This document shows positions 1 through 64,000 of a DNA stretch of 64,000 nucleotides, one piece after another (the stretch's first letter is position 1; each line of letters begins with the position of its first letter). The stretch is from assembly GCF_013122565.1 (NCBI RefSeq), contig NZ_CP053258.1, one strand, 5' to 3'. This stretch comes from Escherichia coli. GTDB taxonomy: Bacteria; Pseudomonadota; Gammaproteobacteria; Enterobacterales; Enterobacteriaceae. The position numbers and the translations under genes are program-made. Under the pieces are notes generated by a model that saw only the letters and a list, made by a program, of their open reading frames with translations, was not told where the DNA came from and did not search any database.

Positions 1-2268
1 ATGGCCGTTAAAGCCTCCGGGCGTTTTGTCCCTCCGTCAGCATTTGCCGCAGGCACCGGTAAGACGTTTACCGGTGCTTATGCATGGAACGCGCCACGCG
101 AGGCCGTCGGGCGCGAAAGACCCCTTACACGTGACGAGATGCGTCAGGTGCAAGGTGTTTTATCCACGATTAACCGCCTGCCTTACTTTTTGCGCTCGCT
201 GTTTACTTCACGCTATGACTACATCCGGCGCAATAAAAGCCCGGTGCACGGGTTTTATTTCCTCACATCCACTTTTCAGCGTCGTTTATGGCCGCGCATT
301 GAGCGTGTGAATCAGCGCCATGAAATGAACACCGACGCGTCGTTGCTGTTTCTGGCAGAGCGTGATCACTATGCGCGCCTGCCGGGAATGAATGACAAGG
401 AGCTGAAAAAGTTTGCCGCCCGTATCTCATCGCAGCTTTTCATGATGTATGAGGAACTCAGCGATGCCTGGGTGGATGCGCATGGCGAAAAAGAATCACT
501 GTTTACGGATGAGGCTCAGGATCACCTGTATGGTCATGTTGCTGGCGCTGCACGAGCTTTCAATATTTCCCCTCTCTACTGGAAAAAATACCGTAAAAGA
601 CAGATGACCACGAGGCAGGCATATTCTGCCATTGCCCGTCTGTTTAACGATGAGTGGTGGACTCATCAGCTTAAAGGCCAGCGTATGCGCTGGCATGAAG
701 CGTTACTGATAGCTGTCGGGGAGGTCAATAAAGACCGTTCTCCTTATGCCAGTAAACACGCCATTCGTGATGTGCGTGCGCGCCGCCAGGCAAATCTGGA
801 ATTTCTTAAATCGTGTGACCTTGAAAACAGGGAAACCGGCGAGCGCATCGACCTTATCAGTAAGGTGATGGGCAGTATTTCTAATCCTGAAATTCGCCGG
901 ATGGAGCTGATGAACACCATTGCCGGTATTGAGCGTTACGCCGCTGCAGAGGGTGATGTGGGGATGTTTATCACGCTGACCGCGCCGTCAAAGTATCACC
1001 CGACACGTCAGGTAGGAAAAGGCGAAAGTAAAACCGTGCAGCTTAATCACGGCTGGAACGATGAGGCATTTAATCCAAAGGATGCGCAGCGTTATCTCTG
1101 CCGTATCTGGAGCCTGATGCGCACGGCATTCAAGGATAATGATTTGCAGGTCTACGGTTTGCGTGTCGTCGAGCCACACCACGACGGAACGCCGCACTGG
1201 CATATGATGCTTTTTTGTAATTCACGCCAGCGTAACCAGATTATCGAAATCATGCGTCGCTATGCGCTCAAAGAGGATGGCGACGAAAGAGGAGCCGCGC
1301 GAAACCGTTTTCAGGCAAAACACCTTAACCGGGGCGGTGCTGCGGGATATATCGCGAAATACATTTCAAAAAACATCGACGGCTATGCACTGGATGGTCA
1401 GCTCGATAACGACACCGGCAGGCCGCTGAAAGACACTGCAGCGGCTGTTACCGCATGGGCGTCAACGTGGCGCATCCCGCAATTTAAAACGGTTGGCCTG
1501 CCGACAATGGGGGCTTACCGTGAACTACGCAAATTGCCGCGCGGCGTCAGCATTGCTGATGAGTTTGACGAGCGCGTCGAGGCTGCACGCGCCGCCGCAG
1601 ACAGTGGTGATTTTGCGTTGTATATCAGCGCGCAGGGTGGGGCAAATGTCCCGCGCGATTGTCAGACTGTCAGAGTCGCCCGTAGCCCGTCGGATGAAGT
1701 TAACGAGTACGAGGAAGAAGTCGAGAGAGTGGTCGGCATTTACGCTCCGCATCTCGGCGCGCGTCATATTCATATCACCAGAACGACGGACTGGCGCATT
1801 GTGCCGAAAGTTCCGGTCGTTGAGCCTTTGACTTTAAAAAGCGGCATCGCCGCGCCTCGGAGTCCTGTCAATAACTGTGGAAAGTTCACCGGCAGTGATA
1901 CTTCGTTAACGGCTTCCACACCTTCTGAACATGCCGCAGCCGTGCTTAATCTGGTCGATGACGGTGTTATCGAATGGAATGACCCGGATGTCGTGAGGGC
2001 GCTCAGGGGGGCATTAAAACACGAACTGAGAACACCAAATCGTCAGCAAAGAAACGGAAGCCCGTTAAAACCGCATGAAATTGCGCCTTCGGCCAGACTG
2101 ACCCGGTCGGAACGAATGCAAATCCCCCGTATCCGCGTTGACCTTGGTCAGAACGGTATCAGGCCTCAGCGATGGGAGCTTGAGGCGCTGGCGCGTGGGG
2201 CAACCGTAAATTATGAGGGGGTAAACTTCAGGTATCCGGTAAATGATGAGTGGCCGGGATTTAATTAA
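1..2268 (+). CDS. A: P2 gpA-like replication initiation protein (rolling-circle nickase); may be 5'-complete or truncated by the window edge
   Basis: 755-aa ORF starting at base 1, immediately upstream of the cargo locus and cos as in P2, where gpA is about 761 aa. Confidence 0.8.
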   Translation: MAVKASGRFVPPSAFAAGTGKTFTGAYAWNAPREAVGRERPLTRDEMRQVQGVLSTINRLPYFLRSLFTSRYDYIRRNKSPVHGFYFLTSTFQRRLWPRIERVNQRHEMNTDASLLFLAERDHYARLPGMNDKELKKFAARISSQLFMMYEELSDAWVDAHGEKESLFTDEAQDHLYGHVAGAARAFNISPLYWKKYRKRQMTTRQAYSAIARLFNDEWWTHQLKGQRMRWHEALLIAVGEVNKDRSPYASKHAIRDVRARRQANLEFLKSCDLENRETGERIDLISKVMGSISNPEIRRMELMNTIAGIERYAAAEGDVGMFITLTAPSKYHPTRQVGKGESKTVQLNHGWNDEAFNPKDAQRYLCRIWSLMRTAFKDNDLQVYGLRVVEPHHDGTPHWHMMLFCNSRQRNQIIEIMRRYALKEDGDERGAARNRFQAKHLNRGGAAGYIAKYISKNIDGYALDGQLDNDTGRPLKDTAAAVTAWASTWRIPQFKTVGLPTMGAYRELRKLPRGVSIADEFDERVEAARAAADSGDFALYISAQGGANVPRDCQTVRVARSPSDEVNEYEEEVERVVGIYAPHLGARHIHITRTTDWRIVPKVPVVEPLTLKSGIAAPRSPVNNCGKFTGSDTSLTASTPSEHAAAVLNLVDDGVIEWNDPDVVRALRGALKHELRTPNRQQRNGSPLKPHEIAPSARLTRSERMQIPRIRVDLGQNGIRPQRWELEALARGATVNYEGVNFRYPVNDEWPGFN

Positions 2269-2515
2269 TGCTTTGATTTTTTAGTTAGGCTGCTCTAGAA
2301 TCCACGCCAGTTACCGCTTGGGGTATCCTTGCATTGCTCTTGGTATTAGCTTTATACAAAGGGTGTAAAGGCTGCTATTGGCAACAATAGTGCTGGCATG
2401 GAGATAATCTCATGTTAAAGTTAGTGAAAGTACGTCAGTACAATCGCTATCGTTTCGGTAAGTGGGAGACGGTGTGTGAACACCGTCGTTCTTACCCAAC
2501 CCGATGATATGCGGC

Positions 2516-4735
2516 CTAAGCGGTAACGGTTTCCTCTTCCTCTTCGTCCATCATTTTCAAATAATGTTTTTCATCACCAGTCATACGAAAAATGGTTTTT
2601 AGTTGCTCCATATATTTCTCTGGAGATATATCTCCCATGTCTGTGATATTAACTGCATCTGAATGGGAACCTCTATTAATGTATCTATAAAATGCTCTAA
2701 AATCATTATTCTTATCATCGCTAGCAAGTTTATTTAACTCTGTCTGTAATGCATCCGTTCTATGAACAAATGCGAAGTAGTATTCCAGTATATTTCTCAT
2801 GATGTTAGGTATTATAACTTTATTTACCCTTCCATCCTTCGCATCTTTTAATACTTGCCATAGGGACTGGTATTCATTCTGAATGCTCTTTTTCTCTATT
2901 TCTGTAATTATGCTATATTCATTTTTTGTTACTCGTCCAAGATAATAATCACGCTTGAATGTTCTATCTTCTTTGCTTCTAGGAGCTAATTTGATAAGTT
3001 CATGAAAGAAATAAAGGTTATGTGTGAGTATTAATGTTTTCTTTACTGCTTTGTTATTGTTGATTATTTCATGGTGAATTATTGAAGCAATATCGTACAC
3101 ATAATTTTGAGAGAGGCTGGATATTGGATCATCAATAACGATAAATACATCTCGCATATCCGTATCATTCTTATCTGTCTTACCTTTACAGCATTCCAGA
3201 AAGTAGAGAAAGGTAATTAAAGTTTTTTCACCCTCGCTAAGAGATCTGTATACATCTTTATCTGTTGTGTTTTCAGAACGTGATATAATATATTTATCAT
3301 TGCTCTCAGTGTGTTTTTTTATGCTAAAACCATAAATTCCTAATAATTTTAGACGTTGATTTATAGAATCTATGGTTGCATCAATGTTAGATATTTGATC
3401 GCGTAGCTCTTTGATCTTTTTGCTATTGTTATCTCCTTGTTCTTTTATGGTATTTAATTCAAGTTGATATTGTTCATAAATGATTTTATAGTCATTCTCA
3501 TATTTTGAGAAAGCTTCAAACTCAGCGTTGCATAATTCTCTTATTGCTCCCCATATTTTGTAACGTATAGACTTTTCACTATCCTTAAATTGTTTGACTT
3601 TAATATTTATTTCTTTAATTCTATTGTTGTACTCTGCTATATTATCAACTACCTTTGCTTCAAGGTCGCTATTGGATTCCAAAATAATAGATATAGATGG
3701 GTTATTGATTTTATCTAACATCAATTTTAAGTTTTTGTTTGCTATTTCCTCTAGTAACGCTATATGAGATGATGTTATATCTTTTTCTTTTGAGGTGATT
3801 AATTCACAAGATGAAATCTCTTGTTTTATTTTTCTTAAATTATCTATGGTAGCGGATTCATAAGACGATCTGATAATGCGTATTTGGTCAACTTTCTTGG
3901 AGTAGCTATCATCAAAGATAGATTCAATTGCTTCTAAAAATTTGTCTTTAATAGTGTCTTCTTGGCAGAATGGGCAACATGTGCCATTTAAATATAATTC
4001 CTTCCCTTTTTTCACCCAGTCAAGGTTTTGAAGTTGTTTAATTGTTTCTGACAAATAGCTATTACTTGAGTCTATAATCGGAGTGGATAAAGATTCTTTA
4101 TCTTTTTCTGAAATGATATATTTTTCTAAAGGTGTAATTGATGCAGTGAATTTATCTTTGTTCTTTAAAAGAATACTATATTCTTGAGCAAGTGACTCGA
4201 TGTTAACGTCAGTGGTTTGAGGGGCTTTTTTAACTTGCTCATAAAATGATCTCTTGCTTCCTAACTGACCTTTCATCAAGTTCTTTAAGTCAGATGATCT
4301 AAAAGGTTCTGCTTTATTCCATATTAAATCAATATATTCATTTTCTTTATTGTTTTTATCTTTAATTAAACGCTCAATAACGTTTTTTTTATCTTTGTAT
4401 TTTGTAAGTAGGTCTTGTCTTATAGCTTCTTTTTCCAACAATTCTTTTTCAATGTCAGCATTTTCCTTACTTAAAGTGAATACTCCTTTTTGCTCTTTTG
4501 CATTATAAAAATTATCCTCAACAAACTTAGTATTATAAACCAATAGGCGAAAAGTATCTATGAAAGGACATTCGCATTCTTTGTAGTCCGTGTTATTTGG
4601 ATTATAGAAATAATTAGATATGGTTGATTTTCCACAACCGTTGTGACCATAAAGTATATTAATTTTTTTTGAGAGATTAAGAGTCGTGAAGCTATCTTTC
4701 TTATAGCTGGTTATATTCTTTAATTTAAGTTCCAT
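2516..4735 (-). CDS. Candidate antiphage/abortive-infection protein: split ABC/SMC-type ATPase with coiled-coil insert, CxxC motif and C-terminal HEPN-like domain (PrrC/RloC-like architecture, inferred)
   Basis: 739-aa ORF with ATG at 4733..4735 and GAGG-type RBS upstream. Walker A GHNGCGKST at residues 30-38; K/E-rich heptad-like region about 85-495 with CCPFC at 253-257; signature-like LSEGEK at 499-504; Walker B/D-loop VFIVIDDPISSLS at 530-542; H-loop LILTHN at 568-573; Rx6H (R684..H691) in the C-terminal ~150 aa. Much more AT-rich than the flanking phage genes. Sits at the P2 old/tin position. Confidence 0.8.
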   Translation of the reverse strand: MELKLKNITSYKKDSFTTLNLSKKINILYGHNGCGKSTISNYFYNPNNTDYKECECPFIDTFRLLVYNTKFVEDNFYNAKEQKGVFTLSKENADIEKELLEKEAIRQDLLTKYKDKKNVIERLIKDKNNKENEYIDLIWNKAEPFRSSDLKNLMKGQLGSKRSFYEQVKKAPQTTDVNIESLAQEYSILLKNKDKFTASITPLEKYIISEKDKESLSTPIIDSSNSYLSETIKQLQNLDWVKKGKELYLNGTCCPFCQEDTIKDKFLEAIESIFDDSYSKKVDQIRIIRSSYESATIDNLRKIKQEISSCELITSKEKDITSSHIALLEEIANKNLKLMLDKINNPSISIILESNSDLEAKVVDNIAEYNNRIKEINIKVKQFKDSEKSIRYKIWGAIRELCNAEFEAFSKYENDYKIIYEQYQLELNTIKEQGDNNSKKIKELRDQISNIDATIDSINQRLKLLGIYGFSIKKHTESNDKYIISRSENTTDKDVYRSLSEGEKTLITFLYFLECCKGKTDKNDTDMRDVFIVIDDPISSLSQNYVYDIASIIHHEIINNNKAVKKTLILTHNLYFFHELIKLAPRSKEDRTFKRDYYLGRVTKNEYSIITEIEKKSIQNEYQSLWQVLKDAKDGRVNKVIIPNIMRNILEYYFAFVHRTDALQTELNKLASDDKNNDFRAFYRYINRGSHSDAVNITDMGDISPEKYMEQLKTIFRMTGDEKHYLKMMDEEEEETVTA

Positions 4736-5065
4736 TTTAAAACCTCATCATTGCCAATGATATTGTATAAATATTTAAGCTGTTTAACATGAATTATTTT
4801 GCTAAACGATAAAGATCTACCTCAGAAGTTTACTTTGTTCAAGCAAAATCTTTTGTTCTAAGAGATATAAAAATTTTTATTAATAGTTTGATTTTTGTTC
4901 ATGGGATTTCCTTTTTTTATGTTTTTACAAAGTAATAACTATGCATGTATCAGGTGCATGGTTTTGCATGTGTCAAAGTTATGCGTCCTCATTGCTTTAC
5001 GTCACAGCTAGCGAGGATTCAACGTACTCATGCAACTGCATTAAAACCGCCCCATGAAGCGGGCG

Positions 5066-5084
5066 GGCGAGGCGGGGAAAGCAC
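5066..5084. other. P2-type cos cohesive-end sequence
   Basis: Exact 19-mer GGCGAGGCGGGGAAAGCAC, matching the P2 cohesive end from memory, located just past the stop of the portal gene Q as in P2. Confidence 0.6.
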
Positions 5085-5253
5085 TGCGCGCTGGCGGTGG
5101 TGCTGATTTTATTTTTTCAGCGTCTGAGCGCGTCTTGATGGCGTTTAGATTGTGCACCGGGGCGTTGGTGTGTCTGCGGGCTGTTTTGTGCGGTGGTGAG
5201 CGTGTGAGGGCGTGATGGCGGGGTGTAAAAAAGCCGCCCGCAGGCGGCGATGT

Positions 5254-6288
5254 TCAGCCGTTGTCAGTGTCCAGTGAGTAGTTTTTAAAGCGGATGACCT
5301 CCTGACCGAGCCAGCCGTTTATCTCGCGGATCCTGTCCTGTAACGGGATAAGCTCATTGCGGACAAAGACCTTTGCCACTTTCTCAATATCTCCCAGTGA
5401 CCCGACGTTCTCCGGCTTGCCGCCCATCAACTGAAAGGGGATACGGTGCGCGTCCAGCAGGTCAGCGGCGCTGGCTTTTTTGATATTAAAAAAATCGTCC
5501 TTCGTTGCCACTTCACTGAGCGGGATAATTTTAATGCCGTCAGCTTTCCCCTGCGGGGCATAGAGAAACAGATTTTTAAAGTTGTTGCGGCCTTTCGACT
5601 TAACCATGTTTTCGCGAAGCATTTCGATATCGTTGCGATCCTGCACGGCATCGGTGACGTACATGATGTATCCGGCATGAGCGCCGTTTTCGTAATACTT
5701 GCGGCGGAACAGCGTGGCCGACTCATTCAGCCAGGCAGAGTTAAGGGCGCTGAGATATTCCGGCAGGCCGTACAGCTCCTGATTAATATCAGGCTCCAGC
5801 AGATGAAACACGGAGCCGGGCGCGAAAGGTGTCGGCTCGTTGAAGGACGGCACCCACCAGTAAACATCCTCCTCCACGCCACGGCGGGTATATTTTGCCG
5901 GTGAGGTTTCCAGTCTGATGATCTTACCGGTGGTGCTGTAACGCTTTTCCAGAAACGCATTACCGAACACCAGAAAATCCAGCACAAAGCGGCTGAAATC
6001 CTGTTGCGAAAGCCACGGATGCGGGATAAATGTCGAGGCCAGAATATTGCGTTTGACGTAAATCGGGGAGCTGTGATGCACGGCAGCACGCAGGCTTTTT
6101 GCCAGACCGGTAAAGCTGACCGGCGGCTCATACCATCTGCTGTTACTGATGCACTCGACGTAATCCAGAATGTCACGGCGGTCGAGTACCGGCACCGGTT
6201 CGCCAAAGGTGAATGCCTCCATTTTCGGGGCGCTGGCGGTGATTGTTTTTGCCGCAGGTTGCGGTGTTTTCCCTTTTTTCTTGCTCAT
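5254..6288 (-). CDS. Q: Portal protein
   Basis: 344 aa, identical in length to P2 gpQ; leftward-transcribed next to the terminase gene and adjacent to cos. Confidence 0.9.
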   Translation of the reverse strand: MSKKKGKTPQPAAKTITASAPKMEAFTFGEPVPVLDRRDILDYVECISNSRWYEPPVSFTGLAKSLRAAVHHSSPIYVKRNILASTFIPHPWLSQQDFSRFVLDFLVFGNAFLEKRYSTTGKIIRLETSPAKYTRRGVEEDVYWWVPSFNEPTPFAPGSVFHLLEPDINQELYGLPEYLSALNSAWLNESATLFRRKYYENGAHAGYIMYVTDAVQDRNDIEMLRENMVKSKGRNNFKNLFLYAPQGKADGIKIIPLSEVATKDDFFNIKKASAADLLDAHRIPFQLMGGKPENVGSLGDIEKVAKVFVRNELIPLQDRIREINGWLGQEVIRFKNYSLDTDNG

Positions 6289-8090
6289 CAGTAAAACTCC
6301 AGAATGGTGGATGTCAGCGGGGTGCTGATACCGGCGGTGAGTGGCTCATTTAACAGGGCGTGCATGGTCGCCCAGGCGAGGTCGGCGTGGCTGGCTTCCT
6401 CGCTGCGGCTGGCCTCATAAGTGGCGCTGCGTCCGCTGCTGGTCATGGTCTTGCGGATAGCCATAAACGAGCTGGTGATGTCGGTGGCGCTGACGTCATA
6501 TTCCAGACAGCCACGGCGGATGACGTCTTTTGCCTTGAGCACCATTGCGGTTTTCATTTCCGGCGTGTAGCGGATATCGCGCGCGGCGGGATAGAACGAG
6601 CGCACGAGCTGGAACACGCCGACACCGAGGCCGGTGGCATCAATACCGATGTATTCGACGTTGTATTTTTCGGTGAGTTTGCGGATGGATTCAGCCTGGG
6701 TGGCAAAGTCCATGCCTTTCCACTGGTGACGCTCAAGTATTCTGAATTTGCCACCGGCCACCACCGGTGGTGCCAGCACCACGCATCCGGCGCTGTCGCC
6801 ACGGTGTGACGGGTCGTAACCAATCCATACCGGGCGGGAGCCGAACGGATTCGCGGCAAACGGCGCATAGTCTTCCCATTCTTCCAGCGTGTCGACCATG
6901 CAGCGTTGCAGCTCCTCGAACGGGAACACCGACGCCTTGTCGTCAACAAATTCACACATGAACAGGTTTTTAAAATCGTCGGCGCTGTTTTCACGTTTGA
7001 GCTGCTCAATGTCGAACAGCGTGCAGCCACCTTTCAGGGCGTCCTCAATGGTGACAATCTGCCGCCACTGGCCGTCCGCACAGAGAAGCCCACCGGCAAG
7101 GGCGTTATGACTGACGTCGATTTCCACGCGTTCGGCGGCGCTGGCGCGTCCCCGGTTAAACAGTTCACCCGACCAGAACGGGTAGGCGTCGTGCGCCAGC
7201 GTGGACGGGGTGGAGAAATAAGTCGAGCGCAGGTGACTTTGTGAGGCCATACCTGATGCCACCTTACGCAGTACCTGAAAATTCGGGATCCAGAAAATCT
7301 CGTCGACGTACAGGTCGCCGTTATGGCTCTGTGCGGTGTTGGAGTTGGTGCCGAGAAAAATCAGTTTTGCGCCGTTATTGCCCAGGACAATCGGGTCACC
7401 AGTCAGGTCAACGTCAACCAGCCGGGCAAAGGCGATGATGTATTCGCGGAACACATACGCCTGCGTTTTACTGGCCGACAGAAAAATCTGGTTATGACCG
7501 GTTTTCAGGGCGCGCAGCAGCGCCTCGCGGGAAAAATAAAACGTCGCGCCAATCTGGCGGGATTTCAGGATATCGCGGATGCGGTGCTCAAGCCCGGCGC
7601 GATACCAGTGCAACTGATATTCGAAAGACTGCTCAAAGAAAATCTGCTCCAGCTTTTCGATGGCCTCGTCACTGAAAAAATTCTTTTTCGGTTTGCGACG
7701 CCCGCCTTTGTTGCGGTTAGCGACGTTCGGATTAAGGTCTGCCTCGTTGCCGGTCTGACTGTAACGGTTGACCCGTGCCAGTCGTTCAATCTGGCGTCCC
7801 AGCAGGTCAATTTCCTTGAAGTCACCGCCGGTTTTCTGCGGTTTGATGATGAGCTGGGTCAGCCGCGCTTCCAGACTCATTTCGACACGGCTGATGGGGG
7901 CAACGCTGTCCCAGCCGTCGCGCTGTTTCCAGCTCTGCACCGTCGGGCGTTTCATCTGCAACATGGCGGCAATCTGCGGTACGGAAAACCCCTGCCAGTA
8001 CAGCAGCGCCGCCTGACGACGCGGGTCGTGTAAAAGAGTGGTGTCTGTGGTGATGGTCATGAATACCTCGCCGTGATGAATACACGGCAA
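6288..8090 (-). CDS. P: Terminase large subunit (ATPase/nuclease)
   Basis: 600-aa ORF overlapping the Q start by one base, divergent from the O N M operon as in P2. Confidence 0.9.
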   Translation of the reverse strand: MPCIHHGEVFMTITTDTTLLHDPRRQAALLYWQGFSVPQIAAMLQMKRPTVQSWKQRDGWDSVAPISRVEMSLEARLTQLIIKPQKTGGDFKEIDLLGRQIERLARVNRYSQTGNEADLNPNVANRNKGGRRKPKKNFFSDEAIEKLEQIFFEQSFEYQLHWYRAGLEHRIRDILKSRQIGATFYFSREALLRALKTGHNQIFLSASKTQAYVFREYIIAFARLVDVDLTGDPIVLGNNGAKLIFLGTNSNTAQSHNGDLYVDEIFWIPNFQVLRKVASGMASQSHLRSTYFSTPSTLAHDAYPFWSGELFNRGRASAAERVEIDVSHNALAGGLLCADGQWRQIVTIEDALKGGCTLFDIEQLKRENSADDFKNLFMCEFVDDKASVFPFEELQRCMVDTLEEWEDYAPFAANPFGSRPVWIGYDPSHRGDSAGCVVLAPPVVAGGKFRILERHQWKGMDFATQAESIRKLTEKYNVEYIGIDATGLGVGVFQLVRSFYPAARDIRYTPEMKTAMVLKAKDVIRRGCLEYDVSATDITSSFMAIRKTMTSSGRSATYEASRSEEASHADLAWATMHALLNEPLTAGISTPLTSTILEFY

Positions 8091-8233
8091 GGCTACTGAG
8101 TCGCGCCCCGCGATTCGCTAAGGTGCTGTTGTGTCAGTGATAAGCCATCCGGGACTGATGGCGGAGGATGCGCATCGTCGGGAAACTGATGCCGACATGT
8201 GACTCCTCTAATCACTATTCAGGACTCCTGACA

Positions 8234-9088
8234 ATGGCAAAAAAAGTCTCAAAATTCTTTCGTATCGGCGTTGAGGGTGACACCTGTGACGGGCGTGTCA
8301 TCAGTGCGCAGGATATTCAGGAAATGGCCGAAACCTTTGACCCGCGTGTCTATGGTTGCCGCATTAACCTGGAACATCTGCGCGGCATCCTGCCTGACGG
8401 TATTTTTAAGCGTTATGGCGATGTGGTCGAACTGAAGGCGGAAAAGATTGACGACGATTCGGCGCTGAAAGGCAAATGGGCGCTGTTTGCGAAAATCACC
8501 CCGACCGATGACCTTATCGCGATGAACAAGGCCGCGCAGAAAGTCTACACCTCAATGGAAATTCAGCCGAACTTTGCCAATACCGGCAAATGTTATCTGG
8601 TGGGGCTGGCCGTCACCGATGACCCGGCAAGCCTCGGCACGGAATACCTGGAATTCTGCCGCACGGCAAAACACAACCCCCTGAACCGCTTCAAATTAAG
8701 CCCTGAAAACCTGATTTCAGTGGCAACGCCTGTTGAGCTGGAATTTGAAGACCTGCCTGAAACCGTGTTCACCGCCCTGACCGAAAAGGTGAAATCCATT
8801 TTTGGCCGCAAACAGGCCAGCGATGACGCCCGTCTGAATGACGTGCATGAAGCGGTGACCGCTGTTGCTGAACATGTGCAGGAAAAACTGAGCGCCACTG
8901 AGCAGCGCCTCGCTGAGATGGAAACCGCCTTTTCCGCACTTAAGCAGGATGTGACTGACAGGGCGGATGAAACCAGCCAGGCATTCACCCGCCTGAAAAA
9001 CAGTCTCGACCACACCGAAAGTCTGACCCAGCAGCGCCGCAGCAAGGCCACCGGCGGTGGCGGTGACGCCCTGATGACGAACTGCTGA
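8234..9088 (+). CDS. O: Capsid scaffolding protein
   Basis: Start chosen at the internal ATG (MAKKVSKFFRIGVEG...), giving 284 aa as in P2 gpO; the track ORF extends upstream to 8168. Confidence 0.85.
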   Translation: MAKKVSKFFRIGVEGDTCDGRVISAQDIQEMAETFDPRVYGCRINLEHLRGILPDGIFKRYGDVVELKAEKIDDDSALKGKWALFAKITPTDDLIAMNKAAQKVYTSMEIQPNFANTGKCYLVGLAVTDDPASLGTEYLEFCRTAKHNPLNRFKLSPENLISVATPVELEFEDLPETVFTALTEKVKSIFGRKQASDDARLNDVHEAVTAVAEHVQEKLSATEQRLAEMETAFSALKQDVTDRADETSQAFTRLKNSLDHTESLTQQRRSKATGGGGDALMTNC

Positions 9089-9146
9089 CCGGCGTCAGTC
9101 AGTCCGGGAAAACCTTAACGATTAACCCTTAATTTCAGGAAAAACT

Positions 9147-10220
9147 ATGCGCCAGGAAACCCGCTTTAAATTTAATGCTTACCTGTCCCGTGTTGCCGAA
9201 CTGAACGGCATCGACGCCGGTGATGTGTCGAAAAAATTCACCGTTGAACCGTCGGTCACCCAGACCCTGATGAACACCATGCAGGAGTCCTCTGACTTTC
9301 TGACCCGCATCAACATTGTGCCGGTCAGCGAAATGAAAGGGGAAAAAATTGGCATCGGTGTCACCGGCTCCATCGCCAGCACCACCGACACCGCCGGTGG
9401 CACCGAGCGTCAGCCGAAGGACTTCTCGAAGCTGGCGTCTAACAAGTACGAATGCGACCAGGTTAACTTCGATTTTTATATCCGCTACAAAACGCTGGAC
9501 CTGTGGGCGCGTTATCAGGATTTCCAGCTCCGTATCCGTAACGCCATTATCAAACGCCAGTCCCTTGATTTCATCATGGCCGGTTTTAACGGCGTGAGGC
9601 GTGCCGAAACCTCTGACCGCCGCAGTAACCCGATGCTGCAGGATGTGGCGGTCGGCTGGCTGCAGAAATACCGCAATGAAGCCCCGGCGCGCGTGATGAG
9701 CAAGGTTACTGACGAGGAAAGTCACACGACCTCTGAGGTCATCCGCGTGGGTAAGGGCGGTGATTATGCCAGCCTCGATGCACTGGTGATGGATGCGACC
9801 AACAACCTGATTGAGCCGTGGTATCAGGAAGACCCTGACCTTGTGGTGATTGTGGGGCGTCAGCTACTGGCGGACAAGTATTTCCCCATCGTTAACAAGG
9901 AGCAGGACAACAGCGAAATGCTGGCCGCTGACGTCATCATCAGTCAGAAACGCATCGGTAACCTGCCGGCGGTACGCGTCCCGTACTTCCCGGCGGATGC
10001 GATGCTCATCACGAAGCTGGAAAACCTGTCCATCTACTACATGGATGACAGCCATCGCCGCGTGATTGAGGAAAACCCGAAACTCGACCGCGTGGAGAAC
10101 TACGAGTCAATGAACATTGATTACGTGGTGGAAGACTACGCCGCCGGTTGTCTGGTGGAAAAAATTAAGGTCGGTGATTTCTCCACACTGGCTAAAGCGA
10201 CCGCAGAGCCGGGAGCGTAA
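9147..10220 (+). CDS. N: Major capsid protein
   Basis: 357 aa, same length as P2 gpN; position between O and M. Confidence 0.9.
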   Translation: MRQETRFKFNAYLSRVAELNGIDAGDVSKKFTVEPSVTQTLMNTMQESSDFLTRINIVPVSEMKGEKIGIGVTGSIASTTDTAGGTERQPKDFSKLASNKYECDQVNFDFYIRYKTLDLWARYQDFQLRIRNAIIKRQSLDFIMAGFNGVRRAETSDRRSNPMLQDVAVGWLQKYRNEAPARVMSKVTDEESHTTSEVIRVGKGGDYASLDALVMDATNNLIEPWYQEDPDLVVIVGRQLLADKYFPIVNKEQDNSEMLAADVIISQKRIGNLPAVRVPYFPADAMLITKLENLSIYYMDDSHRRVIEENPKLDRVENYESMNIDYVVEDYAAGCLVEKIKVGDFSTLAKATAEPGA

Positions 10221-10223
10221 CCG

Positions 10224-10967
10224 ATGACGAGTCCCGCACAGCGCCACATGATGCGGGTCTCGGCAGCGATGACCGCGCAGCGGGAAGCCGCCCCGCTGCG
10301 ACATGCAACTGTCTATGAGCAGATGCTGGTTAAGCTCGCCGCAGACCAGCGCACACTGAAAGCGATTTATTCAAAAGAGCTGAAGGCCGCGAAAAAACGC
10401 GAACTGCTGCCGTTCTGGTTGCCGTGGGTGAACGGCGTGCTGGAGCAGGGCAAAGGTGCACAGGATGACATTCTGATGACGGTCATGCTGTGGCGTCTGG
10501 ATACCGGCGATATTGCCGGTGCGCTGGAGATTGCCCGTTATGCCCTGAAGTACGGTCTGACCATGCCGGGTAAACACCGCCGCACCCCGCCGTACATGTT
10601 CACCGAGGAGGTGGCGCTTGCGGCCATGCGCGCTCACGCTGCCGGTGAATCCGTGGATACCCGCCTGCTGACGGAGACCCTTGAACTGACCGCCACGGCT
10701 GACATGCCTGATGAAGTGCGCGCAAAGCTGCACAAAATCACCGGTCTGTTTCTGCGTGACGCTGGTGATGCCGCAGGGGCGCTGGCGCACCTGCAACGTG
10801 CGACACAGCTCGACTGTCAGGCAGGCGTCAAAAAAGAGATTGAACGACTGGAGCGGGAGCTGAAACCGAAGCCGGAGCCGCAGCCAAAAGCGGCCACCCG
10901 TACCCCGCGTAAGACCCGGAGCGTGACACCGGTAAAACGTGGACGCCCGAAAAAGAAAGCCAGTTAA
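10224..10967 (+). CDS. M: Terminase small subunit
   Basis: 247 aa, same length as P2 gpM; basic C-terminus. Confidence 0.85.
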   Translation: MTSPAQRHMMRVSAAMTAQREAAPLRHATVYEQMLVKLAADQRTLKAIYSKELKAAKKRELLPFWLPWVNGVLEQGKGAQDDILMTVMLWRLDTGDIAGALEIARYALKYGLTMPGKHRRTPPYMFTEEVALAAMRAHAAGESVDTRLLTETLELTATADMPDEVRAKLHKITGLFLRDAGDAAGALAHLQRATQLDCQAGVKKEIERLERELKPKPEPQPKAATRTPRKTRSVTPVKRGRPKKKAS

Positions 10968-11066
10968 CAACCGAATGCGCCCCGCGCCAGGGCGGCACGC
11001 CGGTCAGTGAGGGTGAATCACCTGACACTGCACCGGCGTCCACCGCCCGACTTTTCAGAGGTAGTC

Positions 11067-11576
11067 ATGATGACGCTGATTATTCCGCGAAAGGAGGCTC
11101 CCGTGTCCGGTGAGGGTACGGTGGTCATCCCGCAACCGGCAGGCGACGAGCCGGTGATTAAAAACACGTTCTTTTTTCCCGATATCGACCCGAAGCGCGT
11201 CCGGGAACGTATGCGCCTTGAGCAGACCGTCGCCCCCGCCCGTCTGCGTGAGGCCATCAAGTCAGGCATGGCGGAGACGAATGCGGAGCTGTACGAGTAC
11301 CGCGAACAGAAAATTGCCGCCGGTTTTACGCGTCTGGCGGACGTTCCGGCGGACGACATCGACGGTGAAAGCATCAGAGTTTTTTACTACGAGCGCGCCG
11401 TGTGTGCGATGGCGACCGCGTCGCTTTATGAGCGTTATCGCGGCGTGGATGCCAGTGCGAAAGGCGACAAGAAGGCTGACAGCATTGACAGCACCATCGA
11501 TGAACTGTGGCGGGATATGCGCTGGGCAGTGGCGCGCATCCAGGACAAGCCGCGCTGCATCGTGAGTCAAATCTGA
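11067..11576 (+). CDS. L: Head completion/stabilisation protein
   Basis: Internal start MMTLIIPRKE gives 169 aa as in P2 gpL; the track ORF extends to 11007. Confidence 0.8.
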   Translation: MMTLIIPRKEAPVSGEGTVVIPQPAGDEPVIKNTFFFPDIDPKRVRERMRLEQTVAPARLREAIKSGMAETNAELYEYREQKIAAGFTRLADVPADDIDGESIRVFYYERAVCAMATASLYERYRGVDASAKGDKKADSIDSTIDELWRDMRWAVARIQDKPRCIVSQI

Positions 11577-11779
11577 TGAAGACCTTTGCGCTACAGGGCG
11601 ACACGCTCGACGCCATTTGTGTCCGGTATTACGGGCGCACTGAGGGCGTGGTCGAGGCTGTGCTCGCCGCAAATCCGGGACTGGCTGAACTGGGGGCGGT
11701 GCTGCCACATGGCACCGCCGTCGAACTGCCCGACGTTCAGACCGCGCCCGTGGCTGAAACTGTCAATCTGTGGGAGTAA
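11576..11779 (+). CDS. X: Tail protein X
   Basis: Start MKTFALQGDTLD gives 67 aa as in P2 gpX; its start overlaps the L stop. Confidence 0.8.
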   Translation: MKTFALQGDTLDAICVRYYGRTEGVVEAVLAANPGLAELGAVLPHGTAVELPDVQTAPVAETVNLWE

Positions 11780-11782
11780 CGC

Positions 11783-12064
11783 ATGACAGCAGAAGAAAAA
11801 AGCGTCCTGTCGCTTTTCATGATTGGGGTGCTGATTGTTGTCGGCAAGGTGCTTGCCGGTGGTGAACCCATCACCCCGCGTCTGTTTATCGGGCGCATGT
11901 TGCTCGGTGGTTTTGTCTCGATGGTTGCCGGTGTTGTTCTGGTGCAGTTTCCTGACCTGTCACTGCCTGCGGTGTGCGGCATCGGCTCCATGCTGGGTAT
12001 CGCCGGTTATCAGGTGATTGAGATTGCCATTCAGCGCCGCTTTAAGGGCAGGGGGAAACCGTAA
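11783..12064 (+). CDS. Y: Holin
   Basis: 93 aa with hydrophobic helices, directly upstream of the endolysin gene as in P2. Confidence 0.85.
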   Translation: MTAEEKSVLSLFMIGVLIVVGKVLAGGEPITPRLFIGRMLLGGFVSMVAGVVLVQFPDLSLPAVCGIGSMLGIAGYQVIEIAIQRRFKGRGKP

Positions 12065-12561
12065 TGCCGGTAATTAACACGCATCAGAATATCGCGGCCT
12101 TTCTCGACATGCTGGCAGTGTCCGAAGGGACGGCGAATCATCCGCTGACGAAAAACCGGGGCTATGACGTGATAGTCACCGGACTGGACGGGAAGCCGGA
12201 AGTTTTCACCGACTACAGTGACCACCCGTTCGCGCATGGCCGACCGGCGAAGGTGTTTAACCGTCGCGGTGAAAAATCCACGGCCTCCGGTCGCTATCAG
12301 CAGCTTTACCTGTTCTGGCCGCACTACCGCAAACAGCTTGCCCTGCCGGATTTCAGTCCGCTGTCACAGGACAGGCTCGCCATTCAGTTGATCCGCGAAC
12401 GCGGTGCACTGGATGACATCCGGGCGGGACGCATTGAGCGCGCCATTTCACGCTGTCGCAATATCTGGGCGTCCCTGCCGGGTGCCGGTTACGGTCAGCG
12501 TGAGCATTCACTGGAAAAACTGGTCACCGTCTGGCGTACCGCTGGCGGCGTACCGGCTTAA
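12064..12561 (+). CDS. K: Endolysin (lysozyme)
   Basis: 165 aa, same length as P2 gpK; follows the holin. Confidence 0.85.
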   Translation: MPVINTHQNIAAFLDMLAVSEGTANHPLTKNRGYDVIVTGLDGKPEVFTDYSDHPFAHGRPAKVFNRRGEKSTASGRYQQLYLFWPHYRKQLALPDFSPLSQDRLAIQLIRERGALDDIRAGRIERAISRCRNIWASLPGAGYGQREHSLEKLVTVWRTAGGVPA

Positions 12562-12575
12562 ACGGAGTAAACACC

Positions 12576-13001
12576 ATGAAGAAATTATCCCTTTCACTGA
12601 TGCTGAACGTGTCGCTGGCGCTGATGCTGGCACTGTCCCTGATTTACCCGCAGAGCGTGGCCGTCAATTTTGTCGCCGCCTGGGCGATTCTGGCGACGGT
12701 TATCTGTGTGGTTGCCGGTGGTGTCGGCGTGTATGCCACTGAGTATGTGCTGGAACGCTACGGGCGGGAGCTGCCGCCGGAATCGCTGGCCGTGAAGATT
12801 GTCACGTCGCTGTTTTTGCAGCCGGTGCCGTGGCGCAGGCGGGCAGCGGCTCTGGTGGTGATGGTGGCGACATTTAGCTCGCTGGTCGCTGCCGGGTGGA
12901 TTTTTACTGCGCTGATTTACCTCGTGGCGTCGGTGTTCTTCCGGCTGATACGTACGGCCTGCCGTCAGCGTTTTGAGGGGCGGGAACCATGTCAAAGCTG
13001 A
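12576..13001 (+). CDS. lysA: Lysis timing/accessory membrane protein
   Basis: 141 aa, very hydrophobic with multiple TM helices; matches P2 LysA length and position. Confidence 0.8.
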   Translation: MKKLSLSLMLNVSLALMLALSLIYPQSVAVNFVAAWAILATVICVVAGGVGVYATEYVLERYGRELPPESLAVKIVTSLFLQPVPWRRRAAALVVMVATFSSLVAAGWIFTALIYLVASVFFRLIRTACRQRFEGREPCQS

Positions 13002-13414
13002 TGATTGTGCTGGTTGTATTGTTATCACTGGCGGTGGCGGGGCTGTTTCTGGTGAAGCATGAAAATGCCAGCCTGCGCACCTCACTGGACAGGGCGAACA
13101 GCGTCGCCAGCGGGCAGCAGACGACCATCACCATGCTGAAAAATCAGCTTCATGTTGCCCTCACCAGGGCAGACAAAAACGAGCTGGCGCAGGTGGCACT
13201 GCGTCAGGAACTGGAGAACGCCGCGAAGCGTGAAGCACTGCGCGAGAAAACCATCACGAGGTTACTTAATGAAAACGAGGATTTTCGCCGCTGGTATGGC
13301 GCTGACCTGCCTGATGCTGTGCGCCGGTTGCACCAGCGTCCGGCCTGCACTGACGCCAGTGATTGTCGCCAACGCCTGCCCGAAAGTGAGCCTTTGCCCG
13401 ATGCCGGGCAGTGA
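12989..13414 (+). CDS. lysB: Spanin inner-membrane subunit (Rz-like)
   Basis: 141 aa with N-terminal TM segment and coiled-coil-like body; matches P2 LysB. Confidence 0.8.
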   Translation: MSKLMIVLVVLLSLAVAGLFLVKHENASLRTSLDRANSVASGQQTTITMLKNQLHVALTRADKNELAQVALRQELENAAKREALREKTITRLLNENEDFRRWYGADLPDAVRRLHQRPACTDASDCRQRLPESEPLPDAGQ

Positions 13415-13559
13415 CCCGCAGAAGAACGGCGATTTAAGTGCCGATATCCGGCAGCTTGAGAACGCGCTGGCACGCTGTGCCAGCCAGGTAAAAATGATTA
13501 AACACTGTCAGGACGAAAACGATGCTCAAACCCGACAGCCTGCGCAGGGCGCTGACTGA
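13269..13559 (+). CDS. lysC: Spanin outer-membrane lipoprotein (Rz1-like), starts inside lysB in the +1 frame
   Basis: Internal start MKTRIFAAGMALTCLMLCAGC with lipobox LCAGC; 96 aa as for P2 LysC; begins within lysB and ends 145 nt after it. Confidence 0.7.
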   Translation: MKTRIFAAGMALTCLMLCAGCTSVRPALTPVIVANACPKVSLCPMPGSDPQKNGDLSADIRQLENALARCASQVKMIKHCQDENDAQTRQPAQGAD

Positions 13560-13989
13560 TGCCGTCACGGTGCTGAAAACCAGTCCCGAGATGCTGCGGA
13601 TATTCGTGGATAACGGGAGTATTGCCTCCACACTGGCGACGTCGTTGTCATTCGAAAAGCGTTACACGCTCAATGTGATTGTGACCGACTTTACCGGTGA
13701 TTTTGACCTGCTCATTGTGCCGGTGCTGGCGTGGCTGCGGGAAAATCAGCCCGACATCATGACCACTGACGAAGGTCAGAAAAAGGGCTTCACGTTTTAT
13801 GCAGACATCAACAATGACAGCAGCTTTGATATCAGCATCAGCCTGATGCTGACCGAGCGCACGCTGGTCAGTGAGGTTGACGGTGCGCTGCATGTGAAGA
13901 ATATCCCGGAACCTCCGCCGCCGGAGCCGGTTACCCGCCCGATGGAGCTGTATATCAATGGCGAACTGGTGAGCAAGTGGGATGAATGA
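13522..13989 (+). CDS. R: Tail completion protein
   Basis: 155 aa, same length and position as P2 gpR. Confidence 0.85.
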   Translation: MLKPDSLRRALTDAVTVLKTSPEMLRIFVDNGSIASTLATSLSFEKRYTLNVIVTDFTGDFDLLIVPVLAWLRENQPDIMTTDEGQKKGFTFYADINNDSSFDISISLMLTERTLVSEVDGALHVKNIPEPPPPEPVTRPMELYINGELVSKWDE

Positions 13990-14434
13990 GTTTAAGCGTT
14001 TTGAAGACCGGCTGACCGGACTGATTGAGTCGCTGTCACCGTCAGGGCGTCGACGACTGAGTGCCGAACTGGCGAAACGTCTGCGTCAGAGTCAGCAGCG
14101 TCGGGTGATGGCACAGAAAGCCCCGGACGGCACACCCTACGCGCCACGCCAGCAGCAGAGCGCCAGAAAAAAGACCGGTCGTGTTAAGCGAAAAATGTTT
14201 GCGAAACTTATCACCAGTCGCTTTTTGCATATCCGCGCCAGCCCGGAACAGGCATCAATGGAATTTTACGGCGGGAAGTCGCCGAAAATCGCCAGTGTGC
14301 ATCAGTTCGGTCTGTCGGAAGAAAACCGGAAAGACGGTAAGAAAATTGATTATCCGGCGCGTCCTCTGCTCGGCTTTACCGGTGAGGATGTGCAGATGAT
14401 TGAAGAGATTATTCTGGCTCACCTCGACCGTTAG
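13982..14434 (+). CDS. S: Tail completion protein
   Basis: 150 aa, same length and position as P2 gpS. Confidence 0.85.
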   Translation: MNEFKRFEDRLTGLIESLSPSGRRRLSAELAKRLRQSQQRRVMAQKAPDGTPYAPRQQQSARKKTGRVKRKMFAKLITSRFLHIRASPEQASMEFYGGKSPKIASVHQFGLSEENRKDGKKIDYPARPLLGFTGEDVQMIEEIILAHLDR

Positions 14435-14500
14435 TTGTGCCATTCCTGACACCTCATCGTCACATTGCCGCCGGTATGACCCGGCGGCATCCTTCCCGTT

Positions 14501-15136
14501 ATGAACACTCTCGCAAATATCCAGGAACTCGCGCGCGCACTGCGCAATATGATTCGCACCGGCCTTGTCGTCGAAACCGACCTTAACGCCGGTCGCTGCC
14601 GAGTGCAGACCGGCGGCATGTGCACTGACTGGCTTCAGTGGCTGACTCATCGCGCCGGGCGTTCGCGCACATGGTGGGCACCTTCCGTGGGGGAACAGGT
14701 GCTGATTCTGGCCGTGGGCGGTGAACTTGACACGGCGTTTGTTCTGCCGGGGATTTATTCCGGCGATAACCCCGCGCCGTCTGCGTCGGCGGATGCCCTG
14801 CATATCCGTTTCCCTGACGGGGCGGTGATTGAGTATGAACCCGAAACCAGTGCACTCACGGTAAGCGGAATTAAAACGGTCAGCGTGACGGCTTCTGATT
14901 CTGTTACTGCCACGGTGCCGGTGGTCATGGTGAAAGCGTCAACCCGCATCACCCTGGACACACCGGAGGTGGTCTGCACCAACAGGCTGATTACCGGCAC
15001 GCTGGAAGTGCAGAAGGGCGGGACGATGCGCGGCAACATTGAACACACCGGCGGTGAACTCTCATCAAACGGTAAGGTACTGCATACCCACAAACACCCC
15101 GGCGACAGCGGCGGCACAACCGGGAGTCCTTTATGA
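14501..15136 (+). CDS. V: Baseplate spike/central hub protein
   Basis: 211 aa, same length as P2 gpV; first gene of the V W J I H G operon. Confidence 0.85.
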   Translation: MNTLANIQELARALRNMIRTGLVVETDLNAGRCRVQTGGMCTDWLQWLTHRAGRSRTWWAPSVGEQVLILAVGGELDTAFVLPGIYSGDNPAPSASADALHIRFPDGAVIEYEPETSALTVSGIKTVSVTASDSVTATVPVVMVKASTRITLDTPEVVCTNRLITGTLEVQKGGTMRGNIEHTGGELSSNGKVLHTHKHPGDSGGTTGSPL

Positions 15137-15480
15137 CAGCTCGTTATCTCGGAATGAATCGCAGTAATGGCCTGACTGTCACTGACCTTGAGCATATCAG
15201 CCAGAGTATCGGCGATATCCTGCGTACACCGGTCGGCTCACGGGTGATGCGTCGTGATTACGGCTCGTTGCTGGCATCAATGATTGACCAGCCGCAGACC
15301 CCGGCGCTTGAGTTGCAGATTAAGGTCGCCTGTTACATGGCGGTGCTGAAATGGGAACCCCGCGTCACCCTGTCATCCGTCACCACGGCGCGCAGTTTTG
15401 ACGGGCGAATGACGGTCACGTTAACCGGCCAGCACAACGACACCGGCCAGCCACTTTCGTTAACCATCCCTGTGAGTTGA
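15133..15480 (+). CDS. W: Baseplate wedge protein (gp25-like)
   Basis: 115 aa, same as P2 gpW; start overlaps the V stop. Confidence 0.85.
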   Translation: MTARYLGMNRSNGLTVTDLEHISQSIGDILRTPVGSRVMRRDYGSLLASMIDQPQTPALELQIKVACYMAVLKWEPRVTLSSVTTARSFDGRMTVTLTGQHNDTGQPLSLTIPVS

Positions 15481-15484
15481 AACC

Positions 15485-16393
15485 ATGCCGATTATCGACC
15501 TGAACCAGCTACCCGCACCGGATGTGGTCGAGGAGCTGGACTTTGAAACCATTCTCGCCGAACGCAAGGCGACACTGATTTCCCTTTACCCGGAAGACCA
15601 GCAGGAGGCGGTCGCCCGTACCCTGACACTGGAATCTGAGCCTCTCGTCAAACTGCTGGAGGAAAATGCTTATCGTGAGCTTATCTGGCGTCAGCGTGTG
15701 AATGAGGCCGCACGGGCGGTGATGCTGGCTTGTGCCGCCGGTAATGACCTTGATGTGATTGGTGCCAATTACAACACCACGCGCCTGATTATCACCCCGG
15801 CAGATGATTCGACTATCCCGCCGACACCGGCAGTGATGGAGTCTGACACCGATTATCGTCTGCGTATTCAGCAGGCGTTTGAGGGCTTAAGCGTCGCCGG
15901 GTCGGTGGGAGCCTATCAGTATCATGGTCGCAGTGCTGACGGGCGTGTCGCGGATATTTCTGTCACCAGTCCGTCTCCGGCCTGCGTCACCATCTCTGTG
16001 CTGTCACGTGAAAATAACGGTGTTGCATCCGAAGACCTGCTGGCCGTGGTGCGTAACGCCCTTAATGGCGAGGACGTCAGGCCGGTGGCCGACCGCGTGA
16101 CCGTGCAGTCTGCCGCCATCGTTGAATACCAGATAAACGCCACGCTGTATCTTTACCCTGGTCCCGAAAGCGAACCCATTCGCGCTGCCGCCGTGAAAAA
16201 ACTGGAAGCGTATATCACGGCACAGCACCGGCTGGGGCGCGACATCCGTCTGTCTGCCATTTATGCCGCTTTGCATGTGGAAGGCGTGCAGCGTGTCGAA
16301 CTGGCTGCACCGCTGGCCGACATCGTGCTCAACAATACGCAGGCGTCTTTCTGTACCGAATACCGCGTCGTGACCGGAGGCTCGGATGAGTGA
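15485..16393 (+). CDS. J: Baseplate wedge protein
   Basis: 302 aa, same as P2 gpJ. Confidence 0.85.
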   Translation: MPIIDLNQLPAPDVVEELDFETILAERKATLISLYPEDQQEAVARTLTLESEPLVKLLEENAYRELIWRQRVNEAARAVMLACAAGNDLDVIGANYNTTRLIITPADDSTIPPTPAVMESDTDYRLRIQQAFEGLSVAGSVGAYQYHGRSADGRVADISVTSPSPACVTISVLSRENNGVASEDLLAVVRNALNGEDVRPVADRVTVQSAAIVEYQINATLYLYPGPESEPIRAAAVKKLEAYITAQHRLGRDIRLSAIYAALHVEGVQRVELAAPLADIVLNNTQASFCTEYRVVTGGSDE

Positions 16394-16997
16394 TTCGCGA
16401 CTGCTGCCGACCGGCTCATCACCGCTTGAAGTCGCCGCCGCAAAAGCCTGTGCGGAAATTGAAAAAACGCCGGTCAGTATTCGTGAGCTGTGGAACCCGG
16501 ATACCTGTCCGGCAAATCTGCTGCCGTGGCTGGCGTGGTCATTTTCGGTTGACCGCTGGGATGATAAGTGGCCGGAAGCGACAAAACGCGCTGTTATCCG
16601 CGATGCGTATTTCATTCACTGCCATAAGGGCACTATAGGCGCAATCCGGCGTGTGGTGGAGCCGCTCGGCTATCTGATTGAGGTAAGGGAGTGGTGGCAG
16701 CTCAACGAGGAGCCGGGGACGTTCCGTATCGTTGTTGGTGTGCTTGAGCAGGGTATTACCGAGGAAATGTATCAGGAGCTGGAGCGCCTCGTTGCTGATG
16801 CAAAACCGGCAAGCCGCCATCTGACGGGACTGGCTATCAGCTTAAGTACAACCGGCAACATTTTTGCCGGTGCGGGATGCTATCACGGCGACGCCCTGAC
16901 GGTTTATCCCTACACCCCGGAGGCCATTATTGTCGGAGGGGATTATTTCCCGGCCTCGGCCATTCATTTAATTGATAACCTGAGAGTAAACGCATGA
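16386..16997 (+). CDS. I: Baseplate protein
   Basis: 203-aa ORF in the gpI position (P2 gpI is 176 aa, so the true start may be internal). Confidence 0.75.
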   Translation: MSDSRLLPTGSSPLEVAAAKACAEIEKTPVSIRELWNPDTCPANLLPWLAWSFSVDRWDDKWPEATKRAVIRDAYFIHCHKGTIGAIRRVVEPLGYLIEVREWWQLNEEPGTFRIVVGVLEQGITEEMYQELERLVADAKPASRHLTGLAISLSTTGNIFAGAGCYHGDALTVYPYTPEAIIVGGDYFPASAIHLIDNLRVNA

Positions 16998-18331
16998 CAG
17001 TGAAATACTACGCCATTCTGACTAATCAGGGCGCAGCACGGCTGGCTAACGCGACGATGCTCGGCAGTAAGCTGAATCTGACGCAAATGGCCGTTGGTGA
17101 TGCGAATGGTGTCTTGCCGACACCAGACCCGGCACAGACAAAACTGATTAACCAGAAACGCATCGCGCCGCTGAATCTTCTGAGTGTTGACCCGAACAAC
17201 CAGAGCCAGATTATTGCGGAGCAAATCATCCCTGAGAACGAGGGCGGATTCTGGATCCGTGAGATTGGGCTTTATGATGATGAAGGCGTACTCATTGCGG
17301 TGGCGAACTGCCCGGAAACGTACAAACCGCAGTTGCAGGAAGGCAGTGGTCGTACCCAGACTATCCGCATGATTCTGGTTGTCACGAATACCGAAGCTAT
17401 CACGCTGAAAATCGACCCGTCGGTGGTACTGGCGACCCGTAAATACGTGGATGATGAAGTCCTGGAATTAAGGCTGTATGTGGATGACCAGATGAGCAAA
17501 CACATTGCCGCACAGGACCCTCATACCCAGTATGCACAGAAACATAATCCGACATTTACCGGAGAACCAAAAGCGCCGACGCCTGCCGCAGGAAATAACA
17601 CCACGCGGATTGCGACCACTGAGTTTGTTCAGGCCGCTATTACCGCTCTGATTAACGGCGCGCCAGCCACGCTGGACACACTGAAAGAAATTGCCGCAGC
17701 CATTAACAATGACCCGAAATTCAGTACCACCATTAACAATGCGCTGTCAGGTAAGCAGCCACTGGATGAGACGCTGACGCATTTGAGCGGAAAGGATGTT
17801 GCCGGTCTTCTCGCATACCTTGGTTTGGGAGAAGGTTCGGCATTACCCGTTGGTGTGCCTGTTCCGTGGCCTTCAGCCACACCGCCTACTGGCTGGCTGA
17901 AATGCAACGGTGCGGCTTTTTCTGCTGAAGAATACCCGGAACTGGCAAAGGTTTATCCGACAAATAAATTGCCTGATTTACGCGGTGAATTTATTCGTGG
18001 CTGGGATGACGGGCGTGGAGTGGATAGCGGTCGTACTTTATTAACGAATCAAGAGCATGCAGTAATTTCTCATAATCATGGAATACCTACAAAAGTGGGG
18101 TCAGTTACTAATATCCCGTATGGAATAGAACAGGTTATATCTGATGAAACCATTTTTTCATCAGCAAAAACAGTTGGTGTGGATTACTGGTCTAACAGTG
18201 AAAGAGTTTTTACTTATACAACTGGTGGAAGAAATGGTGCTGAATCAGTGAGTTCACCTGATGCCTCCTCTTTAATTAAAGAAACCAGACCACGGAACCT
18301 GGCATTTGCGTATATCGTGAGGGCTGCATAA
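16994..18331 (+). CDS. H: Tail fibre protein: constant N-terminal part plus currently expressed variable C-terminal part
   Basis: 445 aa in the gpH position. A gix-like crossover site lies inside the gene at 17808..17833, so residues after about 277 belong to the invertible segment. Confidence 0.85.
   Translation: MTVKYYAILTNQGAARLANATMLGSKLNLTQMAVGDANGVLPTPDPAQTKLINQKRIAPLNLLSVDPNNQSQIIAEQIIPENEGGFWIREIGLYDDEGVLIAVANCPETYKPQLQEGSGRTQTIRMILVVTNTEAITLKIDPSVVLATRKYVDDEVLELRLYVDDQMSKHIAAQDPHTQYAQKHNPTFTGEPKAPTPAAGNNTTRIATTEFVQAAITALINGAPATLDTLKEIAAAINNDPKFSTTINNALSGKQPLDETLTHLSGKDVAGLLAYLGLGEGSALPVGVPVPWPSATPPTGWLKCNGAAFSAEEYPELAKVYPTNKLPDLRGEFIRGWDDGRGVDSGRTLLTNQEHAVISHNHGIPTKVGSVTNIPYGIEQVISDETIFSSAKTVGVDYWSNSERVFTYTTGGRNGAESVSSPDASSLIKETRPRNLAFAYIVRAA
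17808..17833. other. gix/hix-like invertase crossover site (left), inside H
   Basis: TTCTCGCATACC TT GGTTTGGGAGAA: 12-2-12 layout with the same half-site style as hixL from memory, and an inverted match to the right site. Confidence 0.6.
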
Positions 18332-18933
18332 TGGATTACGCCGTATTAAATAACGAGTTTATCGCCACCCAGGCAGGAAATATTACTGTTTATAACTATG
18401 ATGGTGAAACGCGTGAATATATTTCTACATCAACTGAATATCTCGCTGTCGGCGTCGGTATTCCGGCATGTTCTTGTTTGGATGCACCAGGTACACATAA
18501 AGCTGGTTATGCAATCTGTCGCTCTGTAGATTTAAATTCATGGGAATATGTGCCAGACCATCGCGGTGAAATCGTCTATAGCACCGAAACAGGAGAATCG
18601 AAAGAAATCACAGCTCCGGGTGATTATCCTGAAAATACAACCACTATCGCCCCGTTAACGCCATACGATGAATGGAATGGTGAGAAATGGGTGACAGATA
18701 CTGAGGCACAGCATAGTGCCGCAGTAGACGCGGCAGAAGCACAGCGCCAGTCGCTGATTGATGCTGCAATGGCTTCCATCAGTCTGATTCAACTGAAATT
18801 ACGGGCCGGGCGGAAGCTGACGCAGCCAGAAAACACCCGACTTAACGCCGTGCTGGATTACATTGACGCGGTGACGGCAACAGATACCAGCACCGCACCG
18901 GATGTCATCTGGCCTGAACTGCCGGAGGCGTAG
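18331..18933 (+). CDS. G: Tail fibre assembly chaperone (expressed orientation)
   Basis: 200 aa, gpG position; C-terminal motif TSTAPDVIWPELPE typical of tail fibre assembly proteins. Confidence 0.8.
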   Translation: MDYAVLNNEFIATQAGNITVYNYDGETREYISTSTEYLAVGVGIPACSCLDAPGTHKAGYAICRSVDLNSWEYVPDHRGEIVYSTETGESKEITAPGDYPENTTTIAPLTPYDEWNGEKWVTDTEAQHSAAVDAAEAQRQSLIDAAMASISLIQLKLRAGRKLTQPENTRLNAVLDYIDAVTATDTSTAPDVIWPELPEA

Positions 18934-19345
18934 GCCATTCAATATCTGGAGCACTGGAGGAATCAACCAGTTCCAGTGCGTCCAGATAATCTAGCCATAA
19001 ATTATATTGCGCCAGTTCCTCACCTTTCAGACGACCAATCGCCGCTTTACCAGGCCATTGCTTACTGTTTATGTATTCGTTGACCTGATTAATCAATTGC
19101 TGCTTTTCCAATTCGGCTGCGGCAATTTGTTCCTCATGAGTTGGCGGTGGAATATCAATCCATGCAGGCATTCCGTCGATGACACCTCTGTATTTTCCTT
19201 CTGGTGCTTCCTTCATAAATTCGGCGGCAACAGTGTCGTCAATTTCGATTCCATCATCGGGCCATTCGCCGGATTCCTGATAAGCGATTTTAAGCTCCAC
19301 AGGGAAAAACGCATTTTTATCGGCACTGAAAATATATTTCTGCAT
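18905..19345 (-). CDS. Alternative tail fibre assembly chaperone (G'), silent in this orientation
   Basis: 146 aa, convergent with G and overlapping its 3' end; C-terminal motif SSAPDIEWPTPP; lies inside the invertible segment. Confidence 0.75.
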   Translation of the reverse strand: MQKYIFSADKNAFFPVELKIAYQESGEWPDDGIEIDDTVAAEFMKEAPEGKYRGVIDGMPAWIDIPPPTHEEQIAAAELEKQQLINQVNEYINSKQWPGKAAIGRLKGEELAQYNLWLDYLDALELVDSSSAPDIEWPTPPAVQAR

Positions 19346-19347
19346 TT

Positions 19348-19746
19348 CTACCGTCCTATCGAAATATAACTGAATCTGTATTGCTGTGAGATATCACTGG
19401 TTGCCACACGCCACGCTGAATTACTGATATGTTCAAAATTTACAGACAAAACCTGCGGGGCAGGAATCGACGGGTCTGACTGAACGGCATCAGACATAAC
19501 ACTGACTGAAACCATCGGCTGATTAGGGAATGGTATAGGGAAGTGTCCACTGATAAAGCGGGTCGTGTTTCCTGAAAAAGTGCCAAACTGAACAATATAT
19601 CCACCTGGTAGCCTGAACCATCCCGAACCAGAAGCGAATGCTCCCATATCCGGTATCTGATTATCTCCTGTGCCCACATCCCTTTTCGCCGCTTCTCCCA
19701 AACCAACGTTTATGAAAATGCAGAGATAACGGGCAACTGGCATCAT
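19348..19746 (-). CDS. Alternative tail fibre C-terminal cassette (H'), expressed only after inversion by fusion to the constant part of H
   Basis: The minus-strand frame encodes GLGEAAKRDVGTGDNQ..., which is in frame with the GLGE of H across the shared 14-bp crossover sequence; the functional part is about 19348..19706. Confidence 0.7.
   Translation of the reverse strand: MMPVARYLCIFINVGLGEAAKRDVGTGDNQIPDMGAFASGSGWFRLPGGYIVQFGTFSGNTTRFISGHFPIPFPNQPMVSVSVMSDAVQSDPSIPAPQVLSVNFEHISNSAWRVATSDISQQYRFSYISIGR
19693..19718. other. gix/hix-like invertase crossover site (right), about 50 bp upstream of the invertase gene
   Basis: TTCTCCCAAACC AA CGTTTATGAAAA; its reverse complement shares TTGGTTTGGGAGAA with the left site. 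The sites bound an invertible segment of about 1.9 kb (17820..19706). Confidence 0.6.
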
Positions 19747-19767
19747 CTCCGGTTTTTATTCAGGGGG

Positions 19768-20367
19768 ATGCTCATGCTTATTGGCTATGTACGCGTGTCA
19801 ACAAATGACCAGAACACGGAATTGCAGCGTAACGCGCTGGAGTGCGCAGGATGCGAGCGGATTTTTGAGGATAAAATCAGCGGCACGAAGTCCGACCGAC
19901 CGGGACTGAAAAAACTGCTCAGAACATTATCAGCAGGTGACACTCTGGTAGTCTGGAAGCTGGACCGGCTGGGGCGTAGTATGCGGCATCTGGTCATTCT
20001 GGTTGAGGAGCTGCGCGAACGCGGCGTTAATTTTCGCAGCCTGACAGATGCTATTGATACCAGCACGCCGATGGGGCGTTTTTTCTTTCATGTGATGGGT
20101 GCCCTGGCTGAAATGGAGCGAGAACTCATTGTCGAGCGGACACGCGCCGGACTGGAAGCGGCCAGAGCCAAAGGGCGTATTGGTGGCAGACGTCCGAAGC
20201 TCACCGCGAGTGAGTGGGAACAGGCAGGACGGTTGCTGGCTGCGGGTGAATCACGTCAACGCGTGGCGCTGATTTTTGATATTGGCCTGTCCACGCTCTA
20301 TAAAAAATTCCCCTCATCAGCGGCAAAGAATAAATTGTGTCATCCCTTAGCCAACCGGGACAAATAG
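19768..20367 (+). CDS. Serine DNA invertase (Hin/Gin/Cin/Pin family)
   Basis: 199 aa; N-terminal catalytic motif GYVRVSTNDQ with the active-site serine; C-terminal helix-turn-helix; immediately next to the invertible tail-fibre segment. Confidence 0.85.
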   Translation: MLMLIGYVRVSTNDQNTELQRNALECAGCERIFEDKISGTKSDRPGLKKLLRTLSAGDTLVVWKLDRLGRSMRHLVILVEELRERGVNFRSLTDAIDTSTPMGRFFFHVMGALAEMERELIVERTRAGLEAARAKGRIGGRRPKLTASEWEQAGRLLAAGESRQRVALIFDIGLSTLYKKFPSSAAKNKLCHPLANRDK

Positions 20368-20426
20368 CCTGACATCTCCGGCACAACTGAAAATATCACT
20401 CACCCATTAACCACGGAGTTAAACGG

Positions 20427-21617
20427 ATGAGTGACTATCATCACGGCGTGCAGGTGCTGGAGATTAACGACGGCACCCGCGTCATTTCCACCGTATCCAC
20501 TGCCATTGTTGGCATGGTCTGCACGGCCAGCGATGCGGATGCGGAAACCTTCCCCCTCAATAAACCGGTGCTGATTACCAATGTGCAGAGCGCAATTGCA
20601 AAGGCCGGTAAAAAAGGCACGCTGGCGGCATCGTTGCAGGCCATCGCCGACCAGTCAAAACCGGTCACCGTTGTCGTGCGTGTGGAAGATGGCACCGGTG
20701 ACGACGAGGAAACGAAACTCGCGCAGACCGTTTCCAATATCATCGGCACCACCGACGAAAACGGTCAGTACACCGGACTGAAAGCCCTGCTGGCGGCGGA
20801 GTCGGTAACCGGTGTTAAACCGCGCATTCTCGGTGTGCCGGGACTGGACACCAAAGAGGTGGCTGTTGCACTGGCATCAGTCTGTCAGAAGCTGCGCGCT
20901 TTCGGGTATATCAGCGCATGGGGCTGTAAAACCATTTCCGAGGTGAAAGCCTACCGCCAGAATTTCAGCCAGCGTGAGCTGATGGTCATCTGGCCGGATT
21001 TCCTCGCATGGGATACGGTCACCAGTACCACCGCCACCGCGTATGCCACCGCCCGTGCGCTGGGTCTGCGCGCTAAAATCGACCAGGAGCAGGGCTGGCA
21101 TAAAACGCTGTCCAACGTTGGGGTGAACGGTGTTACCGGCATCAGCGCCTCTGTATTCTGGGATTTGCAGGAGTCCGGCACCGATGCTGACCTGCTTAAC
21201 GAGTCAGGCGTCACAACGCTGATTCGCCGTGACGGTTTCCGCTTCTGGGGTAACCGTACCTGCTCTGATGACCCGCTGTTCCTCTTTGAAAACTACACCC
21301 GCACCGCGCAGGTGCTGGCCGACACGATGGCTGAGGCGCACATGTGGGCGGTGGACAAGCCCATCACCGCAACGCTGATTCGCGACATCGTTGACGGCAT
21401 CAATGCCAAATTCCGTGAGCTGAAAACAAACGGCTATATCGTGGATGCGACCTGCTGGTTCAGCGAAGAATCCAACGATGCGGAAACCCTCAAGGCCGGA
21501 AAACTGTATATCGACTACGACTATACCCCGGTGCCTCCTCTCGAAAACCTGACCCTGCGCCAGCGTATTACCGATAAATACCTGGCAAATCTGGTCACTT
21601 CGGTTAACAGCAATTAA
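20427..21617 (+). CDS. FI: Tail sheath protein
   Basis: 396 aa, same as P2 gpFI. Confidence 0.9.
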   Translation: MSDYHHGVQVLEINDGTRVISTVSTAIVGMVCTASDADAETFPLNKPVLITNVQSAIAKAGKKGTLAASLQAIADQSKPVTVVVRVEDGTGDDEETKLAQTVSNIIGTTDENGQYTGLKALLAAESVTGVKPRILGVPGLDTKEVAVALASVCQKLRAFGYISAWGCKTISEVKAYRQNFSQRELMVIWPDFLAWDTVTSTTATAYATARALGLRAKIDQEQGWHKTLSNVGVNGVTGISASVFWDLQESGTDADLLNESGVTTLIRRDGFRFWGNRTCSDDPLFLFENYTRTAQVLADTMAEAHMWAVDKPITATLIRDIVDGINAKFRELKTNGYIVDATCWFSEESNDAETLKAGKLYIDYDYTPVPPLENLTLRQRITDKYLANLVTSVNSN

Positions 21618-21629
21618 GGAGCCTGACCG

Positions 21630-22148
21630 ATGGCAATGCCGCGCAAACTCAAGTTAATGAACGTCTTTCTGAACGGCTACAGCTATCAGGGCGTCGCGAA
21701 GTCCGTCACGCTACCAAAACTGACCCGTAAGCTCGAAAACTATCGCGGTGCGGGGATGAACGGCAGCGCACCGGTAGACCTCGGCCTTGATGACGATGCG
21801 CTGTCAATGGAGTGGTCGCTCGGTGGCTTCCCGGATTCGGTTATCTGGGAGCTTTACGCCGCAACCGGTGTGGATGCCGTACCGATTCGTTTTGCAGGTT
21901 CTTACCAGCGCGACGATACCGGCGAAACGGTGGCCGTCGAGGTGGTCATGCGTGGACGTCAGAAAGAAATCGACACCGGCGAGGGCAAACAGGGAGAAGA
22001 CACCGAGTCGAAAATCTCCGTGGTCTGCACCTATTTCCGGCTGACGATGGACGGTAAGGAGCTGGTCGAAATCGACACCATCAACATGATTGAGAAGGTG
22101 AACGGCGTCGACCGGCTGGAGCAACACCGCCGCAATATCGGCCTGTGA
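21630..22148 (+). CDS. FII: Tail tube protein
   Basis: 172 aa, same as P2 gpFII. Confidence 0.9.
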   Translation: MAMPRKLKLMNVFLNGYSYQGVAKSVTLPKLTRKLENYRGAGMNGSAPVDLGLDDDALSMEWSLGGFPDSVIWELYAATGVDAVPIRFAGSYQRDDTGETVAVEVVMRGRQKEIDTGEGKQGEDTESKISVVCTYFRLTMDGKELVEIDTINMIEKVNGVDRLEQHRRNIGL

Positions 22149-22204
22149 TTTTCATCCGGTCAGCCTGGCTGACCGGTTAACCCCGATTCAGAAGTGAGAA
22201 AACC

Positions 22205-22480
22205 ATGAACAAAGAAAACGTCATTACCCTGGACAATCCGGTCAAACGTGGTGAGCAGGTTATCGAACAGGTCACGCTGATGAAACCCAATGCCGGGACG
22301 CTGCGCGGTGTCAGTCTGGCTGCGGTCGCAAACTCCGAAGTCGATGCACTGATTAAAGTGCTGCCGCGCATGACGGCACCGATGCTGACCGAGCAGGAGG
22401 TCGCCGCGCTGGAACTGCCTGACCTTGTGGCGCTGGCCGGTAAGGTGGTCGGTTTTTTGTCGCCGAACTCGGTGCAGTGA
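22205..22480 (+). CDS. E: Tail assembly chaperone E
   Basis: 91 aa, same as P2 gpE; sits just before the tape measure gene. Confidence 0.85.
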   Translation: MNKENVITLDNPVKRGEQVIEQVTLMKPNAGTLRGVSLAAVANSEVDALIKVLPRMTAPMLTEQEVAALELPDLVALAGKVVGFLSPNSVQ

Positions 22481-22632
22481 CGTTTCCGAAAAATCTGTCG
22501 GTCGATGACCTGATGGCGGATGTGGCAGTGATATTTCACTGGCCGCCATCAGAACTGTATCCCATGAGCCTGACCGAACTCATCACATGGCGCGAAAAGG
22601 CGCTCCGGCGAAGCGGAAACACGAATGAGTAA
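22205..22632 (+). CDS. E+E': Tail assembly chaperone E+E', made by programmed -1 frameshift at the slippery heptamer T_TTT_TTG (22453..22459)
   Basis: The heptamer lies 7 codons before the E stop. The -1 frame then runs 57 codons to TAA at 22630..22632, overlapping the T start; the extension ends ...LTELITWREKALRRSGNTNE. Predicted fusion of about 142 aa, as in P2. Confidence 0.7.
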
Positions 22633-25072
22633 CAATGTAAAATTACAGGTATTGCTCAGGGCTGTTGACCAGGCATCCCGCCCGTTTAAATCCATCCGCA
22701 CAGCGAGCAAATCGCTGTCGGGGGATATCCGGGAAACACAAAAATCACTGCGCGAGCTGAACGGTCAGGCATCCCGTATTGAGGGATTTCGCAAGACAAG
22801 TGCACAGCTCGCCGTGACTGGTCATGCACTTGAAAAGGCTCGGCAGGAAGCCGAAGCCCTTGCCACACAGTTTAAAAACACCGAACGTCCGACCCGTGCT
22901 CAGGCGAAAGTGCTGGAATCCGCAAAGCGTGCGGCGGAGGACTTACAGGCGAAATATAACCGCCTGACGGATTCCGTTAAACGCCAGCAGCGGGAACTGG
23001 CCGCTGTGGGAATTAATACCCGCAATCTTGCACATGATGAGCAGGGACTGAAAAACCGTATCGGTGAAACCACTGCACAGCTTAACCGTCAGCGTGATGC
23101 GCTGGCGCGTGTCAGTGCGCAACAGGCAAAACTTAACGCAGTAAAACAGCGTTATCAGGCCGGAAAGGAACTGGCCGGAAATATGGCCTCAGTGGGCGCT
23201 GCCGGTGTGGGGATTGCGGCGGCGGGAACGATGGCCGGAGTTAAGCTGCTGATGCCCGGTTATGAGTTTGCGCAGAAAAACTCAGAATTACAGGCTGTGC
23301 TCGGAGTGGCAAAAGACTCCACCGAAATGGCCGCACTACGCAAACAGGCGCGTCAGCTTGGCGACAATACCGCCGCCTCGGCAGATGATGCAGCCGGTGC
23401 GCAGATTATTATTGCGAAAGCCGGTGGGGATGTTGATGCCATTCAGGCGGCAACGCCGGTCACGCTGAATATGGCGCTGGCGAACCGTCGCACGATGGAA
23501 GAAAACGCTGCCCTGCTGATGGGGATGAAATCCGCCTTTCAGCTTTCAAACGATAAGGTCGCTCATATCGGGGATGTTCTCTCCATGACGATGAACAAAA
23601 CCGCCGCCGATTTTGACGGTATGAGCGATGCGCTGACCTATGCTGCACCTGTGGCAAAAAATGCCGGTGTCAGCATTGAAGAAACCGCCGCAATGGTCGG
23701 AGCGCTGCATGATGCAAAAATCACAGGCTCAATGGCGGGGACGGGAAGCCGTGCCGTGTTAAGTCGCCTGCAGGCACCGACGGGAAAAGCATGGGATGCA
23801 CTCAAAGAGCTTGGCGTGAAAACCTCAGACAGTAAGGGAAACACCCGACCAGTATTTACCATTCTGAAAGAAATGCAGGCCAGTTTTGAGAAAAACCGGC
23901 TCGGTACTGCCCAGCAGGCTGAATACATGAAAACCATTTTCGGGGAGGAAGCCAGCTCAGCCGCCGCCGTGCTGATGACTGCCGCCTCAACCGGAAAGCT
24001 GGACAAACTGACCGCTGCGTTTAAAGCCTCAGACGGGAAGACCGCCGAGCTGGTAAATATCATGCAGGACAACCTCGGCGGTGACTTTAAGGAGTTTCAG
24101 TCCGCTTATGAGGCGGTGGGGACTGACCTGTTTGACCAGCAGGAAGGCGCACTGCGTAAGCTCACGCAGACGGCCACAAAGTATGTGTTAAAACTCGACG
24201 GCTGGATCCAGAAAAACAAATCACTGGCGTCAACCATCGGCATCATTGTCGGTGGTGCACTGGCACTGACTGGTGTCATCGGTGCCATTGGCCTCGTAGC
24301 CTGGCCGGTTATCACCGGCATCAATGCCATCATCGCGGCAGCAGGCGCAATGGGGGCAATCTTCACGACGGTTGGCAGTGCTGTTATGACGGCCATCGGG
24401 GCGATTAGCTGGCCGGTTGTGGCCGTGGTGGCCGCAATTGTCGCCGGGGCGTTGCTTATCCGTAAATACTGGGAGCCTGTCAGCGCATTCTTTGGCGGTG
24501 TGGTTGAAGGGCTGAAAGCGGCATTTGCGCCAGTGGGGGAACTGTTCACGCCACTTAAGCCGGTGTTTGACTGGCTGGGTGAAAAGTTACAGGCCGCGTG
24601 GCAGTGGTTTAAAAACCTGATTGCCCCGGTTAAAGCCACTCAGGACACCCTGAACAGTTGCCGTGACACGGGGGTCATGTTCGGGCAGGCACTGGCTGAC
24701 GCGCTGATGCTGCCGCTTAATGCGTTCAACAAACTGCGCAGCGGAATTGACTGGGTACTGGAAAAACTCGGTGTTATCAACAAAGAGTCAGACACACTTG
24801 ACCAGACCGCCGCCAGAACTCAAGCCGCCACGTATGGCAGCGGTGGTTATATTCCGGCGACCAGCTCTTATGCAGGCTATCAGGCTTATCAGCCGGTCAC
24901 GGCACCGGCTGGCCGCTCTTATGTGGACCAGAGTAAAAACGAATATCACATCAGCCTGACGGGTGGTACTGCGCCGGGGACACAGCTTGACCGCCAGTTA
25001 CAGGATGCGCTCGAAAAATACGAGCGGGATAAACGTGCGCGCGCCCGTGCCAGCATGATGCATGACGGTTAA
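22625..25072 (+). CDS. T: Tail tape measure protein
   Basis: 815 aa, same as P2 gpT; alanine/glycine-rich with hydrophobic central segments. Confidence 0.9.
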   Translation: MSNNVKLQVLLRAVDQASRPFKSIRTASKSLSGDIRETQKSLRELNGQASRIEGFRKTSAQLAVTGHALEKARQEAEALATQFKNTERPTRAQAKVLESAKRAAEDLQAKYNRLTDSVKRQQRELAAVGINTRNLAHDEQGLKNRIGETTAQLNRQRDALARVSAQQAKLNAVKQRYQAGKELAGNMASVGAAGVGIAAAGTMAGVKLLMPGYEFAQKNSELQAVLGVAKDSTEMAALRKQARQLGDNTAASADDAAGAQIIIAKAGGDVDAIQAATPVTLNMALANRRTMEENAALLMGMKSAFQLSNDKVAHIGDVLSMTMNKTAADFDGMSDALTYAAPVAKNAGVSIEETAAMVGALHDAKITGSMAGTGSRAVLSRLQAPTGKAWDALKELGVKTSDSKGNTRPVFTILKEMQASFEKNRLGTAQQAEYMKTIFGEEASSAAAVLMTAASTGKLDKLTAAFKASDGKTAELVNIMQDNLGGDFKEFQSAYEAVGTDLFDQQEGALRKLTQTATKYVLKLDGWIQKNKSLASTIGIIVGGALALTGVIGAIGLVAWPVITGINAIIAAAGAMGAIFTTVGSAVMTAIGAISWPVVAVVAAIVAGALLIRKYWEPVSAFFGGVVEGLKAAFAPVGELFTPLKPVFDWLGEKLQAAWQWFKNLIAPVKATQDTLNSCRDTGVMFGQALADALMLPLNAFNKLRSGIDWVLEKLGVINKESDTLDQTAARTQAATYGSGGYIPATSSYAGYQAYQPVTAPAGRSYVDQSKNEYHISLTGGTAPGTQLDRQLQDALEKYERDKRARARASMMHDG

Positions 25073-25086
25073 GGAGGTGACGAAAA

Positions 25087-25566
25087 ATGATGCTCGCGTT
25101 AGGTATGTTTGTTTTTATGCGCCAGACGCTGCCACACCAGACCATGCAGCGTGAATCAGATTATCGCTGGCCGTCAAATTCCCGTATCGGTAAACGGGAT
25201 GCCTTTCAGTTTCTCGGTGTTGGCGAGGAAAACATCACGCTTGCCGGTGTGCTTTATCCCGAACTGACCGGCGGAAAGCTGACGATGACCACGCTCAGGC
25301 TGATGGCAGAGGAAGGTCGGGCGTGGCCGTTGCTGGATGGCACTGGCATGATTTACGGCATGTATGTCATCAGCAGGGTGAGTGAAACAGGGAGTATTTT
25401 CTTTGCAGACGGCACACCCCGGAAAATTGATTTTACGCTGTCGCTCACCCGCGTTGATGAATCACTGGCCGCACTTTATGGCGATATCGGTAAACAGGCG
25501 GAATCGCTCATCGGTAAGGCTGGCAGTATGGCGACTAAATTCACGGGTATGACGGGGGCGGGATAA
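25087..25566 (+). CDS. U: Tail protein U
   Basis: 159 aa, same as P2 gpU. Confidence 0.85.
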   Translation: MMLALGMFVFMRQTLPHQTMQRESDYRWPSNSRIGKRDAFQFLGVGEENITLAGVLYPELTGGKLTMTTLRLMAEEGRAWPLLDGTGMIYGMYVISRVSETGSIFFADGTPRKIDFTLSLTRVDESLAALYGDIGKQAESLIGKAGSMATKFTGMTGAG

Positions 25567-26729
25567 TGCTGGATGCGCTGACATTTGATGCAGGCAGTAC
25601 ACTGACGCCGGATTACATGCTGATGCTCGACAGCAGGGATATTACCGGCAATATCAGCGACCGTCTGATGAGCATGACCCTGACGGATAACCGGGGCTTT
25701 GAGGCTGACCAGCTTGATATTGAACTGAACGACGCCGACGGGCAGGTAGGGCTACCGGTTCGTGGCGCTGTCCTGACGGTGTATATCGGCTGGAAAGGTT
25801 TTGCCCTGGTATGCAAAGGGAAATTTACCGTTGATGAGGTTGAACACCGGGGCGCACCGGATGTGGTCACCATCCGCGCCCGGAGTGCAGATTTTCGCGG
25901 GACGCTCAATTCCCGCCGGGAAGGCTCCTGGCATGACACCACGCTCGGTGCGATTGTTGAGGCGATAGCCACCCGTAACAGGCTGGAAGCCAGTGTCGCT
26001 CCGTCACTGGCCGGAATTAAAATCCCGCACATCGACCAGTCGCAGGAGTCCGATGTGAAATTCCTGACCCGTCTTGCTGAACGCAACGGCGGCGAGGTGT
26101 CGGTAAAAATGGGAAAACTGCTGTTTCTCAAAGCGGGGCAGGGGGTGACGGCCAGTGGTAAAAAAATCCCGCAGATCACCATCACCCGCAGCGACGGTGA
26201 CCGTCATCATTTTGCGATTGCTGACCGTGGAGCCTATACCGGCGTAACGGCAAAGTGGTTACACACCAAAGACCCGAAACCGCAAAAGCAGAAGGTAAAA
26301 CTGAAACGCAAAAAGAAAGAAAAACACCTGCGCGCACTGGAGCACCCGAAAGCGAAACCAGTCAGGCAGAAGAAAGCGCCAAAAGTACCGGAAGCGCGCG
26401 AAGGTGAATACATGGCCGGTGAGGCTGACAACGTTTTTGCCCTGACCACGGTATATGCCACGAAAGCGCAGGCCATGCGCGCCGCTCAGGCGAAGTGGGA
26501 CAAACTGCAACGGGGTGTGGCGGAGTTCTCCATCAGCCTGGCTACTGGTCGGGCAGATATTTACACGGAAACGCCGGTCAAAGTGTCAGGCTTTAAGCGC
26601 GTCATAGACGAGCAGGACTGGACAATCACTAAGGTGACACATTTTCTGAATAATAGCGGCTTCACGACGTCCTTAGAGCTTGAGGTAAGGCTTTCTGATG
26701 TGGAGTACGAAACCGAAGATGATGAGTGA
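25566..26729 (+). CDS. D: Tail protein D (late control gene D)
   Basis: 387 aa, same as P2 gpD; lysine-rich internal segment. Confidence 0.85.
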   Translation: MLDALTFDAGSTLTPDYMLMLDSRDITGNISDRLMSMTLTDNRGFEADQLDIELNDADGQVGLPVRGAVLTVYIGWKGFALVCKGKFTVDEVEHRGAPDVVTIRARSADFRGTLNSRREGSWHDTTLGAIVEAIATRNRLEASVAPSLAGIKIPHIDQSQESDVKFLTRLAERNGGEVSVKMGKLLFLKAGQGVTASGKKIPQITITRSDGDRHHFAIADRGAYTGVTAKWLHTKDPKPQKQKVKLKRKKKEKHLRALEHPKAKPVRQKKAPKVPEAREGEYMAGEADNVFALTTVYATKAQAMRAAQAKWDKLQRGVAEFSISLATGRADIYTETPVKVSGFKRVIDEQDWTITKVTHFLNNSGFTTSLELEVRLSDVEYETEDDE

Positions 26730-26811
26730 TGTGTTTTATTTTATCTGTTTGTTTTATAAGGATAAATTAACTAAAATGGCAACATCAACAAAACCGGAAG
26801 AGGTGCTCGCG

Positions 26812-27030
26812 ATGTTTCATTGTCCTTTATGCCAGCATGCCGCACATGCGCGTACAAGTCGCTATATCACTGACACGACAAAAGAGCGTTATCACCAGTG
26901 TCAGAACGTGAATTGCAGCGCCACGTTCATCACTTATGAGTCTGTACAGCGATACATTGTGAAGCCGGGAGAAGTCCACGCCGTGAGGCCGCACCCGTTG
27001 CCGTCAGGGCAGCAAATTATGTGGATGTAA
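26812..27030 (+). CDS. ogr: Ogr zinc-finger late-gene transcriptional activator
   Basis: Internal start MFHCPLCQHAAHAR gives 72 aa as for P2 Ogr; CxxC...CxxxxC zinc-finger cysteines; last phage gene before att. Confidence 0.85.
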   Translation: MFHCPLCQHAAHARTSRYITDTTKERYHQCQNVNCSATFITYESVQRYIVKPGEVHAVRPHPLPSGQQIMWM

Positions 27031-27043
27031 TTACAAACAGAAA

Positions 27044-27068
27044 GCCCCTCAGTCGAGGGGCTTTTTTT
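27044..27068 (+). terminator. Rho-independent terminator after ogr
   Basis: GCCCCTC-AGTC-GAGGGGC hairpin followed by a run of seven T, 14 nt past the ogr stop. Confidence 0.7.
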
Positions 27069-27132
27069 GTCGATGTGGTCAATGTGTGGACGTGACCAGA
27101 AATAAATCCTTTTATTTCAATTTGTTGTACGT

Positions 27133-27159
27133 AAAAAATAAGCCCGTGTAAGGGAGATT
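27133..27159. other. Prophage attR core (P2 att core)
   Basis: AAAAAATAAGCCCGTGTAAGGGAGATT, the 27-nt P2 attP/attB core from memory; it coincides with the 3' end of cyaR and marks the prophage/host junction. Confidence 0.55.
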
Positions 27160-27219
27160 ACACAGGCTAAGGAGGTGGTTCCTGGTACAGCTAGCATTTT
27201 ATGGGTTATGTTTTTCAGC
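27133..27219 (-). ncRNA. cyaR: CyaR (RyeE) Hfq-dependent sRNA
   Basis: Minus-strand sequence GCUGAAAAACAUAACCCAUAAAAUGCUAGCUGUACCAGGAACCACCUCCUUAGCCUGUGUAAUCUCCCUUACACGGGCUUAUUUUUU (87 nt) matches CyaR from memory, including the terminator hairpin; position between yegQ and ogr as in K-12. Confidence 0.75.
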
Positions 27220-27253
27220 GAAACGGATGATAACCTTAATAAATGCAGCTGTA

Positions 27254-27269
27254 TGTGATCGGTTTCTAA
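27254..27269. promoter_or_regulatory. Candidate CRP site of the cyaR promoter (class II position)
   Basis: TGTGA-N6-TCTAA centred about 42 bp upstream of the inferred CyaR 5' end; CyaR is known to be CRP-cAMP activated; the second half-site is weak. Confidence 0.35.
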
Positions 27270-27303
27270 GAATTTTCCATCCGGGAAAAATAATCGAAAT
27301 TAA

Positions 27304-28665
27304 TCACTTACCGTGGGGGTTACGCGTGGTTTCCCCGGAGAAATTACGCATCAGCAGCGCGTAATTCAGTTCAAGATCCTGCGGTACCGGGATCCAAACA
27401 GTATAACCATCGCCAGGTGCGACCGGCATAGCTTCACCTTTGGCGTTTTCCATGTGCTCAAGGGTAAAGTTAATGTTGCCTTGCGGCGTCATCAGCTCGA
27501 GGCTGTCGCCAACGGAGAATTTATTTTTCACCGCTACCGCCGCGAGGTCCCCCTTGCGCTCACCGGTAAACTCACCAACAAACTGCTGGCGGTCAGAAAC
27601 CGAATAACCGTATTCGTAGTTCTGATAATCGTCGTGAGTATGACGACGCAGGAAACCTTCGGTATAGCCACGATGCGCCAGACCTTCCAGAGTTTCCAGC
27701 AGGCTGGTATCGAACGGTTTGCCCGCAGCGGCATCATCGATAGCTTTGCGATAAACCTGCGCGGTGCGTGCGCAATAGTAGAAAGATTTGGTACGGCCTT
27801 CGATTTTCAGCGAATGCACGCCCATTTTGGTCAGGCGTTCAACATGGGCGATGGCGCGCAGATCTTTCGAGTTCATGATGTAAGTGCCGTGCTCATCTTC
27901 AAACGCGGTCATATACTCGCCCGGACGCTGGGCTTCTTCGATCATAAACACTTTGTCGGTTGGCGCGCCGATACCCAGCGTCGGCTCAACATTTTGCACC
28001 GGAATCGGCTCGTACTTGTGTACGATGTTGCCAACGTCATCTTCTTTCCCTTCCTGGACGTTGTACTCCCAGCGGCAGGCGTTGGTGCAGGTACCCTGGT
28101 TCGGGTCGCGCTTGTTGATATAGCCAGAGAGCAGGCAGCGACCGGAGTAGGCCATGCACAGTGCGCCGTGAACGAAGATCTCGATCTCCATATCCGGCAC
28201 CTGATTGCGGATCTCTTCAATCTCTTCCAGCGACAGCTCGCGAGAGAGGATCACGCGGGTCAGGCCCATTTGCTGCCAGAATTTCACCGTCGCCCAGTTT
28301 ACGGCGTTAGCCTGCACCGAGAGGTGGATCGGCATTTCAGGGAAGTGCTCACGCACCAGCATAATCAACCCCGGATCGGACATAATCAGCGCATCCGGCC
28401 CCATCTCCACCACCGGTTTCAGGTCACGGATAAAGGTTTTCAGCTTGGCGTTGTGCGGGGCAATGTTGACCACGACATAAAACTTTTTCCCCAGCGCGTG
28501 GGCTTCATTGATGCCGAGCTGAAGATTTTCGTGGTTGAATTCGTTGTTGCGCACACGCAGGGAGTAACGCGGCTGGCCCGCATAAACAGCATCTGCGCCA
28601 TAAGCGAAAGCGTAACGCATATTTTTCAGCGTTCCCGCCGGGGAAAGGAGTTCCGGTTTAAACAT
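27304..28665 (-). CDS. yegQ: U32-family peptidase-like protein YegQ
   Basis: 453 aa, same length as K-12 YegQ; conserved position next to cyaR. Confidence 0.9.
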   Translation of the reverse strand: MFKPELLSPAGTLKNMRYAFAYGADAVYAGQPRYSLRVRNNEFNHENLQLGINEAHALGKKFYVVVNIAPHNAKLKTFIRDLKPVVEMGPDALIMSDPGLIMLVREHFPEMPIHLSVQANAVNWATVKFWQQMGLTRVILSRELSLEEIEEIRNQVPDMEIEIFVHGALCMAYSGRCLLSGYINKRDPNQGTCTNACRWEYNVQEGKEDDVGNIVHKYEPIPVQNVEPTLGIGAPTDKVFMIEEAQRPGEYMTAFEDEHGTYIMNSKDLRAIAHVERLTKMGVHSLKIEGRTKSFYYCARTAQVYRKAIDDAAAGKPFDTSLLETLEGLAHRGYTEGFLRRHTHDDYQNYEYGYSVSDRQQFVGEFTGERKGDLAAVAVKNKFSVGDSLELMTPQGNINFTLEHMENAKGEAMPVAPGDGYTVWIPVPQDLELNYALLMRNFSGETTRNPHGK

Positions 28666-28767
28666 AATTCTCTCGTTCTGATGACAGGTCAGATCCGCTT
28701 CACCTGATGAAGCGGCCAGGGGAGTGCCCCCACTTTAAGGGCGGGCATTGTAGCGCAATCGGCGGGT

Positions 28768-29064
28768 TTAGCTCCAGTGTAAATGTCTGGTGGCGTCCTG
28801 GTTTTGGTTAAGGATACGAATGACGATAATTTCCCCTGGTGATTGCAGGAAATAAATTACGTGGCGTTCAAAAGGAAGAACAAAAATACCTTCGCCTAAT
28901 TCAGGTCTGGGCGTACCTATATTATTGTTACTCAGAATCTGGAGAACGTCTGAAAGATGTTCCACATATCTGTCGGCTTGTGGTTCGCCGAAATGGTGAT
29001 AACTGTAATACCAGATGCCTTCTAAATCCTCATTGGCTTTTGGCATGAGTTTAATAATACGCAC
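28768..29064 (-). CDS. ParE/RelE-family type II toxin
   Basis: 98 aa; pattern ...GEGIFVLPFERHVIYFLQSPGEIIVIRILNQNQD typical of ParE toxins; starts one base after the antitoxin stop. Confidence 0.7.
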   Translation of the reverse strand: MRIIKLMPKANEDLEGIWYYSYHHFGEPQADRYVEHLSDVLQILSNNNIGTPRPELGEGIFVLPFERHVIYFLQSPGEIIVIRILNQNQDATRHLHWS

Positions 29065-29065
29065 A

Positions 29066-29317
29066 TTATTTCCTTATCCCTGCTTTCACCTTCCGTAAAA
29101 ACGCGTCCTTTTCCCACGGCTGAGCTTCACCACTACTCAACCCTTCTGCAAGCATGTCACGTAATGCTTGCAGGCGAGACTCTGCTTGCTTTTCTCGAAG
29201 TAAGCGCAGTGACTCACGGATCACTTCGCTTTGGGTGCGATAGTCGCCGGATTCAATTAAGGACTCGATAAATTCACGCAACTCATCGCCGAGATCAACC
29301 GTCATCGTTCTGGCCAT
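29066..29317 (-). CDS. ParD-like ribbon-helix-helix antitoxin
   Basis: Start chosen at MARTMTVDLGDELREFIESL (83 aa); small acidic RHH-like protein immediately upstream of the toxin; the track ORF extends to 29413. Confidence 0.65.
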   Translation of the reverse strand: MARTMTVDLGDELREFIESLIESGDYRTQSEVIRESLRLLREKQAESRLQALRDMLAEGLSSGEAQPWEKDAFLRKVKAGIRK

Positions 29318-29562
29318 TTTACGTCCGCCTGTAAGTAAAAATCTTACATCAGTGTATTTCATAAAACGCATAGCGTCACGAAAGTATTGGAAGATATTTT
29401 GGCATATGAACATGTTCAGGAGGGGATGGTAAACAAAGAAAGCACAACGAGTGCTCGTCAGTGCCCACTATTTTAATGGCGGAGGTTAATCTTAATTATC
29501 AATAACTAAGCGTTATTTTGATATAAAGCCGGACGCCAACAAACCCACGCCCGGCATCGTAA

Positions 29563-29895
29563 TTACGTATTGTCTTTTACCGTCTGACTTGTGCCATTGG
29601 CTTTAACGGAGGCAATTCCGGTTTCACGAGATTGCGCGGTGGCGTACATCTGGCTGGAGCCGATAATTTGATGATTGGCGGCTTTCAGATTGAAATAGAA
29701 TTTGCCGTTGCTTGCCGTTTTTTTCTCATAGCGTTCTTCTTGCGGGCTGTTGCTACGCACCGACGCGATGCCCTTTTCCGCAGAGGCTTTTGAGGTATAC
29801 AGCTCGCTGGTGAGGATAGTCTCACCATTGCCCGCTTTTAGCACAAACCGGAATTGATTATCACTGCTCTTACTGAGTTCAAACCAACCAGCCAT
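29563..29895 (-). CDS. yegP: DUF1508/UPF0339 protein YegP
   Basis: Start MAGWFELSK gives 110 aa as in K-12 YegP; two tandem DUF1508-like halves; next to baeR. Confidence 0.85.
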   Translation of the reverse strand: MAGWFELSKSSDNQFRFVLKAGNGETILTSELYTSKASAEKGIASVRSNSPQEERYEKKTASNGKFYFNLKAANHQIIGSSQMYATAQSRETGIASVKANGTSQTVKDNT

Positions 29896-30085
29896 AATGA
29901 CTCCTTGATTGAAATTGCGTATCGAAAACAGCATCTAAAGGTGCTGTTGACCGATTAAAGTATGAGCGATTTTCTGGTGCCTGCCAGGGCGGAGAGATAA
30001 TGTCAGTTTGCTGACCATACGTGGGATAATGTTGCCGGATCTGATCTGAACGCCATCTCCGGCTAACAAAGTAATGTCGCTAAAA

Positions 30086-30808
30086 CTAAACGATGCGGCA
30101 GGCGTCGGCTTCCCAGCGGTAACCAACGCCGTAAACGGCGCGGATAAATGACTGTTCGGCGTCGAGAGATTCCAGCTTGCGGCGCAGGTTTTTAATGTGG
30201 CTGTCGATGGTGCGGTCGGTTACTACGCGGTAGTCGTCATAAAGATGATTGAGCAATTGCTCGCGGGAGAACACTTTTCCTGGTTCGTGAGAGAGCGTTT
30301 TCAGCAGACGAAATTCCGCAGGCGTCAGGTCAAGCATTTTACCGCGCCATGAAGCCTGAAAACGACCTTCGTCGATAATCAACGGGCTTTCGGCATCCTG
30401 TTGCTGCAATTCGCGCTGCGGTTTGCAACGGCGCAAAATGGTTTTGACGCGCGCTACGACTTCCCGCGGGCTGTACGGCTTGCAGATATAATCATCTGCG
30501 CCAATTTCCAGCCCGAGCAGGCGGTCGATCTCTTCGATTTTCGCCGTCACCATCACGATCGGAATGTCAGAAAAACGACGAATTTCCCGGCACAGCGTCA
30601 GGCCATCGGTGCCAGGGAGCATCAGATCCAACAGGATCAGATCCGGTGGTGTCTGGCGCACATACGGCAGTACCTGATCGCCGTGGCTGATAAGCGTCGG
30701 CGCATAGCTCGCAGCACGCAGATAATCAATGAGCAACTGTCCCAGCTTCGGTTCATCTTCCACGATCAAAATACGCGGTGTGTTTTCGTCGATTGGTAAC
30801 TCGGTCAT
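30086..30808 (-). CDS. baeR: Response regulator BaeR (OmpR family)
   Basis: 240 aa; receiver domain plus winged-helix; last gene of the mdtABCD-baeSR operon. Confidence 0.95.
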
Positions 30809-32208
30809 ACTTCTCTCTGTAAATCCCGTTCCAGCGGTAACTCTACTGTAATGCTTACCCCGCCAAAAGGCGAATGGGCAGCAATAATGCGGCCATTATG
30901 TGCTACAACAATGTTCAGGCAAATCGCCAGCCCTAGCCCGGAACCGCCGCTGGCGCGGTTGCGGGAACCTTCGGTGCGATAAAAACGTTCAAACAATTTT
31001 TGTAGCTGATCGTCACTGACGCCCGGCGCGCTGTCGGCAAAGGTCAGTCGCACCGTTTTGTCGTGCTGCTCGGCAGAGATTTTCAGGCTGCCGCCGCTGT
31101 CAGTGTAGCGCAGACTGTTTTCAAGTAAGTTATTGAACAGCTGCATTAAACGGTCGCGATCGCCAAATACGGTAATACTGTCTGGCAGGGAAAATTGCAG
31201 TTTCAGGCCACGGCTGGCAAATCGTTCGCGAAATGCGCCGCCCGCCACTTCCAGCAGTGGGATCAAATCTACCGGTGCTTTTTGATAGGCGAGAGCGCCT
31301 TCATCAGACATCGACAACTGATGAAGATCGTCTACCAGTTTGGTCAGTGTACCGACCTCCATCTGTAAAGACGCCACCGTCTCCGGCGTGAATTTGCGCA
31401 CGCCATCCTGAATGGCTTCCAGTTCACCGCGCAGCACCGCTAATGGCGTACGCAGTTCGTGAGAAATATCGGCCATAAAATCGCGCCGCATTTGCTGGTT
31501 TTTCTCCAGCGTGCTGGCGAGCTGGTTGAAGTCTTGCGCCAGTTTGCCCAGTTCATCTTCACTGGTGGGCGTTACGCGGGTAGTGAAATCGCCCGCCGCC
31601 AGTTTGTGCGTGCCATCGACAAGTCGTTTTACCGGTGCCAGCAAACCGCGCGCCAGCAGAAAGGTGGCGAGCGCCGCGAGTAACGTTGCCAGGGCGACAA
31701 TCAGCCAGCTGGTTTGCCGCTGTTGTTTATCGAAATTGATATCAGTATTGCGGGTCAGCCGCTCAACAGGGGAGGCAATCACCGCGCCCACTTCCGCACC
31801 GTTGACCAGAATGGGTCGCCGTGTACCGTCAGGTGGAATCGGCGCTCGCGGACCAACCAGCACCTTGTTGTTTTGATCAACCACCCAGAACTGAGTACGC
31901 CAGCCGTGCGGTGGCATACCCGGGCCGGGTTTATCTTCCGAATTATCGTGTTCAAATGAACGCAGGATCTGAAAGACAAAGCGATCATTGTTGCGCAGGA
32001 AGCGCCAGTTGCCATGCTGCGCATACTGCTCGCCAAGCGCATCACTTAACAGTTGTAATCGCTGTTCATTACCATGCTTGATGTAATCAATAAAGCCACG
32101 CTCAAAACTGATACGCACCGCCCAGTGCATACTGATCAGCAAGACAATGCAGGTGGCGAAAATCGCCAGAAACAGTTTGCCGGTAATACCGGGTCGCCAG
32201 AACTTCAT
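30805..32208 (-). CDS. baeS: Sensor histidine kinase BaeS
   Basis: 467 aa; two TM segments, HAMP, H-box (SHELRTP) and ATPase domain; overlaps the baeR start. Confidence 0.95.
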
Positions 32209-33620
32209 TGCGCGCTCCTTTTTCGCCGCGAAATAGCTACATTTTGATGCGTATCGTTCGGCACTCTGGCAAAGATGAACGCCGGAAGGGCGATGATAAA
32301 CGCCATGCTAAGCCAGGTGTACATAAAGACGGTTTGTGTGGTGCCGCTGTCGACGCTGACATGCTGCGAACCAAAAAGTCCCAGCAACAGCCCGGCGATG
32401 GTGACGCCGATACTCATCGACAATTGCATAATCATCGACAGCAGACTGTTGCCGCTGCTCGCCAGATTGTCCGGGAGATCTTTCAGCGTCAGGGTGTTCA
32501 TGGAGGAGAAACGGGTCGAGTTGACCATCCCTTGTAAAAACAGGACGAACGGCAAAACGTAGTACCAGCCCAACAGAGCGGTAGTCATAAACAACAGGGT
32601 GACCAGCGACAGACCCAGCGTGGTCGCTACCAGTACCCGACGATAACCAAAGCGATTCACCACCTGTACAACAATCCGCTTCATCCCCATGCTGCCAAGC
32701 ACCATCGGGATCATCATCAGTCCGGCATGAAACGGTGAGAAGCCAAGGCCAATTTGCAGGAAAACCGGCGTCATAAAGGGCAACATGCCGCTACCGATAC
32801 GTCCGGCAAAGCTCCCCGCCAGGCCCAGCGAAAAGGTACGAGTGCGGAACAGTTTCAGACTGAAAAGAGCGCGGTTGTTATTTCTGGCGTGCAGCAGATA
32901 AAGCACCAGTGCCACCACGCCAACTGCGACCAGGCCAGCAATCGCCAGCGGCGATAAACCTGTACCTTTACTGCCGTCCAGCGCCAGGGTTAATACCGCC
33001 ATGCCAACCGCCAGCAATAAAAATCCGGAGAGATCAAAGCGCCGCGTCTGCATGGTGTAGTTCGGCATTAACATCAGCGTGGCGATCGCGCCGATAATCC
33101 CCACCGGAATGTTGATCAAAAAGATCCAGTGCCAGGAGGCGTATTCCACCAACAGACCGCCGAGCGCCGGACCGAGCAGCGGCCCGACCTGACCGGGTAA
33201 CGTGACAAAGGTCATCGCCGCCATATATTGCTCGCGCGGTACGATTTTCATCACCGTCAACCTGCCGACCGGCACCATCATCGCACCGCCAACACCCTGT
33301 AACGCACGTGCCAGCAACAGTTCGTTCAGCGTGCCGGAAAGCGCGCAAAACAGTGAACCGAGAGTAAACAGCACGATGGCGGTAAAGAAAATATTGCGCA
33401 CGCCGACTTTGTCCGCCAGCCAGCCGCTGGCGGGCAGCATCACCGCCACGGTCAGCACATAAGAGACAATGACCATGTGCATATGCAACGGACTTTCCCC
33501 GAGGCTTTGCGCCATTGAGGGAAGGGCGGTGTTTACGATGGTGGTGTCCAGCGACTGCATAAAGAAGCCGAAAGCCACAATCCACAATTGCCAGCGGGTG
33601 CTGTCGGGAAGATCTGTCAT
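32205..33620 (-). CDS. mdtD: MFS transporter MdtD
   Basis: 471 aa, polytopic membrane protein, operon position. Confidence 0.95.
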
Positions 33621-36600
33621 TTACTCGGTTACCGTTTGTTTAGGTTTACGCGAAAAACGCAGCCGCAGACGGTCGAAAAAGAGATACACCACCGGCGTGG
33701 TATACAGCGTCAGGAGCTGACTCATCACCAGACCGCCGACAATGGTGATCCCCAAGGGTTGGCGCAGCTCCGAGCCGTCACCGCCCGACAACACCAGCGG
33801 CAGCGCGCCAAACAGCGCCGCCAGGGTAGTCATCATAATCGGGCGAAAACGCAGCAGACAGGCCTGGAAAATAGCTTCCTGCGGCGTCAGGTTACCGTGC
33901 CGTTGGGCTTCAAGCGCAAAATCGACCATCATAATGGCGTTTTTCTTCACGATGCCGATTAATAGCATGATCCCTATCAGGGCGATTAGGCTGAACGGGG
34001 CATTGAACAGCTCCAGCGCCAGCAGCGCTCCAACGCCCGCCGAGGGCAGGGTGGAGAGAATCGTCAGCGGATGTACGTAACTCTCGTAAAGGATACCCAG
34101 CACGATATACACCGTGGCGATGGCGGCGATAATCAGGATCACCTGCGAGTTCATCGTCTCCTGGAACACCTGCGCCGTGCCGGCAAAACTGCCGCGCACC
34201 GTCGAAGGCACGCCAAGCTGGGTCATTGCGCGGTCGATCGCGGCACTGGCGTCCGAGAGCGATTTCCCGGTCGGCAGGTTGAACGAGATGGTCGAGGCCG
34301 CCGATAATCCCTGATGATTCACCGACAGCGGAGCATTCGCCGGTTGCCATTTAGCGAAATACGACAGCGGGATCGCTTTGCCTTCGTTATTGATAACGAA
34401 CATTTTTTCCAGCGCGCTGATGTCCTGGGTATAGCGCGGATCCACTTCCATCACCACTTTATACTGGTTCATCGGCTGGTAAATGGTCGAGATTTGCCGC
34501 TGACCGAAGGCGTTATTTAACAGGCTGTTGGCGGCCTGTACGTCGATTCCCAGCCGTGCCATGGTGTCGCGATCGTAAACCAGATTCATCTCCGCGCCGT
34601 TATCCTGCTGATCGGAGTTCACGTCCGCCAGTTCCGGCAATGTCGCCAGTTTTTTGCGGATTTTCGGCTCCCATTCGCGCAGTGCCGCCAGGTCGTCGGA
34701 TAACAACGTGTACTGGTAGCTGGCGTTCGACTGACGCCCACCAACGCGAATATCCTGTACCGCCATCAGGAACAGATTCGCCCCCGGTTCTTTCGCCAGT
34801 TTTACGCGCAGACGGTCGATAATTTGCTGCGCTGTTTCGCTGCGTTCGTCGCGTGGCTTGAGGGTGATAAACATCATGCCGCTGTTCACTCGCGAACCGC
34901 CGGTAAATCCGGTGACATTATCCACTGCCGGATCGTCACGGATAATTTTCATGAAATCCTGCAATTTGCCGCGCATTGCCTGAAACGAAATACTCTGATC
35001 CGCCTGTATCCCGCCCATCAGCACGCCGGTGTCTTGTTCCGGGAAGAAGGTCTTCGGGATCGAGATATAGAGCCAGATATTCAAAGCAATGGTGCCAAGC
35101 AGCACCACGCCCACCAGACGGGTATGATTGAGCACCCATTTCAGTGACTTACCATAGCCTTGTTGCAGGGCTACCAACATGCGACCAAAACCACGCAGTC
35201 GCTTTTGCTCGCGCGGCTTGCTGGCTTTCAGCATCCAGCCACACATCATTGGCGTTAATGTCAGAGAAACCAGCAACGAAATACCAATGGCGACAGAAAG
35301 CGTCACGGCAAACTCGCGTAACAGTCGGCCCGGCAATCCGCCCATCAACAGCAGCGGCAGGAACACCGCCACCAGTGACAGACTCATCGACAGCACCGTA
35401 AAGCCGACTTCGCGAGTACCTTGTAGCGCGGCCTGTAGTGGTTTCATCCCCGCTTCCAGATGACGGGCAATGTTTTCCAGCACCACGATGGCGTCATCCA
35501 CCACGAAACCAGTAGCGATGGTGAGCGCCATTAACGACAGGTTATTGAGACTGAATCCGCACAGGTACATCGCCGCAAACGTACCAATCAGCGAAACCGG
35601 CACCGCAACGGCGGGAATAATAGTGGCGCGACCCGAGCGCAGGAATAAAAAGACCACCAGAATCACCAGCGCCACCGAGATAATCAGCGTTTGCTCGACT
35701 TCTTCCAGCGAGGCGCGAATGGTGGGGGAGCGATCCTGAGCAATTTGCAGATCAATCGCCGCCGGAATGGTCTCCTGCAACTCCGGTAATTTTGCCCGGA
35801 TGCTGTCTACCGTCTGGATAATATTGGCTTCCGGCAGTTTGCGGATCATCAGCAAAATAGCCGGTTTGGCGTTGGTCATCCCGGCGTTGCGCACATCCTG
35901 CACTGAGTCGGTTACCGTTGCCACATCGCCCAGACGAACCGCACCACCATTGTTGTAGTGAATAATCAGCGGCTGATATTCAGCGGCGGTTTTCAGTTCA
36001 TCGTTGGTCTGGATCTGCCAGCGGTGAATGCCATCTTCCAGCGCCCCCTGTGGTTTACGTACGTTGGCATTGCTGATGGCAGTGCGTACGTCGTCCAGCG
36101 ACACGCCCTGATTAAACAGTGCTTGCGGGTTCAGCCCGACGCGCACCGCAGGCAGCGAGCTGCCGCCGACATCGACATCACCGACGCCGTCGATTTGAGA
36201 AATCGTCGGAGCCAGCTGCGTCGAGGCAAAATCGTACAGTTCACCTTGCGAATAAGTATCGGACGTCAGCGTGAGGATCATAATTGGCGCATCCGACGGG
36301 TTCGCTTTGCGATAGGTCGGACGGCTGGGCATCCCGCTGGGCAGCAAACTTTGTGCAGCGTTGATCGCCGCCTGCACATCGCGCGCTGCGCCGTTGATAT
36401 CGCGGTCAAAATCAAACTGCAAAATAATGCGCGTGCTGCCGAGCGAACTGCTGGAGGTCATTTCACTGACCCCGGCAATGCGCCCAAGTGATCGCTCCAG
36501 CGGCGTGGCAACGGAAGACGCCATTGTTTCTGGTGACGCACCGGGCAGCGAGGCGCTGACCATAATCACTGGAAAATCGACCTGCGGCAGCGGGGCGACC

Positions 36601-36698
36601 GGCAGCATACGGAAACCCAGTATGCCGCACAGGGTAATGGCGACCGACAGTAAAATCGTTGCCACCGGGCGGTAAATGAAGAGGGCAAAAAACTTCAC
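33621..36698 (-). CDS. mdtC: RND multidrug efflux pump subunit MdtC
   Basis: 1025 aa RND transporter; same length as K-12 MdtC. Confidence 0.95.
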
Positions 36699-39600
36699 TT
36701 ACGCCTCCTCTTCATGACGGGCAAAGCGACTTTTGGTCCACAATGCCAGGCGGTCGAACAGCAGATAAATCACCGGCGTGGTGAACAGCGTCAGCACCTG
36801 GCTGACAATCAGACCGCCGACCATGCCGATACCTAACGGACGACGCAGTTCCGCGCCGACCCCGGTACTCAACATCAGCGGCAGCGCGCCAAGCAGAGCC
36901 GCCAGGGTGGTCATCAGGATCGGACGAAAACGCAACAGACAAGCCTGGTAGATTGCATCGCGCGGCGACATGCCTTGCTCGCGCTCAGCAGCCAGCGCGA
37001 AGTCGATCATCATGATGGCGTTCTTCTTCACGATACCGATCAGCAAAATAATGCCGATAATCGCAATCACATCCAGTTCGCTACCGGCAATCATTAACGC
37101 CAGCAGTGCGCCAACACCTGCCGTGGGTAGCGTCGAGAGAATGGTGATCGGGTGAATAAAGCTCTCGTACAGAATGCCGAGCACGATATACATCGCCACC
37201 ACCGCCGCGACAATCAGCCAGACGGTGCTGCCCAGCGCCGACTGGAAGGCGAGGGTGCTGCCCTGGAACTGCGTGGTGATATCCACCGGCAGATTCAGAG
37301 TCTTTTCGGTGTCCATAATCGCCTGCACCGCATCGCCCAGCGAATAGTTATCCGGCACGTTAAAGGAGATGGTCGTTACCGGGAACTGATCCAGATGGTT
37401 GATGGAAAGCGGCGCAAAACGCTGCTCAATTTTGGCAATTGAGCTTAACGGCACCACGCCACCGTCGCTGCTGGTCAGGCGAATGGTATCCAGCGCCGCG
37501 AGGCCTGGGGTATTTTCGGTGTTGTGCTCCAGCACCACGCGATACTGGTTAGCCTGAGTATAAATAGTGGAAATCAGCCGCTGACCAAACGCGTTGTACA
37601 GGGCGTTATCGACGTCCGCCATGCTGATCCCCAGACGGCTGGCGCTGTCGCGATCAACATTGACATACGCCACCAGCCCTTTGTCCTGCCAGTCGCTGGA
37701 GACATCAGATAGCTGTGGCAGCTGCTGGAGTTTTTCCATCAACTGTGGCACCCAGGTACTGAGCGCATCCAGTGACGTGGCCTGCAAGGTAAACTGGTAC
37801 TGGGTGCGGCTGACCTGAGTATCGATGGTCAGGTCCTGCGTTGGTTGCAGGAAGAGATCGACGCCCGGCACTTTATCCACCGCCGTTTGCAGACGGGCGA
37901 TGACTTTTTGCACCCGATCATCACGTTCATCCAGCGGTTTGAGGTTGATCTGCAAACGCGCACTGTTCAGCGACGGGTTAGTGCCATCAACGCCAACAAA
38001 TGAGGTCAGACTTTGCACTGCCGGATCCTGCAAAATCACGTCCGCGACCTGGCGTTGCCGCTGGGCCATATTGGCAAAGGAGCTGGATTGCGGTGCCTGC
38101 AAAGTGCCCTGAATAATGCCGTTATCCTGTACCGGGAAGAAACCTTTCGGAATGAACACCCACAATAGAACGCTAAGCAGCAGCGTGCTGAGCGCCACGC
38201 TTAAGGTCAGCCACGGATGATTCAGCACTTTCGCAAGTCCCTGACCATAGGCGGCGATTATCCTGTCGAACATTTTTTCCGAGGCACGGGAGAAGCGGTT
38301 CTGTTTACGCAGTGACTCCTGGCTGAGCATCCGCGCGCACATCATCGGTGTCAGGGTCAGCGACACCACGGCTGAGATCAAAATCGCTACCGCCAGGGTA
38401 ATAGCAAATTCGCGGAACAGTCGCCCGACGATATCGCCCATAAACAGCAGTGGGATCAACACCGCAATCAGCGAGAAGGTCAGCGAGATAATGGTAAAGC
38501 CGATTTCACCCGCGCCTTTGAGCGCCGCCGCCAACGGTTTTTCGCCTTTTTCGATATAGCGGGAAATGTTTTCGATCACCACGATGGCGTCATCGACCAC
38601 AAATCCGGTGGCGATAGTTAACGCCATCAGCGTCAGGTTATTGATTGAAAAATCGAGAAACACCATGACCGCGAAGGTGCCGATTAACGACAGCGGCACT
38701 GCGACGCCGGGAATGATGGTCGCCGGAATATTGCGCAAAAACAGGTAGATAATCATGACTACCAGCGCGATAGCCATCATCAATTCAAACTGAGTATCAT
38801 CGACGGATGCGCGGATATTGGTGGTACGGTCAGAAAGTACCGTCACCTTCACCGATTTCGGCAGACTCTCGGTGAGCTGTGGCAGCATCTGCCGGATGCT
38901 GTCGGCGGTGGAGATAATGTTAGCACCGGGCTGGCGCTGAACATTCATCACAATGGCCTGTTCTTTGTTCGCCCATGCGCCGAGCCAGCTGTTTTCTGCA
39001 CCTTGCTCTACGGTTGCGACATCGCCCAGACGAATCGGCGCGCCGTTCTGGTAGGCGATGATTAGCTGGCGATACTCTTCGGCGGATTGCATCTGGTCGT
39101 TAGCGGAAAGCGTAACCGCACGGGAAGGGCCGTCAAGGCTACCTTTAGCCGAGTTAACGTTAGCGCCGGTAATGGCGGTGCGCACGGTTTCGCTGGTCAG
39201 GCCGAGGGCGGCAATCGCCTGAGCGTTAAGTTTGACGCGAACAGCCGGACGCTGGCCGCCGGAAAGCGTCACCAGACCGACGCCGGAAATCTGCGAGATT
39301 TTCTGCGCGACGCGGGTTTCCACCATATCTTCCACTTGCGTCATCGGCATGGCTGTTGAGGTGACGGCGAGCGTCATGATCGGCGGATCTGCCGGGTTCA
39401 CTTTGCTGTAAACCGGCGGGTTAGGCAGATCGCTCGGCAACAAGTTGGTCGCAGCGTTAATCGCGGCCTGTACTTCCTGCTCGGCGACATCCAGCGGTAA
39501 TGTTAGCTGGAACTGCAAAGTGATAACTGACGCACCGCCGGAACTTTGCGACGACATCTGTTTCAGACCAGACATCTGCCCGAACTGGCGTTCGAGCGGC

Positions 39601-39821
39601 GCGGTAACGGCAGAGGTCATGACATCCGGGCTCGCACCTGGGTAGAGCGTGACCACCTGAATGGTCGGATAGTCCACTTCCGGCAGCGCCGAAACGGGCA
39701 GGGCGCGATAACCGATAATCCCGGCGAGTAAGATCGCCACCATCAGCAGCGTGGTGGCCACAGGACGCATAATAAACAGGCGCGACGGGCCGCCTGTGCT
39801 GCTCGGGGGTAACACCTGCAT
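36699..39821 (-). CDS. mdtB: RND multidrug efflux pump subunit MdtB
   Basis: 1040 aa RND transporter; same length as K-12 MdtB. Confidence 0.95.
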
Positions 39822-41068
39822 CAGGAGCGTGCTCCTTTTTTCGCGTATTCGCGGCTGGTGGCTTTCTCTTCCGAAGTGGTGGCGCTCTGGGCTTCCACCA
39901 CTTCCACTTTCGCCCCTTCGGTCAGGCGATCAATGCCGTCTGTCACCACGCGATCGCCCGCAGAAATACCTGCGCGGATCACCACTTTCTGACTGTCCTG
40001 AATGCCCGGCGTCACCAGATGTTTGCTGACCTTGTTTTCGCTATTCAGCACCCAGACAAAATGGCCTTCATTGCCCATTTGCAGGGCGGCTGTTGGGATC
40101 ACCACGGCGTTTTGTTCGGTGTCGACTAACATACGCGCGTTAACAAACTGATTGGGAAACAGCGCATCATCCTGATTATTAAAGCGTGCTTTCACTTTAA
40201 TCGTACCGGTAGTGGCATCGATTTGGTTATCGAGACTTAACAGCGTGCCTTCACTTAATTTCTTCGAGTTGGTGCGATCCCAGGCTTCTACCACCAGCGG
40301 TTTTCCGGTTTTTTGCGCCTGCACAACGGTAGCGATATCGCTTTCCGGCAGGGTAAAGACTAAATCGATAGGATGCGTCTGGGTGATCACCACAATCCCG
40401 GAGGTATCACCACTGGAGATTTGGTTACCAACATCAACCTGCTTGAGACCAACGCGACCATCGACTGGTGCGGTGATGCGGCTCCAGTCGAGTTGCAGCT
40501 GTGCGCTGGCGACGCTTGCTTCATCAGCCTTAATGGTGCCTTCGGTTTCACTGACCAGCGCCTGTTGGGCATCCAGTTCCTGACGAGATACGAGATTGGT
40601 TTTTGCCAGTTGTTGATAACGCGCCAGGTCACGGCGGGCGTTGGCGAGCGTGGCTTTATCTTTTGCCAGTTGGCCCTGGGCTTGTGCTAATGCAACTTTG
40701 AACTGGCTTGGGTCAATTTCTGCCAGTAAATCGCCTGCTTTGACCTGCTGGCCTTCCTGGAAATGTAACGCCATCAGTTGACCGTCCACGCGGCTGCGCA
40801 CCGTAACAGTATTAGCGGCGGTAATGGTGCCAAGCCCGGTGAGGTAACGCGGAACAGCCTGTTCTACTGCGGTCGCCGCCTGAACCGGAGCTAATGGGCC
40901 GGCACGCATACCACGGCGACCACCCGCTGGCGATTGCTGCGCTTGTTTCGTCGCCCCAGGGGCTGCACTCTGGGAGTCATTGCGGCCTTGCCAGAACCAG
41001 AATGCGGCGATGGCGGCGATAACCACCACGATTACGATTACCCAACGGGATTTATAACTGCCTTTCAT
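39821..41068 (-). CDS. mdtA: Membrane fusion (periplasmic adaptor) protein MdtA
   Basis: Start [16 protein letters not shown] gives 415 aa as in K-12; the longer track ORF (to 41215) is an upstream extension. Confidence 0.9.
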
Positions 41069-41121
41069 CGTTAAGAGTTTCTCTTCCTGAAACGTTTCGC
41101 GGAATGATACTAGTGTAGCCA

Positions 41122-41139
41122 GCCAATAAGGGAGAAAAA
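41122..41139 (-). promoter_or_regulatory. Candidate BaeR box in the mdtA promoter
   Basis: Minus-strand TTTTTCTCCCTTATTGGC, about 55-70 bp upstream of the mdtA start; matches the BaeR consensus TTTTTCTCCATDATTGGC from memory. Confidence 0.5.
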
Positions 41140-41284
41140 TGGAGGAATTATGAAACACTATCGGGAATCGTCTGAATGGCGGGCACATTTGCGAGCACGC
41201 ATCCAGTAATAACACAGGAAACTATTTTATCTACGCGTTAGCGATAGACTGCTTGCATGGCGAAAGGAGGTAAGCCGACGATTT

Positions 41285-41425
41285 CAGCGGGACGCTGAAA
41301 CGGGAAAGCCCCTATAAGGAAAGGGTCATGATGAAGTGGATCATCATCGTGGTGCTCTTAGTCATAAGCTTCCCGGCTTACTAAGACTACCAGGGCGGGG
41401 GAAACCCCGCTCTACCCTCACTCCT
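41285..41425 (-). ncRNA. Sib antisense RNA (antitoxin) opposite ibs copy 1; ends approximate
   Basis: In K-12 each ibs ORF lies wholly inside a ~140-nt antisense Sib RNA (established knowledge); the extent here is estimated and no promoter or terminator was mapped. Confidence 0.3.
41328..41384 (+). CDS. Ibs-family type I toxin peptide (MMKWIIIVVLLVISFPAY)
   Basis: 18-codon hydrophobic ORF with GGAAAGGG RBS-like sequence upstream; Ibs family signature MMK...ILV...ISFPAY. Confidence 0.75.
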   Translation: MMKWIIIVVLLVISFPAY

Positions 41426-41611
41426 GAAATTATGCCTTCACGATAAGATTGTCAATCCGCAGGCTTTGTAGTCTGCGATCCTGCCAGCAAATATTCTTTG
41501 CGAGTCGTTACGCAATAATCACACTGGAAACTATTTTATCCGCAAGTCAGCGATAGACTGCATACAGGGCGAAAGGAGGTAAGCCGACGATTTCAGCGGG
41601 ACGCTGAAACG

Positions 41612-41752
41612 GGAAAGCCCCTCCCGAGGAAGGGGCCTTAAATAAGGAAAGGGTCATGATGAAGATACTCATCATCGTGGTGCTCTTAGTGATTAGCTAC
41701 CCAGCATACTAAGACTACCAGGGCGGGGGAAACCCCGCTCTACCCTCACTCC
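41612..41752 (-). ncRNA. Sib antisense RNA opposite ibs copy 2; ends approximate
   Basis: As for copy 1. Confidence 0.3.
41656..41712 (+). CDS. Ibs-family type I toxin peptide (MMKILIIVVLLVISYPAY)
   Basis: Second repeat copy, same frame and context as the first. Confidence 0.75.
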   Translation: MMKILIIVVLLVISYPAY

Positions 41753-41941
41753 TGAAATTATGCCTTCACGATAAGATTGTCAATCCGCAGGCTTTGTAGT
41801 CTGCGATCCTGCCAGCAAATATTCTTTGCGAGTCGTTACGCAATAATCACAGAGGAAACTATTTTGTTCACGCGTTAGCGATAGACTGCATTCAGGGCGA
41901 AAGGAGGTAAGCCGACGATTTCAGCGGGATGCTGAAACGGG

Positions 41942-42085
41942 AAACCCTCTCCCGGAGAAGAGGGCTTTTAATAAGGAAAGGGTTATGATGAAGCACGTCA
42001 TCATACTGGTGATACTCTTAGTGATTAGCTTCCAGGCTTACTAAGAACACCAGGGGGAGGGGGAAACCTCTCCCTAACCCTCACT
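41942..42085 (-). ncRNA. Sib antisense RNA opposite ibs copy 3; ends approximate
   Basis: As for copy 1. Confidence 0.3.
41985..42044 (+). CDS. Ibs-family type I toxin peptide (MMKHVIILVILLVISFQAY)
   Basis: Third repeat copy; 19 codons; closest of the three to K-12 IbsA from memory. Confidence 0.75.
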   Translation: MMKHVIILVILLVISFQAY

Positions 42086-42264
42086 CCTGAAATTATGTCA
42101 CTCCGCCCTTAGTGTCAATCGACGGCTCTCCGTTCTTGCGAGGCGAATAGCAAAATTTTCTGCGCCGCCGGGCCTAATTCTGAAAGTTTCTTCGTTTGCT
42201 CTTATTTCATTATTGCAATCGGTATGATACCGGACCTCGATAATTCTCTAAGAAAGGATTTCTT

Positions 42265-42924
42265 ATGAGCGAACAAATCACGTTTGCCACCAGCGATTTT
42301 GCCAGTAACCCGGAACCACGTTGCCCCTGCATTTTGCTGCTGGATGTTTCTGGTTCGATGAACGGTAGACCCATTAATGAACTTAACGCCGGATTGGTTA
42401 CCTTTCGCGATGAGCTGCTTGCCGATTCGCTGGCCTTAAAAAGAGTGGAACTCGGTATTGTGACGTTCGGCCCGGTGCATGTGGAACAACCATTTACCAG
42501 CGCCGCTAATTTTTTCCCGCCCATCCTGTTTGCCCAGGGCGATACACCAATGGGGGCCGCCATTACCAAAGTCCTGGATATGGTTGAGGAGCGCAAACGT
42601 GAGTATCGTGCAAATGGTATTTCGTATTATCGCCCGTGGATTTTCCTGATCACCGATGGCGCTCCAACCGATGAGTGGCAGGCTGCCGCCAACAAAGTGT
42701 TTCAGGGGGAAGAAGATAAGAAGTTTGCCTTCTTTACCATCGGTGTGCAGGGGGCGGATATGAAGACGCTGGCACAAATCAGCGTTCGTCAGCCTTTGCC
42801 ACTGCAGGGATTACAATTCCGTGAACTGTTTAGCTGGTTATCCAGTTCACTGCGTTCGGTTTCCCGCTCCACGCCGGGAACGGAAGTTGTGCTGGAAGCA
42901 CCAAAAGGCTGGACGTCAGTGTGA
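42265..42924 (+). CDS. yegL: von Willebrand factor A domain protein YegL
   Basis: 219 aa; MIDAS-like DxSxS motif (LLLDVSGSM); same length as K-12 YegL. Confidence 0.9.
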
Positions 42925-43682
42925 GCTGGCGTCTGGTCTATGCATCAACCGTTGGAACGTCGCACATCAGCGCGGACTTGCCTTGCCAGGATGCCTGCCA
43001 GATGCAGGTTGCCTGGTTAAATGACCAGCAGCCATTATTGTCGGTATTTGTCGCTGATGGCGCAGGCAGTGTCTCGCAGGGTGGCGAAGGCGCGATGCTT
43101 GCCATCAATGAAGCGATGGCTTATGTGTCGCAAAAAGTGCAGCACGGTGAATTTGGACTCAATGATATCCTCGCCACGGATATTGTGCTGACCGTTCGTC
43201 AGCGACTTTTTGCCGAGGCGGAAGCCAAAGAATTAGCAGTTCGCGATTTTGCCTGCACGTTTCTGGGATTGATTTCATCGGCTAACGGCACCTTGATTAT
43301 GCAGATTGGCGATGGCGGCGTGGTGGTGGATTTTGGTCACGGTCTGCAATTACCGCTTACGCCGATGGTGGGTGAATATGCCAATATGACGCATTTCATT
43401 ACCGATGAAGATGCCGTTTCCAGACTGGAAACTTTCACCATCACTGAGCGTGTGCATAAAGTTGCAGCATTTACGGACGGTATCCAGCGACTGGCGTTAA
43501 ATATGTTGGATAATTCTCCGCATGTGCCTTTCTTTACCCCGTTTTTCAATGGACTGGCGTCAGCAACGCAGGAACAACTCGATTTATTACCTGAATTGTT
43601 AAAGCAGTTTTTGTCCAGCCCGGCGGTAAACGAGCGTACGGATGATGATAAAACGTTGGCACTGGCGCTGTGGGCAGAGTGA
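42921..43682 (+). CDS. pphC: PP2C-family Ser/Thr protein phosphatase PphC (YegK)
   Basis: 253 aa, start overlaps the yegL stop; matches K-12 PphC length and position. Confidence 0.85.
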
Positions 43683-43746
43683 GTTTCTCATGGCGGTTGA
43701 AGACAACAATTCAACCGCCAGTTTAAGCAATCAATATAACGGCTGA

Positions 43747-44208
43747 TTAGCGAACTAATTTTGCTCTTAGCTCGTCGGCTTCTTCTTTTGGATAGGTGAC
43801 CAATAAAGGATCAATGGTATAACCGCCGTAAATTTTATCCCCGCGCGTATACATCCAGTCTGAAATATCTTCTTTCTTGATTTTCCACTCCTGGCCATAT
43901 TCTACGTTTGTAACAATACCAGGGTCATTGCTGATTACGCCAATAAACATGCCGTTAGAATAAGTGACATCCGTAAGCCAGAAATGCTCGGTTCTTCCGT
44001 GATCGGTTATCGGGGCTTTGACTGCGAAAGTATCGGCATCTTTTTTATTCATAACCTCGATGAATTTATCGGTTTCTTTCCGCGCATGTTTAATCGCGTC
44101 AGACATCGCTTGTTTATCATAACCTCCTGTCACTAACGTATCCGAAACTTCACAATAGCCTGCGGTAGTAAAACATAGCAGGCTCAACATGAGTAATATC
44201 TTTTTCAT
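43747..44208 (-). CDS. yegJ: Secreted DUF2314-type protein YegJ
   Basis: 153 aa with N-terminal signal peptide (MKKILLMLSLLCFTTAGYC); same length as K-12 YegJ. Confidence 0.85.
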   Translation of the reverse strand: MKKILLMLSLLCFTTAGYCEVSDTLVTGGYDKQAMSDAIKHARKETDKFIEVMNKKDADTFAVKAPITDHGRTEHFWLTDVTYSNGMFIGVISNDPGIVTNVEYGQEWKIKKEDISDWMYTRGDKIYGGYTIDPLLVTYPKEEADELRAKLVR

Positions 44209-44405
44209 TTTTTCTCCAGAATCTCTGTGTAGTAAAAGTTAGCAAAACCTGTGGAAGTTAATCATTATCAGGTTGGAATTGAATTGTATCCTGATGAAAT
44301 TACATTATCATTTTTATTCTTGAGTGGGCTCTTCCCATATAGAAATAATTATAATGGGCAGTGTTATTATTCATTGAAATATAATATTACTGCCCTTGAA
44401 ACATT

Positions 44406-46352
44406 ATGAAGACAAATATAAAAGTATTTACATCAACAGGTGAAATGACCACTCTCGGTCTTGAACTGGGCAAAGGTGGCGAAGGTGCGGTTTATGATAT
44501 CGAGGAGTTTGTCGATAGCGTCGCTAAGATTTATCACACGCCGCCACCCGCCTTAAAACAGGACAAACTTGCCTTTATGGCTGCGACAGCTGACGCGCAG
44601 TTGTTGAATTATGTCGCCTGGCCGCAGGCAACGCTTCACGGTGGACGAGGCGGAAAAGTTATCGGTTTTATGATGCCAAAAGTTTCTGGTAAAGAACCGA
44701 TTCATATGATCTATAGCCCGGCACATCGTCGCCAGAGTTACCCTCATTGTGCGTGGGATTTTCTACTCTATGTTGCGCGCAATATTGCTTCATCTTTTGC
44801 TACGATTCACGAGCACGGGCACGTCGTGGGTGACGTAAACCAGAACAGCTTTATGGTAGGTCGCGACAGCAAAGTGGTGTTGATTGATAGCGACTCCTTT
44901 CAGATTAATGCCAATGGCACGCTGCATTTATGCGAAGTCGGCGTGTCGCATTTTACGCCGCCAGAGCTACAAACCTTGCCATCATTTGTCGGCTTTGAAC
45001 GCACCGCGAATCACGATAATTTTGGCCTTGCGTTGCTGATTTTTCACGTCTTGTTTGGTGGGCGGCATCCTTATTCTGGTGTGCCGCTTATCTCTGATGC
45101 GGGGAATGCGCTGGAGACGGATATTGCCCATTTCCGTTATGCCTACGCGTCAGATAATCAGCGACGTGGTTTAAAACCGCCGCCACGATCGATTCCGCTG
45201 TCGATGTTACCGGGCGATGTTGAAGCCATGTTTCAGCAGGCATTCACGGAAAGTGGCGTGGCAACCGCGCGTCCGACGGCAAAAGCGTGGGTAGCGGCAC
45301 TTGATTTACTACGCCAACAGTTAAAGAAATGTACCGTTTCGGCAATGCATGTTTACCCCGGTCATTTGACTGACTGCCCGTGGTGTGCGCTGGATAATCA
45401 AGGCGTTATCTATTTTATTGATCTCGGCGAAGAGGTCATTACCACCAGTGGTGATTTTGTGCTGGCGAAAGTCTGGGCGATGGTGATGGCGTCAGTAGCA
45501 CCGCCAGCATTGCAATTGCCATTACCCGATCATTTCCAACCGACTGGCCGGCCGCTTCCTTTAGGCCTGTTACGGCGCGAATACATCATTCTGATTGAGA
45601 TCGCACTGTCAGTGTTATCGCTGTTGCTTTGCGGCCTTCAGGCAGAACCGCGTTATATTATTTTGGTTCCTGTGCTGGCGGCTATCTGGATTATTGGCAG
45701 CCTGACAAGCAAAGCGTACAAAGCAGAAGTCCAGCGACGAAGAGAGGCTTTTAATCGCGCGAAAATGGACTATGATCATTTAGTCAGCCAGATCCAACAA
45801 TTGGGCGGGCTGGAAGGTTTTATCGCCAAACGGGCGATGCTCGAAAAAATGAAGGACGAAATTCTCGGGTTACCGGAAGAAGAGAAACGCGCTCTGGCAG
45901 CACTTCATGACACTGCAAGGGAACGGCAGAAGCAGAAGTTTCTGGAGGGATTTTTTATTGATGTTGCCTCTATTCCCGGCGTTGGCCCTGCGCGTAAAGC
46001 GGCGTTACGGTCCTTTGGTATTGAAACAGCAGCGGATGTTACCCGTCGTGTCGTTAAGCAAGTGAAAGGGTTTGGTGATCATCTGACCCAGGCAGTTATC
46101 GACTGGAAAGCAAGTTGCGAACGCCGTTTTGTGTTCAGGCCGAATGAAGTGGTAACGCCAGCAGACAGACAAGCGGTAATGGCGAAAATGACCGCCAAAC
46201 GACATCGGCTGGAATCGGCGTTGACTGTCGGCGCGACAGAGTTGCAGCGATTCCGCCTTCATGCTCCAGCACGGACCATGCCGTTGATGGAACCTTTACG
46301 TCAGGCGGCAGAAAAACTGGCTCAGGCGCAGGCAGATTTAAGCCGCTGCTGA
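44406..46352 (+). CDS. yegI: Atypical Ser/Thr protein kinase YegI with C-terminal membrane and coiled-coil region
   Basis: 648 aa; kinase-like fold features (HGHVVGDVNQNSFMV; DSDSF); same length as K-12 YegI. Confidence 0.9.
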   Translation: MKTNIKVFTSTGEMTTLGLELGKGGEGAVYDIEEFVDSVAKIYHTPPPALKQDKLAFMAATADAQLLNYVAWPQATLHGGRGGKVIGFMMPKVSGKEPIHMIYSPAHRRQSYPHCAWDFLLYVARNIASSFATIHEHGHVVGDVNQNSFMVGRDSKVVLIDSDSFQINANGTLHLCEVGVSHFTPPELQTLPSFVGFERTANHDNFGLALLIFHVLFGGRHPYSGVPLISDAGNALETDIAHFRYAYASDNQRRGLKPPPRSIPLSMLPGDVEAMFQQAFTESGVATARPTAKAWVAALDLLRQQLKKCTVSAMHVYPGHLTDCPWCALDNQGVIYFIDLGEEVITTSGDFVLAKVWAMVMASVAPPALQLPLPDHFQPTGRPLPLGLLRREYIILIEIALSVLSLLLCGLQAEPRYIILVPVLAAIWIIGSLTSKAYKAEVQRRREAFNRAKMDYDHLVSQIQQLGGLEGFIAKRAMLEKMKDEILGLPEEEKRALAALHDTARERQKQKFLEGFFIDVASIPGVGPARKAALRSFGIETAADVTRRVVKQVKGFGDHLTQAVIDWKASCERRFVFRPNEVVTPADRQAVMAKMTAKRHRLESALTVGATELQRFRLHAPARTMPLMEPLRQAAEKLAQAQADLSRC

Positions 46353-46364
46353 GCCATTTTTCAA

Positions 46365-47717
46365 TTAACGAAACACCACTTCCGCCCAGCGTGCCAGCCC
46401 GGCGGTGACGGAGCCAAAGTCATCGCCGCCTGCAATCGGAATGCCCGGCAACTGTTCTGCCAGCGCTTTTTTAATCAGCGGAGAACGGGCGCTACCGCCG
46501 GTCAGGTATATAACGTCCGGTTTTTCCTGGGCGTTATCCAGGGCCAGTTGCACCTGTTCCAGAATCCGCGCCAGTGGCTGGCTGAGGGCGCTTTCCAGCC
46601 CTTGCTGGCTAATCAGCGTAGCCAGTTCATCGCTAATAAACGGCAGTGAGGCGCGGGTTTCCGCAGTGCTGGAAAGAGCAATTTTGCTCTCTTCTGCGCT
46701 ACGCACCAGGCGATAGCTTAAACGCTGACGCCAGACTTTCTGTAGCAGGGCCACTTTTTCCGGTTCGCGGGCATCGCGTACCAGATCGTTAAGCAGACGA
46801 CCGTTGGCACTACTGTAGAAATCACTCTGCGCAGGAACGTCGTTGATGGCAACCGCATTCCACCACGGCAGAATCGGCAGGGCGATGCCTTTTTCGGTTT
46901 CGCCACCCATGCCCAGTAACGGCATCAGGTTTTTAAACGCCAGCGCGATATCCAGATCGTTACCGCCAATACGGCAACCACTGTGACCGAGCAGGCTGGC
47001 TTCACGATCGAGACGCGAACGCCACTGCGGCCCCATCAGCAGCAATGAACAGTCAGTCGTACCACCGCCGATATCCACCACCAGCACCCGTTTTTCTTCC
47101 TGCAAGGTGGCCTCGTAATCCAGCCCAGCTGCTACCGGCTCGTACTGGAATACCACATCCTTAAACCCGGCACGCTTTGCCGCGCGTTCCAGAATTCCTT
47201 GCGCCTGAGCGTTTGCTTCATCACCCCCCAGCCCCTGGAAGTTGATCGGGCGACCAATCACCGCCTGAGTAATCGCTTCTGGCAGCTGCGCCTGCGCCTG
47301 CTGGCGAATGTGCAACATCATTGCGCAGACCAGATCCTCAAACAGCGCTACCTGCTGCGGTTTTAAGCCGCTGGCACCGAGGAACGATTTTGGTGATTTC
47401 ACAAACCACACTTCTTCTGGATCATCAATGTACTGTGCCAGTGAGGAAAGACCGAACTGCACGCTTTTCGCCGTAACATCGATATCTTCTTCGCGGTTAT
47501 AACGAATCGCCCGACGTAACAGCGCCTGCGTTTCATCGTCGTCTGCCGGAACATCATGATGGCGGTACAGCCATTCGCTTACCGCTTCACGCGTTGGCGC
47601 GCAAAGCATTGAAGGCAGCAGCGTGCTGTCGTTTTCCATTTTTAGCAAGTGCGGTTTACCGTCACGCATGACCGCCACTGAACAGTTTGCTGTACCGTAA
47701 TCAAAACCAATAAACAC
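46365..47717 (-). CDS. yegD: Hsp70/actin-fold ATPase YegD
   Basis: DnaK-like motifs (IGFDYGTANCSVAV; VVDIGGGTTDCSLL); GTG start giving 450 aa as annotated in K-12; the ATG-initiated track ORF extends to 47780 (471 aa). Confidence 0.85.
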   Translation of the reverse strand: MFIGFDYGTANCSVAVMRDGKPHLLKMENDSTLLPSMLCAPTREAVSEWLYRHHDVPADDDETQALLRRAIRYNREEDIDVTAKSVQFGLSSLAQYIDDPEEVWFVKSPKSFLGASGLKPQQVALFEDLVCAMMLHIRQQAQAQLPEAITQAVIGRPINFQGLGGDEANAQAQGILERAAKRAGFKDVVFQYEPVAAGLDYEATLQEEKRVLVVDIGGGTTDCSLLLMGPQWRSRLDREASLLGHSGCRIGGNDLDIALAFKNLMPLLGMGGETEKGIALPILPWWNAVAINDVPAQSDFYSSANGRLLNDLVRDAREPEKVALLQKVWRQRLSYRLVRSAEESKIALSSTAETRASLPFISDELATLISQQGLESALSQPLARILEQVQLALDNAQEKPDVIYLTGGSARSPLIKKALAEQLPGIPIAGGDDFGSVTAGLARWAEVVFR

Positions 47718-47850
47718 GAAATAATCCCCATGCCGGTGAAGAAGGGGCGTGACTTTAGCGAAATGTTGCCGTCGCGACAACCGGAATATGAAAGCAAAGC
47801 GTAGCGTCTGAATAACGTTTATGCTGAAAGCGGATTAACGAGGAGATGCG

Positions 47851-48708
47851 ATGTATACCCTGAACTGGCAGCCGCCGTATGACTGGTCGTGGATGTTGGG
47901 ATTTCTCGCCGCCCGTGCGGTGAACGGTGTGGAAACGGTCGCTGACGATTATTATGCCCGTAGTCTGACGGTGGGCGAATATCGCGGCGTGGTGACTGCT
48001 ATTCCGGATATAGCCCGCCATACTCTGCACATAAATTTAAGTGCAGGTTTAGAACCCGTTGCCGCAGAGTGTCTGGCGAAAATGAGCCGCCTGTTTGATC
48101 TGCAATGTGACCCGCAGATTGTTAACGGTGCGTTGGGAAAGTTAGGCGCGGGGCGGCCCGGATTGCGTTTACCCGGCAGTGTTGATGCTTTTGAGCAGGG
48201 CGTGCGGGCGATTTTAGGCCAACTGGTGAGCGTGGCGATGGCGGCAAAATTGACCGCCAAAGTGGTACAGCTTTATGGCGAAAGGCTGGATGATTTTCCG
48301 GATTATGTCTGCTTCCCGACGCCTCATCGGCTGGCTGCAGCCGACCCGCAGGCATTAAAAGCGTTAGGTATGCCGTTGAAACGGGCAGAGGCGCTGATTC
48401 ATCTGGCAAATGCGGCGCTGGAGGGCACCTTACCAATGACAATACCGGGCGACGTAGAACAAGCGATGAAAACGCTGCAAACTTTTCCGGGTATCGGGCG
48501 CTGGACGGCGAATTATTTTGCTTTGCGTGGCTGGCAGGCGAAAGATGTTTTCCTGCCGGATGATTATCTGATTAAACAGCGATTTCCGGGTATGACACCG
48601 GCACAAATCCGCCGTTATGCCGAACGCTGGAAGCCCTGGCGTTCTTATGCGCTGTTGCATATCTGGTATACGGAAGGCTGGCAACCAGACGGAACGGACA
48701 AATTGTAG
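47851..48708 (+). CDS. alkA: 3-methyladenine DNA glycosylase II
   Basis: 285-aa ORF beginning MYTLNWQPPYDWSWMLGFLAARAV, recognised as AlkA; helix-hairpin-helix motif (FPGIGRWTANYF). Confidence 0.9.
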   Translation: MYTLNWQPPYDWSWMLGFLAARAVNGVETVADDYYARSLTVGEYRGVVTAIPDIARHTLHINLSAGLEPVAAECLAKMSRLFDLQCDPQIVNGALGKLGAGRPGLRLPGSVDAFEQGVRAILGQLVSVAMAAKLTAKVVQLYGERLDDFPDYVCFPTPHRLAAADPQALKALGMPLKRAEALIHLANAALEGTLPMTIPGDVEQAMKTLQTFPGIGRWTANYFALRGWQAKDVFLPDDYLIKQRFPGMTPAQIRRYAERWKPWRSYALLHIWYTEGWQPDGTDKL

Positions 48709-48729
48709 GCCTGATACGTCGTATCAGGC
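48709..48729. terminator. Shared hairpin between convergent alkA and dgcE (candidate bidirectional terminator or REP-like element)
   Basis: GCCTGATACG / CGTATCAGGC perfect inverted repeat starting immediately after the alkA stop; no clear U-tract on either strand. Confidence 0.4.
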
Positions 48730-48745
48730 GATGGAGAAGCACGCC

Positions 48746-51700
48746 TCAGTTAATCGCGAAATAACTACTATTCACCAGCAAATCCAGCGGTTGGGCACCG
48801 GCAATCACATCACCATAAATCAGATCGAGGCCGATGCCAGAAAGCGTATCCATCACTAAGGGTAAAACGACTGGCCCGGCGATGGTTTTCATCCCGAGTC
48901 GCTGAGCGTGCCCCTGAATAATCGTAATCAGCATCTCATCCATCAAATTACCCTGCACGTTGGCGCATAACTCACCATCAAGTAGCAGGTAATCTGCCAT
49001 ATTCGCTTTCAGCGAGTTGAAGATTTGCAGATCGCGGCCCACCTGGCTGAGCACTATCCGACATCCCGCCAGCCGCAGTTTTTGCACGCTTTCTGCGTGA
49101 TCTAAAATCGCTTCAGCCGGAATAATCAGATGTAATAACCGTGGTGGTAGAGGGCTATTTTCCAGCTGCTCAAGCAGATCATTCACCAGCGTGGCGCTAC
49201 TCAAACCGGCAACGGAAAGGGGGAGGGCGATGCTTATGCCTTTACTGGCAACCGCTTTTGCGGCCTGCTGGAAAAATTCGTGGAATACCCGGCGGTCAAG
49301 AGCATGGCTAAGCGCCGGATCGCTGAAGCTACGACGAAATGTTTGTTCATCAATAATCTCGCCTTCGCAACTCCAGAGCTTAAGTGAAATCAGCCACAAA
49401 TTACGCGCTTCCGGGATCCGTGGCGAAGCGACACCGTGGGCGAGCATCATCAACTGATTCTCTTTAATCATCCGCCACTGTTCATCAAGCGACATCGCCG
49501 CCCGTTCGCTATGTGCGGCAGCTTGCTGCGGTTCGTACATCGTCACCCGGCCCCGGCCACCATTTTTGGAGGCATAACAGGCGATATCAGCCTGCGACAT
49601 CACTTCTGCCGCCTGATGATTGTTGTCATCAATCAAGGTAATCCCGGCACTGGCACCTACCCGATGCACACGGCCTTCCCATATAAAGTGATAGTCATTC
49701 ACGGCACTGATAATGCGTGTAGCGATAAAACGCGCGCTTTCAACATTACAGTCTGGCAGCAGCAGACCAAATTCATCACCACCGAGTCGCGCCAGCACGT
49801 CGCTGGAGCGCAGCATACTCAGCATCAACGACGCCAGTTCTCGCAGCAAAGCGTCGCCCGCCGCATGCCCGGCGCTGTCATTCACCGCTTTAAAGCGATC
49901 AAGATCGATAAACACCAGGGCATGTCGCTGATGTGTACTGTTTACCGTTTGCAGCAGGATACGCAGTTGCTTCTCAAAACTGGCGCGATTGGCGAGATGC
50001 GTCAGTGCATCATGGGAGGCGCTGTAGCTCAGCTGGCGCAGCATTTTGCGTGATTCGGTAACGTCCTGAATCACCAGTACCGAGCCTATATTGCTGCCGT
50101 CCAGAGTACTTAACGGCGTAATACTGTAATGCACGTCGTAGCTACCGCCGCTCCGGCAGTGCAACACCACATCTTGTTCAATCGCGGAACGTGAGGTGTC
50201 GGCACTGTAAATGTTCTCCATTAATGGTCCGTTGTCGCCAAAAGTAATATGCAACACCGTCAGGAGCGGAACACCTAATGCTTCTTCCTGCGTCCAGCCG
50301 CTCATCTTCTCCGCCACTGGATTCATAAAGGTAATTTTCATCGCCATATCAATACAGACCACGGCTTCACCGATGGAGTCCAGCGTAATGTGCAGGCGTT
50401 CTTTTTCCTGAAACAATGCCTCGTTAAGCTGTTTAACTTCGGTCATATCCATATTAATGCCGAGCAGGCGTTCGACTTCGCCTTCTTTATTCAATACCCG
50501 GTTGGCGAGGGCGCGGATATGGCGAATACCGTCTTTCACGGTAATGCGAAATTCCAGTTTAAAGGGCGAGCGTGATTGCAACGAATCACGAATTACTTTT
50601 TCGGCATGCTGGCGATCTTCCGGCAGCACACACTCGTACCACACCTGCCAGTTCGGTTTGATATGCGGAGGAATTTCATACAGCTCGAACATCCGCTTAT
50701 CCCAACTGAAAATATCCGGCTTCAGCTCCCATTCCCAGATACCAATCCCGCCCGCTTCGTTAGCCAGCGTGATGCGCTCCATCAGTTGCTGATTGACCTG
50801 TTCGGTGCGTTTTAGTTCGTTAATGTCTTCAATCTGAGCGATAAAATAGAGCGGCGTGCCATCCGTGTGGCGCACCAGTGAGACGGCAAGCAACGCCCAG
50901 ACAACATCGCCATTGCGGTTGTAGTAACGTTTTTCCATTGAATAGGTGTTTATTTCACCGCTTATCAGCTTTTCAACCTGTTGGAGATCTTTATTGAGAT
51001 CCTCCGGCCAGGTCAGTTGCTGAAAGGTGAGTCCGCGCAGCTCTTCCTGACTGTAACCGAGAAACTGGCAGAGTGCTTTGTTGGATTGCAGCCATTGTCC
51101 CTCGGTGCCCACTAACGCCATGCCGATAGCGGAATATTCCATCGCGTTCCGAAAGCGGGTTTCGCTTTCGGAAATGTGTTTGCGTTCCGCACGAAAGGCA
51201 TACATCACCATGGTCATGATGTTGGCGGGCAGCAGGATCAGCAAAAACGGTAGCCACGGCATATGGCTCATTAGGTATGTACGCGGCGTAGCAAGCAGGG
51301 AGGGATCCGCGGCCATCATCAGCGACACCATCATCACCGTGGTAAGGAAGATCAAAAAGGCTTCCATTCGTGGCAGGCGCACGGCGCTCCACATCAACAG
51401 CACAATAATGAAAGTAAAAGGCCACGGCAGATACAGCATCGAAAGCCAGCTTAACGTCAGTGTGATGGCTAACGTGAGCAGCGACTCAAAAAGCAACCTT
51501 GGGTTGCGATGGCGCAGCAGATAGTGTGGTTTAAATAACAATCCCAGCGGCACCAGTGCCAGAGCGCCGATGGATTCTGACAGTACCCATATCAAAAATG
51601 CCCTGAGAGGATCGTCTCCGGGCGTCAGCAGGACAACCAGAACACCCCCCAACAGAGGCGGAACAATGGCGCTGCCGAGTGCCAGACGCAGCCAGTCAGC

Positions 51701-52063
51701 CAGATTTTGCAAGGGGTTATACCACGGCAGCAATTTACGTAGTAGCACTGCCCCGACCACGGCTTCAACAATATTGATGGTCGTCCAGGTCATGTTCAGC
51801 GAGCTGGTGGAAAAAAGCAGGATGGATGCGGCGATATTTCCCAGCGAACAGCTCAGCGCAATTCCCGGCCACATGCGCCCGGCATGGCGATAAAACGCCA
51901 CCATCATGATGGACGTCGGGAACCACAGTGGGGCGAGTTGGGTGCCAAACTGCGAAAGCTCAAGCGAGAAAAGGGTGAAGATAAACGAGACTAAACCTAA
52001 ACTGACCAGGTGAAGCAGCGGGTGGGGCAGGGCAATTAATACATGCTGTGATTGTTTGCTCAT
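48746..52063 (-). CDS. dgcE: Diguanylate cyclase/phosphodiesterase DgcE (MASE1-PAS-GGDEF-EAL)
   Basis: 1105 aa; N-terminal multi-TM domain; GGDEF motif present; C-terminal degenerate EAL-like region; same length as K-12 DgcE (YegE). Confidence 0.9.
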   Translation of the reverse strand: MSKQSQHVLIALPHPLLHLVSLGLVSFIFTLFSLELSQFGTQLAPLWFPTSIMMVAFYRHAGRMWPGIALSCSLGNIAASILLFSTSSLNMTWTTINIVEAVVGAVLLRKLLPWYNPLQNLADWLRLALGSAIVPPLLGGVLVVLLTPGDDPLRAFLIWVLSESIGALALVPLGLLFKPHYLLRHRNPRLLFESLLTLAITLTLSWLSMLYLPWPFTFIIVLLMWSAVRLPRMEAFLIFLTTVMMVSLMMAADPSLLATPRTYLMSHMPWLPFLLILLPANIMTMVMYAFRAERKHISESETRFRNAMEYSAIGMALVGTEGQWLQSNKALCQFLGYSQEELRGLTFQQLTWPEDLNKDLQQVEKLISGEINTYSMEKRYYNRNGDVVWALLAVSLVRHTDGTPLYFIAQIEDINELKRTEQVNQQLMERITLANEAGGIGIWEWELKPDIFSWDKRMFELYEIPPHIKPNWQVWYECVLPEDRQHAEKVIRDSLQSRSPFKLEFRITVKDGIRHIRALANRVLNKEGEVERLLGINMDMTEVKQLNEALFQEKERLHITLDSIGEAVVCIDMAMKITFMNPVAEKMSGWTQEEALGVPLLTVLHITFGDNGPLMENIYSADTSRSAIEQDVVLHCRSGGSYDVHYSITPLSTLDGSNIGSVLVIQDVTESRKMLRQLSYSASHDALTHLANRASFEKQLRILLQTVNSTHQRHALVFIDLDRFKAVNDSAGHAAGDALLRELASLMLSMLRSSDVLARLGGDEFGLLLPDCNVESARFIATRIISAVNDYHFIWEGRVHRVGASAGITLIDDNNHQAAEVMSQADIACYASKNGGRGRVTMYEPQQAAAHSERAAMSLDEQWRMIKENQLMMLAHGVASPRIPEARNLWLISLKLWSCEGEIIDEQTFRRSFSDPALSHALDRRVFHEFFQQAAKAVASKGISIALPLSVAGLSSATLVNDLLEQLENSPLPPRLLHLIIPAEAILDHAESVQKLRLAGCRIVLSQVGRDLQIFNSLKANMADYLLLDGELCANVQGNLMDEMLITIIQGHAQRLGMKTIAGPVVLPLVMDTLSGIGLDLIYGDVIAGAQPLDLLVNSSYFAIN

Positions 52064-52380
52064 TACCGCTTTATCCGCAAGACCTGGTCGCCAGTATTCG
52101 TTTCTGTGTTTATGCTAGTACAAAAGTTTTACATTTTATATGCGAATTGCTCATAAAGTGACGTAAAGGCGGATAATTTGCGCAACTGCGTATAACATTT
52201 TTTACCTTGTATAAAACTGATCAACGTAATTTGCCACCGGGAATTCTTCGTCAACAATTAACTCTGAGCGCGCGGCAACGCTATTCGACTGGTATCAGGC
52301 GGATGAAATCCCTATAATTGCCGCGTTTGGCGCTTCGTCGCCCCCTTCCTAACATCCAGGTTAATCAGGTCGCTAAATAT

Positions 52381-53022
52381 ATGACTGATCAGTCTCATCA
52401 GTGCGTCATTATCGGTATCGCTGGCGCATCGGCTTCCGGCAAGAGTCTTATTGCCAGTACCCTTTATCGTGAATTACGTGAGCAAGTCGGTGATGAACAC
52501 ATCGGCGTAATTCCCGAAGACTGCTATTACAAAGATCAAAGCCATCTGTCGATGGAAGAACGCGTTAAGACCAACTACGACCATCCCAGCGCGATGGATC
52601 ACAGTCTGCTGCTTGAGCATTTACAAGCGTTGAAACGCGGCTCGGCAATTGACCTGCCGGTTTACAGCTATGTTGAACATACGCGTATGAAAGAAACGGT
52701 GACGGTTGAGCCGAAGAAGGTCATCATTCTCGAAGGCATTTTGTTGCTGACGGATGCGCGTTTGCGTGACGAACTTAACTTCTCCATTTTCGTTGATACC
52801 CCGCTGGATATCTGCCTGATGCGCCGCATCAAGCGTGACGTTAACGAGCGTGGGCGTTCAATGGATTCAGTGATGGCGCAATATCAAAAAACCGTGCGCC
52901 CGATGTTCCTGCAATTCATTGAGCCTTCTAAACAATATGCGGACATTATCGTGCCGCGCGGCGGGAAAAACCGCATCGCGATCGATATATTGAAAGCGAA
53001 AATAAGTCAGTTCTTTGAATAA
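52381..53022 (+). CDS. udk: Uridine/cytidine kinase
   Basis: Start [22 protein letters not shown] gives 213 aa as in K-12; P-loop present; the track ORF extends to 52318. Confidence 0.9.
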
Positions 53023-53113
53023 GCTTGATAAATTGTGTACCGTTCAGTGATAACCTGGTATGCCCTTGACGTAATTGGCGTTAAGGGAGTGATGCGCGAA
53101 AGGAGAAAATGCC

Positions 53114-53695
53114 ATGCGTCTGTGTGACCGAGATATTGAAGCCTGGCTTGATGAAGGCCGTTTGTCGATCAACCCACGTCCGCCAGTGGAGCGTATTAAC
53201 GGCGCGACGGTGGATGTACGCCTGGGCAATAAATTTCGTACCTTCCGTGGTCACACGGCAGCGTTTATCGATCTGAGCGGTCCCAAAGATGAAGTGAGCG
53301 CCGCGCTTGACCGCGTGATGAGCGATGAGATCGTTCTCGACGAGGGCGAGGCGTTCTATCTTCACCCAGGAGAGCTGGCGCTGGCGGTGACGCTGGAGTC
53401 GGTGACGCTGCCAGCCGATCTGGTGGGCTGGCTGGACGGGCGTTCCTCACTGGCGCGTCTGGGGCTGATGGTGCACGTCACCGCGCACCGCATCGATCCG
53501 GGCTGGTCTGGCTGCATTGTGCTGGAGTTCTACAACTCCGGTAAGCTGCCGCTGGCGCTACGTCCGGGCATGTTAATTGGTGCGCTGAGCTTTGAGCCGC
53601 TTTCCGGTCCGGCGGCGCGACCTTACAACCGCCGTGAAGATGCGAAATATCGCAACCAGCAGGGCGCGGTAGCCAGCCGAATCGATAAAGACTAA
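53114..53695 (+). CDS. dcd: dCTP deaminase
   Basis: 193 aa; begins [17 protein letters not shown]; udk-dcd synteny. Confidence 0.95.
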
Positions 53696-53716
53696 TTCAG
53701 GCCCATTGAGGATACC

Positions 53717-55570
53717 ATGAGACGATTTCTGACGACGCTGATGATACTCCTGGTCGTGCTGGTGGCCGGGTTATCTGCGTTAGTGTTGCTGGTGAATCCG
53801 AATGATTTCCGCGACTATATGGTCAAGCAAGTTGCTGCACGTAGCGGTTATCAATTGCAGCTCGACGGGCCACTGCGTTGGCACGTCTGGCCGCAACTTA
53901 GTATCCTCTCCGGGCGAATGTCTCTCACCGCCCAGGGCGCGAGCCAGCCACTGGTTCGCGCCGACAACATGCGTCTGGACGTGGCGCTTTTACCACTACT
54001 GAGTCATCAACTGAGCGTTAAGCAGGTGATGCTAAAAGGGGCAGTGATCCAACTGACGCCGCAGACGGAAGCGGTGCGCAGTGAAGACGCTCCGGTTGCA
54101 CCACGCGACAATACCTTGCCGGATCTGTCAGACGATCGCGGATGGTCGTTTGATATATCCAGTCTTAAGGTGGCGGACAGCGTTCTGGTGTTCCAGCATG
54201 AAGATGACGAGCAGGTGACAATCCGCAATATCCGCCTGCAAATGGAACAAGATCCCCAACATCGTGGCTCATTTGAGTTCTCCGGGCGGGTTAATCGCGA
54301 TCAGCGCGATCTCACGATATCCCTTAACGGTACGGTAGATGCTTCTGATTATCCGCATGATTTAACGGCGGCTATTGAACAAATTAACTGGCAGTTGCAG
54401 GGTGCCGATTTACCAAAACAAGGTATTCAGGGGCAAGGGAGTTTCCAGGCCCAGTGGCAGGAGTCACATAAACGCCTTTCATTTAACCAAATCAGCTTGA
54501 CCGCCAATGACAGTACGCTGAGCGGGCAAGCACAGGTCACGCTGACAGAGAAGCCGGAATGGCAGCTGAGACTGCAATTCCCGCAACTGAATCTTGACAA
54601 CCTCATCCCGCTTAATGAAACCGCGAATGGTGAAAACGGTGCCGCGCAGCAGGGGCAGAGCCAATCAACGTTGCCGCGCCCGGTTATTTCTTCGCGTATT
54701 GATGAACCGGCCTATCAGGGACTGCAAGGCTTTACGGCTGATATTTTGTTGCAAGCCAGTAACGTGCGCTGGCGCGGAATGAATTTTACAGATGTTGCCA
54801 CGCAAATGACCAACAAGTCGGGTTTGCTGGAAATTACTCAACTGCAGGGCAAGCTTAACGGTGGACAGGTTTCACTGCCGGGCACGCTGGACGCGACATC
54901 AATAAATCCGCGGATAAACTTCCAGCCACGGCTGGAAAACGTTGAGATTGGTACCATACTGAAGGCGTTTAACTATCCGATTTCGTTGACCGGAAAGATG
55001 TCACTGGCTGGTGATTTCTCCGGTGCTGACATAGATGCTGACGCATTCCGCCATAACTGGCAAGGACAGGCACATGTCGAAATGGCCGATACGCGCATGG
55101 AAGGGATGAACTTCCAGCAGATGATTCAGCAAGCGGTAGAACGTAATGGTGGTGATGTGAAGGCCGCTGAAAACTTCGATAACGTGACGCGTCTTGACCG
55201 CTTTACCACCGATTTGACGTTGAAGGATGGCATCGTGACGTTAAACGACATGCAAGGTCAATCGCCTGTGCTGGCGTTGACAGGGGAAGGCATATTGAAT
55301 CTGGCAGATCAAACCTGCGACACCCAGTTTGATATTCGGGTCGTGGGTGGCTGGAACGGGGAAAGTAAACTGATTGATTTCCTGAAAGAAACGCCAGTAC
55401 CGCTGCGGGTTTATGGCAACTGGCAGCAACTCAATTACAGTCTGCAAGTGGATCAGTTACTGCGCAAACATCTACAGGACGAAGCGAAACGTCGTCTGAA
55501 TGACTGGGCCGAGCGGAATAAAGATTCCCGCAATGGCAAAGATGTGAAGAAGTTGCTGGAGAAGATGTAG
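53717..55570 (+). CDS. asmA: Outer membrane assembly protein AsmA
   Basis: 617 aa with N-terminal TM anchor; same length and position as K-12 AsmA. Confidence 0.9.
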   Translation: MRRFLTTLMILLVVLVAGLSALVLLVNPNDFRDYMVKQVAARSGYQLQLDGPLRWHVWPQLSILSGRMSLTAQGASQPLVRADNMRLDVALLPLLSHQLSVKQVMLKGAVIQLTPQTEAVRSEDAPVAPRDNTLPDLSDDRGWSFDISSLKVADSVLVFQHEDDEQVTIRNIRLQMEQDPQHRGSFEFSGRVNRDQRDLTISLNGTVDASDYPHDLTAAIEQINWQLQGADLPKQGIQGQGSFQAQWQESHKRLSFNQISLTANDSTLSGQAQVTLTEKPEWQLRLQFPQLNLDNLIPLNETANGENGAAQQGQSQSTLPRPVISSRIDEPAYQGLQGFTADILLQASNVRWRGMNFTDVATQMTNKSGLLEITQLQGKLNGGQVSLPGTLDATSINPRINFQPRLENVEIGTILKAFNYPISLTGKMSLAGDFSGADIDADAFRHNWQGQAHVEMADTRMEGMNFQQMIQQAVERNGGDVKAAENFDNVTRLDRFTTDLTLKDGIVTLNDMQGQSPVLALTGEGILNLADQTCDTQFDIRVVGGWNGESKLIDFLKETPVPLRVYGNWQQLNYSLQVDQLLRKHLQDEAKRRLNDWAERNKDSRNGKDVKKLLEKM

Positions 55571-55590
55571 GTTACCAGGTGATCTGTCCT

Positions 55591-55628
55591 GTAGGCCTGA
55601 TAAGACGCGTAAAGCGTCGCATCAGGCA
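55591..55628. repeat. REP (repetitive extragenic palindrome) element
   Basis: GTAGGCCTGATAAGACGCGTAAAGCGTCGCATCAGGCA, the canonical E. coli REP form, just after the asmA stop. Confidence 0.7.
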
Positions 55629-55986
55629 ATCACGTAGATTACTTTCAGCAAAGATGAATCATCAGTAAAAGCAAGATATTTCCGCGAGGGGGTTGGTCCG
55701 GCTGTAAATCGCCGAATCGTTTCCTGTAGGCCGGGGCAGCCCACATGGATGTGGGCTGAGGGCGCGTTTTACAGGGATGTTACCTCGCGCCCGTACCCGA
55801 TAGCCGAAAGGAATAAGATGAGGGAACCGCGCTAGCGGCGATTTACCGCCGGGAGCCCGGGTTGCCAGGGTGGTGGCGATTGAGCCACCCTGGCACGTTC
55901 ACCGACTTGAGCGTTCCATAGTAGCGAGGAACATAAAGTGAACGGAACAGCCTTCAATGTCACATACTCTCCCGGTTGAACGAAAC

Positions 55987-56023
55987 GCCTGATGCGACGC
56001 TTTACGCGTCTTATCAGGCCTAC
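55987..56023. repeat. REP element, inverted relative to the one at 55591
   Basis: GCCTGATGCGACGCTTTACGCGTCTTATCAGGCCTAC, immediately before the yegH stop. Confidence 0.7.
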
Positions 56024-56029
56024 ATGCCA

Positions 56030-57613
56030 TCACACCTCGTACTCCATCTCGCCATCCTTACGCAGCGGAATAATTTGCACCTTCTGCACGCGATGGCTTT
56101 CCACCTGCAACGTTTTAAGCAAATAATCCCCCACCTGAACTTCTTCGCCAGGTTTTGGAATACGCTGTAAATATTCCATCAACAGCCCGGCAATGGTGTG
56201 ATATTCACGTTTTTCATCCAGCGGCAGCGGCACATATTGCACCAGATCTTCCAGCGGCATATGACCATTCGCCGTCCAGGAACCGTCCGCATTCTTCTGA
56301 ATATCATGGCGGGCGTCGATCTCTTCCACTTCGTTCGGTAAGTTACCGGCAATGGTTTCAGTGACGTCACTTAATGTCACAATCCCTTCCACCGAGCCAA
56401 ACTCATCCACCACAAAAGCAAAGTGTGTGCGGGCATTACGGAACTGCTCCAGGGCAGGTAACAACGGCAAGGTTTCCGGGAACACCAGCGGCTGGCGAAT
56501 CAACACCCGCAGGTTGAGCGGTTCGCCGCGCAGAGACTGTTGTAGCAGGTCGATAACGTGAACAACACCGAGCAAATCTTCTGCGTCATCACCGTCGGTA
56601 ACCACCAGCCGCGTATGCTGATTTCGCTCCAGCAACTGGCGGATCTCGTCTTCCGGCGCGTTGAGATCGATATGCTCAATATCGTGGCGCGACGTCATAA
56701 TGCTGCTGACGGTACGCTGGTTAAGATTAAGTACCCGCTCAATCATCCGCCGTTCCTGCGGATTAAAGATCTGCTGGTTACCATGATCCACCAGCATGGA
56801 CGCGGTTTCGGCGTCCAGTTCCGCATCCTCTTTTTGCCCGCTAAGCAGGCGCATTACCGCTTCGGTAGTCCGCTGGCGCAGCGTCTGGTTAGCGGAAAGA
56901 AAACGTCGCCGGTTAAAGATAGCCAACTGATTGAGCGCCTCGATCATCACCGAGAAACCAATGGCAGCATACAGGTAGCCTTTCGGAATGACGAAGCCGA
57001 AACCTTCTGCCACCAGGCTAAAGCCAATCATCAACAGGAAGCTTAAGCAGAGAATAACGATTGTCGGGTGACTGTTAACAAATTGCGTTAACGGCTTGCT
57101 GGCCATCAACATCAGGCTGATAGCGATAACCACGGCGGCCATCATGACCACTAAATGGTCGACCATCCCGACGGCGGTAATCACTGAGTCGAGTGAGAAG
57201 ATGGCGTCCAGTACCACAATTTGTGTCACCACCCCCCAGAACTTCGCACCTTTGCGTTGTGTGGGATTATTGCTGTCTTTCCCTTCCAGCCGTTCGTTCA
57301 GCTCCATCGTGGCTTTGAACAACAGGAAGAAACCACCAAACAGCATGATTAAGTCGCGGGCGCTAAAGGTAAACGAGCGGAAGCTGAACAGCGGTTGAGT
57401 CAGGGTGACCAGCCAGGAGATTGACGCCAGCAGTAACAGGCGCATTAACATCGCCAGCAGCAGCCCGGTAACCCGTGCGCGGTCGCGCTGCTTCGGCGGT
57501 AGTTTTTCGGCGAGGATGGCAATAAAGACCAGGTTATCAATGCCGAGGACCAGTTCGATCACAATCAGCGTGATTAACCCGGCCCAGATAGACGGATCGG
57601 CAATCCATTCCAT
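56030..57613 (-). CDS. yegH: TerC/CBS/CorC-domain inner membrane protein YegH
   Basis: Start [13 protein letters not shown] gives 527 aa as in K-12; multi-TM N-terminus; the track ORF extends to 57679. Confidence 0.9.
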
Positions 57614-58080
57614 AGTAAGTACAAAACCTATTCGTTGTATGACAAATGTCACAATTCGATCATGGATAAATCGGGGCAAAAATGCAATGTTGCAGCACTA
57701 TTTATCTCATATTATTTGAGGGTAATAACCTCACATTATCCCTGAATTAAAAGTGGTAATAATAAACATTATTTAAGAAATATCGCATGTGGAGACGCAA
57801 TATTAAATATTGTCAACCTAAAGAAACTCCTAAAAACCATATTGAATGACACTTAATATAATTCTTAAAAATAGCCAATTGCCGAATTGTTACCTTGCCT
57901 GCTATTCCGTTAGCTGTAACACTTCCTCCTGCATTATTGGAGAGCCAATATTCAATTACCATAATGTCACCTTATATTCGGAAGTTAATTTCCGCAATAA
58001 CCCTTTCTCATCAACGATTGTATGCAGAGAGGGTTTGAAAAATTAAGCTAAATCAGTGTATTGGTAGCTAAAAAGCCAGG

Positions 58081-58092
58081 GGCGGTAGCGTG
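58081..58092 (+). promoter_or_regulatory. ops / JUMPstart element upstream of the colanic acid (wza) operon
   Basis: GGCGGTAGCGTG, the ops consensus, about 180 bp upstream of the wza start in the untranslated leader. Confidence 0.6.
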
Positions 58093-58270
58093 TCTGGATG
58101 CCTGAAAGACCAGTCTGAATTATTCTGTCAATAGCCTGCGGATGAAATCAATTTTTTTAGGACTGATGCCAGTTAAATTTTTATTCAATTAACTGCAAGG
58201 TAAATGTGCATGGCGACATTGCTATTAATAGTGCACAGGATAATTACTCTGCCAAAGTGATAAATAAACA

Positions 58271-59410
58271 ATGATGAAATCCAAAATGAAATTGATGCCA
58301 TTATTGGTGTCAGTAACCTTGATAAGCGGTTGCACAGTACTTCCGGGCAGCAATATGTCGACGATGGGGAAAGACGTCATCAAACAGCAGGACGCTGATT
58401 TCGATCTCGACAAAATGGTGAATGTTTATCCGCTGACCCCGCGCCTGATTGACCAATTACGCCCACGACCCAACGTAGCGCGCCCCAATATGACGCTGGA
58501 AAGCGAGATCGCGAATTACCAGTATCGCGTCGGGCCGGGGGACGTTCTTAATGTCACCGTCTGGGATCACCCGGAACTCACCACGCCAGCCGGTCAGTAC
58601 CGCAGCTCCAGCGACACCGGCAACTGGGTACAGCCTGACGGCACTATGTTTTACCCGTATATCGGCAAGGTCCACGTAGTCGGGAAAACGCTCGCTGAAA
58701 TCCGCAGTGATATTACCGGGCGCTTAGCGACGTACATCGCTGACCCGCAGGTGGACGTTAATATCGCCGCCTTCCGCTCACAAAAGGCCTATATCTCAGG
58801 TCAGGTGAATAAATCTGGTCAACAGGCGATCACCAACGTACCACTGACCATTCTCGACGCCATCAACGCCGCAGGTGGCCTGACCGACACCGCTGACTGG
58901 CGCAACGTGGTGCTAACACACAATGGTCGTGAAGAGCGCATTTCTTTGCAGGCGCTGATGCAAAACGGCGACCTCAACCAGAATCGCCTGCTTTACCCCG
59001 GCGATATTCTCTACGTGCCACGTAATGATGATCTGAAAGTATTTGTGATGGGTGAAGTGAAGAAACAGAGCACCCTGAAAATGGACTTTAGCGGCATGAC
59101 CCTGACTGAAGCTCTGGGCAATGCCGAAGGTATCGACATGACCACCTCCAACGCCAGCGGTATCTTTGTCATTCGTCCGTTGAAAGGCGAGGGCGGGCGT
59201 AACGGCAAGATTGCCAATATCTACCAGCTGGATATGTCCGATGCCACGTCGCTGGTGATGGCGACAGAATTCCGCCTGCAACCTTATGACGTGGTATATG
59301 TCACCACCGCCCCGGTTTCCCGCTGGAACCGTCTGATCAATCAGTTGCTGCCAACTATTAGCGGTGTCCGTTACATGACGGATACAGCCAGCGACATTCA
59401 TAACTGGTAA
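58271..59410 (+). CDS. wza: Outer membrane polysaccharide export lipoprotein Wza
   Basis: 379 aa; lipoprotein signal (LISGC); first gene of the colanic acid cluster. Confidence 0.95.
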
Positions 59411-59415
59411 TCGTC

Positions 59416-59859
59416 ATGTTTAACAACATCTTAGTTGTCTGTGTCGGCAATATTTGCCGCTCCCCGACGGCGGAACGCTTACTGCAACGTTATCACCCGG
59501 AGCTGAAAGTGGAGTCCGCTGGACTCGGCGCGCTGGTCGGTAAGGGCGCTGATCCTACCGCTATCAGCGTCGCCGCAGAACATCAACTGTCTCTGGAAGG
59601 TCACTGTGCCCGTCAAATCAGCCGCCGTCTGTGTCGCAACTACGACCTGATTTTGACCATGGAAAAGCGCCATATCGAACGCTTATGCGAGATGGCACCG
59701 GAGATGCGCGGCAAAGTGATGCTGTTTGGTCACTGGGATAACCAATGTGAAATCCCCGATCCGTATCGCAAAAGCCGGGAAACGTTTGCAGCGGTGTACA
59801 CATTACTTGAACGGTCTGCCCGCCAGTGGGCGCAGGCATTGAACGCAGAGCAGGTATAA
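59416..59859 (+). CDS. wzb: Low-molecular-weight protein-tyrosine phosphatase Wzb
   Basis: 147 aa; CX5R motif (VCVGNICRSP). Confidence 0.95.
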   Translation: MFNNILVVCVGNICRSPTAERLLQRYHPELKVESAGLGALVGKGADPTAISVAAEHQLSLEGHCARQISRRLCRNYDLILTMEKRHIERLCEMAPEMRGKVMLFGHWDNQCEIPDPYRKSRETFAAVYTLLERSARQWAQALNAEQV

Positions 59860-59861
59860 GA

Positions 59862-62024
59862 ATGACAGAAAAAGTAAAACAACATGCCGCTCCGGTAACG
59901 GGCAGTGATGAAATCGATATTGGTCGCCTGGTCGGCACCGTCATTGAAGCGCGCTGGTGGGTGATTGGCATCACCGCTGTATTCGCCCTTTGTGCCGTGG
60001 TTTACACCTTCTTCGCCACGCCGATTTATAGTGCCGACGCACTGGTACAAATCGAGCAAAGCAGCGGCAATTCGTTAGTGCAGGATATCGGATCGGCGTT
60101 AGCCAACAAACCGCCTGCATCGGACGCCGAGATCCAGTTGATTCGTTCGCGCCTGGTGCTTGGTAAAACGGTGGACGATCTCGACCTCGATATTGCGGTG
60201 AGCAAAAACACGTTCCCGATTTTCGGGGCGGGCTGGGATCGCCTGATGGGGCGTCAGAACGAGACGGTGAAAGTGACTACCTTTAACCGCCCGAAAGAGA
60301 TGGCGGACCAGGTGTTTACGCTTAATGTGCTGGACAATAAAAACTACACCCTGAGCAGCGATGGCGGCTTTAGTGCCCGTGGGCAAGCGGGCCAGATGCT
60401 GAAAAAAGAAGGCGTCACGCTGATGGTTGAAGCCATTCACGCCAGCCCGGGCAGTGAGTTTACCGTCACCAAATACTCCACGCTGGGGATGATCAACCAA
60501 CTGCAAAACAGCCTGACGGTAACGGAGAACGGCAAAGACGCAGGCGTACTGAGCCTGACTTATACCGGTGAAGATCGCGAACAGATCCGCGACATTCTTA
60601 ACAGCATCGCTCGTAACTATCAGGAACAAAATATTGAGCGCAAATCGGCGGAAGCGTCGAAAAGCCTCGCTTTCCTCGCGCAACAGTTACCGGAAGTACG
60701 CAGCCGCCTTGATGTTGCCGAAAACAAACTGAATGCCTTCCGTCAGGATAAAGATTCTGTTGATCTGCCGCTGGAAGCGAAAGCGGTGCTCGATTCGATG
60801 GTGAACATCGACGCACAGTTGAACGAACTGACCTTTAAAGAAGCGGAAATCTCCAAGCTGTTCACCAAAGTTCATCCGGCGTACCGCACGCTGTTGGAGA
60901 AACGTCAGGCGCTGGAAGACGAAAAAGCCAAACTTAACGGTCGCGTAACGGCGATGCCGAAAACCCAGCAGGAAATTGTCCGTCTGACCCGCGATGTCGA
61001 GTCTGGTCAACAGGTCTATATGCAACTGCTGAATAAAGAGCAAGAGCTGAAAATCACCGAAGCCAGCACCGTCGGCGATGTGCGCATTGTTGACCCGGCA
61101 ATCACCCAGCCTGGCGTGCTAAAACCGAAGAAAGGGCTGATTATCCTTGGGGCGATTATCCTCGGCCTGATGCTTTCTATCGTGGGTGTACTGCTGCGCT
61201 CGTTGTTTAATCGCGGTATTGAAAGCCCGCAAGTGCTGGAAGAACACGGAATCAGCGTCTATGCCAGCATCCCGCTGTCGGAATGGCAGAAAGCGCGCGA
61301 TAGCGTCAAAACCATCAAAGGGATTAAACGCTATAAACAGAGCCAGCTACTGGCGGTGGGGAATCCAACCGATCTGGCGATTGAAGCCATCCGCAGTCTG
61401 CGTACCAGTTTGCACTTCGCGATGATGCAGGCGCAGAACAATGTGTTGATGATGACCGGGGTTAGCCCGTCAATCGGTAAAACCTTTGTCTGCGCCAACC
61501 TGGCGGCGGTGATCAGCCAGACCAATAAACGCGTGTTGTTGATCGACTGCGATATGCGCAAAGGCTACACCCACGAGCTGTTGGGCACCAATAACGTCAA
61601 TGGGCTGTCGGAAATTCTGATTGGTCAGGGCGATATTACTACCGCTGCTAAACCGACCTCTATTGCCAAATTTGACCTGATCCCGCGCGGTCAGGTACCG
61701 CCAAATCCTTCTGAACTGTTGATGAGCGAACGCTTTGCCGAACTGGTGAACTGGGCGAGTAAAAACTACGACCTGGTGTTGATTGATACGCCGCCGATTC
61801 TGGCAGTGACCGATGCGGCAATTGTTGGTCGTCATGTCGGAACGACGTTAATGGTGGCGCGTTATGCGGTCAACACATTGAAAGAAGTGGAAACCAGTCT
61901 GAGCCGCTTTGAGCAAAATGGTATTCCGGTGAAAGGGGTGATTCTGAACTCCATCTTCCGCCGCGCCAGCGCGTATCAGGATTATGGCTATTACGAATAC
62001 GAATATAAGTCGGATGCGAAATAA
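59862..62024 (+). CDS. wzc: Tyrosine autokinase / polysaccharide co-polymerase Wzc
   Basis: Start MTEKVKQHAAP gives 720 aa as in K-12; Walker A (SPSIGKTF); C-terminal tyrosine-rich tail (YQDYGYYEYEY); the track ORF extends to 59826. Confidence 0.95.
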   Translation: MTEKVKQHAAPVTGSDEIDIGRLVGTVIEARWWVIGITAVFALCAVVYTFFATPIYSADALVQIEQSSGNSLVQDIGSALANKPPASDAEIQLIRSRLVLGKTVDDLDLDIAVSKNTFPIFGAGWDRLMGRQNETVKVTTFNRPKEMADQVFTLNVLDNKNYTLSSDGGFSARGQAGQMLKKEGVTLMVEAIHASPGSEFTVTKYSTLGMINQLQNSLTVTENGKDAGVLSLTYTGEDREQIRDILNSIARNYQEQNIERKSAEASKSLAFLAQQLPEVRSRLDVAENKLNAFRQDKDSVDLPLEAKAVLDSMVNIDAQLNELTFKEAEISKLFTKVHPAYRTLLEKRQALEDEKAKLNGRVTAMPKTQQEIVRLTRDVESGQQVYMQLLNKEQELKITEASTVGDVRIVDPAITQPGVLKPKKGLIILGAIILGLMLSIVGVLLRSLFNRGIESPQVLEEHGISVYASIPLSEWQKARDSVKTIKGIKRYKQSQLLAVGNPTDLAIEAIRSLRTSLHFAMMQAQNNVLMMTGVSPSIGKTFVCANLAAVISQTNKRVLLIDCDMRKGYTHELLGTNNVNGLSEILIGQGDITTAAKPTSIAKFDLIPRGQVPPNPSELLMSERFAELVNWASKNYDLVLIDTPPILAVTDAAIVGRHVGTTLMVARYAVNTLKEVETSLSRFEQNGIPVKGVILNSIFRRASAYQDYGYYEYEYKSDAK

Positions 62025-62116
62025 CGACGCCTGCATTCGCACCGCCCCGTAAGCCGGATAAGGCGCTCACGCCGCATCCGGCAAGCAAACCAGCTCATAA
62101 GCCGGGAGAACAACCT

Positions 62117-62956
62117 ATGAAAGACAATCCGCTGATCTCAATCTATATGCCGACCTGGAACCGCCAACAACTGGCGATTCGGGCGATAAAATCGGTCCTG
62201 CGCCAGGACTACAGTAACTGGGAGATGATCATCGTGGATGATTGCTCCACCTCCTGGGAACAACTGCAACAGTACGTCAGCGCCCTCAACGATCCGCGTA
62301 TCACTTACATTCACAACGACATTAACAGCGGGGCGTGCGCGGTACGTAACCAGGCGATTATGCTGGCGCAAGGGGAATACATCACCGGGATCGATGATGA
62401 TGATGAATGGACACCCAACCGTCTGAGCGTCTTCCTCGCCCATAAACAGCAACTGGTCACACACGCCTTTTTGTACGCTAACGACTACGTTTGCCAGGGC
62501 GAAGTCTATTCCCAACCGGCAAGTTTGCCACTGTATCCCAAATCGCCGTACTCACGCCGCCTGTTCTATAAACGCAATATCATTGGCAATCAGGTCTTTA
62601 CCTGGGCGTGGCGTTTCAAAGAGTGTTTGTTCGATACCGAACTGAAAGCGGCACAGGATTACGACATCTTCCTGCGGATGGTGGTGGAGTATGGCGAACC
62701 GTGGAAAGTGGAAGAGGCGACGCAGATCCTGCATATCAATCACGGTGAAATGCAGATCACCTCGTCACCGAAAAAATTCTCCGGATACTTCCACTTTTAC
62801 CGCAAGCACAAAGATAAATTTGACCGCGCCAGCAAAAAATATCAGCTGTTTACCCTCTACCAGATCCGCAATAAACGTATGACCTGGCGCACTTTGCTGA
62901 CGCTGCTGTCGGTGCGTAACGGCAAACGTCTGGCTGATGGTATTCGGGGGCGCTAA
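62117..62956 (+). CDS. wcaA: Colanic acid glycosyltransferase WcaA (GT2)
   Basis: 279 aa; GT2 motifs (DDCS, DDDDEW). Confidence 0.9.
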   Translation: MKDNPLISIYMPTWNRQQLAIRAIKSVLRQDYSNWEMIIVDDCSTSWEQLQQYVSALNDPRITYIHNDINSGACAVRNQAIMLAQGEYITGIDDDDEWTPNRLSVFLAHKQQLVTHAFLYANDYVCQGEVYSQPASLPLYPKSPYSRRLFYKRNIIGNQVFTWAWRFKECLFDTELKAAQDYDIFLRMVVEYGEPWKVEEATQILHINHGEMQITSSPKKFSGYFHFYRKHKDKFDRASKKYQLFTLYQIRNKRMTWRTLLTLLSVRNGKRLADGIRGR

Positions 62957-62958
62957 AG

Positions 62959-63447
62959 ATGCTGGAAGATCTGCGCGCCAACAGCTGGAGTTTACGCCCG
63001 TGCTGCATGGTTCTTGCCTATCGCGTCGCTCATTTTTGTTCGGTGTGGCGCAAAAAGAACGTCCTCAACAATATTTGGGCGGCCCCGCTGCTGGTGCTGT
63101 ATCGCATTATCACCGAATGCTTTTTCGGTTATGAAATCCAGGCTGCCGCGACCATTGGCCGCCGCTTTACTATCCATCACGGTTACGCCGTAGTGATCAA
63201 TAAAAACGTGGTTGCGGGGGATGATTTCACCATTCGCCATGGCGTCACTATCGGCAATCGTGGTGCCGATAACATGGCATGTCCACACATTGGCAACGGC
63301 GTCGAACTCGGTGCCAACGTCATTATTCTTGGTGATATCACGCTTGGTAACAACGTCACCGTGGGCGCGGGCAGCGTGGTGCTCGACTCTGTCCCGGACA
63401 ACGCGCTGGTGGTGGGAGAAAAAGCGCGAGTGAAGGTAATTAAATGA
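62959..63447 (+). CDS. wcaB: Colanic acid acetyltransferase WcaB (hexapeptide-repeat)
   Basis: 162 aa; left-handed beta-helix hexapeptide repeats. Confidence 0.9.
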   Translation: MLEDLRANSWSLRPCCMVLAYRVAHFCSVWRKKNVLNNIWAAPLLVLYRIITECFFGYEIQAAATIGRRFTIHHGYAVVINKNVVAGDDFTIRHGVTIGNRGADNMACPHIGNGVELGANVIILGDITLGNNVTVGAGSVVLDSVPDNALVVGEKARVKVIK

Positions 63448-64000
63448 ATATTCTGCAATTTAATGTGCGACTGGCGGAAGGCGGGGCAGCAGGTGTGGCG
63501 TTAGATCTCCACCAGCGTGCGCTGCAACAGGGGCTGGCGTCACATTTTGTCTACGGCTACGGCAAAGGCGGCAAAGAGAGCGTCAGCCATCAGAACTATC
63601 CGCAGGTCATCAAACATACGCCGCGGATGACCGCGATGGCGAACATTGCCCTGTTTCGTCTGTTTAATCGCGATCTGTTTGGCAATTTCAATGAGTTATA
63701 TCGCACCATTACTCGCACACCGGGTCCGGTGGTCCTGCATTTTCATGTGCTGCACAGCTACTGGTTGAATCTTAAGAGCGTGGTGCGCTTTTGCGAAAAA
63801 GTGAAAAACCATAAACCGGATATCACTCTGGTCTGGACGTTACACGATCACTGGAGCGTTACCGGACGCTGCGCCTTTACCGACGGTTGCGAAGGCTGGA
63901 AAACGGGCTGCCAGAAATGCCCGACCTTAAATAACTATCCGCCGGTGAAGATTGATCGCGCGCACCAGCTGGTGGCGGGCAAACGCCAGTTATTCCGCGA
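63444..64000 (+). CDS. wcaC: Colanic acid glycosyltransferase WcaC, 3'-truncated by the window end
   Basis: ATG at 63444 overlapping the wcaB stop (ATGA); open frame MNILQFNVRLAEGGAAGVALDL... runs to the window end with no stop, which is why it is absent from the ORF track. Confidence 0.8.
   Translation, partial: MNILQFNVRLAEGGAAGVALDLHQRALQQGLASHFVYGYGKGGKESVSHQNYPQVIKHTPRMTAMANIALFRLFNRDLFGNFNELYRTITRTPGPVVLHFHVLHSYWLNLKSVVRFCEKVKNHKPDITLVWTLHDHWSVTGRCAFTDGCEGWKTGCQKCPTLNNYPPVKIDRAHQLVAGKRQLFR

Follow-up and report, generated by a model that had tools for sequence, protein, structure and literature searches.

A predicted gpE/gpE+E' -1 ribosomal frameshift site in a P2-like prophage of Escherichia coli

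The window that we analysed, a stretch of Escherichia coli DNA of 64,000 nucleotides, carries phage tail genes in the order sheath FI, tube FII, E/E', tape measure T, U and D, which is the order found in phage P2. Gene E and its -1 frame extension E' occupy the interval between the tube and tape measure genes (Table 1). Counted in codons from the E start at 22205, the 0 frame reads GGT (22451), TTT (22454) and TTG (22457) at the slippery heptamer. After TTG, E encodes six more residues (S P N S V Q) before the TGA at 22478-22480. This stop is the seventh codon past TTG, and the heptamer T_TTT_TTG therefore lies 7 codons ahead of the E stop and in the correct phase, as the initial annotation of this DNA had proposed.

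The same annotation held that the -1 frame is open for 57 codons past the heptamer, which can be read directly from the sequence: from 22459 the frame is VAELGAVTFPKNLSVDDLMADVAVIFHWPPSELYPMSLTELITWREKALRRSGNTNE, with 57 codons followed by TAA at 22630-22632. On the 5' side, a TAA at 22441-22443 closes the -1 frame six codons before the re-entry point at 22459, so that this frame can be entered solely at or after the heptamer. The predicted fusion E+E' is join(22205..22459, 22459..22632) and has 142 aa. At the other end of the extension, the ATG of T at 22625 is 3 nt ahead of the E' stop, and the E' and T frames share 8 nt (ATGAGTAA); the overlap of the E' TAA with the tape measure start that had been described thus holds for the two reading frames, whereas the TAA itself is clear of the start codon.

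Table 1. Positions of the features of the E/E' locus, of further ORFs with a similar arrangement in the window, and of the heptamers in related phages
Feature	Position	Strand	Basis or remark
Gene FII, tail tube, neighbour 5' of E	21630..22148	+	Pfam Phage_tube, E 2.3e-60
Gene E (0 frame), tail assembly chaperone gpE, 91 aa	22205..22480	+	ORF, Pfam, PHROG
Candidate stimulator, SD-like AGGTG (extended form AAGGTGGT, 22442-22449)	22443..22447	+	definition of Sharma et al. 2014
Slippery heptamer T_TTT_TTG, X_XXY_YYZ phase of E	22453..22459	+	sequence; identical in P2
E' extension, -1 frame, 57 codons and TAA	22459..22632	+	Pfam PF06528, PHROG 1756
Strong hairpin in the E' core, 10-bp stem CUGAUGGCGG/CCGCCAUCAG and 6-bp inner stem	22510..22552	+	-24.8 kcal/mol
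Gene T, tape measure, 815 aa	22625..25072	+	Pfam PhageMin_Tail, E 1.8e-45
Remaining ORFs with the XXXYYYZ arrangement	27942-28220; 48122-48442		
Heptamer T_TTT_TTG in relatives			11 of 14 further lineages (12 of 15 with the window)
Heptamer A_AAT_TTT, Shae_phiSM	L014, about 952-958		
Heptamer G_GGA_AAG, Mannheimia phage 2256AP1	L015, about 982-988		other place in the linker
Heptamer T_TTT_TTC, Aeromonas phage 3			

Taken by itself, a heptamer followed by an open -1 frame is only weakly diagnostic. TTTTTTG occurs eight times on the + strand of the window, and an in-phase XXXYYYZ within the last 40 codons together with a long open -1 frame was present in 5 of the window's 168 mechanical ORFs with a length of 80 aa or more. 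The four ORFs other than E all overlap a longer open frame, and for the two of these four that were checked, 26-310 and 5427-5726, the longer frame is a real gene. The case for a frameshift rests on homology and on the conservation of the site.

The region is nearly identical to phage P2. Across 551 bases around the site, 74 phage records match at 95% identity or more, with bacteriophage P2 at 98.4%. In a base-by-base alignment with P2 (AF063097), 454 of 461 columns are identical and none of the seven differences lies within 40 bases of the heptamer; one of them changes an amino acid in E (S29 in P2, N29 here) and the other six are synonymous. The GenBank record of P2 annotates gpE, a joined gpE+E' CDS and a 'site of -1 translational frameshift', and the last of these features maps to window position 22460, the base directly 3' of the heptamer. 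Of E+E' the record says 'shares amino terminus with gpE; -1 frameshift; essential tail protein'. An exact-sequence look-up showed that the curated P2 fusion (AAD03292.1, NP_046780.1, UniProt O64312 'Tail assembly protein E'') equals the predicted fusion save for S29N, and the junction ...GKVVGFL-VAELGAV... is the same in the prediction and in O64312.

Profile searches placed both parts of the predicted fusion in tail protein families. E matches Pfam PF10109 (Phage_TAC_7, tail assembly chaperones; E 2.6e-12) and the E' extension matches PF06528 (Phage_P2_GpE; E 2e-22), each over the gathering score, while the corresponding PHROG families are 103 for E ('tail protein', E 2.6e-45) and 1756 for E' (a tail family, E 1.4e-28). 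NCBIfam gave no match for E or for the fusion, and a PDB sequence search found no relative and no solved structure of one.

Christie, Temple, Bartlett and Goodwin (J Bacteriol 184:6522) are said to have described the P2 site experimentally in 2002. The abstract of that work reportedly states that E' is essential by complementation and that the fusion is made at roughly 10%; for P2, the fusion junction peptide and the loss of E' function on synonymous destruction of the heptamer are likewise said to have been reported. P2 shifts at TTTTTTG to produce the 91-aa E and the 142-aa E+E' (PMC3091744). The locus shares with the P2-type gpE/gpE+E' pair of the Peduoviridae its homology, the phase of the heptamer, a startless -1 ORF and synteny. 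From the sequence we consider it very probable that the locus is the gpE/gpE+E' programmed -1 ribosomal frameshift of a P2-like (Peduovirus) prophage. The E/E+E' frameshift is then already known as phage P2's own and is ordinary here. For P2, whose site and flanking bases are identical to those here, the GenBank notes and a review state that the fusion is made and is essential for tail assembly.

The arrangement extends to much more distant phages. A tblastn search with gpE retrieved 406 phage records, down to about 32% identity, from which we took 14 further lineages at 30-73% identity (Peduoviridae and beyond), making 15 with the window; their hosts include Escherichia, Enterobacter, Klebsiella, Salmonella, Citrobacter, Burkholderia, Ralstonia, Pseudomonas, Acidovorax, Aeromonas and Mannheimia. 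Each of the 14 has an X_XXY_YYZ in phase close to the 3' end of E, followed by a -1 frame without stops through the E' core, with its conserved motif D-L-M-A-D-I-A-V-I-F-H-W...E-L..W-R-E.A..R-S-G. Both the position and the identity of the heptamer vary across the lineages (Table 1). A scan of IMG/VR, seeded with a five-sequence alignment, returned 80 loci, all at 70-100% identity. E' lies in the -1 frame behind an in-phase heptamer in every one of the 80 (78 TTTTTTG, one TTTTTTC and one TTTTTTA), and an in-frame E-E' fusion was found in none of them. An in-phase heptamer and a -1 extension with the E' domain are thus present in 94 of 94 related loci (14 lineages and 80 from IMG/VR), and conservation of the heptamer site among Peduoviridae homologues has been noted before (PMC3091744). 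The relatives' heptamers, together with the identity to P2 and its annotation, the Pfam matches and the synteny, uphold the initial reading of the locus as a conserved E+E' tail-chaperone -1 frameshift.

Codon usage around the heptamer suggests that more than the protein sequence is under constraint. GGT TTT TTG is kept in phages of Burkholderia, Ralstonia and Pseudomonas whose E genes have a GC3 of 0.84-0.97; these high-GC3 genes contain no TTT codon outside the heptamer and few TTG codons. In the tail operon of the window, TTG accounts for 6 of 184 Leu codons. Because GGT TTT TTG persists in high-GC3 E genes in which TTT and TTG are rare, the comparison indicates that selection at the site acts on the nucleotides, beyond the encoded Phe-Leu.

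A fusion of E and E' could also arise during transcription, if RNA polymerase slipped on the six T and an extra U joined the two frames in some transcripts. The site is indeed a homopolymer of this length, and an inserted U would give GFF-VAEL, a sequence present in two 142-aa NCBI proteins (RJK13013.1 and QTN08932.1), though both come from DNA assemblies. Slippage by E. coli RNA polymerase becomes appreciable at runs of roughly 8-9 A/T, and six is shorter. Moreover, relatives retain the X_XXY_YYZ pattern and its phase without a homopolymer, as G_GGA_AAG in the Mannheimia phage and A_AAT_TTT in Shae_phiSM, and in all 94 related loci the heptamer keeps its phase with respect to E. This conserved phase argues against polymerase slippage, since phase matters to the re-pairing of tRNAs and is irrelevant to the polymerase. 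With a run of only T6, and with pattern and phase conserved where the homopolymer is not, transcriptional slippage was rejected as the main route and appears highly improbable.

RJK13013.1 and QTN08932.1, both from E. coli, have E and E' in one frame, as expected from a run of seven T in the DNA. Errors in sequencing the homopolymer could account for them, or they could be genuine mutants that make the fusion constitutively.

E' could alternatively be a small gene of its own, read without any frameshift from the GTG at 22477 (51 aa) or from the ATG at 22513 (39 aa). PGAP calls a CDS of its own, 'GpE family phage tail protein', over the interval corresponding to 22477-22632, the exact 51-aa sequence is found on about 1,000 or more contigs, several phage records carry a short separate E' ORF, and the 39-aa product of the ATG matches the core of Pfam PF06528. 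However, pairing with the 3' tail of 16S rRNA amounts to -2.3 kcal/mol for the GTG and -2.4 kcal/mol for the ATG, compared with -5 to -13.4 kcal/mol for E, FII, U and D. The GTG start is missing from phages 186 and ENT4, and RSY1, Alfacinha1 and the Mannheimia phage are without ATG, GTG or TTG at or before the E' core. The -1 frame, on the other hand, is open from the heptamer to the E' core in 15 of 15 lineages, in the enteric lineages a stop a few codons 5' of the heptamer closes it so that entry occurs only at the site, and the P2 record gives E+E' the same N-terminus as gpE. Having no usable SD sequence, and starts that are absent or unconserved in relatives, independent initiation of E' was rejected and deserves virtually no credence.

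Under programmed -1 ribosomal frameshifting, most ribosomes on E would pass the heptamer and end at the TGA at 22478 to give the 91-aa gpE. A minority would pause with tRNA-Phe on UUU (22454-56) in the P site and tRNA-Leu on UUG (22457-59) in the A site. Tandem -1 slippage of both tRNAs would place them on UUU UUU, decoding would resume with GTC at 22459, and 57 further codons in the -1 frame would yield the 142-aa gpE+E'. Tandem slippage, with the junction GFL-V, is the best-supported model, and it is favoured by giving the junction recorded for P2. Slippage of the P-site tRNA alone, with an empty A site, would give the junction GFF-V; the sequence is compatible with either. The tryptic peptide spanning the junction is predicted to be VVGFLVAELGAVTFPK after tandem slippage and VVGFFVAELGAVTFPK after P-site-only slippage or insertion of a U.

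The role of the two products can be sketched from other phages, the chaperone frameshift having reportedly been generalised to long-tailed phages by Xu et al. in 2004. gpE and gpE+E' would have the N-terminal chaperone domain in common, and by analogy with lambda gpG/gpGT this shared domain would coat the tape measure gpT. The E' domain, which only some of the molecules carry, would recruit the tube protein, whereupon the tail would polymerise around the tape measure, and the frameshift would set the ratio of gpE to gpE+E'. In lambda, the tape measure is bound by the domain common to gpG and gpGT and the tail-tube subunit by the part encoded past the frameshift, and the proportion of the two products is important (PMC5009743). 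We infer from this analogy that the partners in P2 are gpT for the shared domain and FII for E', and neither chaperone product would be expected in the virion. Because the P2 tail is contractile and the lambda-type tail is non-contractile, E' would here act on the FII tube of a tube-plus-sheath tail.

The stop codon of E' overlaps the beginning of T or directly adjoins it in most of the 15 lineages (as ATGA, ATGAGTAA or TAAATG), and the SD sequence of T is weak (-3.5 kcal/mol). Given this overlap and the weak SD sequence, we speculate that translation of T could be coupled to the frameshifted ribosomes.

The 60 nt on the 3' side of the heptamer fold no better than shuffled sequences (z 0.11), folding yielded no hairpin 4-10 nt downstream, an Rfam scan of 22100-22800 gave no match (best E 0.31), and no 3' stimulatory structure has been reported for the P2 site (PMC3091744). 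The locus accordingly falls outside the IS3/IS911/dnaX-type class of -1 frameshifts with a stimulator in the 3' structure. A nearby 3' stimulatory structure was rejected, as none was found within the 60 nt and the strong hairpin is 51 nt off.

This hairpin starts 51 nt downstream of the shift site, in the E' core (Table 1), which is too far for a conventional stimulator, and the 100-nt region around it has a z of -3.0. Among 57 unique enteric segments its pairs are retained in 93-100%, save for the innermost one at 79%, with one-sided wobble changes only, and the predicted fold of the segment differs in the 11 more distant lineages.

A candidate stimulator lies upstream, where the 3' end of the SD-like AGGTG is 6 nt from the second base of the heptamer. 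The criteria for SD-like stimulators give an experimentally validated spacing of 6-17 nt (Sharma et al., 2014; PMC4066793), and by sequence AGGTG fits this definition with a spacing at the short edge of the range. The same study measured all 64 heptamers in E. coli and found U_UUU_UUG outside the most efficient bacterial motifs, its lower efficiency being due to an A-site tRNA that is unable to re-pair cognately (PMC4066793). The P2-type shift is reported to be 2-3 fold more efficient than that of lambda G-T (PMC5009743). Since U_UUU_UUG is not among the top heptamers and there is no hairpin at 4-10 nt, the efficiency in P2 is unexplained by the heptamer alone.

A qualifying SD-like motif is present in 12 of the 15 diverse lineages, against 6.4 expected from synonymous-codon resampling; the Poisson-binomial P is about 3e-4 if the lineages are taken as independent, though they are related. 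The same resampling gave an expectation of 15.7 for the 43 unique upstream contexts, 38 of which have the motif, and the base rate of SD-like motifs at arbitrary codon positions is 10-16%. The motif takes the form AGGUG in enteric phages and GAGG or GGAG in others, 6-9 nt ahead of the P-site codon. Among 69 unique segments of the enteric clade, codon -3 is GTG in all 69, with neighbouring codons varying freely, and codon -4 ends in G in 67 (AAG in 62, AAA in 2). The AAA:AAG ratio in the tail operon of the window is 93:34, opposite to the preference at codon -4. AGGTG therefore appears to be conserved at the nucleotide level beyond what the amino acids require, with relatedness and the conserved E/K-V dipeptide as confounders.

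It is conceivable, though rather doubtful, that the shift in the P2 family depends on this SD-like element, which would compensate for the only moderate slipperiness of U_UUU_UUG in E. coli and for the absent 3' structure and would explain the 2-3 fold difference from lambda. If true, this would account for how the much-cited P2 frameshift reaches its efficiency. The literature that we covered, to which the primary P2 paper did not belong, contained nothing on the efficiency of U_UUU_UUG or on an SD element at the P2 site; as a stimulator, the AGGTG element is possibly a new detail for this classic site.

The E/E+E' site offers nothing new to biology. The practical value of the locus lies in annotation. 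In the RefSeq/PGAP annotation of the closest genome, E' stands as a gene of 51 aa that starts at GTG, named 'GpE family phage tail protein', and ribosomal slippage is not noted (L017 22078-22233). The interval 22481..22624, which had been described as unannotated, is thus covered there by the CDS equivalent to 22477-22632. Repeated on about 1,000 or more contigs, the stand-alone E' CDS suggests that a known recoding site is being mis-annotated systematically. The correct product, the join given above, should bear ribosomal_slippage and replace the separate 51-aa gene. In RSY1 (L007 649-1119), annotators took the long open -1 frame (ORF30) as the gene in place of E.

When P2 is mapped to the window, the window begins inside prophage gene A. 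The homology runs as far as 27159, where the attP core ends, and this right end of the prophage lies by yegQ (about 27159-28660). Some part of 20400-27200 is matched by 5423 of 5426 complete E. coli genomes, and 1564 of them carry 80% or more of the interval. The near-universal partial match may reflect the ogrK/D remnant of K-12 strains at the yegQ-side site.

Several segments of the prophage depart from P2. The gene at 2516-4735 (- strand) encodes a 739-aa AAA_13 ATPase (Pfam, E 2e-102) whose best match is the PADLOC candidate defence system PDC-S06 (E 4e-253) and whose C-terminus is similar to the PrrC anticodon nuclease (E 2.5e-14). Its GC content is about 29%, compared with about 56% for the prophage, and it fills the orf91/tin/old slot that P2 has between gene A and cos. 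The gene is probably anti-phage cargo. A segment at 16823-20346 stands in place of the C-terminus of P2 H, G and fun(Z). It includes a serine invertase (19768-20367; Resolvase and HTH_7) and, in opposite orientation on the - strand, a tail-fibre C-terminus (19348-19746) and a tail-fibre assembly gene (18905-19345), and 27-nt inverted repeats at 17808-17834 and 19692-19718 flank the segment. This is likely to be an invertible host-range segment. P2 orf30 (P2 9439-10224) is absent at 14436-14501, where the homologues of S and V are about 65 bp apart.

Beyond the prophage, about 790 bp at 43674-44461 are not in the closest genome (NZ_OZ197100). They contain a 153-aa gene with a predicted signal-like N-terminus (43747-44208, - strand), flanked by the 9-bp direct repeat TGAAGACAA at 43698 and 44407. 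An IS element was rejected for this segment, as what it holds is an ordinary 153-aa gene. Beside yegQ in the closest genome, the ParD antitoxin next to a RelE/ParE toxin is annotated as a frameshifted pseudogene (L017 28665-28962, about 29064-29361 in the window).

Among known recoding sites, E. coli dnaX and IS911 (Larsen, 1994; Prere, 2011) resemble the locus in having an SD-like sequence 5' of the heptamer within 6-17 nt. They differ in that the spacing of 6 nt here is at the short extreme and no 3' hairpin accompanies it at 4-10 nt, and the role of the element as a stimulator is that of a candidate. The organisation of the locus is that of the lambda G/GT-type class (Levin, 1993; Xu, Hendrix and Duda, 2004, 2013, 2014), with two overlapping ORFs between the major tail or tube gene and the tape measure gene, linked by a -1 slip late in the first ORF that yields a minor, C-terminally extended product at a fixed ratio. 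In contrast to this shared plan, there is no sequence similarity to lambda, whose heptamer is G_GGA_AAG and which shifts about 1 time in 30.

Among the Peduoviridae homologues, phage 186 orf51/orf52 (gene H), phiCTX orf24/24.5, the Burkholderia phages KS5, KS14 and KL3, and Carl1 have the same heptamer, phase and E' domain, whereas their protein identity is 30-73% and they vary in the linker that joins the heptamer to the E' core as well as in how far the E stop lies from the heptamer (8-24 codons). P2 itself agrees with the locus in the heptamer, its phase, the product lengths of 91 and 142 aa, the E' sequence, the 8 nt shared with T and the genes on either side. Apart from the seven base differences, the prophage departs from P2 elsewhere, in the old/tin slot, the tail-fibre/invertase region and orf30.

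Follow-up and report, generated by a model that had tools for sequence, protein, structure and literature searches.

A P2-type prophage junction inside the small RNA gene cyaR of Escherichia coli

The window analysed here is a stretch of 64,000 nucleotides from an Escherichia coli genome (contig NZ_CP053258.1), and its left part is prophage DNA. Similarity to P2-like phages, which reaches up to 88% coverage at 96-97% identity, and alignment to the prophage of E. coli NZ_OZ197100 delimit the right-hand ~27 kb of a P2-type prophage (1..27132, plus strand), comprising gene A, a cargo gene, Q-P-O-N-M-L, the lysis and tail genes, D, ogr and the P arm. Gene A (1-2268) forms the left part of the prophage in the window, and the cargo gene and the portal, terminase, capsid, lysis and tail genes come after it. 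Toward the right end, the ORF list gives gene D (tail/late control D; 25566..26729, plus strand), whose product shows 100% amino-acid identity to the NZ_OZ197100 D protein. It is followed by ogr (26812..27030, plus strand), the gene of the late-gene activator, whose 72-aa translation is 100% identical to the copy at locus L001 and is annotated as OgrK in matching genomes. Beyond ogr lies the ogr/F-operon terminator hairpin (27041..27064, plus strand), which corresponds to the P2 annotation at 24265-24288 and of which the terminator scan gives the minus-strand face. The P arm then contains, in the last 90 bases ahead of the core, two putative protein-binding regions assigned by their equivalence to P2. 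The predicted Int arm-type binding site, TCGATGTGGTCAATGTGTGGACGTGACC (27070..27097, plus strand), is identical to the P2 'Int P arm' at 24293-24320, and the predicted IHF-binding region (27101..27134, plus strand) is the position-for-position equivalent of the P2 IHF site at 24324-24357, with one base different.

On the other side of the junction lies the gene for CyaR (RyeE), an Hfq-binding small RNA for which cAMP-CRP dependent transcription and a ~87-nt transcript ending in a U tract are expected. The Rfam model CyaR_RyeE (RF00112) matches positions 27136-27221 on the minus strand with 100.7 bits, against a gathering score of 47, and over model positions 1-85 of 85. The intact cyaR (ryeE) gene occupies 27133..27219 on the minus strand; this interval equals the 87-nt CyaR beginning at GCUGAAAAAC, and the minus strand reads ...AGGAACCACCUCCUUAGCCUGUGUAAUCUCCCUUACACGGGCUUAUUUUUU. 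According to the consensus alignment, the folds and the terminator scan, the first hairpin with its conserved loop AACCACCUCC, the target-pairing region, is present, and a Rho-independent terminator ending in a U tail comes after it. This intrinsic terminator (27141..27168, minus strand), on which the terminator scan, the fold and the Rfam structure line agree, has 11 pairs and the loop UCUCCC. The scan reads the hairpin as AGCCTGTGTAA/TCTCCC/TTACACGGGCT from 27168 to 27141, then TATTTTTT, and UAUUUUUU occupies 27140-27133. The fold has an energy of -15.9 kcal/mol (z = -5.6). The gene adjoins yegQ (trhP; 27304..28665, minus strand), a bacterial 453-aa ORF annotated yegQ/trhP in all matching genomes, and this order is identical in all fetched E. 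coli loci. Many non-lysogenic E. coli agree with the window at 100% identity over 27132-27300, so cyaR is unaltered by the insertion. A shortening of the U tail by integration (6 T at attR and 7 T at the empty site of strain M23917) was considered and rejected because both alleles are common among non-lysogens, whose matches begin at query position 133 or 134, corresponding to the 6-T and 7-T alleles; the attL of NZ_OZ197100 also has 6 T. On its antisense face, the ogr terminator (27041-27064) also resembles a terminator, at a distance of 77 nt downstream from the CyaR U tract. Read-through of the CyaR terminator was 41% in a plasmid assay (PMC9765468), and this face may therefore be where transcripts that run past CyaR stop, both in lysogens and in K-12.

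The two sides meet at the 27-mer AAAAAATAAGCCCGTGTAAGGGAGATT, which has a single exact occurrence in the window, at 27133-27159 on the plus strand. A second match was found neither in the 64-kb window at up to three mismatches nor in 100 shuffles. The earlier note had named the 27-mer as the P2 att core, and all 27 bases do agree with the attP core that the P2 record AF063097 places at 24356-24382, around which the annotated Int, IHF and Cox sites are arranged in P2. P2 similarity stops at 27159; of 5,423 matching genomes, the great majority show bacterial similarity from 27132/27133 onward. On the exact unique match, the P2 annotation and these similarity break points, 27133..27159 (no strand assigned) was designated the attR core, common to the phage attP and the bacterial attB (P2 locI). 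A five-way alignment of attR, attP, attL, the unoccupied attB of M23917 and the K-12 site gives the expected recombinant arms around an invariant core. The combination of an exact and unique 27-mer, a full-length CyaR and a terminator hairpin at these positions rules out a chance match. The prophage junction lies inside cyaR, and we assign 27133-27159 with high confidence to attR, the ogr-proximal end of a P2-type prophage that occupies locI, the classical site in E. coli.

The core had also been described as coinciding with the 3' hairpin and U tail of CyaR on the opposite strand. Its reverse complement, AAUCUCCCUUACACGGGCUUAUUUUUU, does run through the loop, the complete 3' arm and the U tract, and takes in no more than the last two bases of the 5' arm. 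Because the 5' arm is outside the core, the statement that the core supplies the terminator overstates the overlap. The core was also tried as a terminator for int and discarded, as the fold of the attP strand lacks a convincing hairpin ahead of the U tract (z = -1.4). In the attL fold, the sole pairing, GGGCUUAU/AUAAGCCC, extends across the U tract.

The second core copy is absent from the window because the prophage runs past its left edge. About 3.7 kb of prophage, with the early genes, cox, C, int and attL, is outside the window, and by extrapolation from NZ_OZ197100 the attL of the window prophage should be ~3.7 kb to the left of position 1. NZ_OZ197100 aligns to window positions 1-27300 as a single piece at 99.92% identity. 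Its annotation, which lists all P2 genes, gives the order yegQ, ogrK, D, all genes for tail and head, the cargo ATPase also present in the window, A, the B-region genes, cox, C and a site-specific integrase, and it contains two exact 27-mers 30,805 bp apart, the far copy directly adjoining int. The encoded Int is identical to P2 Int at 336/337 residues and carries Phage_integrase and Int_N domains (PF00589, PF24624). Because the window does not reach attL, int, C or cox, the completeness and excision competence of the window prophage rest on this proxy genome. For the same reason, one might regard the junction as that of a dead remnant as in K-12, in which case the site would be the scar of a former lysogen, not the junction of a present one. 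K-12 demonstrates that remnants persist at the cyaR site, and decayed remnants are found at cyaR in other genera. However, the window holds 27 kb of contiguous P2 gene order with long intact ORFs from gene A to ogr, and its single alignment is to a prophage having int, C, cox, B, A and both exact cores. We therefore consider a dead remnant improbable and treat the site as the junction of a current lysogen.

The use of this site in the species was surveyed in 5,426 complete E. coli genomes, 5,423 of which match the cyaR/yegQ side. In ~4,250 of the 5,426, similarity to the window is lost exactly at the core edge. The P2-type arm and the ogr end are contiguous with cyaR in 1,170 (22%), the K-12 remnant included, and the match reaches through gene D in 752 genomes. 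Strain NDM5 has a different P2 relative at the same core; its D and ogr genes have diverged, and a cargo gene for a peptidase separates ogr from the arm. The P2-type arm being joined to cyaR in 1,170 of 5,426 genomes, the site has been used repeatedly, and the second P2 relative in NDM5 agrees with the repeated use by P2-like phages proposed in the earlier note. The note had also attributed only a decayed P2 remnant to K-12; K-12 lineages have only a 213-bp D fragment, ogrK and attR at the site. The unoccupied site of strain M23917 has the order yegR - core - cyaR - yegQ. The comparison with the empty site of a non-lysogen, suggested as a check, thus finds the same exact 27-mer inside cyaR. 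With this 27-mer in the unoccupied gene, and with a full-length CyaR overlapping the core in the window, the proposal that integration uses the 3' end of a small RNA gene as attB is borne out.

We infer the recombination chemistry from established knowledge of P2 Int, IHF and Cox. P2 Int, a heterobivalent tyrosine recombinase, would bind the arm sites at 27070-27097 and the core, while IHF would bend the DNA at 27101-27134. Strands would then be exchanged between the identical 27-bp cores of attP and attB. As the phage brings its own copy of the 27-mer, cyaR would be rebuilt at attR, and integration would restore the gene unchanged. A copy of the core without promoter or 5' arm would remain beside int at attL, outside the window.

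To view the site beyond E. coli, a CyaR 3'-half pattern was scanned over one genome per bacterial species and gave at least 120 loci across Enterobacterales. The segment AAUCUCCCUU of the loop is invariant among these loci because the search pattern fixes it. Among the matches listed, and in the Rfam consensus, the stem of the CyaR terminator varies by compensatory substitutions. In some hosts other than E. coli, the U tract is succeeded, with unchanged spacing, by a P2-type arm made up of an IHF-like AT tract, GTCCACACATTGACCACATCGA and a terminator, in this order. Among the matches listed, the hosts with such an arm are E. albertii, Enterobacter sp. Bisph1, Citrobacter youngae, Citrobacter sp. 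R56 and Salmonella diarizonae, the last with a diverged form. Some of the loci with P2-type arms beyond E. coli (L008, L009, L027, L033, L053 and L098) have ogr, D or int fragments, and two strains of C. youngae have ogr and D homologues with 62-73% amino-acid identity. The core matches the stem of the host's own cyaR in Citrobacter, Enterobacter and E. albertii, where ACGCAGGC replaces ACACGGGC. The phage collection contained no isolated phage with a ACGCAGGC-type core, its best matches being P2 relatives at 81-83%. A separate case is L094, a 9.7-kb contig (JAIJJM010000051.1) of a 'Collinsella' MAG, which has the E. coli cyaR and a P2 prophage end whose ogr and D are identical to those of the window at 100% and 98%. 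The contig almost certainly entered the bin as a contaminant.

These loci bear on whether the RNA gene matters to the phage at all. The site may have been chosen as a conserved, harmless intergenic sequence, with the RNA hairpin irrelevant to recognition and the overlap with cyaR incidental. The core holds one hairpin arm only, so the terminator dyad is not inside the 27-mer, and attP has no equivalent hairpin (z = -1.4). In addition, P2-type integrases mostly insert between genes and not in tRNA genes (Nilsson & Haggard-Ljungquist 2011, PMC3448106). On the other hand, the core tracks the local cyaR stem in Citrobacter, Enterobacter and E. albertii, which is expected if the conservation of the RNA gene makes the site usable. 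We judge an incidental overlap to be a possible explanation of appreciable weight, though the less probable one. The tracking of the stem bears on the persistence of the site and not on how Int reads it, and the two views overlap.

The same loci give indications on where the strands are exchanged. A second, attL-like copy of the core was found at three of them (L008, L009 and L027), in E. albertii, Enterobacter and C. youngae. The copy is TATCCCCCTTACGCAGGCTTATTTTTT at +3,369 in E. albertii, AAAGGCCCTTACGCAGGCTGATTTTTT at +2,158 in Enterobacter and AAACGCACTTACGCAGGCTTATTTTTT at +7,120 in C. youngae, where it lies beside int fragments. In all three, identity between the attL and attR copies is confined to the 20-22 nt of the 3' arm and U tail, and the loop part differs. 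Tyrosine recombinases require identity across the exchanged overlap region. Since the attL/attR pairs agree only in the 3' arm/U-tail block, the crossover would be located within this block of the terminator. The 5' arm and loop of CyaR would then be bacterial, and at most the last ~20 nt would be phage-derived. Because attP equals attB across the core, the CyaR bases that are physically phage-derived are not readable from the sequence. The earlier note had called the terminator half of CyaR in a lysogen formally phage-derived; a phage origin is possible for the 3' arm and U tail, up to ~20 nt, and would not extend to the 5' arm and loop.

The K-12 remnant adds a hint on the position of the exchange. 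At its left junction, ...ATAAGCCCGTGTA|GCAGAGTTC... (L004 2440-2560), the attL core meets a stretch of gene D that resembles the core, GGGGTGTGGCGGAGTT, and the two share a GTGT microhomology in which the junction falls. This may point to an Int-mediated deletion at a pseudo-att site in D, with the exchange at the central GTGTA. If the exchange occurs within GTGTAAG (27146-27152), only GGGCUUAUUUUUU of CyaR would be derived from the phage. The searchable literature yielded nothing usable on the P2 Int cleavage sites or overlap region.

The unoccupied site in E. coli has a history of its own. In M23917, the bacterial arm to the left of the core reads TCGATGTGGTCAATGG..GGTTACCAGAGATA and includes a 15-base exact run to the P2 Int arm site; a P-arm-like bacterial arm of this type was found in 5,249 of 5,426 genomes. 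The relic of the Int arm site next to the core is seen at L003 2431-2500. In E. coli E69 (CP089930) and in E. whittamii, the yegS promoter and start codon are within ~10 bases of the cyaR U tract, and in K-12 the yegS-promoter sequence is 1,429 bp from cyaR. There, TCCTCCATACTTGAACTGACTTTTT stands before it and agrees with the core in 16/25 positions. The simplest reading of these sequences suggests that the 'attB' of E. coli is the attR of a much older P2-like element, which would now be reduced to ~800 bp including yegR. The possibility that yegR was a phage cargo gene was examined and dropped, as its tblastn matches are confined to two records, evidently with host flank or a K-12-type remnant. 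YegR belongs to phrog_21109, and this family may derive from such host-flank records.

Such an ancient junction raises the reverse ancestry, in which the CyaR terminator would itself be phage DNA recruited by the sRNA. Nearly all 'empty' sites of E. coli are flanked by the P-arm relic TCGATGTGGTCAATGG...GGTTACCAGAGATA, by yegR and by a decayed core next to the yegS promoter, and thus even unoccupied sites in this species resemble old attR junctions. However, in Photorhabdus, Serratia, Yersinia, Dickeya, Pectobacterium, Rahnella and other genera showing no P2 arm, cyaR terminates in the same hairpin, with compensatory changes in the stem and the AAUCUCCCUU loop segment kept constant by the search pattern. 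In addition, the unscarred cyaR-yegS sites of E. coli E69 and E. whittamii have the same terminator, which is also part of the Rfam consensus. The covarying conservation in genera without the P2 arm and the unscarred Escherichia sites contradict a phage origin of the terminator, and we regard it as the least credible of the alternatives, with hardly any probability left to it. A broader reading of the locus joins a fossil attR at nearly all 'empty' E. coli sites to P2-like integrases that have tracked the cyaR terminator through at least four genera, their cores matching the local stem, and to exchange in the 3' arm. We propose the combination tentatively, at slightly less than an even chance of being right as a whole. 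No statement of these three points (the fossil attR, the following across genera and the 3'-arm exchange) was found in the searchable literature.

We take the site to be P2 locI with its 27-bp core, and the K-12 remnant (ogrK, yegZ) to be the one described by the Stockholm P2 group. P2 attP and locI were reportedly characterized by Yu, Bertani and Haggard-Ljungquist in 1989, and the K-12 remnant is said to have been treated by Barreiro and Haggard-Ljungquist in 1992, the work of the Stockholm P2 group dating from 1989-1992. Compared with P2 at locI, the core and the proposed Int P-arm site are identical, the putative IHF region is one base off and the position by yegQ is the same. Nothing essential is different; the window prophage is a P2 relative at 96-97% nucleotide identity that has a cargo gene of its own and an apparently invertible tail-fibre segment. 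Bobay, Rocha and Touchon 2013 (PMC3603311) give ryeE in E. coli as a previously known phage target, with reference to Wassarman et al. 2001; the gene and the targeting statement are the same as ours. In the searchable literature, this indirect record was the only one found to connect cyaR or ryeE with P2. A P2 junction in cyaR is thus already known and has been in the literature since 2001.

Other RNA genes serve as attachment sites in comparable ways. The ryeB/sdsR locus of Salmonella is an integration hot spot according to Balbontin et al. 2008, as cited in PMC3603311 and PMC3333887. It shares with cyaR the use of an sRNA gene as attachment site and repeated use in evolution, but it concerns another sRNA, other phages and a bidirectional sRNA locus. 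Among the 3' ends of tRNA and tmRNA genes, phage 186 targets tRNA-Ile, HP1 tRNA-Leu and Fels-2/SopEPhi ssrA (PMC3448106). Nilsson and Haggard-Ljungquist 2011 (PMC3448106) set out how P2-like integrases behave in general and how long cores restore tRNA genes, and the prophages PhiESP and PhiKPN at tRNA-Met share a segment of 50-110 bp with their target (PMC3448106). As in those cases, the element at cyaR belongs to the P2-like phage family and carries the displaced 3' segment, so that the RNA gene is rebuilt. In contrast, cyaR encodes an Hfq-binding regulatory RNA, and the segment is a terminator half, not an acceptor or T arm; with 27 bp it is shorter than the 50-110 bp of PhiESP and PhiKPN. 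The Rfam scan suggested no tRNA or tmRNA at the cyaR site. Because its target is an Hfq-dependent sRNA, the locus falls outside the tRNA-targeting class, though it works alike. The analogy to tRNA-targeting integrases drawn in the earlier note holds in that the displaced 3' segment is restored, 27132-27300 being 100% identical to non-lysogens. The interpretation given there is supported overall, with a refinement of the part of CyaR that the phage supplies.

The junction adds nothing to the published record and offers a clean textbook case, in which the conserved 3' end of a regulatory RNA is a safe landing site and the gene is rebuilt upon insertion. It explains why P2 DNA flanks cyaR in K-12. 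Annotators should place the boundary of the prophage inside cyaR and still call the gene intact. The proposed fossil element, the cores that vary with the host stem and the hint on the exchange position are modest extras for the evolution of integrase specificity.

Several other features of the window were noted. In the variable region of P2 between gene A and the portal gene, the prophage encodes a 739-aa AAA ATPase (2516-4735, minus strand), which the NZ_OZ197100 prophage has as well. The protein matches the PADLOC candidate defence family PDC-S06 (E = 4e-253), its C-terminal part is PrrC-like, and it is probably the product of an anti-phage cargo gene. A serine recombinase/invertase gene (19768-20367, plus strand) lies beside oppositely oriented alternative tail-fibre/assembly ORFs (18905-19746, minus strand), and 18331-20367 looks like an invertible host-range segment; to our knowledge, phage P2 itself has no such segment. 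In the bacterial part, three tandem Sib antitoxin RNAs are encoded at 41313-42118 on the minus strand (Rfam SIB_RNA, 141-150 bits each), where K-12 presumably has two copies (sibA and sibB). A JUMPstart element at 58054-58092 on the plus strand (57 bits) presumably precedes the colanic-acid (wza) gene cluster.

Follow-up and report, generated by a model that had tools for sequence, protein, structure and literature searches.

The small RNA CyaR represses ompX, luxS, nadE and yqaE. Its primary descriptions are said to be those published by De Lay and Gottesman in 2009, by Johansen and colleagues in 2008 and by Papenfort and colleagues in 2008, the first two of which reportedly deal with the K-12 cyaR (ryeE) promoter and its CRP site. 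A well-described promoter of comparable architecture is galP1, a class II CRP-dependent promoter whose site is centred at -41.5. As for the phage found next to the gene here, locI is reportedly the preferred bacterial site of P2, as reported by Barreiro and Haggard-Ljungquist in 1992. Four papers describe cyaR as directly activated by cAMP-CRP in both E. coli and Salmonella (PMC3050693; PMC4098024; PMC5861431; PMC8916003), and CpxR and sigma-E are mentioned as further regulators of the gene (PMC5861431). In a Y. pseudotuberculosis crp mutant CyaR is undetectable (PMC11795201), and cAMP-dependent binding of CRP to the Yersinia cyaR upstream fragment was seen by EMSA (Nuss et al., 2015; PMC4376681), the S3 dataset of the same study listing TTAGA-AATAGA-TCACA as a CRP site (YPK_CRP_BS_5) that precedes the 5' end of Y. 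pseudotuberculosis CyaR by 33 nt.

Here we analysed the cyaR locus in a 64,000-nucleotide stretch of E. coli DNA (hereafter the window), in which the gene abuts a P2-like prophage. We conclude, with a probability of roughly 0.93, that cAMP-CRP activates the cyaR promoter from the 16-bp element at 27254–27269, and that this promoter is of the class II CRP-dependent type. The CRP site and the promoter are both already known, as is P2 integration at this place; judged from the DNA, this lysogen would keep the standard catabolite-controlled CyaR circuit, and the value of the result would lie mainly in correct annotation. The features discussed are collected in the table below.

Table. Features of the cyaR locus in the window, ordered from the prophage towards the host gene yegQ.
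Feature	Position	Strand	Basis or remark
ogr, late-gene activator, last gene of the P2-like prophage	26812..27030	+	Pfam Ogr_Delta E = 2.4e-21; 97% identity to P2-like phages
cyaR (ryeE) small RNA gene, 87 nt	27133..27219	-	5' end 27219, 3' end 27133; K-12 b4438 mapping
P2 attachment core (attR copy), AAAAAATAAGCCCGTGTAAGGGAGATT, 27 bp	27133..27159	.	Equals CyaR nt 61-87
CyaR intrinsic terminator hairpin	27141..27168	-	Terminator scan and Rfam structure line; followed by T-run 27140-27133
-10 hexamer TATCAT	27227..27232	-	21 nt downstream of CRP core
-35-position hexamer CATACA	27250..27255	-	3/6 vs TTGACA; overlapped by proximal CRP half-site
CRP (cAMP receptor protein) site, 16-bp core	27254..27269	-	Distal half-site 27269-27265, proximal half-site 27258-27254
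yegQ/trhP, peptidase U32 family tRNA hydroxylation protein	27304..28665	-	Pfam Peptidase_U32 E = 5e-89; RefSeq annotation

Sequence and geometry of the cyaR promoter

The small RNA gene was recognised by the Rfam family RF00112 (CyaR/RyeE), which matched 27136–27221 on the minus strand over the whole model (1–85 of 85) and scored 100.7 bits where the gathering score is 47, and by the RefSeq K-12 cyaR gene (b4438, 87 nt), which aligned with 0 mismatches and whose 5' G falls at 27219. A three-way alignment showed no base difference between the window and K-12 MG1655 over the interval that begins with the stop codon of yegQ and takes in the whole CyaR terminator, so that the -10 element, the CRP box and the +1 of the K-12 promoter are all shared. 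The host gene upstream of the promoter is yegQ/trhP, and the intergenic region extends from 27220 to 27303.

On the plus strand the site reads TGTGATCGGTTTCTAA, which in the direction of cyaR is TTAGA-AACCGA-TCACA. The sequence-only reading of this DNA had described it as TGTGA-N6-TCTAA, and the letters of the window bear this out, the exact pattern occurring once in the 64 kb compared to 0.09 times expected from shuffles. It agrees with the CRP core consensus at 8 of 10 bases; the extended half on the proximal side, GATCACA, fits it perfectly, whilst the distal half, TTAGA, has three of the five consensus bases and to that extent counts against an activator site. The same is true of the frequency of the motif, as matches to TGTGA-N6-TCACA with two or fewer mismatches numbered 28 in the window and 26.4 ± 5.2 in shuffles, which is not a significant difference. 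Since the bare motif occurs at background rate, the weight of the argument rests on its position, on the identity with the K-12 promoter and on conservation across genera; from the density of matches in the window, the chance of a match with up to two mismatches falling within ±1 bp of a given point was estimated at ~1.3e-3. A second CRP-like match (two or fewer mismatches) at 27147–27162, TGTAAGGGAGATTACA, was rejected as a CRP site, being the inverted repeat of the CyaR terminator together with the att core.

In the cyaR orientation the promoter sequence is TTC TTAGA AACCGA TCACA TACAGCTGCATTTATTAAGGT TATCAT CCGTTTC G(+1). The CRP core is centred at 27261.5, i.e. at -42.5 relative to the annotated +1 (27219), and the earlier estimate of ~42 bp upstream of the inferred CyaR 5' end therefore agrees with the 42.5 bp measured from the 5' end annotated in K-12. 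Should transcription really start at the annotated 5' end, a centre at -42.5 rather than -41.5 would speak against a class II site. The 21 nt that separate TCACA from the -10 hexamer, however, are exactly those of a -41.5 site with its -10 at -12 to -7, so that the position measured from the -10 is equivalent to -41.5, and the site overlaps the -35 position. The hexamer found there is a poor -35, and a consensus scan of 27000–27340, which did detect the CyaR terminator, returned no stand-alone sigma-70 promoter in that interval, which fits dependence on an activator. There is no extended -10 (TGn), as GGT precedes TATCAT. The cyaR promoter is like galP1-type class II promoters in its -35 overlap, in its spacing between site and -10 and in its weak -35 with a need for an activator, whilst it differs from galP1 in lacking the extended -10. 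Overall, its geometry relative to both the start and the -10 supports the class II assignment already proposed in the sequence-only reading.

In the mechanism that we propose, in which the dependence on CRP and its binding are taken from the literature, a CRP dimer would bind TTAGA-AACCGA-TCACA under glucose-poor, high-cAMP conditions. Lying over the would-be -35 spot, it would replace the missing -35 contacts and recruit and activate RNA polymerase at TATCAT; because the promoter's own -35 is poor, the polymerase would need CRP in order to initiate there. Contacts of the AR2 and AR3 regions of CRP with the alpha-NTD and with sigma region 4 are those that the geometry would predict. Transcription would then start at G 27219 and give rise to the 87-nt Hfq-binding small RNA CyaR.

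With the Yersinia dataset as a guide, the published CRP footprint at cyaR probably corresponds to 27254–27269. A full-text literature search for the coordinates of the cyaR promoter or of its CRP site found none, and a full-text query with the site sequence itself had as its sole match an unrelated paper on rice. A CRP ChIP-exo supplement (PMC5957442) has no entry for cyaR, just an ambiguous line for yegQ. As a separate observation, Latif et al. (2018) give in their table S1 a plus-strand 'TSS' for the yegQ transcription unit at K-12 position 2165053 (U00096.2), roughly 27304 in the window, which by coordinate conversion is where the stop codon of yegQ ends and lies ~85 bp upstream of the +1 of cyaR.

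Conservation of the CRP box and the distal half-site

Of 5426 complete E. coli genomes, 5423 had a match to a 321-bp query taken around the site, and in 4881 of 5425 E. coli records the identity of the 66-bp promoter segment 27215–27280 was 99% or more. For comparison across genera, one genome per species was scanned with a conserved CyaR word, yielding 120 stretches amongst which two were false positives (from Rhodobacteraceae and Prevotellaceae); the real cyaR loci are counted as n = 119. At least 24 named genera of Enterobacterales are represented among the loci listed, including Photorhabdus, Yersinia, Serratia, Rahnella, Pectobacterium, Dickeya, Brenneria, Citrobacter and Enterobacter. 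The exact box TTAGA-N6-TCACA was present in 108 of the 119 loci, the remainder having CAAGA, TAAGA or TAAGG as the distal half, and a relaxed form, NNNG[AG]-N6-TCACA, in 117, across which AGAA and GATCACA were invariant. This relaxed form served as the anchor, with an estimated chance of occurrence of ~1% per sequence. The 112 unique promoters could be aligned without gaps, and several positions that the anchor leaves free were invariant in all of them: in the box A3, A6, G10 and A11, and in the -10 T38, A39, A42 and T43, the latter forming an invariant TAnnAT at a fixed 21-nt gap. In the same 112 sequences the 21-nt spacer and the upstream flank mostly carried less than 0.6 bits per position. 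The invariance of the box and of its distance to the -10 amid variable flanks shows both to be under strong purifying selection.

The Yersinia site falls in with this pattern. YPK_CRP_BS_5 shares with the window both half-sites, TTAGA and TCACA, and a class II-like position, with 33 nt between its proximal edge and the 5' end of the RNA, whereas its spacer, AATAGA, differs from the AACCGA of the window, and the remaining promoter and the 5' part of the small RNA have diverged.

The sequence-only reading had called one half-site degenerate. In so far as this half, promoter-distal in the direction of cyaR, departs from the consensus, the description holds, but TTAGA has not decayed and is near-invariant in Enterobacterales. 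In the minus-strand sequence TTAGAA at 27264–27269, T2, A3 and A6, which depart from the consensus, were conserved in 92–100% of the 112 unique orthologous promoters, on a par with the consensus half, and this would not be predicted by selection for 'a weak half-site' alone. It is conceivable, though improbable, that TTAGAA is specifically selected, either setting the cAMP threshold of CyaR induction or overlapping the site of a second factor, and that the box is a composite element. In its broader form this alternative holds that CRP binds but that TTAGAA is also read by a CRP/FNR-family regulator, by alpha-CTD or by a repressor, or else is fixed in order to set the affinity for CRP or the cAMP threshold. 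At one position of the half-site the consensus of CRP has G and that of FNR has T, and the distal half has the T; together with the conservation just described and with CpxR and sigma-E being named as other cyaR regulators (PMC5861431), this can be cited for the alternative. Against it, binding of a second factor here is not known, the distal half does not fit the CpxR consensus on inspection, a count in the FNR register gives just 7/10, and many CRP sites are asymmetric in having one weak half, so that we regard the composite reading as very improbable. FNR and CpxR themselves, considered as readers of the site, were set aside as unsupported, given the 7/10 register and the absence on inspection of a CpxR repeat.

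A further alternative is that the 16-mer resembles a CRP site by chance and that cyaR is driven by other elements, to which the background frequency of matches (28 against 26.4 expected) and the one weak half-site would lend themselves. The conservation makes this untenable, as the box is invariant over 24 genera at a fixed distance to the -10 with variable flanks; moreover, without the box there is no adequate -35, and the orthologous Yersinia fragment binds CRP. We consider the likelihood of a chance match to be negligible and retain the reading of a class II CRP activator site.

The prophage junction within the cyaR terminator

In P2-type phages the 3' end of a small RNA gene acts as the attachment site and is rebuilt on integration, in the way that tRNA genes are used by other phages. 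The P2 record AF063097 has an attP core annotated at 24356–24382, which is identical at 27 of 27 positions to 27133–27159 of the window, and in the alignment the homology to P2 stops at 27159 and the sequences diverge directly beyond. The att core makes up the final 27 nt of CyaR (nt 61–87), a segment that takes in the loop-proximal part, the terminator 3' arm and the U-tail. The junction therefore lies inside the terminator and hence within the gene, and the 3' arm and U-tail come from the phage copy.

The 3.2 kb to the left of cyaR are ~97% identical to P2-like phages (genes T, U, D and ogr), the match ending at 27159, and the prophage is thus a relative of P2 rather than P2 itself, its sequence running back to the start of the window. 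As in P2, ogr adjoins the junction; a terminator scan placed its terminator at 27041–27064, and strain RS571 has ogrK annotated at the equivalent place. Downstream of cyaR, where the window has this prophage, K-12 has a 0.6-kb remnant, the cryptic prophage PR-X (ogrK, yegZ), the annotated start of which is cyaR nt 70. A search of the window for a second att core, which would mark attL, turned up none; judging by the P2 map, on which attP is at 24.4 kb of 33.6 kb, attL should lie ~6 kb past the left end of the window.

In three other Escherichia loci the terminator 3' arm reads TTACGCAGGC, compared with TTACACGGGC in the window and K-12, a difference of two bases. The two changes between TTACGCAGGC and TTACACGGGC are of phage origin, and with both of them the stem is kept through G-U pairs.

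The CRP site is separated from the att core by ~94–95 bp and is on the host side. That it belongs to the host, as proposed in the sequence-only reading, follows from the end of phage homology at 27159. The same reading had put the site beside the prophage junction, which is accurate as to the side and, at that distance, as to the proximity, but the junction is not merely adjacent to cyaR, as it is located inside the cyaR terminator. Its proposal that the prophage leaves the regulation of the small RNA intact appears sound in the light of a promoter that is the same as in K-12 and in most E. coli whatever sits downstream of cyaR. In the course of integration the P2-like prophage would have recombined within the last 27 nt of cyaR and brought with it a near-identical copy of that segment, after which promoter, seed region and terminator would all stay functional. 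Because a P2-type phage rebuilds the 3' end of the small RNA, the host regulator would not be disrupted.

The alternative that the element is owned by the prophage or was changed by its insertion, such that CyaR regulation in the lysogen differs from that in non-lysogens, can draw on the replacement of the last 27 nt of cyaR by the phage copy and on a terminator 3' arm two bases off the Escherichia TTACGCAGGC allele, but it has next to no probability given that phage homology stops 94 bp short of the site, that the promoter is unchanged in loci with different sequence beyond the CyaR T-run (e.g. L105) and that the CyaR sequence is that of the functional K-12 allele.

Other elements in the neighbourhood

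On the far side of yegQ, between this gene and yegP, a ParE toxin/ParD antitoxin pair is encoded at 28768–29413 on the minus strand (Pfam E = 2e-13 and 1e-18, respectively), which is present in strain RS571 and absent from K-12. Three tandem Sib antitoxin RNAs (Rfam RF00113, 141–150 bits each) were found at 41313–42118 on the minus strand, ~14 kb from cyaR. On the plus strand, 58054–58092 matched the JUMPstart family of Rfam (RF01707) with 57 bits, and this element presumably precedes a polysaccharide operon as its leader, for instance that for colanic acid.

Follow-up and report, generated by a model that had tools for sequence, protein, structure and literature searches.

The ParE toxins of RK2, Caulobacter crescentus, and Vibrio cholerae have been shown to poison DNA gyrase. 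For V. cholerae ParE2, Trp25 is a key residue, and full toxicity is retained only with Tyr at this position. The antitoxins of these systems do not all belong to one family, since RK2 ParD is placed in a different antitoxin family, PF09386 (PMC7848731). A described relative of the pair treated here is PrpTA, which is plasmid-borne and whose antitoxin PrpA also binds the origin iterons, thereby limiting copy number (PMC7848731, PMC9731233). The motif footprinted for PrpA is TTTG(T/A)AAT (PMC7848731). In Escherichia coli, acquisitions of ParDE modules of other families have been statistically linked to later quinolone-resistance mutations (PMC10575684). Our literature search found no paper on the parDE pair that lies between yegP and trhP (yegQ) in some strains of this species. 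Here, we describe this pair in a stretch of 64,000 nucleotides of E. coli DNA (GCF_013122565.1, NZ_CP053258.1), referred to as the window. The pair is very probably an intact two-gene type II toxin-antitoxin operon of the ParD/ParE family, self-contained within a 771-bp accessory insert and unrelated to the P2-like prophage nearby.

The features of the locus are collected in Table 1. A preliminary description, made from the sequence by a model, had placed two short genes on the minus strand between yegQ and yegP; the ORF list and the sequence agree with it on the coordinates and strand of both genes, and profile matches identify the two flanking genes as named. The same description called the genes overlapping and also separated by one base, two statements that contradict each other. 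The second is correct, because parD and parE are adjacent and one base apart: both the ORF list and the sequence place base 29065 alone between the parD stop codon and the parE GTG. The antitoxin gene thus stands directly upstream of the toxin gene, on the same strand and closely spaced, as in type II toxin-antitoxin operons, and this order recurs in all of the 40 or more homologous loci in which both genes were detected. The ribosome-binding site of parE has the same sequence in Escherichia whittamii and in the 10 further intact E. coli alleles, and its position within parD suggests, as far as layout can tell, that the two genes are translationally coupled. The site ahead of parD is more variable and reads AGGAGA, 8 nt ahead of the same ATG, in other alleles.

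Table 1. Coordinates of the parDE genes, their predicted signals, the insert, and the neighboring features in the window.
Feature	Position	Strand	Remarks
parD antitoxin gene	29066..29317	minus	ATG 29317 to TAA 29068-29066; 83 aa
parE toxin gene	28768..29064	minus	GTG 29064 to TAA 28770-28768; 98 aa
parD ribosome-binding site AGGCGG (sequence reading)	29325..29330	minus	7 nt 5′ of ATG
parE ribosome-binding site AAGGAA	29070..29075	minus	within parD 3′ end; ends 5 nt before GTG
Inverted repeat TGTAAG-N7-CTTACA	29330..29348		between putative -10 and parD ribosome-binding site
Putative parDE promoter	29351..29379	minus	-35 GTGACG (29379-29374), 17-nt spacer, -10 TACACT (29356-29351)
Whole accessory insert	28757..29527	minus	771 bp; in place of the K-12 21-bp filler GCTTTACCAGAGCCCCCCACA
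Insert left end (yegP side)	29466..29527	minus	kept in genomes with the alternative four-gene island
Insert right end	28757..28786	minus	last 6 parE codons, stop, and 11 bp beyond; kept as non-coding DNA beside the island
yegP terminator-like hairpin GCCGGGCG...CGTCCGGC	29528..29555	minus	left boundary of the insertion point; also in K-12
yegP	29895..29563	minus	DUF1508 match
trhP/yegQ	28665..27304	minus	NCBIfam TrhP, 2.7e-264
CyaR	27136-27221		between the ogr end of the prophage and trhP; ~1.5 kb from the parE stop codon
Prophage end (ogr stop)	27030		P2-like prophage; ~1.7 kb from parDE

The assignment of the pair to the ParD/ParE family, made in the preliminary description together with the suggestion of an HMM search, held up in that search, in which both proteins scored above the curated cut-offs. 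ParD matches the Pfam family PF03693 (ParD_antitoxin; 4.3e-19, 69.2 bits, cut-off 21) and TIGR02606 (2.3e-25, 88.4 bits, cut-off 46.2), while ParE matches PF05016 (ParE_toxin; 1.8e-13, 51.3 bits, cut-off 23) over positions 1-88 of the 89 in the profile; the NCBIfam search gave no model matching ParE. Both exact proteins occur on at least 1000 public contigs each, where they are already named ParD and RelE/ParE, and the ParE of the window is identical to RefSeq WP_001220181.1. Among solved structures, ParD is closest in sequence to PrpA (7YCS_D, 1.9e-27), with further matches to V. cholerae ParD2, C. crescentus ParD1, and Mycobacterium tuberculosis ParD1, and its residues 1-78 align residue-for-residue with all four. 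A weak RHH_1 match covers residues 6-42. By these alignments ParD has the two halves of a member of this family, a predicted DNA-binding ribbon-helix-helix at the N-terminus and a predicted toxin-binding part at the C-terminus.

The start codon of parD deserves comment. The ParD homologues all begin with MART... at an ATG equivalent to 29317, whereas the RefSeq model at the locus has 98 aa and starts at ATG 29362, upstream of the putative -10. In alleles with one extra C ahead of ATG 29317, RefSeq flags the gene as 'frameshifted'. These pseudogene calls are an artefact of the over-extended start codon, since the 83-aa frame is intact in these alleles.

Upstream of parD, 100 nt were aligned for 15 loci from Escherichia, Buttiauxella, Cedecea, Pantoea, Enterobacter, Citrobacter, Rahnella, an Enterobacteriaceae isolate, and a metagenome bin. 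The sole conserved non-coding block among them is TGTAAGA-N5-(T/A)CTTACA (29348-29330 in the window), of which the arms TGTAAG and CTTACA are invariant. A K. aerogenes plasmid has the inverted repeat TGTAAG-N7-CTTACA too, and a Salmonella plasmid has a version that differs in a single base (CTTATA). The exact pattern is present a single time in the 64-kb window, against 0.06 occurrences expected, and homologous loci with an exact match have one copy each, just upstream of parD. The repeat begins 2-3 nt past a -10-like hexamer (TACACT in the window, TATACT in several genera), and its half-site TGTAAG is similar to the motif footprinted for PrpA. We regard it as the probable operator of ParD, overlapping the predicted transcription start. 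Another palindrome, TGAACATGTTCA (12 bp, 29407-29418), is conserved within Escherichia only and was not adopted as operator because it is missing from the other genera. A consensus promoter scan of the coding strand upstream of parD found no promoter, and the one proposed in Table 1 has a consensus score of 8 of 12, under the threshold of the scan. Its putative placement rests on the comparison between loci: the equivalent hexamers are TTGACG-17-CAAACT in the metagenome-bin relative L011 and TGGACG-17-TAAACT in two plasmids, and the -10 equivalent reads TATACT in Buttiauxella, Cedecea, and Rahnella.

The boundaries of the insert were drawn from a three-way alignment of the window, K-12, and strain 48, together with BLAST boundaries. 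The insert begins just past the yegP terminator hairpin, stops just before GCGCTACAATG, which is common to both states of the site, and contains two genes only. In the ORF list and a repeat search, no transposase, integrase, tRNA, or flanking direct repeat was found for it. A 20-nt, 80%-complementary pair (28785-28804 / 29525-29544) was considered as a terminal repeat and is treated as chance, because one of its arms is the stem of the yegP terminator, which is present in K-12 too. PADLOC (E <= 0.001) returned no match for ParD or ParE, and none for the four proteins of the alternative island described below.

In a megablast search, parDE was detected in 1843 of 5426 complete E. coli genomes (34%), and all of these copies are single, chromosomal, full-length, and at least 95% identical. 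The gap between yegP and yegQ measures 146 bp in K-12 MG1655 and 147 bp in O157:H7 Sakai, both without the pair, and BL21-AI gives the same short two-piece match as K-12. The preliminary description had placed yegP directly beside yegQ in K-12, had proposed a strain-variable insertion, and had named an alignment across yegP and yegQ against K-12 and other E. coli genomes as the way to check it. Both the alignment and the genome count agree with this proposal: the pair is accessory and not part of the E. coli core, a 771-bp insert standing where K-12 has a 21-bp filler. In 298 genomes (5.5%), including Nissle 1917, the site is occupied by an alternative 5.3-kb island of four genes, whose products are PcfJ-domain, DUF1266, DUF4034, and hypothetical proteins. 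Strain FDAARGOS_1255 matches the window up to 29466, where the island starts, and its junction between island and trhP contains ACATTTACACTGGAGCTAAACCCGCCGATT, a remnant of the parE tail. The island is flanked on one side by 62 bp of the insert left end (29527-29466) and on the other by 28786-28757; as the ends of the parDE insert bracket it, the island has taken the place of the inner part of a previous parDE. In strain BKQWHE, the empty site has received an IS3. E. coli HS-01 was considered as a carrier of a partial remnant; its coding region has the right length but reads as a homopolymer-rich garble, for which faulty assembly is the most likely cause. The yegP-trhP gap is therefore a multi-allelic hotspot, with parDE in about 34% of the genomes, the island in 5.5%, and the rest mostly empty with an occasional IS, consistent with reviews that describe the sites of toxin-antitoxin insertion in E. 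coli as plastic (PMC7167474).

The site has a longer history in the genus. In E. whittamii the pair occupies the same position, with a ParD that is 98.8% and a ParE that is 95-96% identical to those of the window, and Escherichia sp. E3659 has a decayed remnant consisting of the insert left end and the last ~135 nt of parE (90.7% identity). E. albertii has the K-12-type empty site, without the pair. The simplest reading is that the insert entered an originally empty site and is old in Escherichia, rather than a recent event at the level of strains, and that lineages later exchanged it via the conserved flanks, some of them losing or replacing it or keeping it in eroded form. The opposite order of events, in which the pair is ancestral at the site and K-12-type genomes have lost it by deletion, is unlikely. 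In its favor are the pair in E. whittamii, the remnant in E3659, and the Nissle-type island that keeps both insert ends; the last two show that occupied sites are subject to decay and replacement. What speaks against it is that the gap is equally clean in E. albertii, K-12, and O157 Sakai, at 146-147 bp with near-identical fillers of 21-22 bp, and that the K-12 filler, when compared with the parE tail from which it might have worn down, is no more similar to it than shuffles are (p 0.09-0.6). In addition, parD (dS 0.18) and parE (dS 0.16) of the window have diverged from their E. whittamii counterparts at synonymous sites considerably less than trhP, baeR, and baeS (0.39-0.50) or yegP (1.0), with 18 synonymous differences seen in parDE against about 40 expected (p 8e-5). 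This low divergence relative to the flanking genes suggests that the module moved between lineages after the split of E. coli and E. whittamii, as the insertion reading has it. A second question of origin concerns the adjacent P2-like prophage, which the pair might belong to or stabilize. The preliminary description had offered prophage stabilization and a separate small island as options, of which the latter stands and the former does not. Proximity to CyaR and the prophage end (Table 1) favors a link, and a prophage-borne ParE is known from E. coli O157:H7 in paaR2-paaA2-parE2 (PMC7167474), yet we give the idea practically no chance. The pair is not within the prophage, from whose end it is separated by CyaR and trhP, and consists of two genes without a PaaR regulator. 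Among the carriers of the pair, 1581 of 1843 (86%) lack a P2-like prophage at the site, while 460 of the 722 genomes in which the prophage end is joined to trhP lack the pair. Co-occurrence, counted with a synthetic query in which the prophage D-ogr end and the insert are both required for 80% coverage, is at chance level, with both elements in 262 genomes against 245 expected (odds ratio 1.13, p 0.16, from a 2x2 table that ignores phylogeny). The pair occurs in the absence of the prophage in strain 48, strain 97-3250, and E. whittamii, and a search of 50,697 phage records gave no full-length homologue and one 42-residue fragment only. Prophage stabilization is contradicted by these observations and is rejected; the module is independent of the prophage.

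Two further alternatives concern what the proteins do. Because both PF05016 and the RefSeq name span RelE as well as ParE, the structure of ParE was modelled. The AlphaFold model (pLDDT 91.5, pTM 0.82) has a helical hairpin at the N-terminus and a beta-sheet, as is typical of ParE (E3-6, H8-25, H27-46, E60-65, E68-74, E78-86). In a Foldseek search of the PDB with this model, ranks 1-23 are all ParE-type toxins (TM 0.66-0.88), headed by PrpT (TM 0.88, rmsd 1.1 Å), while structures of RelE, YoeB, and YafQ reach a TM of 0.67 or lower, which places the predicted fold nearer to ParE toxins than to any of these three. By sequence, too, the matches in solved structures are ParE-type toxins only (PrpT at 2.3e-12, MtParE1, CcParE1, VcParE2, and a Mesorhizobium ParE), and the parE GTG aligns with the ATG starts of parE homologues from other genera. 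A RelE-type, ribosome-dependent mRNA endonuclease in place of a gyrase poison is conceivable, in that the RelE and ParE groups have a common fold and the RefSeq name goes no further than 'RelE/ParE family toxin'. We consider it highly improbable in view of the matches above, of a partner gene that is ParD (PF03693) and not RelB, and of a ParE C-terminus that ends where those of PrpT and MtParE1 end. Less easily dismissed is the question of which of the two genes the locus is kept for. Both are under purifying selection, with dN/dS relative to E. whittamii of 0.03 for parD and 0.11 for parE. Within E. coli, 11 intact alleles were compared, drawn from identity-ranked 'spread' lists in which divergent alleles are over-represented. 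The ParD protein is identical in 11 of 11, parD having six synonymous and no non-synonymous variants, while parE in the same alleles has five synonymous and eight non-synonymous ones (Fisher p 0.018 vs. parD), including D90Y (in strains 1428 and FUJ80154), which alters a position that at least 90% of homologues conserve. This is a hint of weaker constraint on the toxin than on the antitoxin among E. coli alleles. One could thus hold that the module is kept mainly for its antitoxin, that ParE is attenuated or drifting, and that ParD serves in anti-addiction or cross-regulation against related plasmid parDE. A comparable anti-addiction role has reportedly been argued for chromosomal ccd. In addition to the contrast between the two genes, such a role would fit plasmid ParD proteins that are 87-90% identical and have the same operator while the plasmid ParE is only 64-65% identical, the HH97 allele in which both parD and parE are disrupted, and the Phe25 that the window ParE, like PrpT, has at the position of Trp25 in V. 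cholerae ParE2, instead of Trp or Tyr. We nonetheless think it rather improbable, as the window ParE is the common form WP_001220181.1, shared by five of the 10 further intact alleles in the E. coli sample, as parE has a low dN/dS, and as none of the 1843 copies is truncated or below 95% identity; the contrast itself comes from a sample weighted towards divergent alleles. That the locus is retained chiefly for a ParD that disarms or mis-regulates incoming plasmids with related parDE, leaving ParE free to drift, is offered as a speculation with the odds clearly against it. By analogy with PrpA, chromosomal ParD might also disturb the copy-number control of such plasmids. If an antitoxin-centered role were true, a third of E. 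coli strains would differ from the others in their tolerance of these plasmids.

The preferred reading remains that of a complete toxin-antitoxin operon. According to this proposal, a sigma-70-type promoter GTGACG-17-TACACT would drive parD and then parE. ParD would dimerize via its ribbon-helix-helix N-terminus and bind TGTAAG-N7-CTTACA just downstream of the -10, where it would repress the operon, while its C-terminus would wrap around ParE and neutralize it. Upon loss of ParD, free ParE would be expected to poison DNA gyrase. For a toxin that ParD neutralizes, the purifying selection on parE (dN/dS 0.11) and its full-length copies in 1843 genomes give indirect support. Operator binding, toxicity of ParE, its gyrase target, and a benefit for the host are what we infer from family membership and conservation. 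The system is of an already known kind, RefSeq names both of its proteins, and it is of low importance alone, being one more accessory ParDE in the well-documented patchwork of toxin-antitoxin modules in E. coli. Its description adds useful detail in the precise boundaries of the 771-bp insert, a likely operator kept across eight named genera, and the independence from the prophage. Since the ParE family acts on gyrase, ParDE acquisitions of other families have been statistically linked to quinolone resistance, and a third of strains carry the insert, it is a reasonable, low-priority candidate for tolerance tests.

By sequence, the module is related to the parDE of large enterobacterial plasmids, and it has long resided at its site in Escherichia. 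Large plasmids of Salmonella, Klebsiella, and Citrobacter carry the nearest mobile relatives found; hits in plasmid records at 99% identity turned out to be chromosomes mislabelled as plasmids (records of 1.4 and 4.8 Mb). The parDE of Salmonella pRM11065-1 and K. aerogenes pC9_001 form the same operon with a homologous operator and promoter, and differ from the chromosomal pair in a ParD of 88 aa that overlaps parE, whereas the ParD of the Escherichia chromosomes has 83 aa and stops one base before it. On pC9_001, parDE lies ~1.4 kb from a RepB gene. No characterization of these plasmid modules was found.

For both proteins, the closest solved structure is that of PrpT/PrpA from Pseudoalteromonas rubra plasmid pMBL6842 (PDB 7YCS; PMC7848731, PMC9731233). 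PrpA and ParD align nearly colinearly over 77 residues, and PrpT has 32% identity to ParE. Both pairs combine a ParE toxin with a PF03693 antitoxin, and both toxins have Phe at the same position of the alpha1-alpha2 loop. Unlike PrpTA, the pair described here has no replicon to control, its copies being chromosomal in 1843 of 1843 cases and its operator motif occurring singly in the window, so it does not have the makings of a copy-number controller of the PrpT/PrpA type. The classical ParDE systems of RK2, C. crescentus (ParDE1, 3KXE), V. cholerae (ParDE2, 7R5A), and M. tuberculosis (ParDE1, 8C24) have the same fold, operon order, and ribbon-helix-helix antitoxin, but their toxins are 26-31% identical to the window ParE, which lacks the Trp25 of V. 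cholerae ParE2. The toxin of paaR2-paaA2-parE2 from the E. coli O157:H7 prophage CP-933P (PDB 5CW7) also has the ParE fold (TM 0.77 to the window ParE), yet it is 16-17% identical, prophage-borne, and part of a three-component system with PaaA2 as antitoxin. ParDE-I of IncI/IncF plasmids was considered as the same lineage and set aside: with an antitoxin of family COG3905 and a 93-aa toxin, it has only the name and the E. coli host in common with the pair (PMC6614396).

In its genomic setting, the pair resembles chromosomal ccd (ccdO157), a plasmid-related type II module directed against gyrase that lies in an intergenic region between core genes in some E. coli only. Toxin decay has reportedly been shown experimentally for ccdO157. 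Its proteins, CcdA and CcdB, belong to an unrelated family. Its site holds other elements in other strains, as does the yegP-trhP gap, and a similar contrast in constraint between antitoxin and toxin is suggested for parDE.

In RefSeq, the ParD encoded at the parDE locus is modelled with 98 aa from ATG 29362 (WP_001307279.1, WP_001305156.1), a codon upstream of the putative -10, whereas all ParD homologues start with MART... at 29317, and a ribosome-binding site is found 5' of that ATG. Together, the homologue starts, the ribosome-binding site and the position of 29362 argue that the 98-aa model is over-extended. The "frameshifted" pseudogene label, which RefSeq attaches to alleles with an additional C directly before ATG 29317, is likewise judged an artefact. 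E. coli HS-01 (NZ_CP172817.1) has, at around 2094800-2095700, homopolymer-rich sequence in place of the parDE coding region, which it equals in length and matches at ~77% identity; the flanks are clean. This pattern resembles a local fault in assembly or polishing more than biology. In Citrobacter braakii ATCC 51113, ParD is 92.5% identical to that of the window and parE lies in two separate fragments, residues 37-97 upstream of parD and residues 1-44 downstream; the antitoxin is intact and the toxin rearranged or broken.

Upstream of parD, the window's allele carries a private 10-bp deletion at ~29424, where CCATNCTTAT is kept in 12/12 other alleles (E. whittamii among them), and a T-to-C change at 29386. 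The two changes are located 5' of the putative -35 and leave the putative core promoter hexamers and the candidate operator unaltered. A perfect palindrome in the same region is shared by the alleles of E. coli and E. whittamii; homologous loci of other genera lack it. At the other end of the pair, no terminator-like site was detected from the parE stop to the trhP start (28666-28767). A -10-like TACAAT (28747-28752) follows 4 bp after the end of the parDE-bearing insert, and nothing -35-like precedes this hexamer in the window, unlike K-12, where TTTACC is located 17 nt upstream of it. With neither a terminator-like site nor a -35-like hexamer, trhP may be transcribed differently in parDE carriers, or read through from parDE.

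Features of the parDE locus, its homologous loci (L numbers) and the remaining window
Feature	Location	Strand	Basis or content
ParD start discrepancy	window 29317-29363; L002, L003, L055, L062, L063		RefSeq models vs homologues
Perfect 12-bp palindrome TGAACATGTTCA	window 29407-29418		~30 bp upstream of putative -35
Alternative island	L059 1468-6794 (FDAARGOS_1255)		PcfJ-domain, DUF1266, DUF4034 and hypothetical proteins
Decayed site	L070 2834-3176 (Escherichia sp. E3659)		insert left end, ~15 bp, then last ~135 nt of parE
Citrobacter braakii ATCC 51113	L016 5001-5798		parD with a parE fragment on either side
Three tandem SIB RNA genes	window 41313-41455, 41641-41783, 41970-42118	minus	Rfam RF00113, 141-150 bits

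The yegP-trhP gap can also hold other cargo. A 5.3-kb island, for which PADLOC gave no match, takes the place of parDE in 298 of the 5426 complete E. coli genomes, Nissle 1917 included. Remnants of the parDE insert border it, 62 bp on one side and 30 bp on the other. In E3659, the ~15 bp correspond to the left junction of this 5.3-kb, four-gene island. The order of the remnants suggests that the island entered parDE and that a deletion came later. Beyond trhP, a P2-like prophage with genes for tail proteins, D and ogr lies within window 1-27100 and reaches ~27100, where it borders CyaR; the same prophage end is joined to trhP in 722 of the 5426 genomes, and K-12 has only ogrK and a partial D remnant at the site.

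Elsewhere in the window, SIB RNA genes are located between mdtA and yegL. SIB RNAs are the antitoxin RNAs of the Ibs/Sib type I toxin-antitoxin repeats. The K-12 locus holds two copies, sibA and sibB, against the three found here, and the SIB copy number between mdtA and yegL thus appears to vary.

Follow-up and report, generated by a model that had tools for sequence, protein, structure and literature searches.

The 18-mer TTTTTCTCCCTTATTGGC, located at positions 41122-41139 on the minus (mdtA) strand of the window (the whole 64-kb stretch of Escherichia coli DNA analysed here), is very probably the operator through which BaeR is known to control the mdtABCD-baeSR promoter. Our analysis re-identifies a published regulatory site and adds nothing new on this genome. 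The only refinement concerns conservation: the box itself shows little of it beyond Escherichia and Citrobacter, in contrast to an invariant adjoining block centred on CTCCAT.

In the circuit to which the site belongs, signals of envelope stress such as indole, copper, zinc, and tannins activate the kinase BaeS, which phosphorylates BaeR, a regulator of the OmpR/PhoB family. BaeR then occupies this T- and C-rich site, just 5' of a good predicted -10 element (TATCAT) that lacks a -35 element, and recruits RNA polymerase. The transcript ends with baeS and baeR themselves, so that the loop is one of positive autoregulation. Activation of mdtABCD-baeSR by BaeS, via BaeR and from this region, is supported by published work together with sequence identity to E. 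coli K-12.

Sequence and position of the BaeR box

The start codon of mdtA occupies positions 41068-41066 (minus strand), which places the 18-mer at -71 to -54 relative to the ATG, the same distance as in K-12. The box lies in the promoter of a BaeR-activated gene, on the strand of that gene, and agrees with the published BaeR consensus TTTTTCTCCATDATTGGC at 17/18 positions, the exception being position 10 (C in the box, A in the consensus). The original prediction had described a near-consensus BaeR box on the mdtA strand, at the expected distance upstream of mdtA, and had cited the consensus. Match, strand, and distance are borne out, and the cited consensus is correct as quoted from Nishino et al. 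2005 in three papers (PMC3799227; PMC3915751; PMC11644481).

The window contains a single exact occurrence of TTTTTCTCCCTTATTGGC. When one mismatch to TTTTTCTCCATDATTGGC is allowed, this occurrence remains the only match, and none of 100 dinucleotide-preserving shuffles yields any; when up to three mismatches are allowed, there is still only one match in the window, with 0.19 expected. A chance resemblance without function could point to the 19 of 100 shuffled windows that give some match at three or fewer mismatches, but it is effectively refuted by the empty result at the single mismatch observed and by the setting of the box, since promoter and strand are both the expected ones and the sequence is that of a site bound in K-12 by ChIP-exo; we regard this explanation as vanishingly improbable. 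Three E. coli promoters, those of mdtA, spy, and acrD, supplied the consensus; because mdtA is one of them, its match is partly circular. The 17/18 agreement at mdtA amounts to identity with a known site, not to an independent prediction.

The mdtABCD-baeSR operon

The first gene of the operon, mdtA (39821-41068, minus strand), encodes a protein of 415 aa that scores 723.6 bits against the NCBIfam MdtA/MuxA equivalog (cut-off 391), and matching E. coli genomes likewise annotate the gene as mdtA. The remaining genes, from mdtB to baeR, span positions 30086-39821 on the same strand. They comprise mdtB (36699-39821), mdtC (33621-36698), and mdtD (32205-33620), each assigned from the list of open reading frames and the annotation of matching genomes, followed by baeS (30805-32208) and baeR (30086-30808), which exceed the cut-offs of their NCBIfam equivalogs (928.7 bits against 603 and 450.5 bits against 380, respectively). 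The operon mdtA-mdtB-mdtC-mdtD-baeS-baeR is intact, lies on one strand, and has K-12 lengths, and the window encodes the cognate regulator along with its kinase. Because BaeR, BaeS, and MdtA exceed the equivalog cut-offs and the operon is intact, autoregulation is structurally possible. The autoregulated control of mdtABCD-baeSR that the original prediction had proposed is supported by the K-12-identical promoter, by ChIP-exo, and by the intact operon with baeS and baeR in last place.

A longer mdtA beginning at a GTG codon at 41215 (464 aa), in which the box would be coding sequence, was considered and rejected. The NCBIfam alignment begins at residue 4 of the 415-aa form, and the extension (41069-41215) is also marked as non-coding by a 1-nt deletion in the 5' leader of E. 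albertii and of Escherichia sp. MOD1. Judged by these comparisons, the true mdtA start is the ATG at 41068, giving the 415-aa product.

Identity with the K-12 site and probable occupancy by BaeR

The mdtA promoter matches that of E. coli K-12 MG1655 base for base between 41156 and the ATG, and it is for this reason that the site can be equated with the mdtA BaeR box of the literature. Between about 41270 and the mdtA start, there are three differences from MG1655 (41172, 41162, and 41158), all of them 5' of the box, the K-12 counterpart of which is 2153945-2153962. Among 5426 complete E. coli genomes, 5416 carry the 81-bp stretch around the box with at least 95% identity, and strains such as O157:H7 match it at 100%. 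For coding regions of the window (38000-41068 and 50000-60000), the best identity among the 5426 complete E. coli genomes is 98.5-98.9%.

The original prediction had called for comparison with mapped BaeR sites, which the BaeR ChIP-exo data of Choudhary et al. 2020 for K-12 (PMC7657598, Data Set S2) make possible. In this data set, peak_5 (2153931-2153967, signal-to-noise 11) encloses the sequence identical to the box, an overlap that is transferred from K-12 and lacks base-pair precision. Projected onto the window, peak_5 corresponds to 41153-41117 and reaches 14 bp upstream of the 18-mer and only 5 bp downstream of it. The adjacent peak_6 (2153972-2153998, signal-to-noise 15; PMC7657598, Data Set S2) corresponds to 41112-41086, over the predicted -10 element and start region, and these two peaks are the strongest on the BaeR sheet. 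The limit on precision follows from spy, at which the ChIP-exo peaks (1825677-1825711 and 1825823-1825843) flank rather than cover the 18-mer (1825764-1825781). Overlap at mdtA should, therefore, be read as placing the box 'inside the BaeR-crosslinked zone' and not as base-pair mapping. Additionally, mdtA is named as a direct BaeR target in the BaeR regulon literature, including a review according to which BaeR binds the Salmonella mdtA promoter (PMC8308502).

A proposed tandem-repeat operator

The window sequence TTTCATAATTCCTCCATTTTTCTCCCTTATTGGC contains three direct YTYCMT hexamers, which a hexamer scan places on the minus strand as R1 (TTTCAT, 41155-41150), R2 (CTCCAT, 41144-41139), and R3 (CTCCCT, 41134-41129). 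R1 and R2 are spaced by 11 bp and R2 and R3 by 10 bp (offsets 20, 31, and 41). This triple pattern is unique in the window, in which 0.04 occurrences are expected and single hexamers have a frequency of 0.004 per base. The promoter contains at least two direct half-sites 10-11 bp apart, the arrangement sought for an operator of the OmpR/PhoB type; operators of this family are usually tandem direct repeats at helical spacing.

From this arrangement, we infer that the real operator is an OmpR/PhoB-type tandem-repeat site larger than the 18-mer, of which the 18-mer would be the promoter-proximal part. We propose R1-R2-R3 (41129-41155, minus strand) as the full BaeR operator. The published box (41122-41139), identified by consensus match, K-12 identity, and ChIP-exo, would consist of the promoter-proximal repeat R3 plus ATTGGC (41127-41122, minus strand) and is probably only part of the operator. 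The upstream skew of peak_5 (14 versus 5 bp) fits occupancy of R2 as well as of R3. BaeR would bind the phased hexamers head-to-tail, with its promoter-proximal subunit lying over the missing -35 element and R3 standing in the -35 position. R1-R2 would be the ancestral core, to which R3 plus ATTGGC would add strength in Escherichia and Citrobacter specifically.

Conservation across Enterobacteriaceae

For 80 mdtA loci of Enterobacteriaceae (one genome per species), the 115 nt upstream of the ATG were aligned; 79 of these promoters are distinct. The alignment reveals an invariant block, TTTCATAWTTCCTCCATTTTT / TTTCATAATTCCTCCATTTTT (41135-41155, minus strand), that contains R1, R2, and a T-run. 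Every position of this block except A 41148, which is often T elsewhere, is common to at least 90% of the 79 promoters. R1 reads TTTCAT or TTCCAT in 68 of them, and R2 reads CTCCAT in 74 and CTTCAT in the other 5.

The box itself fares differently. Its T-run (TTTTT, at the 5' end) is the only part conserved family-wide, whereas the core CTCC...ATTGGC is kept in Escherichia and Citrobacter only, and 13 of the 18 positions are not conserved beyond these two genera. Conservation in orthologous promoters, which is not formally a defining feature of such a site, was thus not found for the box. The 16-nt spacer that separates the R1-R2 block from the -10 block, and that holds the box core, is unconserved, with 47 variants among the 79 promoters; in Klebsiella or Enterobacter, the counterpart of E. 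coli 41134-41119 is, for instance, GCGGGGCGTTTGGTCA.

These patterns bear on the main rival reading, possible but in our judgement doubtful, in which BaeR recognizes the mdtA promoter mainly through R1-R2 (41155-41139), and the 18-mer is an Escherichia/Citrobacter third repeat that tunes the strength of the site and is dispensable. It would account for the near-constancy of CTCCAT at R2 as against CTCC at the R3 register, which occurs in 19 of the 79 promoters, all from Escherichia or Citrobacter. It would also fit the way in which the other 60 promoters match TTTTTCTCCATDATTGGC: at the E. coli register, the median is 10/18 (range 7-13), compared with 12/18 (range 11-13) one helical turn upstream, at the R2 register centred on CTCCAT. 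Further points in its favour are that mdtA is BaeS-dependent in Klebsiella pneumoniae (PMC13059784), a species whose promoter lies outside the aligned set, and that Citrobacter sp. Awk 4 combines a spy box of 17/18 with an mdtA 18-mer register of 12/18. Finally, the CTNCA element common to BaeR sites, according to Guerrero and colleagues, is present in R2, while R3 has CTCCC instead.

Against this reading stand the other BaeR-activated promoters of E. coli. The K-12 boxes of spy (TTTTTCTCCATAATTGGC) and acrD (TTTTTCTCCACGATTGGC) carry, as mdtA does, the core TTTTTCTCC-N3-ATTGGC, which is identical at its 15 specified positions in three unlinked promoters and varies in the central triplet (CTT at mdtA, ATA at spy, and ACG at acrD). 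Because a 15-position core match is far beyond chance, the 18-mer register itself would be recognized in E. coli. Moreover, ATTGGC at spy is conserved in three genera: in a spy promoter comparison that took in Salmonella and Citrobacter (the protein search for orthologues gave mostly Salmonella), the box is kept in both, including ATTGGC, as TTTTTCT(C/T)CA(T/C)AATTGGC. We take the 18-mer to be probably part of what BaeR recognizes in E. coli and offer only tentatively the suggestion that the ancestral, essential mdtA operator across Enterobacteriaceae might be TT(T/C)CAT-N5-CTCCAT (41155-41139), with the 18-mer as a lineage-acquired third repeat. If this suggestion is true, TTTTTCTCCATDATTGGC describes a lineage-specific strong site and not the minimal element, and scans in other lineages would miss or mis-register BaeR sites.

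The distinction has modest practical value. The 18-mer consensus is routinely used for BaeR target searches in other Enterobacterales, and mdtA itself fails it in most genera (7-13/18). Given the nearly invariant CTCCAT-centred block 10 bp upstream, a half-site model is predicted to serve better than the 18-mer for the regulons of Klebsiella, Enterobacter, and similar genera.

The three E. coli targets also differ in layout. The acrD box lies 14 bp upstream of a candidate -10 element (TACAGT), compared with 12 bp to TATCAT at mdtA, and the spy box is located about 156 nt from the ATG, far 5' of the spy core promoter. A second CTCCAT at spy is 22 bp away, unlike the spacing of 10 at mdtA. The upstream spy ChIP-exo peak (1825823-1825843) covers CATAATCTCTGCAAAATCATC, including the TCTNCANAA element of Yamamoto 2008, and a TTCATAAT stretch within the sequence of this peak resembles mdtA R1. 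R1, TTTCATAATTCC, is also closely resembled by the BaeR-bound Salmonella sodA site, GGTTGCTTCATGATTCCC; like the shared CTNCA element and the near-invariance of the R1-R2 block, this resemblance speaks for the larger, half-site-based operator.

One entry in the alignment deserves a separate remark. The mdtA promoter of a MAG deposited as 'uncultured Raoultella sp.' (L012; CAAEVH010000004.1) equals that of Citrobacter braakii (L013), unlike the promoters of true Raoultella (L025, L038, and L040); to judge from this promoter, the bin is probably mislabelled.

Predicted core promoter and transcription start

The invariant block CTACACTAGTATCATT (41103-41118, minus strand) contains the predicted -10 element TATCAT (41109-41104), which is indicated by conservation and by ChIP-exo peak_6. 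This -10 block, CTAAACTAGTATCATT, is identical in 59 of the 79 promoters and one base off in most others. A gap of 12 bp separates the box from TATCAT, and the hexamer found at a 17-bp spacing on the 5' side of TATCAT, CCCTTA, is not -35-like; a scan with the sigma-70 consensus found no pair at TATCAT. On this basis, a transcription start is predicted near 41097 (plus or minus 3), which would give a leader of about 29 nt; the 18-mer would then span roughly -42 to -25, and R1-R2 roughly -58 to -42.

Two other assignments of promoter elements were considered. The sole match of the sigma-70 scan, TTCAGA-18-CATAAT (41176-41147), is located further upstream, partly within the conserved block, and would set a start inside that block; it is unlikely to be the regulated promoter, as the invariant TATCAT block and ChIP-exo peak_6 are both located downstream of it. 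The hexamer TTGGCT within the box is not a plausible -35 element, as the spacers would be too short (11 bp to TATCAT and 13 bp to the acrD TACAGT).

A published transcription start upstream of the motif would tell against the original prediction. The only start assigned to mdtA by Kim et al. 2012 (PMC3415461, supplementary file 2) is NC_000913.2 2151394, which implies a 646-nt leader and was obtained from uninduced cells. This position falls inside the sibA gene (2151335-2151478, NC_000913.2), and we rejected it as the mdtA promoter on account of both its location in the SibA RNA gene and the uninduced state of the cells; most likely, it is a Sib-related 5' end mis-assigned to mdtA. The sole listed start, 646 nt upstream, thus probably belongs to SibA and is neutral with respect to the mdtA promoter.

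Conservation continues downstream of the -10 element. The -10 block, CTA(A/C)ACTAGTATCATT (16 nt), and a leader motif, GTTTCAGGA-GAGA, are near-invariant over about 40 genera (41081-41118, minus strand), and the leader GAGA lies 13-16 nt from the mdtA ATG. The extent of this conservation exceeds the need of a -10 hexamer or a Shine-Dalgarno sequence and suggests an extra constraint, for example an RNA element or a second factor.

Upstream neighbourhood

The conservation profile of the 79 promoters delimits a second conserved block, TTCAGACGATTCCCGATAGTG (41156-41177, minus strand), directly upstream of R1. K-12 and most genera have TTCAGACGATTCCAGACAGTG (CAGAC-N5-CAGAC) at this place. In the window, the second copy reads CCCGATAG, and its T 41158 occurs in none of the other 78 distinct promoters; the CCCGATAG allele is, nevertheless, common in E. 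coli, with more than 3000 genomes at least 99% identical over 41085-41165. The block may be a site for CpxR, for another regulator, or for further BaeR binding.

CpxR sites have been reported in the mdtABCD promoter (PMC5063474). Together with this CAGAC-repeat block and with the T-run, which could be a UP-like or bent element, they give some footing to the view that the conserved sequence serves mainly another factor, for instance CpxR or a nucleoid protein, or functions as a T-tract, either core-promoter or UP-like, and that BaeR dependence is indirect. By direct reading, however, 41122-41155 contains no GTAAA-N5-GTAAA CpxR motif, the strongest BaeR ChIP-exo peaks fall here (signal-to-noise 11 and 15), and the box core is shared specifically with other BaeR targets. 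We consider an indirect effect of this kind highly unlikely and direct binding of BaeR the better account of the site.

The upstream limit of the mdtA promoter region is set by the nearest Sib RNA/ibs toxin-antitoxin repeat (41313-41455, minus strand; Rfam SIB_RNA, 140.9 bits against a gathering score of 56), which is co-directional with mdtA. Three such repeats stand in tandem between yegL and mdtA (41313-42118, minus strand), at 41313-41455, 41641-41783, and 41970-42118. The unit recurs about every 328 bp, and the K-12 counterpart contains two copies (sibA/ibsA and sibB/ibsB).

Comparison with known systems

In the pho-box promoters activated by PhoB, a tandem-repeat operator takes the place of the -35 element, and a good -10 element follows about one helical turn downstream. 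The predicted mdtA operator would substitute for the -35 element in the same manner, a likeness to class II-like activation by the OmpR/PhoB family, although the half-site sequence of PhoB differs from that of BaeR. PhoB makes a demonstrated contact with sigma-70 region 4; for BaeR, to our knowledge, no such contact is on record.

A closer likeness in sequence is found in the DzrR box of the Dickeya and Burkholderia desAB promoters, which belongs to the direct-repeat operators of the AdeR-like subgroup; there, too, a regulator of the OmpR/PhoB family activates an RND efflux operon. DzrR, a related regulator, footprints on two CTCCAT repeats 11 bp apart (PMC10052836), and both R2-R3 and R1-R2 of mdtA look like these direct repeats. 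DzrR is, however, a different regulator, reported to be independent of BaeR and of phosphorylation (PMC10052836), so the likeness backs the half-site idea by analogy only.

The nearest known system remains the mdtA BaeR box of E. coli K-12, with which the box in the window shares its sequence, its distance from the ATG, and the operon downstream. From the K-12 mdtA region, the window differs by the three point differences further upstream and by the third Sib/ibs repeat.

Follow-up and report, generated by a model that had tools for sequence, protein, structure and literature searches.

The window analyzed here, a 64,000-nucleotide stretch of Escherichia coli DNA (GCF_013122565.1, NZ_CP053258.1), carries three head-to-tail repeats at approximately 41188-42130, in the interval between mdtA and yegL (Table 1). 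The repeats were delineated by a direct-repeat search, TRF and direct reading of positions 40800-42600. TRF assigned the array a period of 328 nt and 2.4 copies with 89% matches; the ibs start codons are spaced 328 and 329 nt apart, and start-to-start distances between repeats come to 309, 328 and 332 nt, depending on the register. On the minus strand, the Rfam model SIB_RNA (RF00113) matched three times over its full length (model positions 1-147), at 41313-41455, 41641-41783 and 41970-42118. The match scores of 140.9, 142.2 and 149.5 bits, set against a gathering score of 56, are therefore far above chance. Three tandem ibs/sib units had been postulated in the original prediction, and both the repeat structure and the Rfam matches bear this out; the three Ibs-type ORFs listed in Table 1 also read exactly as they had been transcribed there.

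The flanking genes are colinear with the yegL-mdtA SIB locus of K-12, in which sibA/ibsA and sibB/ibsB are annotated between yegL and mdtA, and the original prediction was right in giving K-12 two copies. The K-12 pairs resemble the array in the window in locus, orientation, promoters, terminator design and overall unit sequence. The window differs in having one more IbsB-type unit and in the cassette types of its IbsB-type units, as described below. Taken together with the comparisons that follow, the region is very probably the common three-unit version of the chromosomal ibs/sib type I toxin-antitoxin array found between mdtA and yegL, made up of shuffled old cassettes.

Table 1. Features of the mdtA-yegL interval, in coordinates of the window.
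Feature	Position	Strand	Basis and remarks
mdtA	39821..41068	-	ORF list and annotation of matching genomes; ATG at 41068-41066; 5' flank of the array
Repeat unit 1	41188..41496		IbsB-type, W head, FPA tail; 309 nt
Sib-1 RNA	41303..41419	-	5' end (41419) from K-12 sibB; 41303 is only the homologue of the normal 3' end
ibs-1 ORF MMKWIIIVVLLVISFPAY	41328-41384	+	Identical to peptide WP_012767741.1 of other genomes
Sib-1 promoter	41427..41455	-	TTGACA at 41455-41450, 17 nt, TAATTT at 41432-41427
Repeat unit 2	41497..41824		IbsB-type, I head, YPA tail; 328 nt
Sib-2 RNA	41612..41747	-	136 nt, by homology to K-12 sibB
Sib-2 terminator hairpin	41617-41637	-	Followed by UUUCCCGUUU; -17.3 kcal/mol (folding)
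ibs-2 ORF MMKILIIVVLLVISYPAY	41656-41712	+	Identical to WP_012767742.1
Sib-2 promoter	41755..41783	-	TTGACA-N17-TAATTT
Repeat unit 3	41825..42130		ibsA/sibA unit; adjoins yegL
SibA RNA	41939..42082	-	144 nt, by homology to K-12 sibA
SibA terminator hairpin	41945-41964	-	-16.0 kcal/mol (folding)
ibsA ORF MMKHVIILVILLVISFQAY	41985-42044	+	Identical to K-12 IbsA, WP_010723109.1
SibA promoter	42090..42118	-	TTGACA-N17-TAATTT
yegL	42265..42924	+	vWA-domain protein; 3' flank of the array; ORF list and annotation of matching genomes

All three Ibs peptides, which are hydrophobic and 18-19 codons long, already exist as RefSeq proteins. Those of units 1 and 2 correspond to "Ibs family toxin" entries and differ from K-12 IbsB at 2-3 residues. 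The toxicity of the K-12 Ibs peptides and the mechanism of their repression by Sib were reportedly established by Fozo in 2008. By analogy, each unit of the window would encode a hydrophobic Ibs toxin of 18-19 amino acids on its plus strand and, on its minus strand, a constitutive Sib antisense RNA of approximately 136-144 nt that would overlap the whole ibs ORF. Sequence identity with K-12 suggests that each Sib would pair with ibs mRNA and thereby block toxin synthesis, and it is from the K-12 homologues that we infer toxicity and Sib repression for the W and I cassettes. Pairing of Sib with ibs and repression by the cognate Sib have been described for K-12 (Han et al., 2010; PMC2943612).

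The ends of the Sib RNAs were assigned by transferring to the window the offsets of the annotated K-12 sibA (144 nt) and sibB (136 nt). A scan for consensus promoters and terminators found none of the three Sib promoters, whose TAATTT element scores 3 of 6, and missed the Sib terminators, which have a short U tract; its sole terminator-like match was the SibA hairpin read on the plus strand. The scan was thus uninformative, and the annotated K-12 ends were used for this reason. In all three units the Sib 5' end falls 7 nt downstream of TTGACA-N17-TAATTT on the minus strand, and the Sib-1 and Sib-2 promoters are identical, with no differences between them. The normal Sib 3' end comes after an 11-bp GC-rich hairpin and UUUCCCGUUU. 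This is the upstream hairpin noted in the original prediction; read on the minus strand, it is the Sib terminator.

To compare units, we parsed 31 of them from 15 loci into cassettes. IbsB-type units are distinguished by a head at codons 4-5, which reads TGGATC (W-I), ATACTC (I-L) or CTACTC (L-L), and by a tail at codons 12-17, which is of the FPA, YPA, WPA or LPA type. The heads found in the window are W-I and I-L, whereas that of K-12 is L-L. Apart from the 19-nt deletion described below, units 1 and 2 differ from each other in three blocks. Within the ORF there are four substitutions at nt 10-13 and five at nt 36-51, two segments in which both units also depart from K-12 ibsB, with no difference in the remaining approximately 140 nt, which comprise the rest of the ORF, the 3' region, the Sib promoter and the spacer. 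The third and most divergent block is the 70 nt upstream of ibs, presumed to be the ibs promoter region, with 17 substitutions between units 1 and 2 (41188-41257 vs. 41497-41566) and nine between units 2 and 3. The original prediction had placed the differences mainly in the peptide codons and a hairpin; both are seen, but the upstream block had been missed. Divergence of this block could mean that each toxin gene is regulated separately. For comparison, Han et al. placed the ibs promoter and transcription start for ibsC and ibsD only (PMC2943612).

Which of these differences might matter for target choice was judged by mapping the target recognition elements of Han et al. onto the window through the K-12 sibC/ibsC coordinates (PMC2943612). 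In SibC and SibD, TRD1 and the P6 loop have been implicated in target recognition and discrimination; the P6 loop is an auxiliary requirement for TRD2, TRD1 is sufficient for repression by SibC, and the terminator stem is P7, located directly after TRD2 (Han et al., 2010; PMC2943612). On the window, TRD1 (SibC +46-68, the P5 loop) maps to the last approximately eight codons and thus to the cassette tail, the P6 loop maps to codons 4-5, the cassette head, and TRD2 (SibC +99-115) maps to positions -16 to +1 of ibs. As in SibC, TRD2 is directly followed by the terminator stem in units 2 and 3, and the variable positions fall on TRD1 and the P6 loop. Nine of the 10 common polymorphic columns lie in TRD1 (five) or the P6 loop (four), an enrichment with a Fisher p of 2.6e-6 among 16 E. 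coli IbsB-type units that are not independent samples. Of the five TRD1 sites, four are synonymous, a pattern that suggests that selection acts on the RNA and not on the peptide.

Pairing between a Sib and the other unit's target is correspondingly uneven. Non-cognate TRD1 duplexes in the window have three to five mismatches in 23 nt, with a longest contiguous run of 7-15 nt, and the P6 loop has four mismatches. By contrast with SibC and SibD, which differ in TRD1 and TRD2, the IbsB-type cassettes of the window differ in TRD1 and the P6 loop only; the TRD2 core (-16 to +1) does not vary between the W, I and L cassettes. The translation-initiation region of ibs-1 thus offers Sib-2 an uninterrupted 23-nt match. 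Since the differences lie in elements implicated in target recognition, the two units are probably at least partly orthogonal, although the shared TRD2 core and the 23-nt Sib-2/ibs-1 pairing mean that orthogonality may be incomplete. The proposal that substitutions in the toxin ORF and its antisense may keep each Sib specific for its own ibs fits both the experiments of Han et al. and the distribution of the polymorphism, the substitutions within the overlap falling only on the P6 loop and TRD1; the idea is already in the literature. Since most tail changes are synonymous, a more speculative reading is that head and tail cassettes may be kept across Escherichia species by diversifying selection on the RNA-RNA recognition loops. 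If so, the array would be a natural library of orthogonal antisense pairs. The identity of units 1 and 2 in the rest of the Sib-overlapping part most likely reflects gene conversion together with purifying selection.

Unit 1 is only 309 nt long because of a 19-nt deletion. Where other units read GCCCCT-CCCGAGGAAGGGGCCTTAA-ATAAGG, unit 1 has the junction GCCCCT/ATAAGG at 41313/41314. The deleted stretch comprises the Sib-1 terminator stem-loop plus the final 2 nt of the segment equivalent to TRD2, so that unit 1, compared with K-12 sibB, is without the Sib terminator hairpin. This hairpin is intact in all 23 other IbsB-type units of a 24-unit alignment. Three hairpin variants had been reported in the original prediction with their letters correct, but the first, GCCCCTATAAGG, is the leftover of the hairpin deletion rather than a variant hairpin. 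In folding predictions the Sib-1 remnant retains a 4-bp stem of -5.7 kcal/mol, well short of the stabilities of the hairpins in units 2 and 3 (Table 1).

Unit 1 nevertheless gives a full-length RF00113 match, because the model leaves out the terminator. The model is displaced relative to the annotated genes in K-12 as well: its matches at the K-12 locus (976-1124 and 1311-1453 of the fetched locus) begin 36 nt upstream of annotated sibA and sibB, with the -35 hexamer at model position 1, and end 29-31 nt before their 3' ends. The model thus takes in the Sib promoter, and a full-length RF00113 match is no guarantee of an intact sRNA gene.

Sib-1 retains its promoter, TRD1, P1 and 15 of the 17 TRD2 positions. 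It is therefore probably still produced and can probably still pair through TRD1. Without its terminator, its real 3' end probably lies further toward mdtA; the RNA is predicted to terminate poorly and to extend toward the mdtA promoter. The possibility raised earlier that one copy lacks a transcribed Sib finds a mixed answer here, in that all three Sib promoters are intact and the Sib-1 terminator is lost. mdtA shares its strand with the Sib RNAs: beyond Sib-1, in the direction of its transcription, come the ibs-1 upstream region and then, approximately 230 nt on, the mdtA start.

The deletion could instead have arisen as an error of assembly or sequencing, the true genome having three canonical units, and we consider this somewhat unlikely. 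The deletion exactly matches an 11-bp GC-rich stem-loop inside a tandem repeat, the kind of site at which polymerases and assemblers fail, and its junction occurs in no other sequence searched: it was absent from 5,426 E. coli genomes, in which every top match splits in two at the junction, and from GTDB species representatives and JGI metagenomes. However, excision of hairpins by replication slippage is also a frequent genuine mutation, the deletion has clean edges with flawless sequence to either side, and what is left of unit 1 matches known alleles exactly.

If the deletion is real, transcription from the Sib-1 promoter might run on past the promoter of ibs-1 and through the regulatory region of mdtA into mdtABCD-baeSR. 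We regard this read-through as an unlikely outcome. Were it to occur, mdtABCD-baeSR, an operon for multidrug efflux and the envelope-stress response, would have its basal expression coupled to an antitoxin promoter, and ibs-1 would be damped by transcriptional interference. It is also unlikely that unit 1 is a decaying, non-functional ibs/sib pair, with terminator loss as the first step of pseudogenization and cross-protection against Ibs-1 by Sib-2 allowing the loss to be tolerated. In favor of decay, an sRNA is normally destabilized when its terminator is lost, Sib-2 matches the TRD2 target of ibs-1 over 23 nt without a break, and arrays do lose units, as one-copy and IS-disrupted examples attest. 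Against decay, the ibs-1 ORF is intact together with its Shine-Dalgarno sequence and upstream region, as is the Sib-1 promoter, and all of these match alleles of other strains exactly; the deletion also leaves untouched TRD1, which in SibC is sufficient for repression (PMC2943612). A Sib-1 RNA that lacks its terminator would in any case be a natural mutant for asking what the terminator adds to antitoxin function.

To survey the number of units, the locus was compared by megablast with 5,426 complete E. coli genomes, and matches were sampled at even steps down the ranking to give 59 informative rows. The sample contained 24 three-copy loci (~41%), 25 two-copy loci (~42%), seven four-copy loci (~12%), one one-copy locus and two loci interrupted by insertion sequences. 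In this sample, the three-copy class means ibsA plus two Ibs genes, and classes were verified on fetched loci; rows H49-H52, three-copy at first look, proved to be four-copy arrays once their loci had been fetched. Colinearity with the two-copy K-12 locus (at least 80% coverage in one place) was seen in 2,310 of 5,419 complete E. coli genomes, so that approximately 43% have two or fewer units and approximately 57% have more units or an interrupted array. Three or four units were present in ~53% of the sample, and ~55% of complete genomes carry more units than K-12; since RefSeq is biased toward clinical and laboratory lineages, these percentages describe the database and not nature.

An array of three units is therefore not an expansion peculiar to this strain, as had been proposed: at least three copies are the majority state among complete E. 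coli genomes. Set against the alternative named in the original prediction, that K-12 and most strains have three copies here, K-12 has two and most strains have at least three. The two-unit array of K-12 is not the baseline but one of several common states. "Two copies" itself covers two architectures, L-A in K-12 and W-L in B2: the B2-type strains Nissle 1917 (W-L), APEC O1 and JJ1886 have two units and no ibsA listed here. The junction at 41497-41580 was tried as a marker of arrays with at least three copies and dropped, as B2-type two-copy arrays (APEC O1, Nissle) share this junction type. Copy number is known to vary among strains, O157:H7 Sakai having seven ibs genes and K-12 five (Fozo et al., 2010; PMC2887945), and the ibsB-mdtA intergenic region has already served as a marker informative of the host (PMC11267920). 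Family, mechanism, tandem organization and variation in copy number are already published, and the exact peptides found here are routinely annotated. In two genomes, insertion sequences (IS4 and IS150) lie directly after the first ibs/sib unit, in FUJ80154 (from 1516 of the fetched locus onward) and E1 (from 1549 onward), and the array is therefore also a target of, or a tolerated site for, IS insertion.

Cassette order varies as well as number. Across the 15 parsed loci, ibsA is the yegL-proximal unit wherever it is present, and it is absent in Nissle 1917. The orders observed were W-I-A (the window and SM107), I-W-A (O157), I-W-L-A, L-W-I-A, L-A (K-12), W-L (Nissle) and A alone. Heads and tails are themselves recombined: the W head occurs with FPA, YPA and WPA tails, and the L head with FPA, YPA, WPA and LPA tails. 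The same repertoire of cassettes and peptides is found in three- and four-unit arrays annotated by PGAP (SM107, O157:H7 F8092B, NDM_11.16372 and SW070912). SM107 shares the W-I-A order of the window, but its W cassette carries a YPA tail, whereas that of unit 1 carries an FPA tail and the private 19-nt deletion. Exchange also crosses cassette classes. In the ibsA unit of O157:H7 F8092B (approximately 1205-1254 of the fetched locus), an IbsB-type hairpin, GCCCCTCCCGAGGAAGGGGCC, stands in place of the ibsA-type hairpin and the Shine-Dalgarno region is altered (AAGAAAAGGG); such a chimeric unit indicates gene conversion between the classes.

The shuffled unit order and the head-tail chimeras are direct evidence of unequal exchange and gene conversion between units, and such unequal recombination changes array size (one to four units) and cassette order from strain to strain. 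The suggestion of unequal crossing-over is in this respect supported, but, judged from the sequences compared, unit exchange is a species-wide process and not an event in this strain. The cassettes are older than the arrays that they compose. Outgroup loci have one or two units, with a W head in E. whittamii, an I head in Escherichia sp. MOD1-EC7003, an L head in E. albertii, and L and I heads in Escherichia sp. E1V33. The presence of W, I and L heads in other Escherichia species implies that the cassette types predate the diversification of E. coli. Outside the hotspots, approximately 1% of positions differ between units of species whose flanking DNA diverges by approximately 7%. As read from their cassettes, the larger arrays are assemblies of old alleles, and units 1 and 2 are distinct cassette types rather than recent duplicates.

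That the third unit instead arose by a recent, strain-specific duplication, through unequal crossing-over of a K-12-like pair followed by fast divergence of the toxin ORF, is highly improbable. In its favor, K-12 does have two units, and the ~140 nt covering the 3' region, Sib promoter and spacer match completely (100%) between units 1 and 2, as would be expected of a recent event. Such identical flanks are, however, better explained by gene conversion. The W-I-A array is present in SM107 and others, ~55% of complete genomes, O157:H7 and O26 among them, carry at least three copies, distant strains have W and I ORFs of the same nucleotide sequence, and the W, I and L heads are found as lone units in other Escherichia species. 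The shuffling of cassettes and the mostly synonymous polymorphism of TRD1 and the P6 loop form a natural data set for studying orthogonality among antisense pairs.

Citrobacter werkmanii carries one IbsA-like unit, MMKHVIILVIFLVISFAAY, whose hairpin is of the IbsB type (220-365 of the fetched locus). Its genomic context is a different one: neither mdtA nor yegL is close by, and a JUMPstart element lies 11 kb away. An ibsA-type ORF therefore exists outside Escherichia. In the ldr/rdl (LDR) systems, the antisense RNA covers the 5' part of the mRNA, whereas Sib spans the whole ORF, and the toxin family, that of the 35-aa Ldr, is unrelated. Like ibs/sib, ldr/rdl is a set of chromosomal type I tandem repeats in one intergenic region whose copy number depends on the strain (PMC2887945).

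At the flanks of the locus, identity is 97-99% to E. coli strains but 92-95% to E. albertii, E. whittamii and other Escherichia species; a non-coli Escherichia origin, considered because of the low best identity over 12 kb given below, was rejected on these grounds. Across the locus itself the best identity to a complete genome is 97.3%. Over positions 35000-47000, which include mdtABC, yegL, pphC and yegI, the best identity among 5,426 complete E. coli genomes is 97.1%, and none reaches 99%. Either the strain belongs to a lineage without a close relative among complete genomes, or the region is a recombinant import. Elsewhere in the window, a CyaR/RyeE sRNA match was found at 27136-27221 on the minus strand (100.7 bits), at a distance from mdtA roughly as expected from K-12 synteny. 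A JUMPstart element at 58054-58092 on the plus strand (57.3 bits) presumably lies upstream of the colanic-acid (wza) cluster, as judged from the K-12 map.
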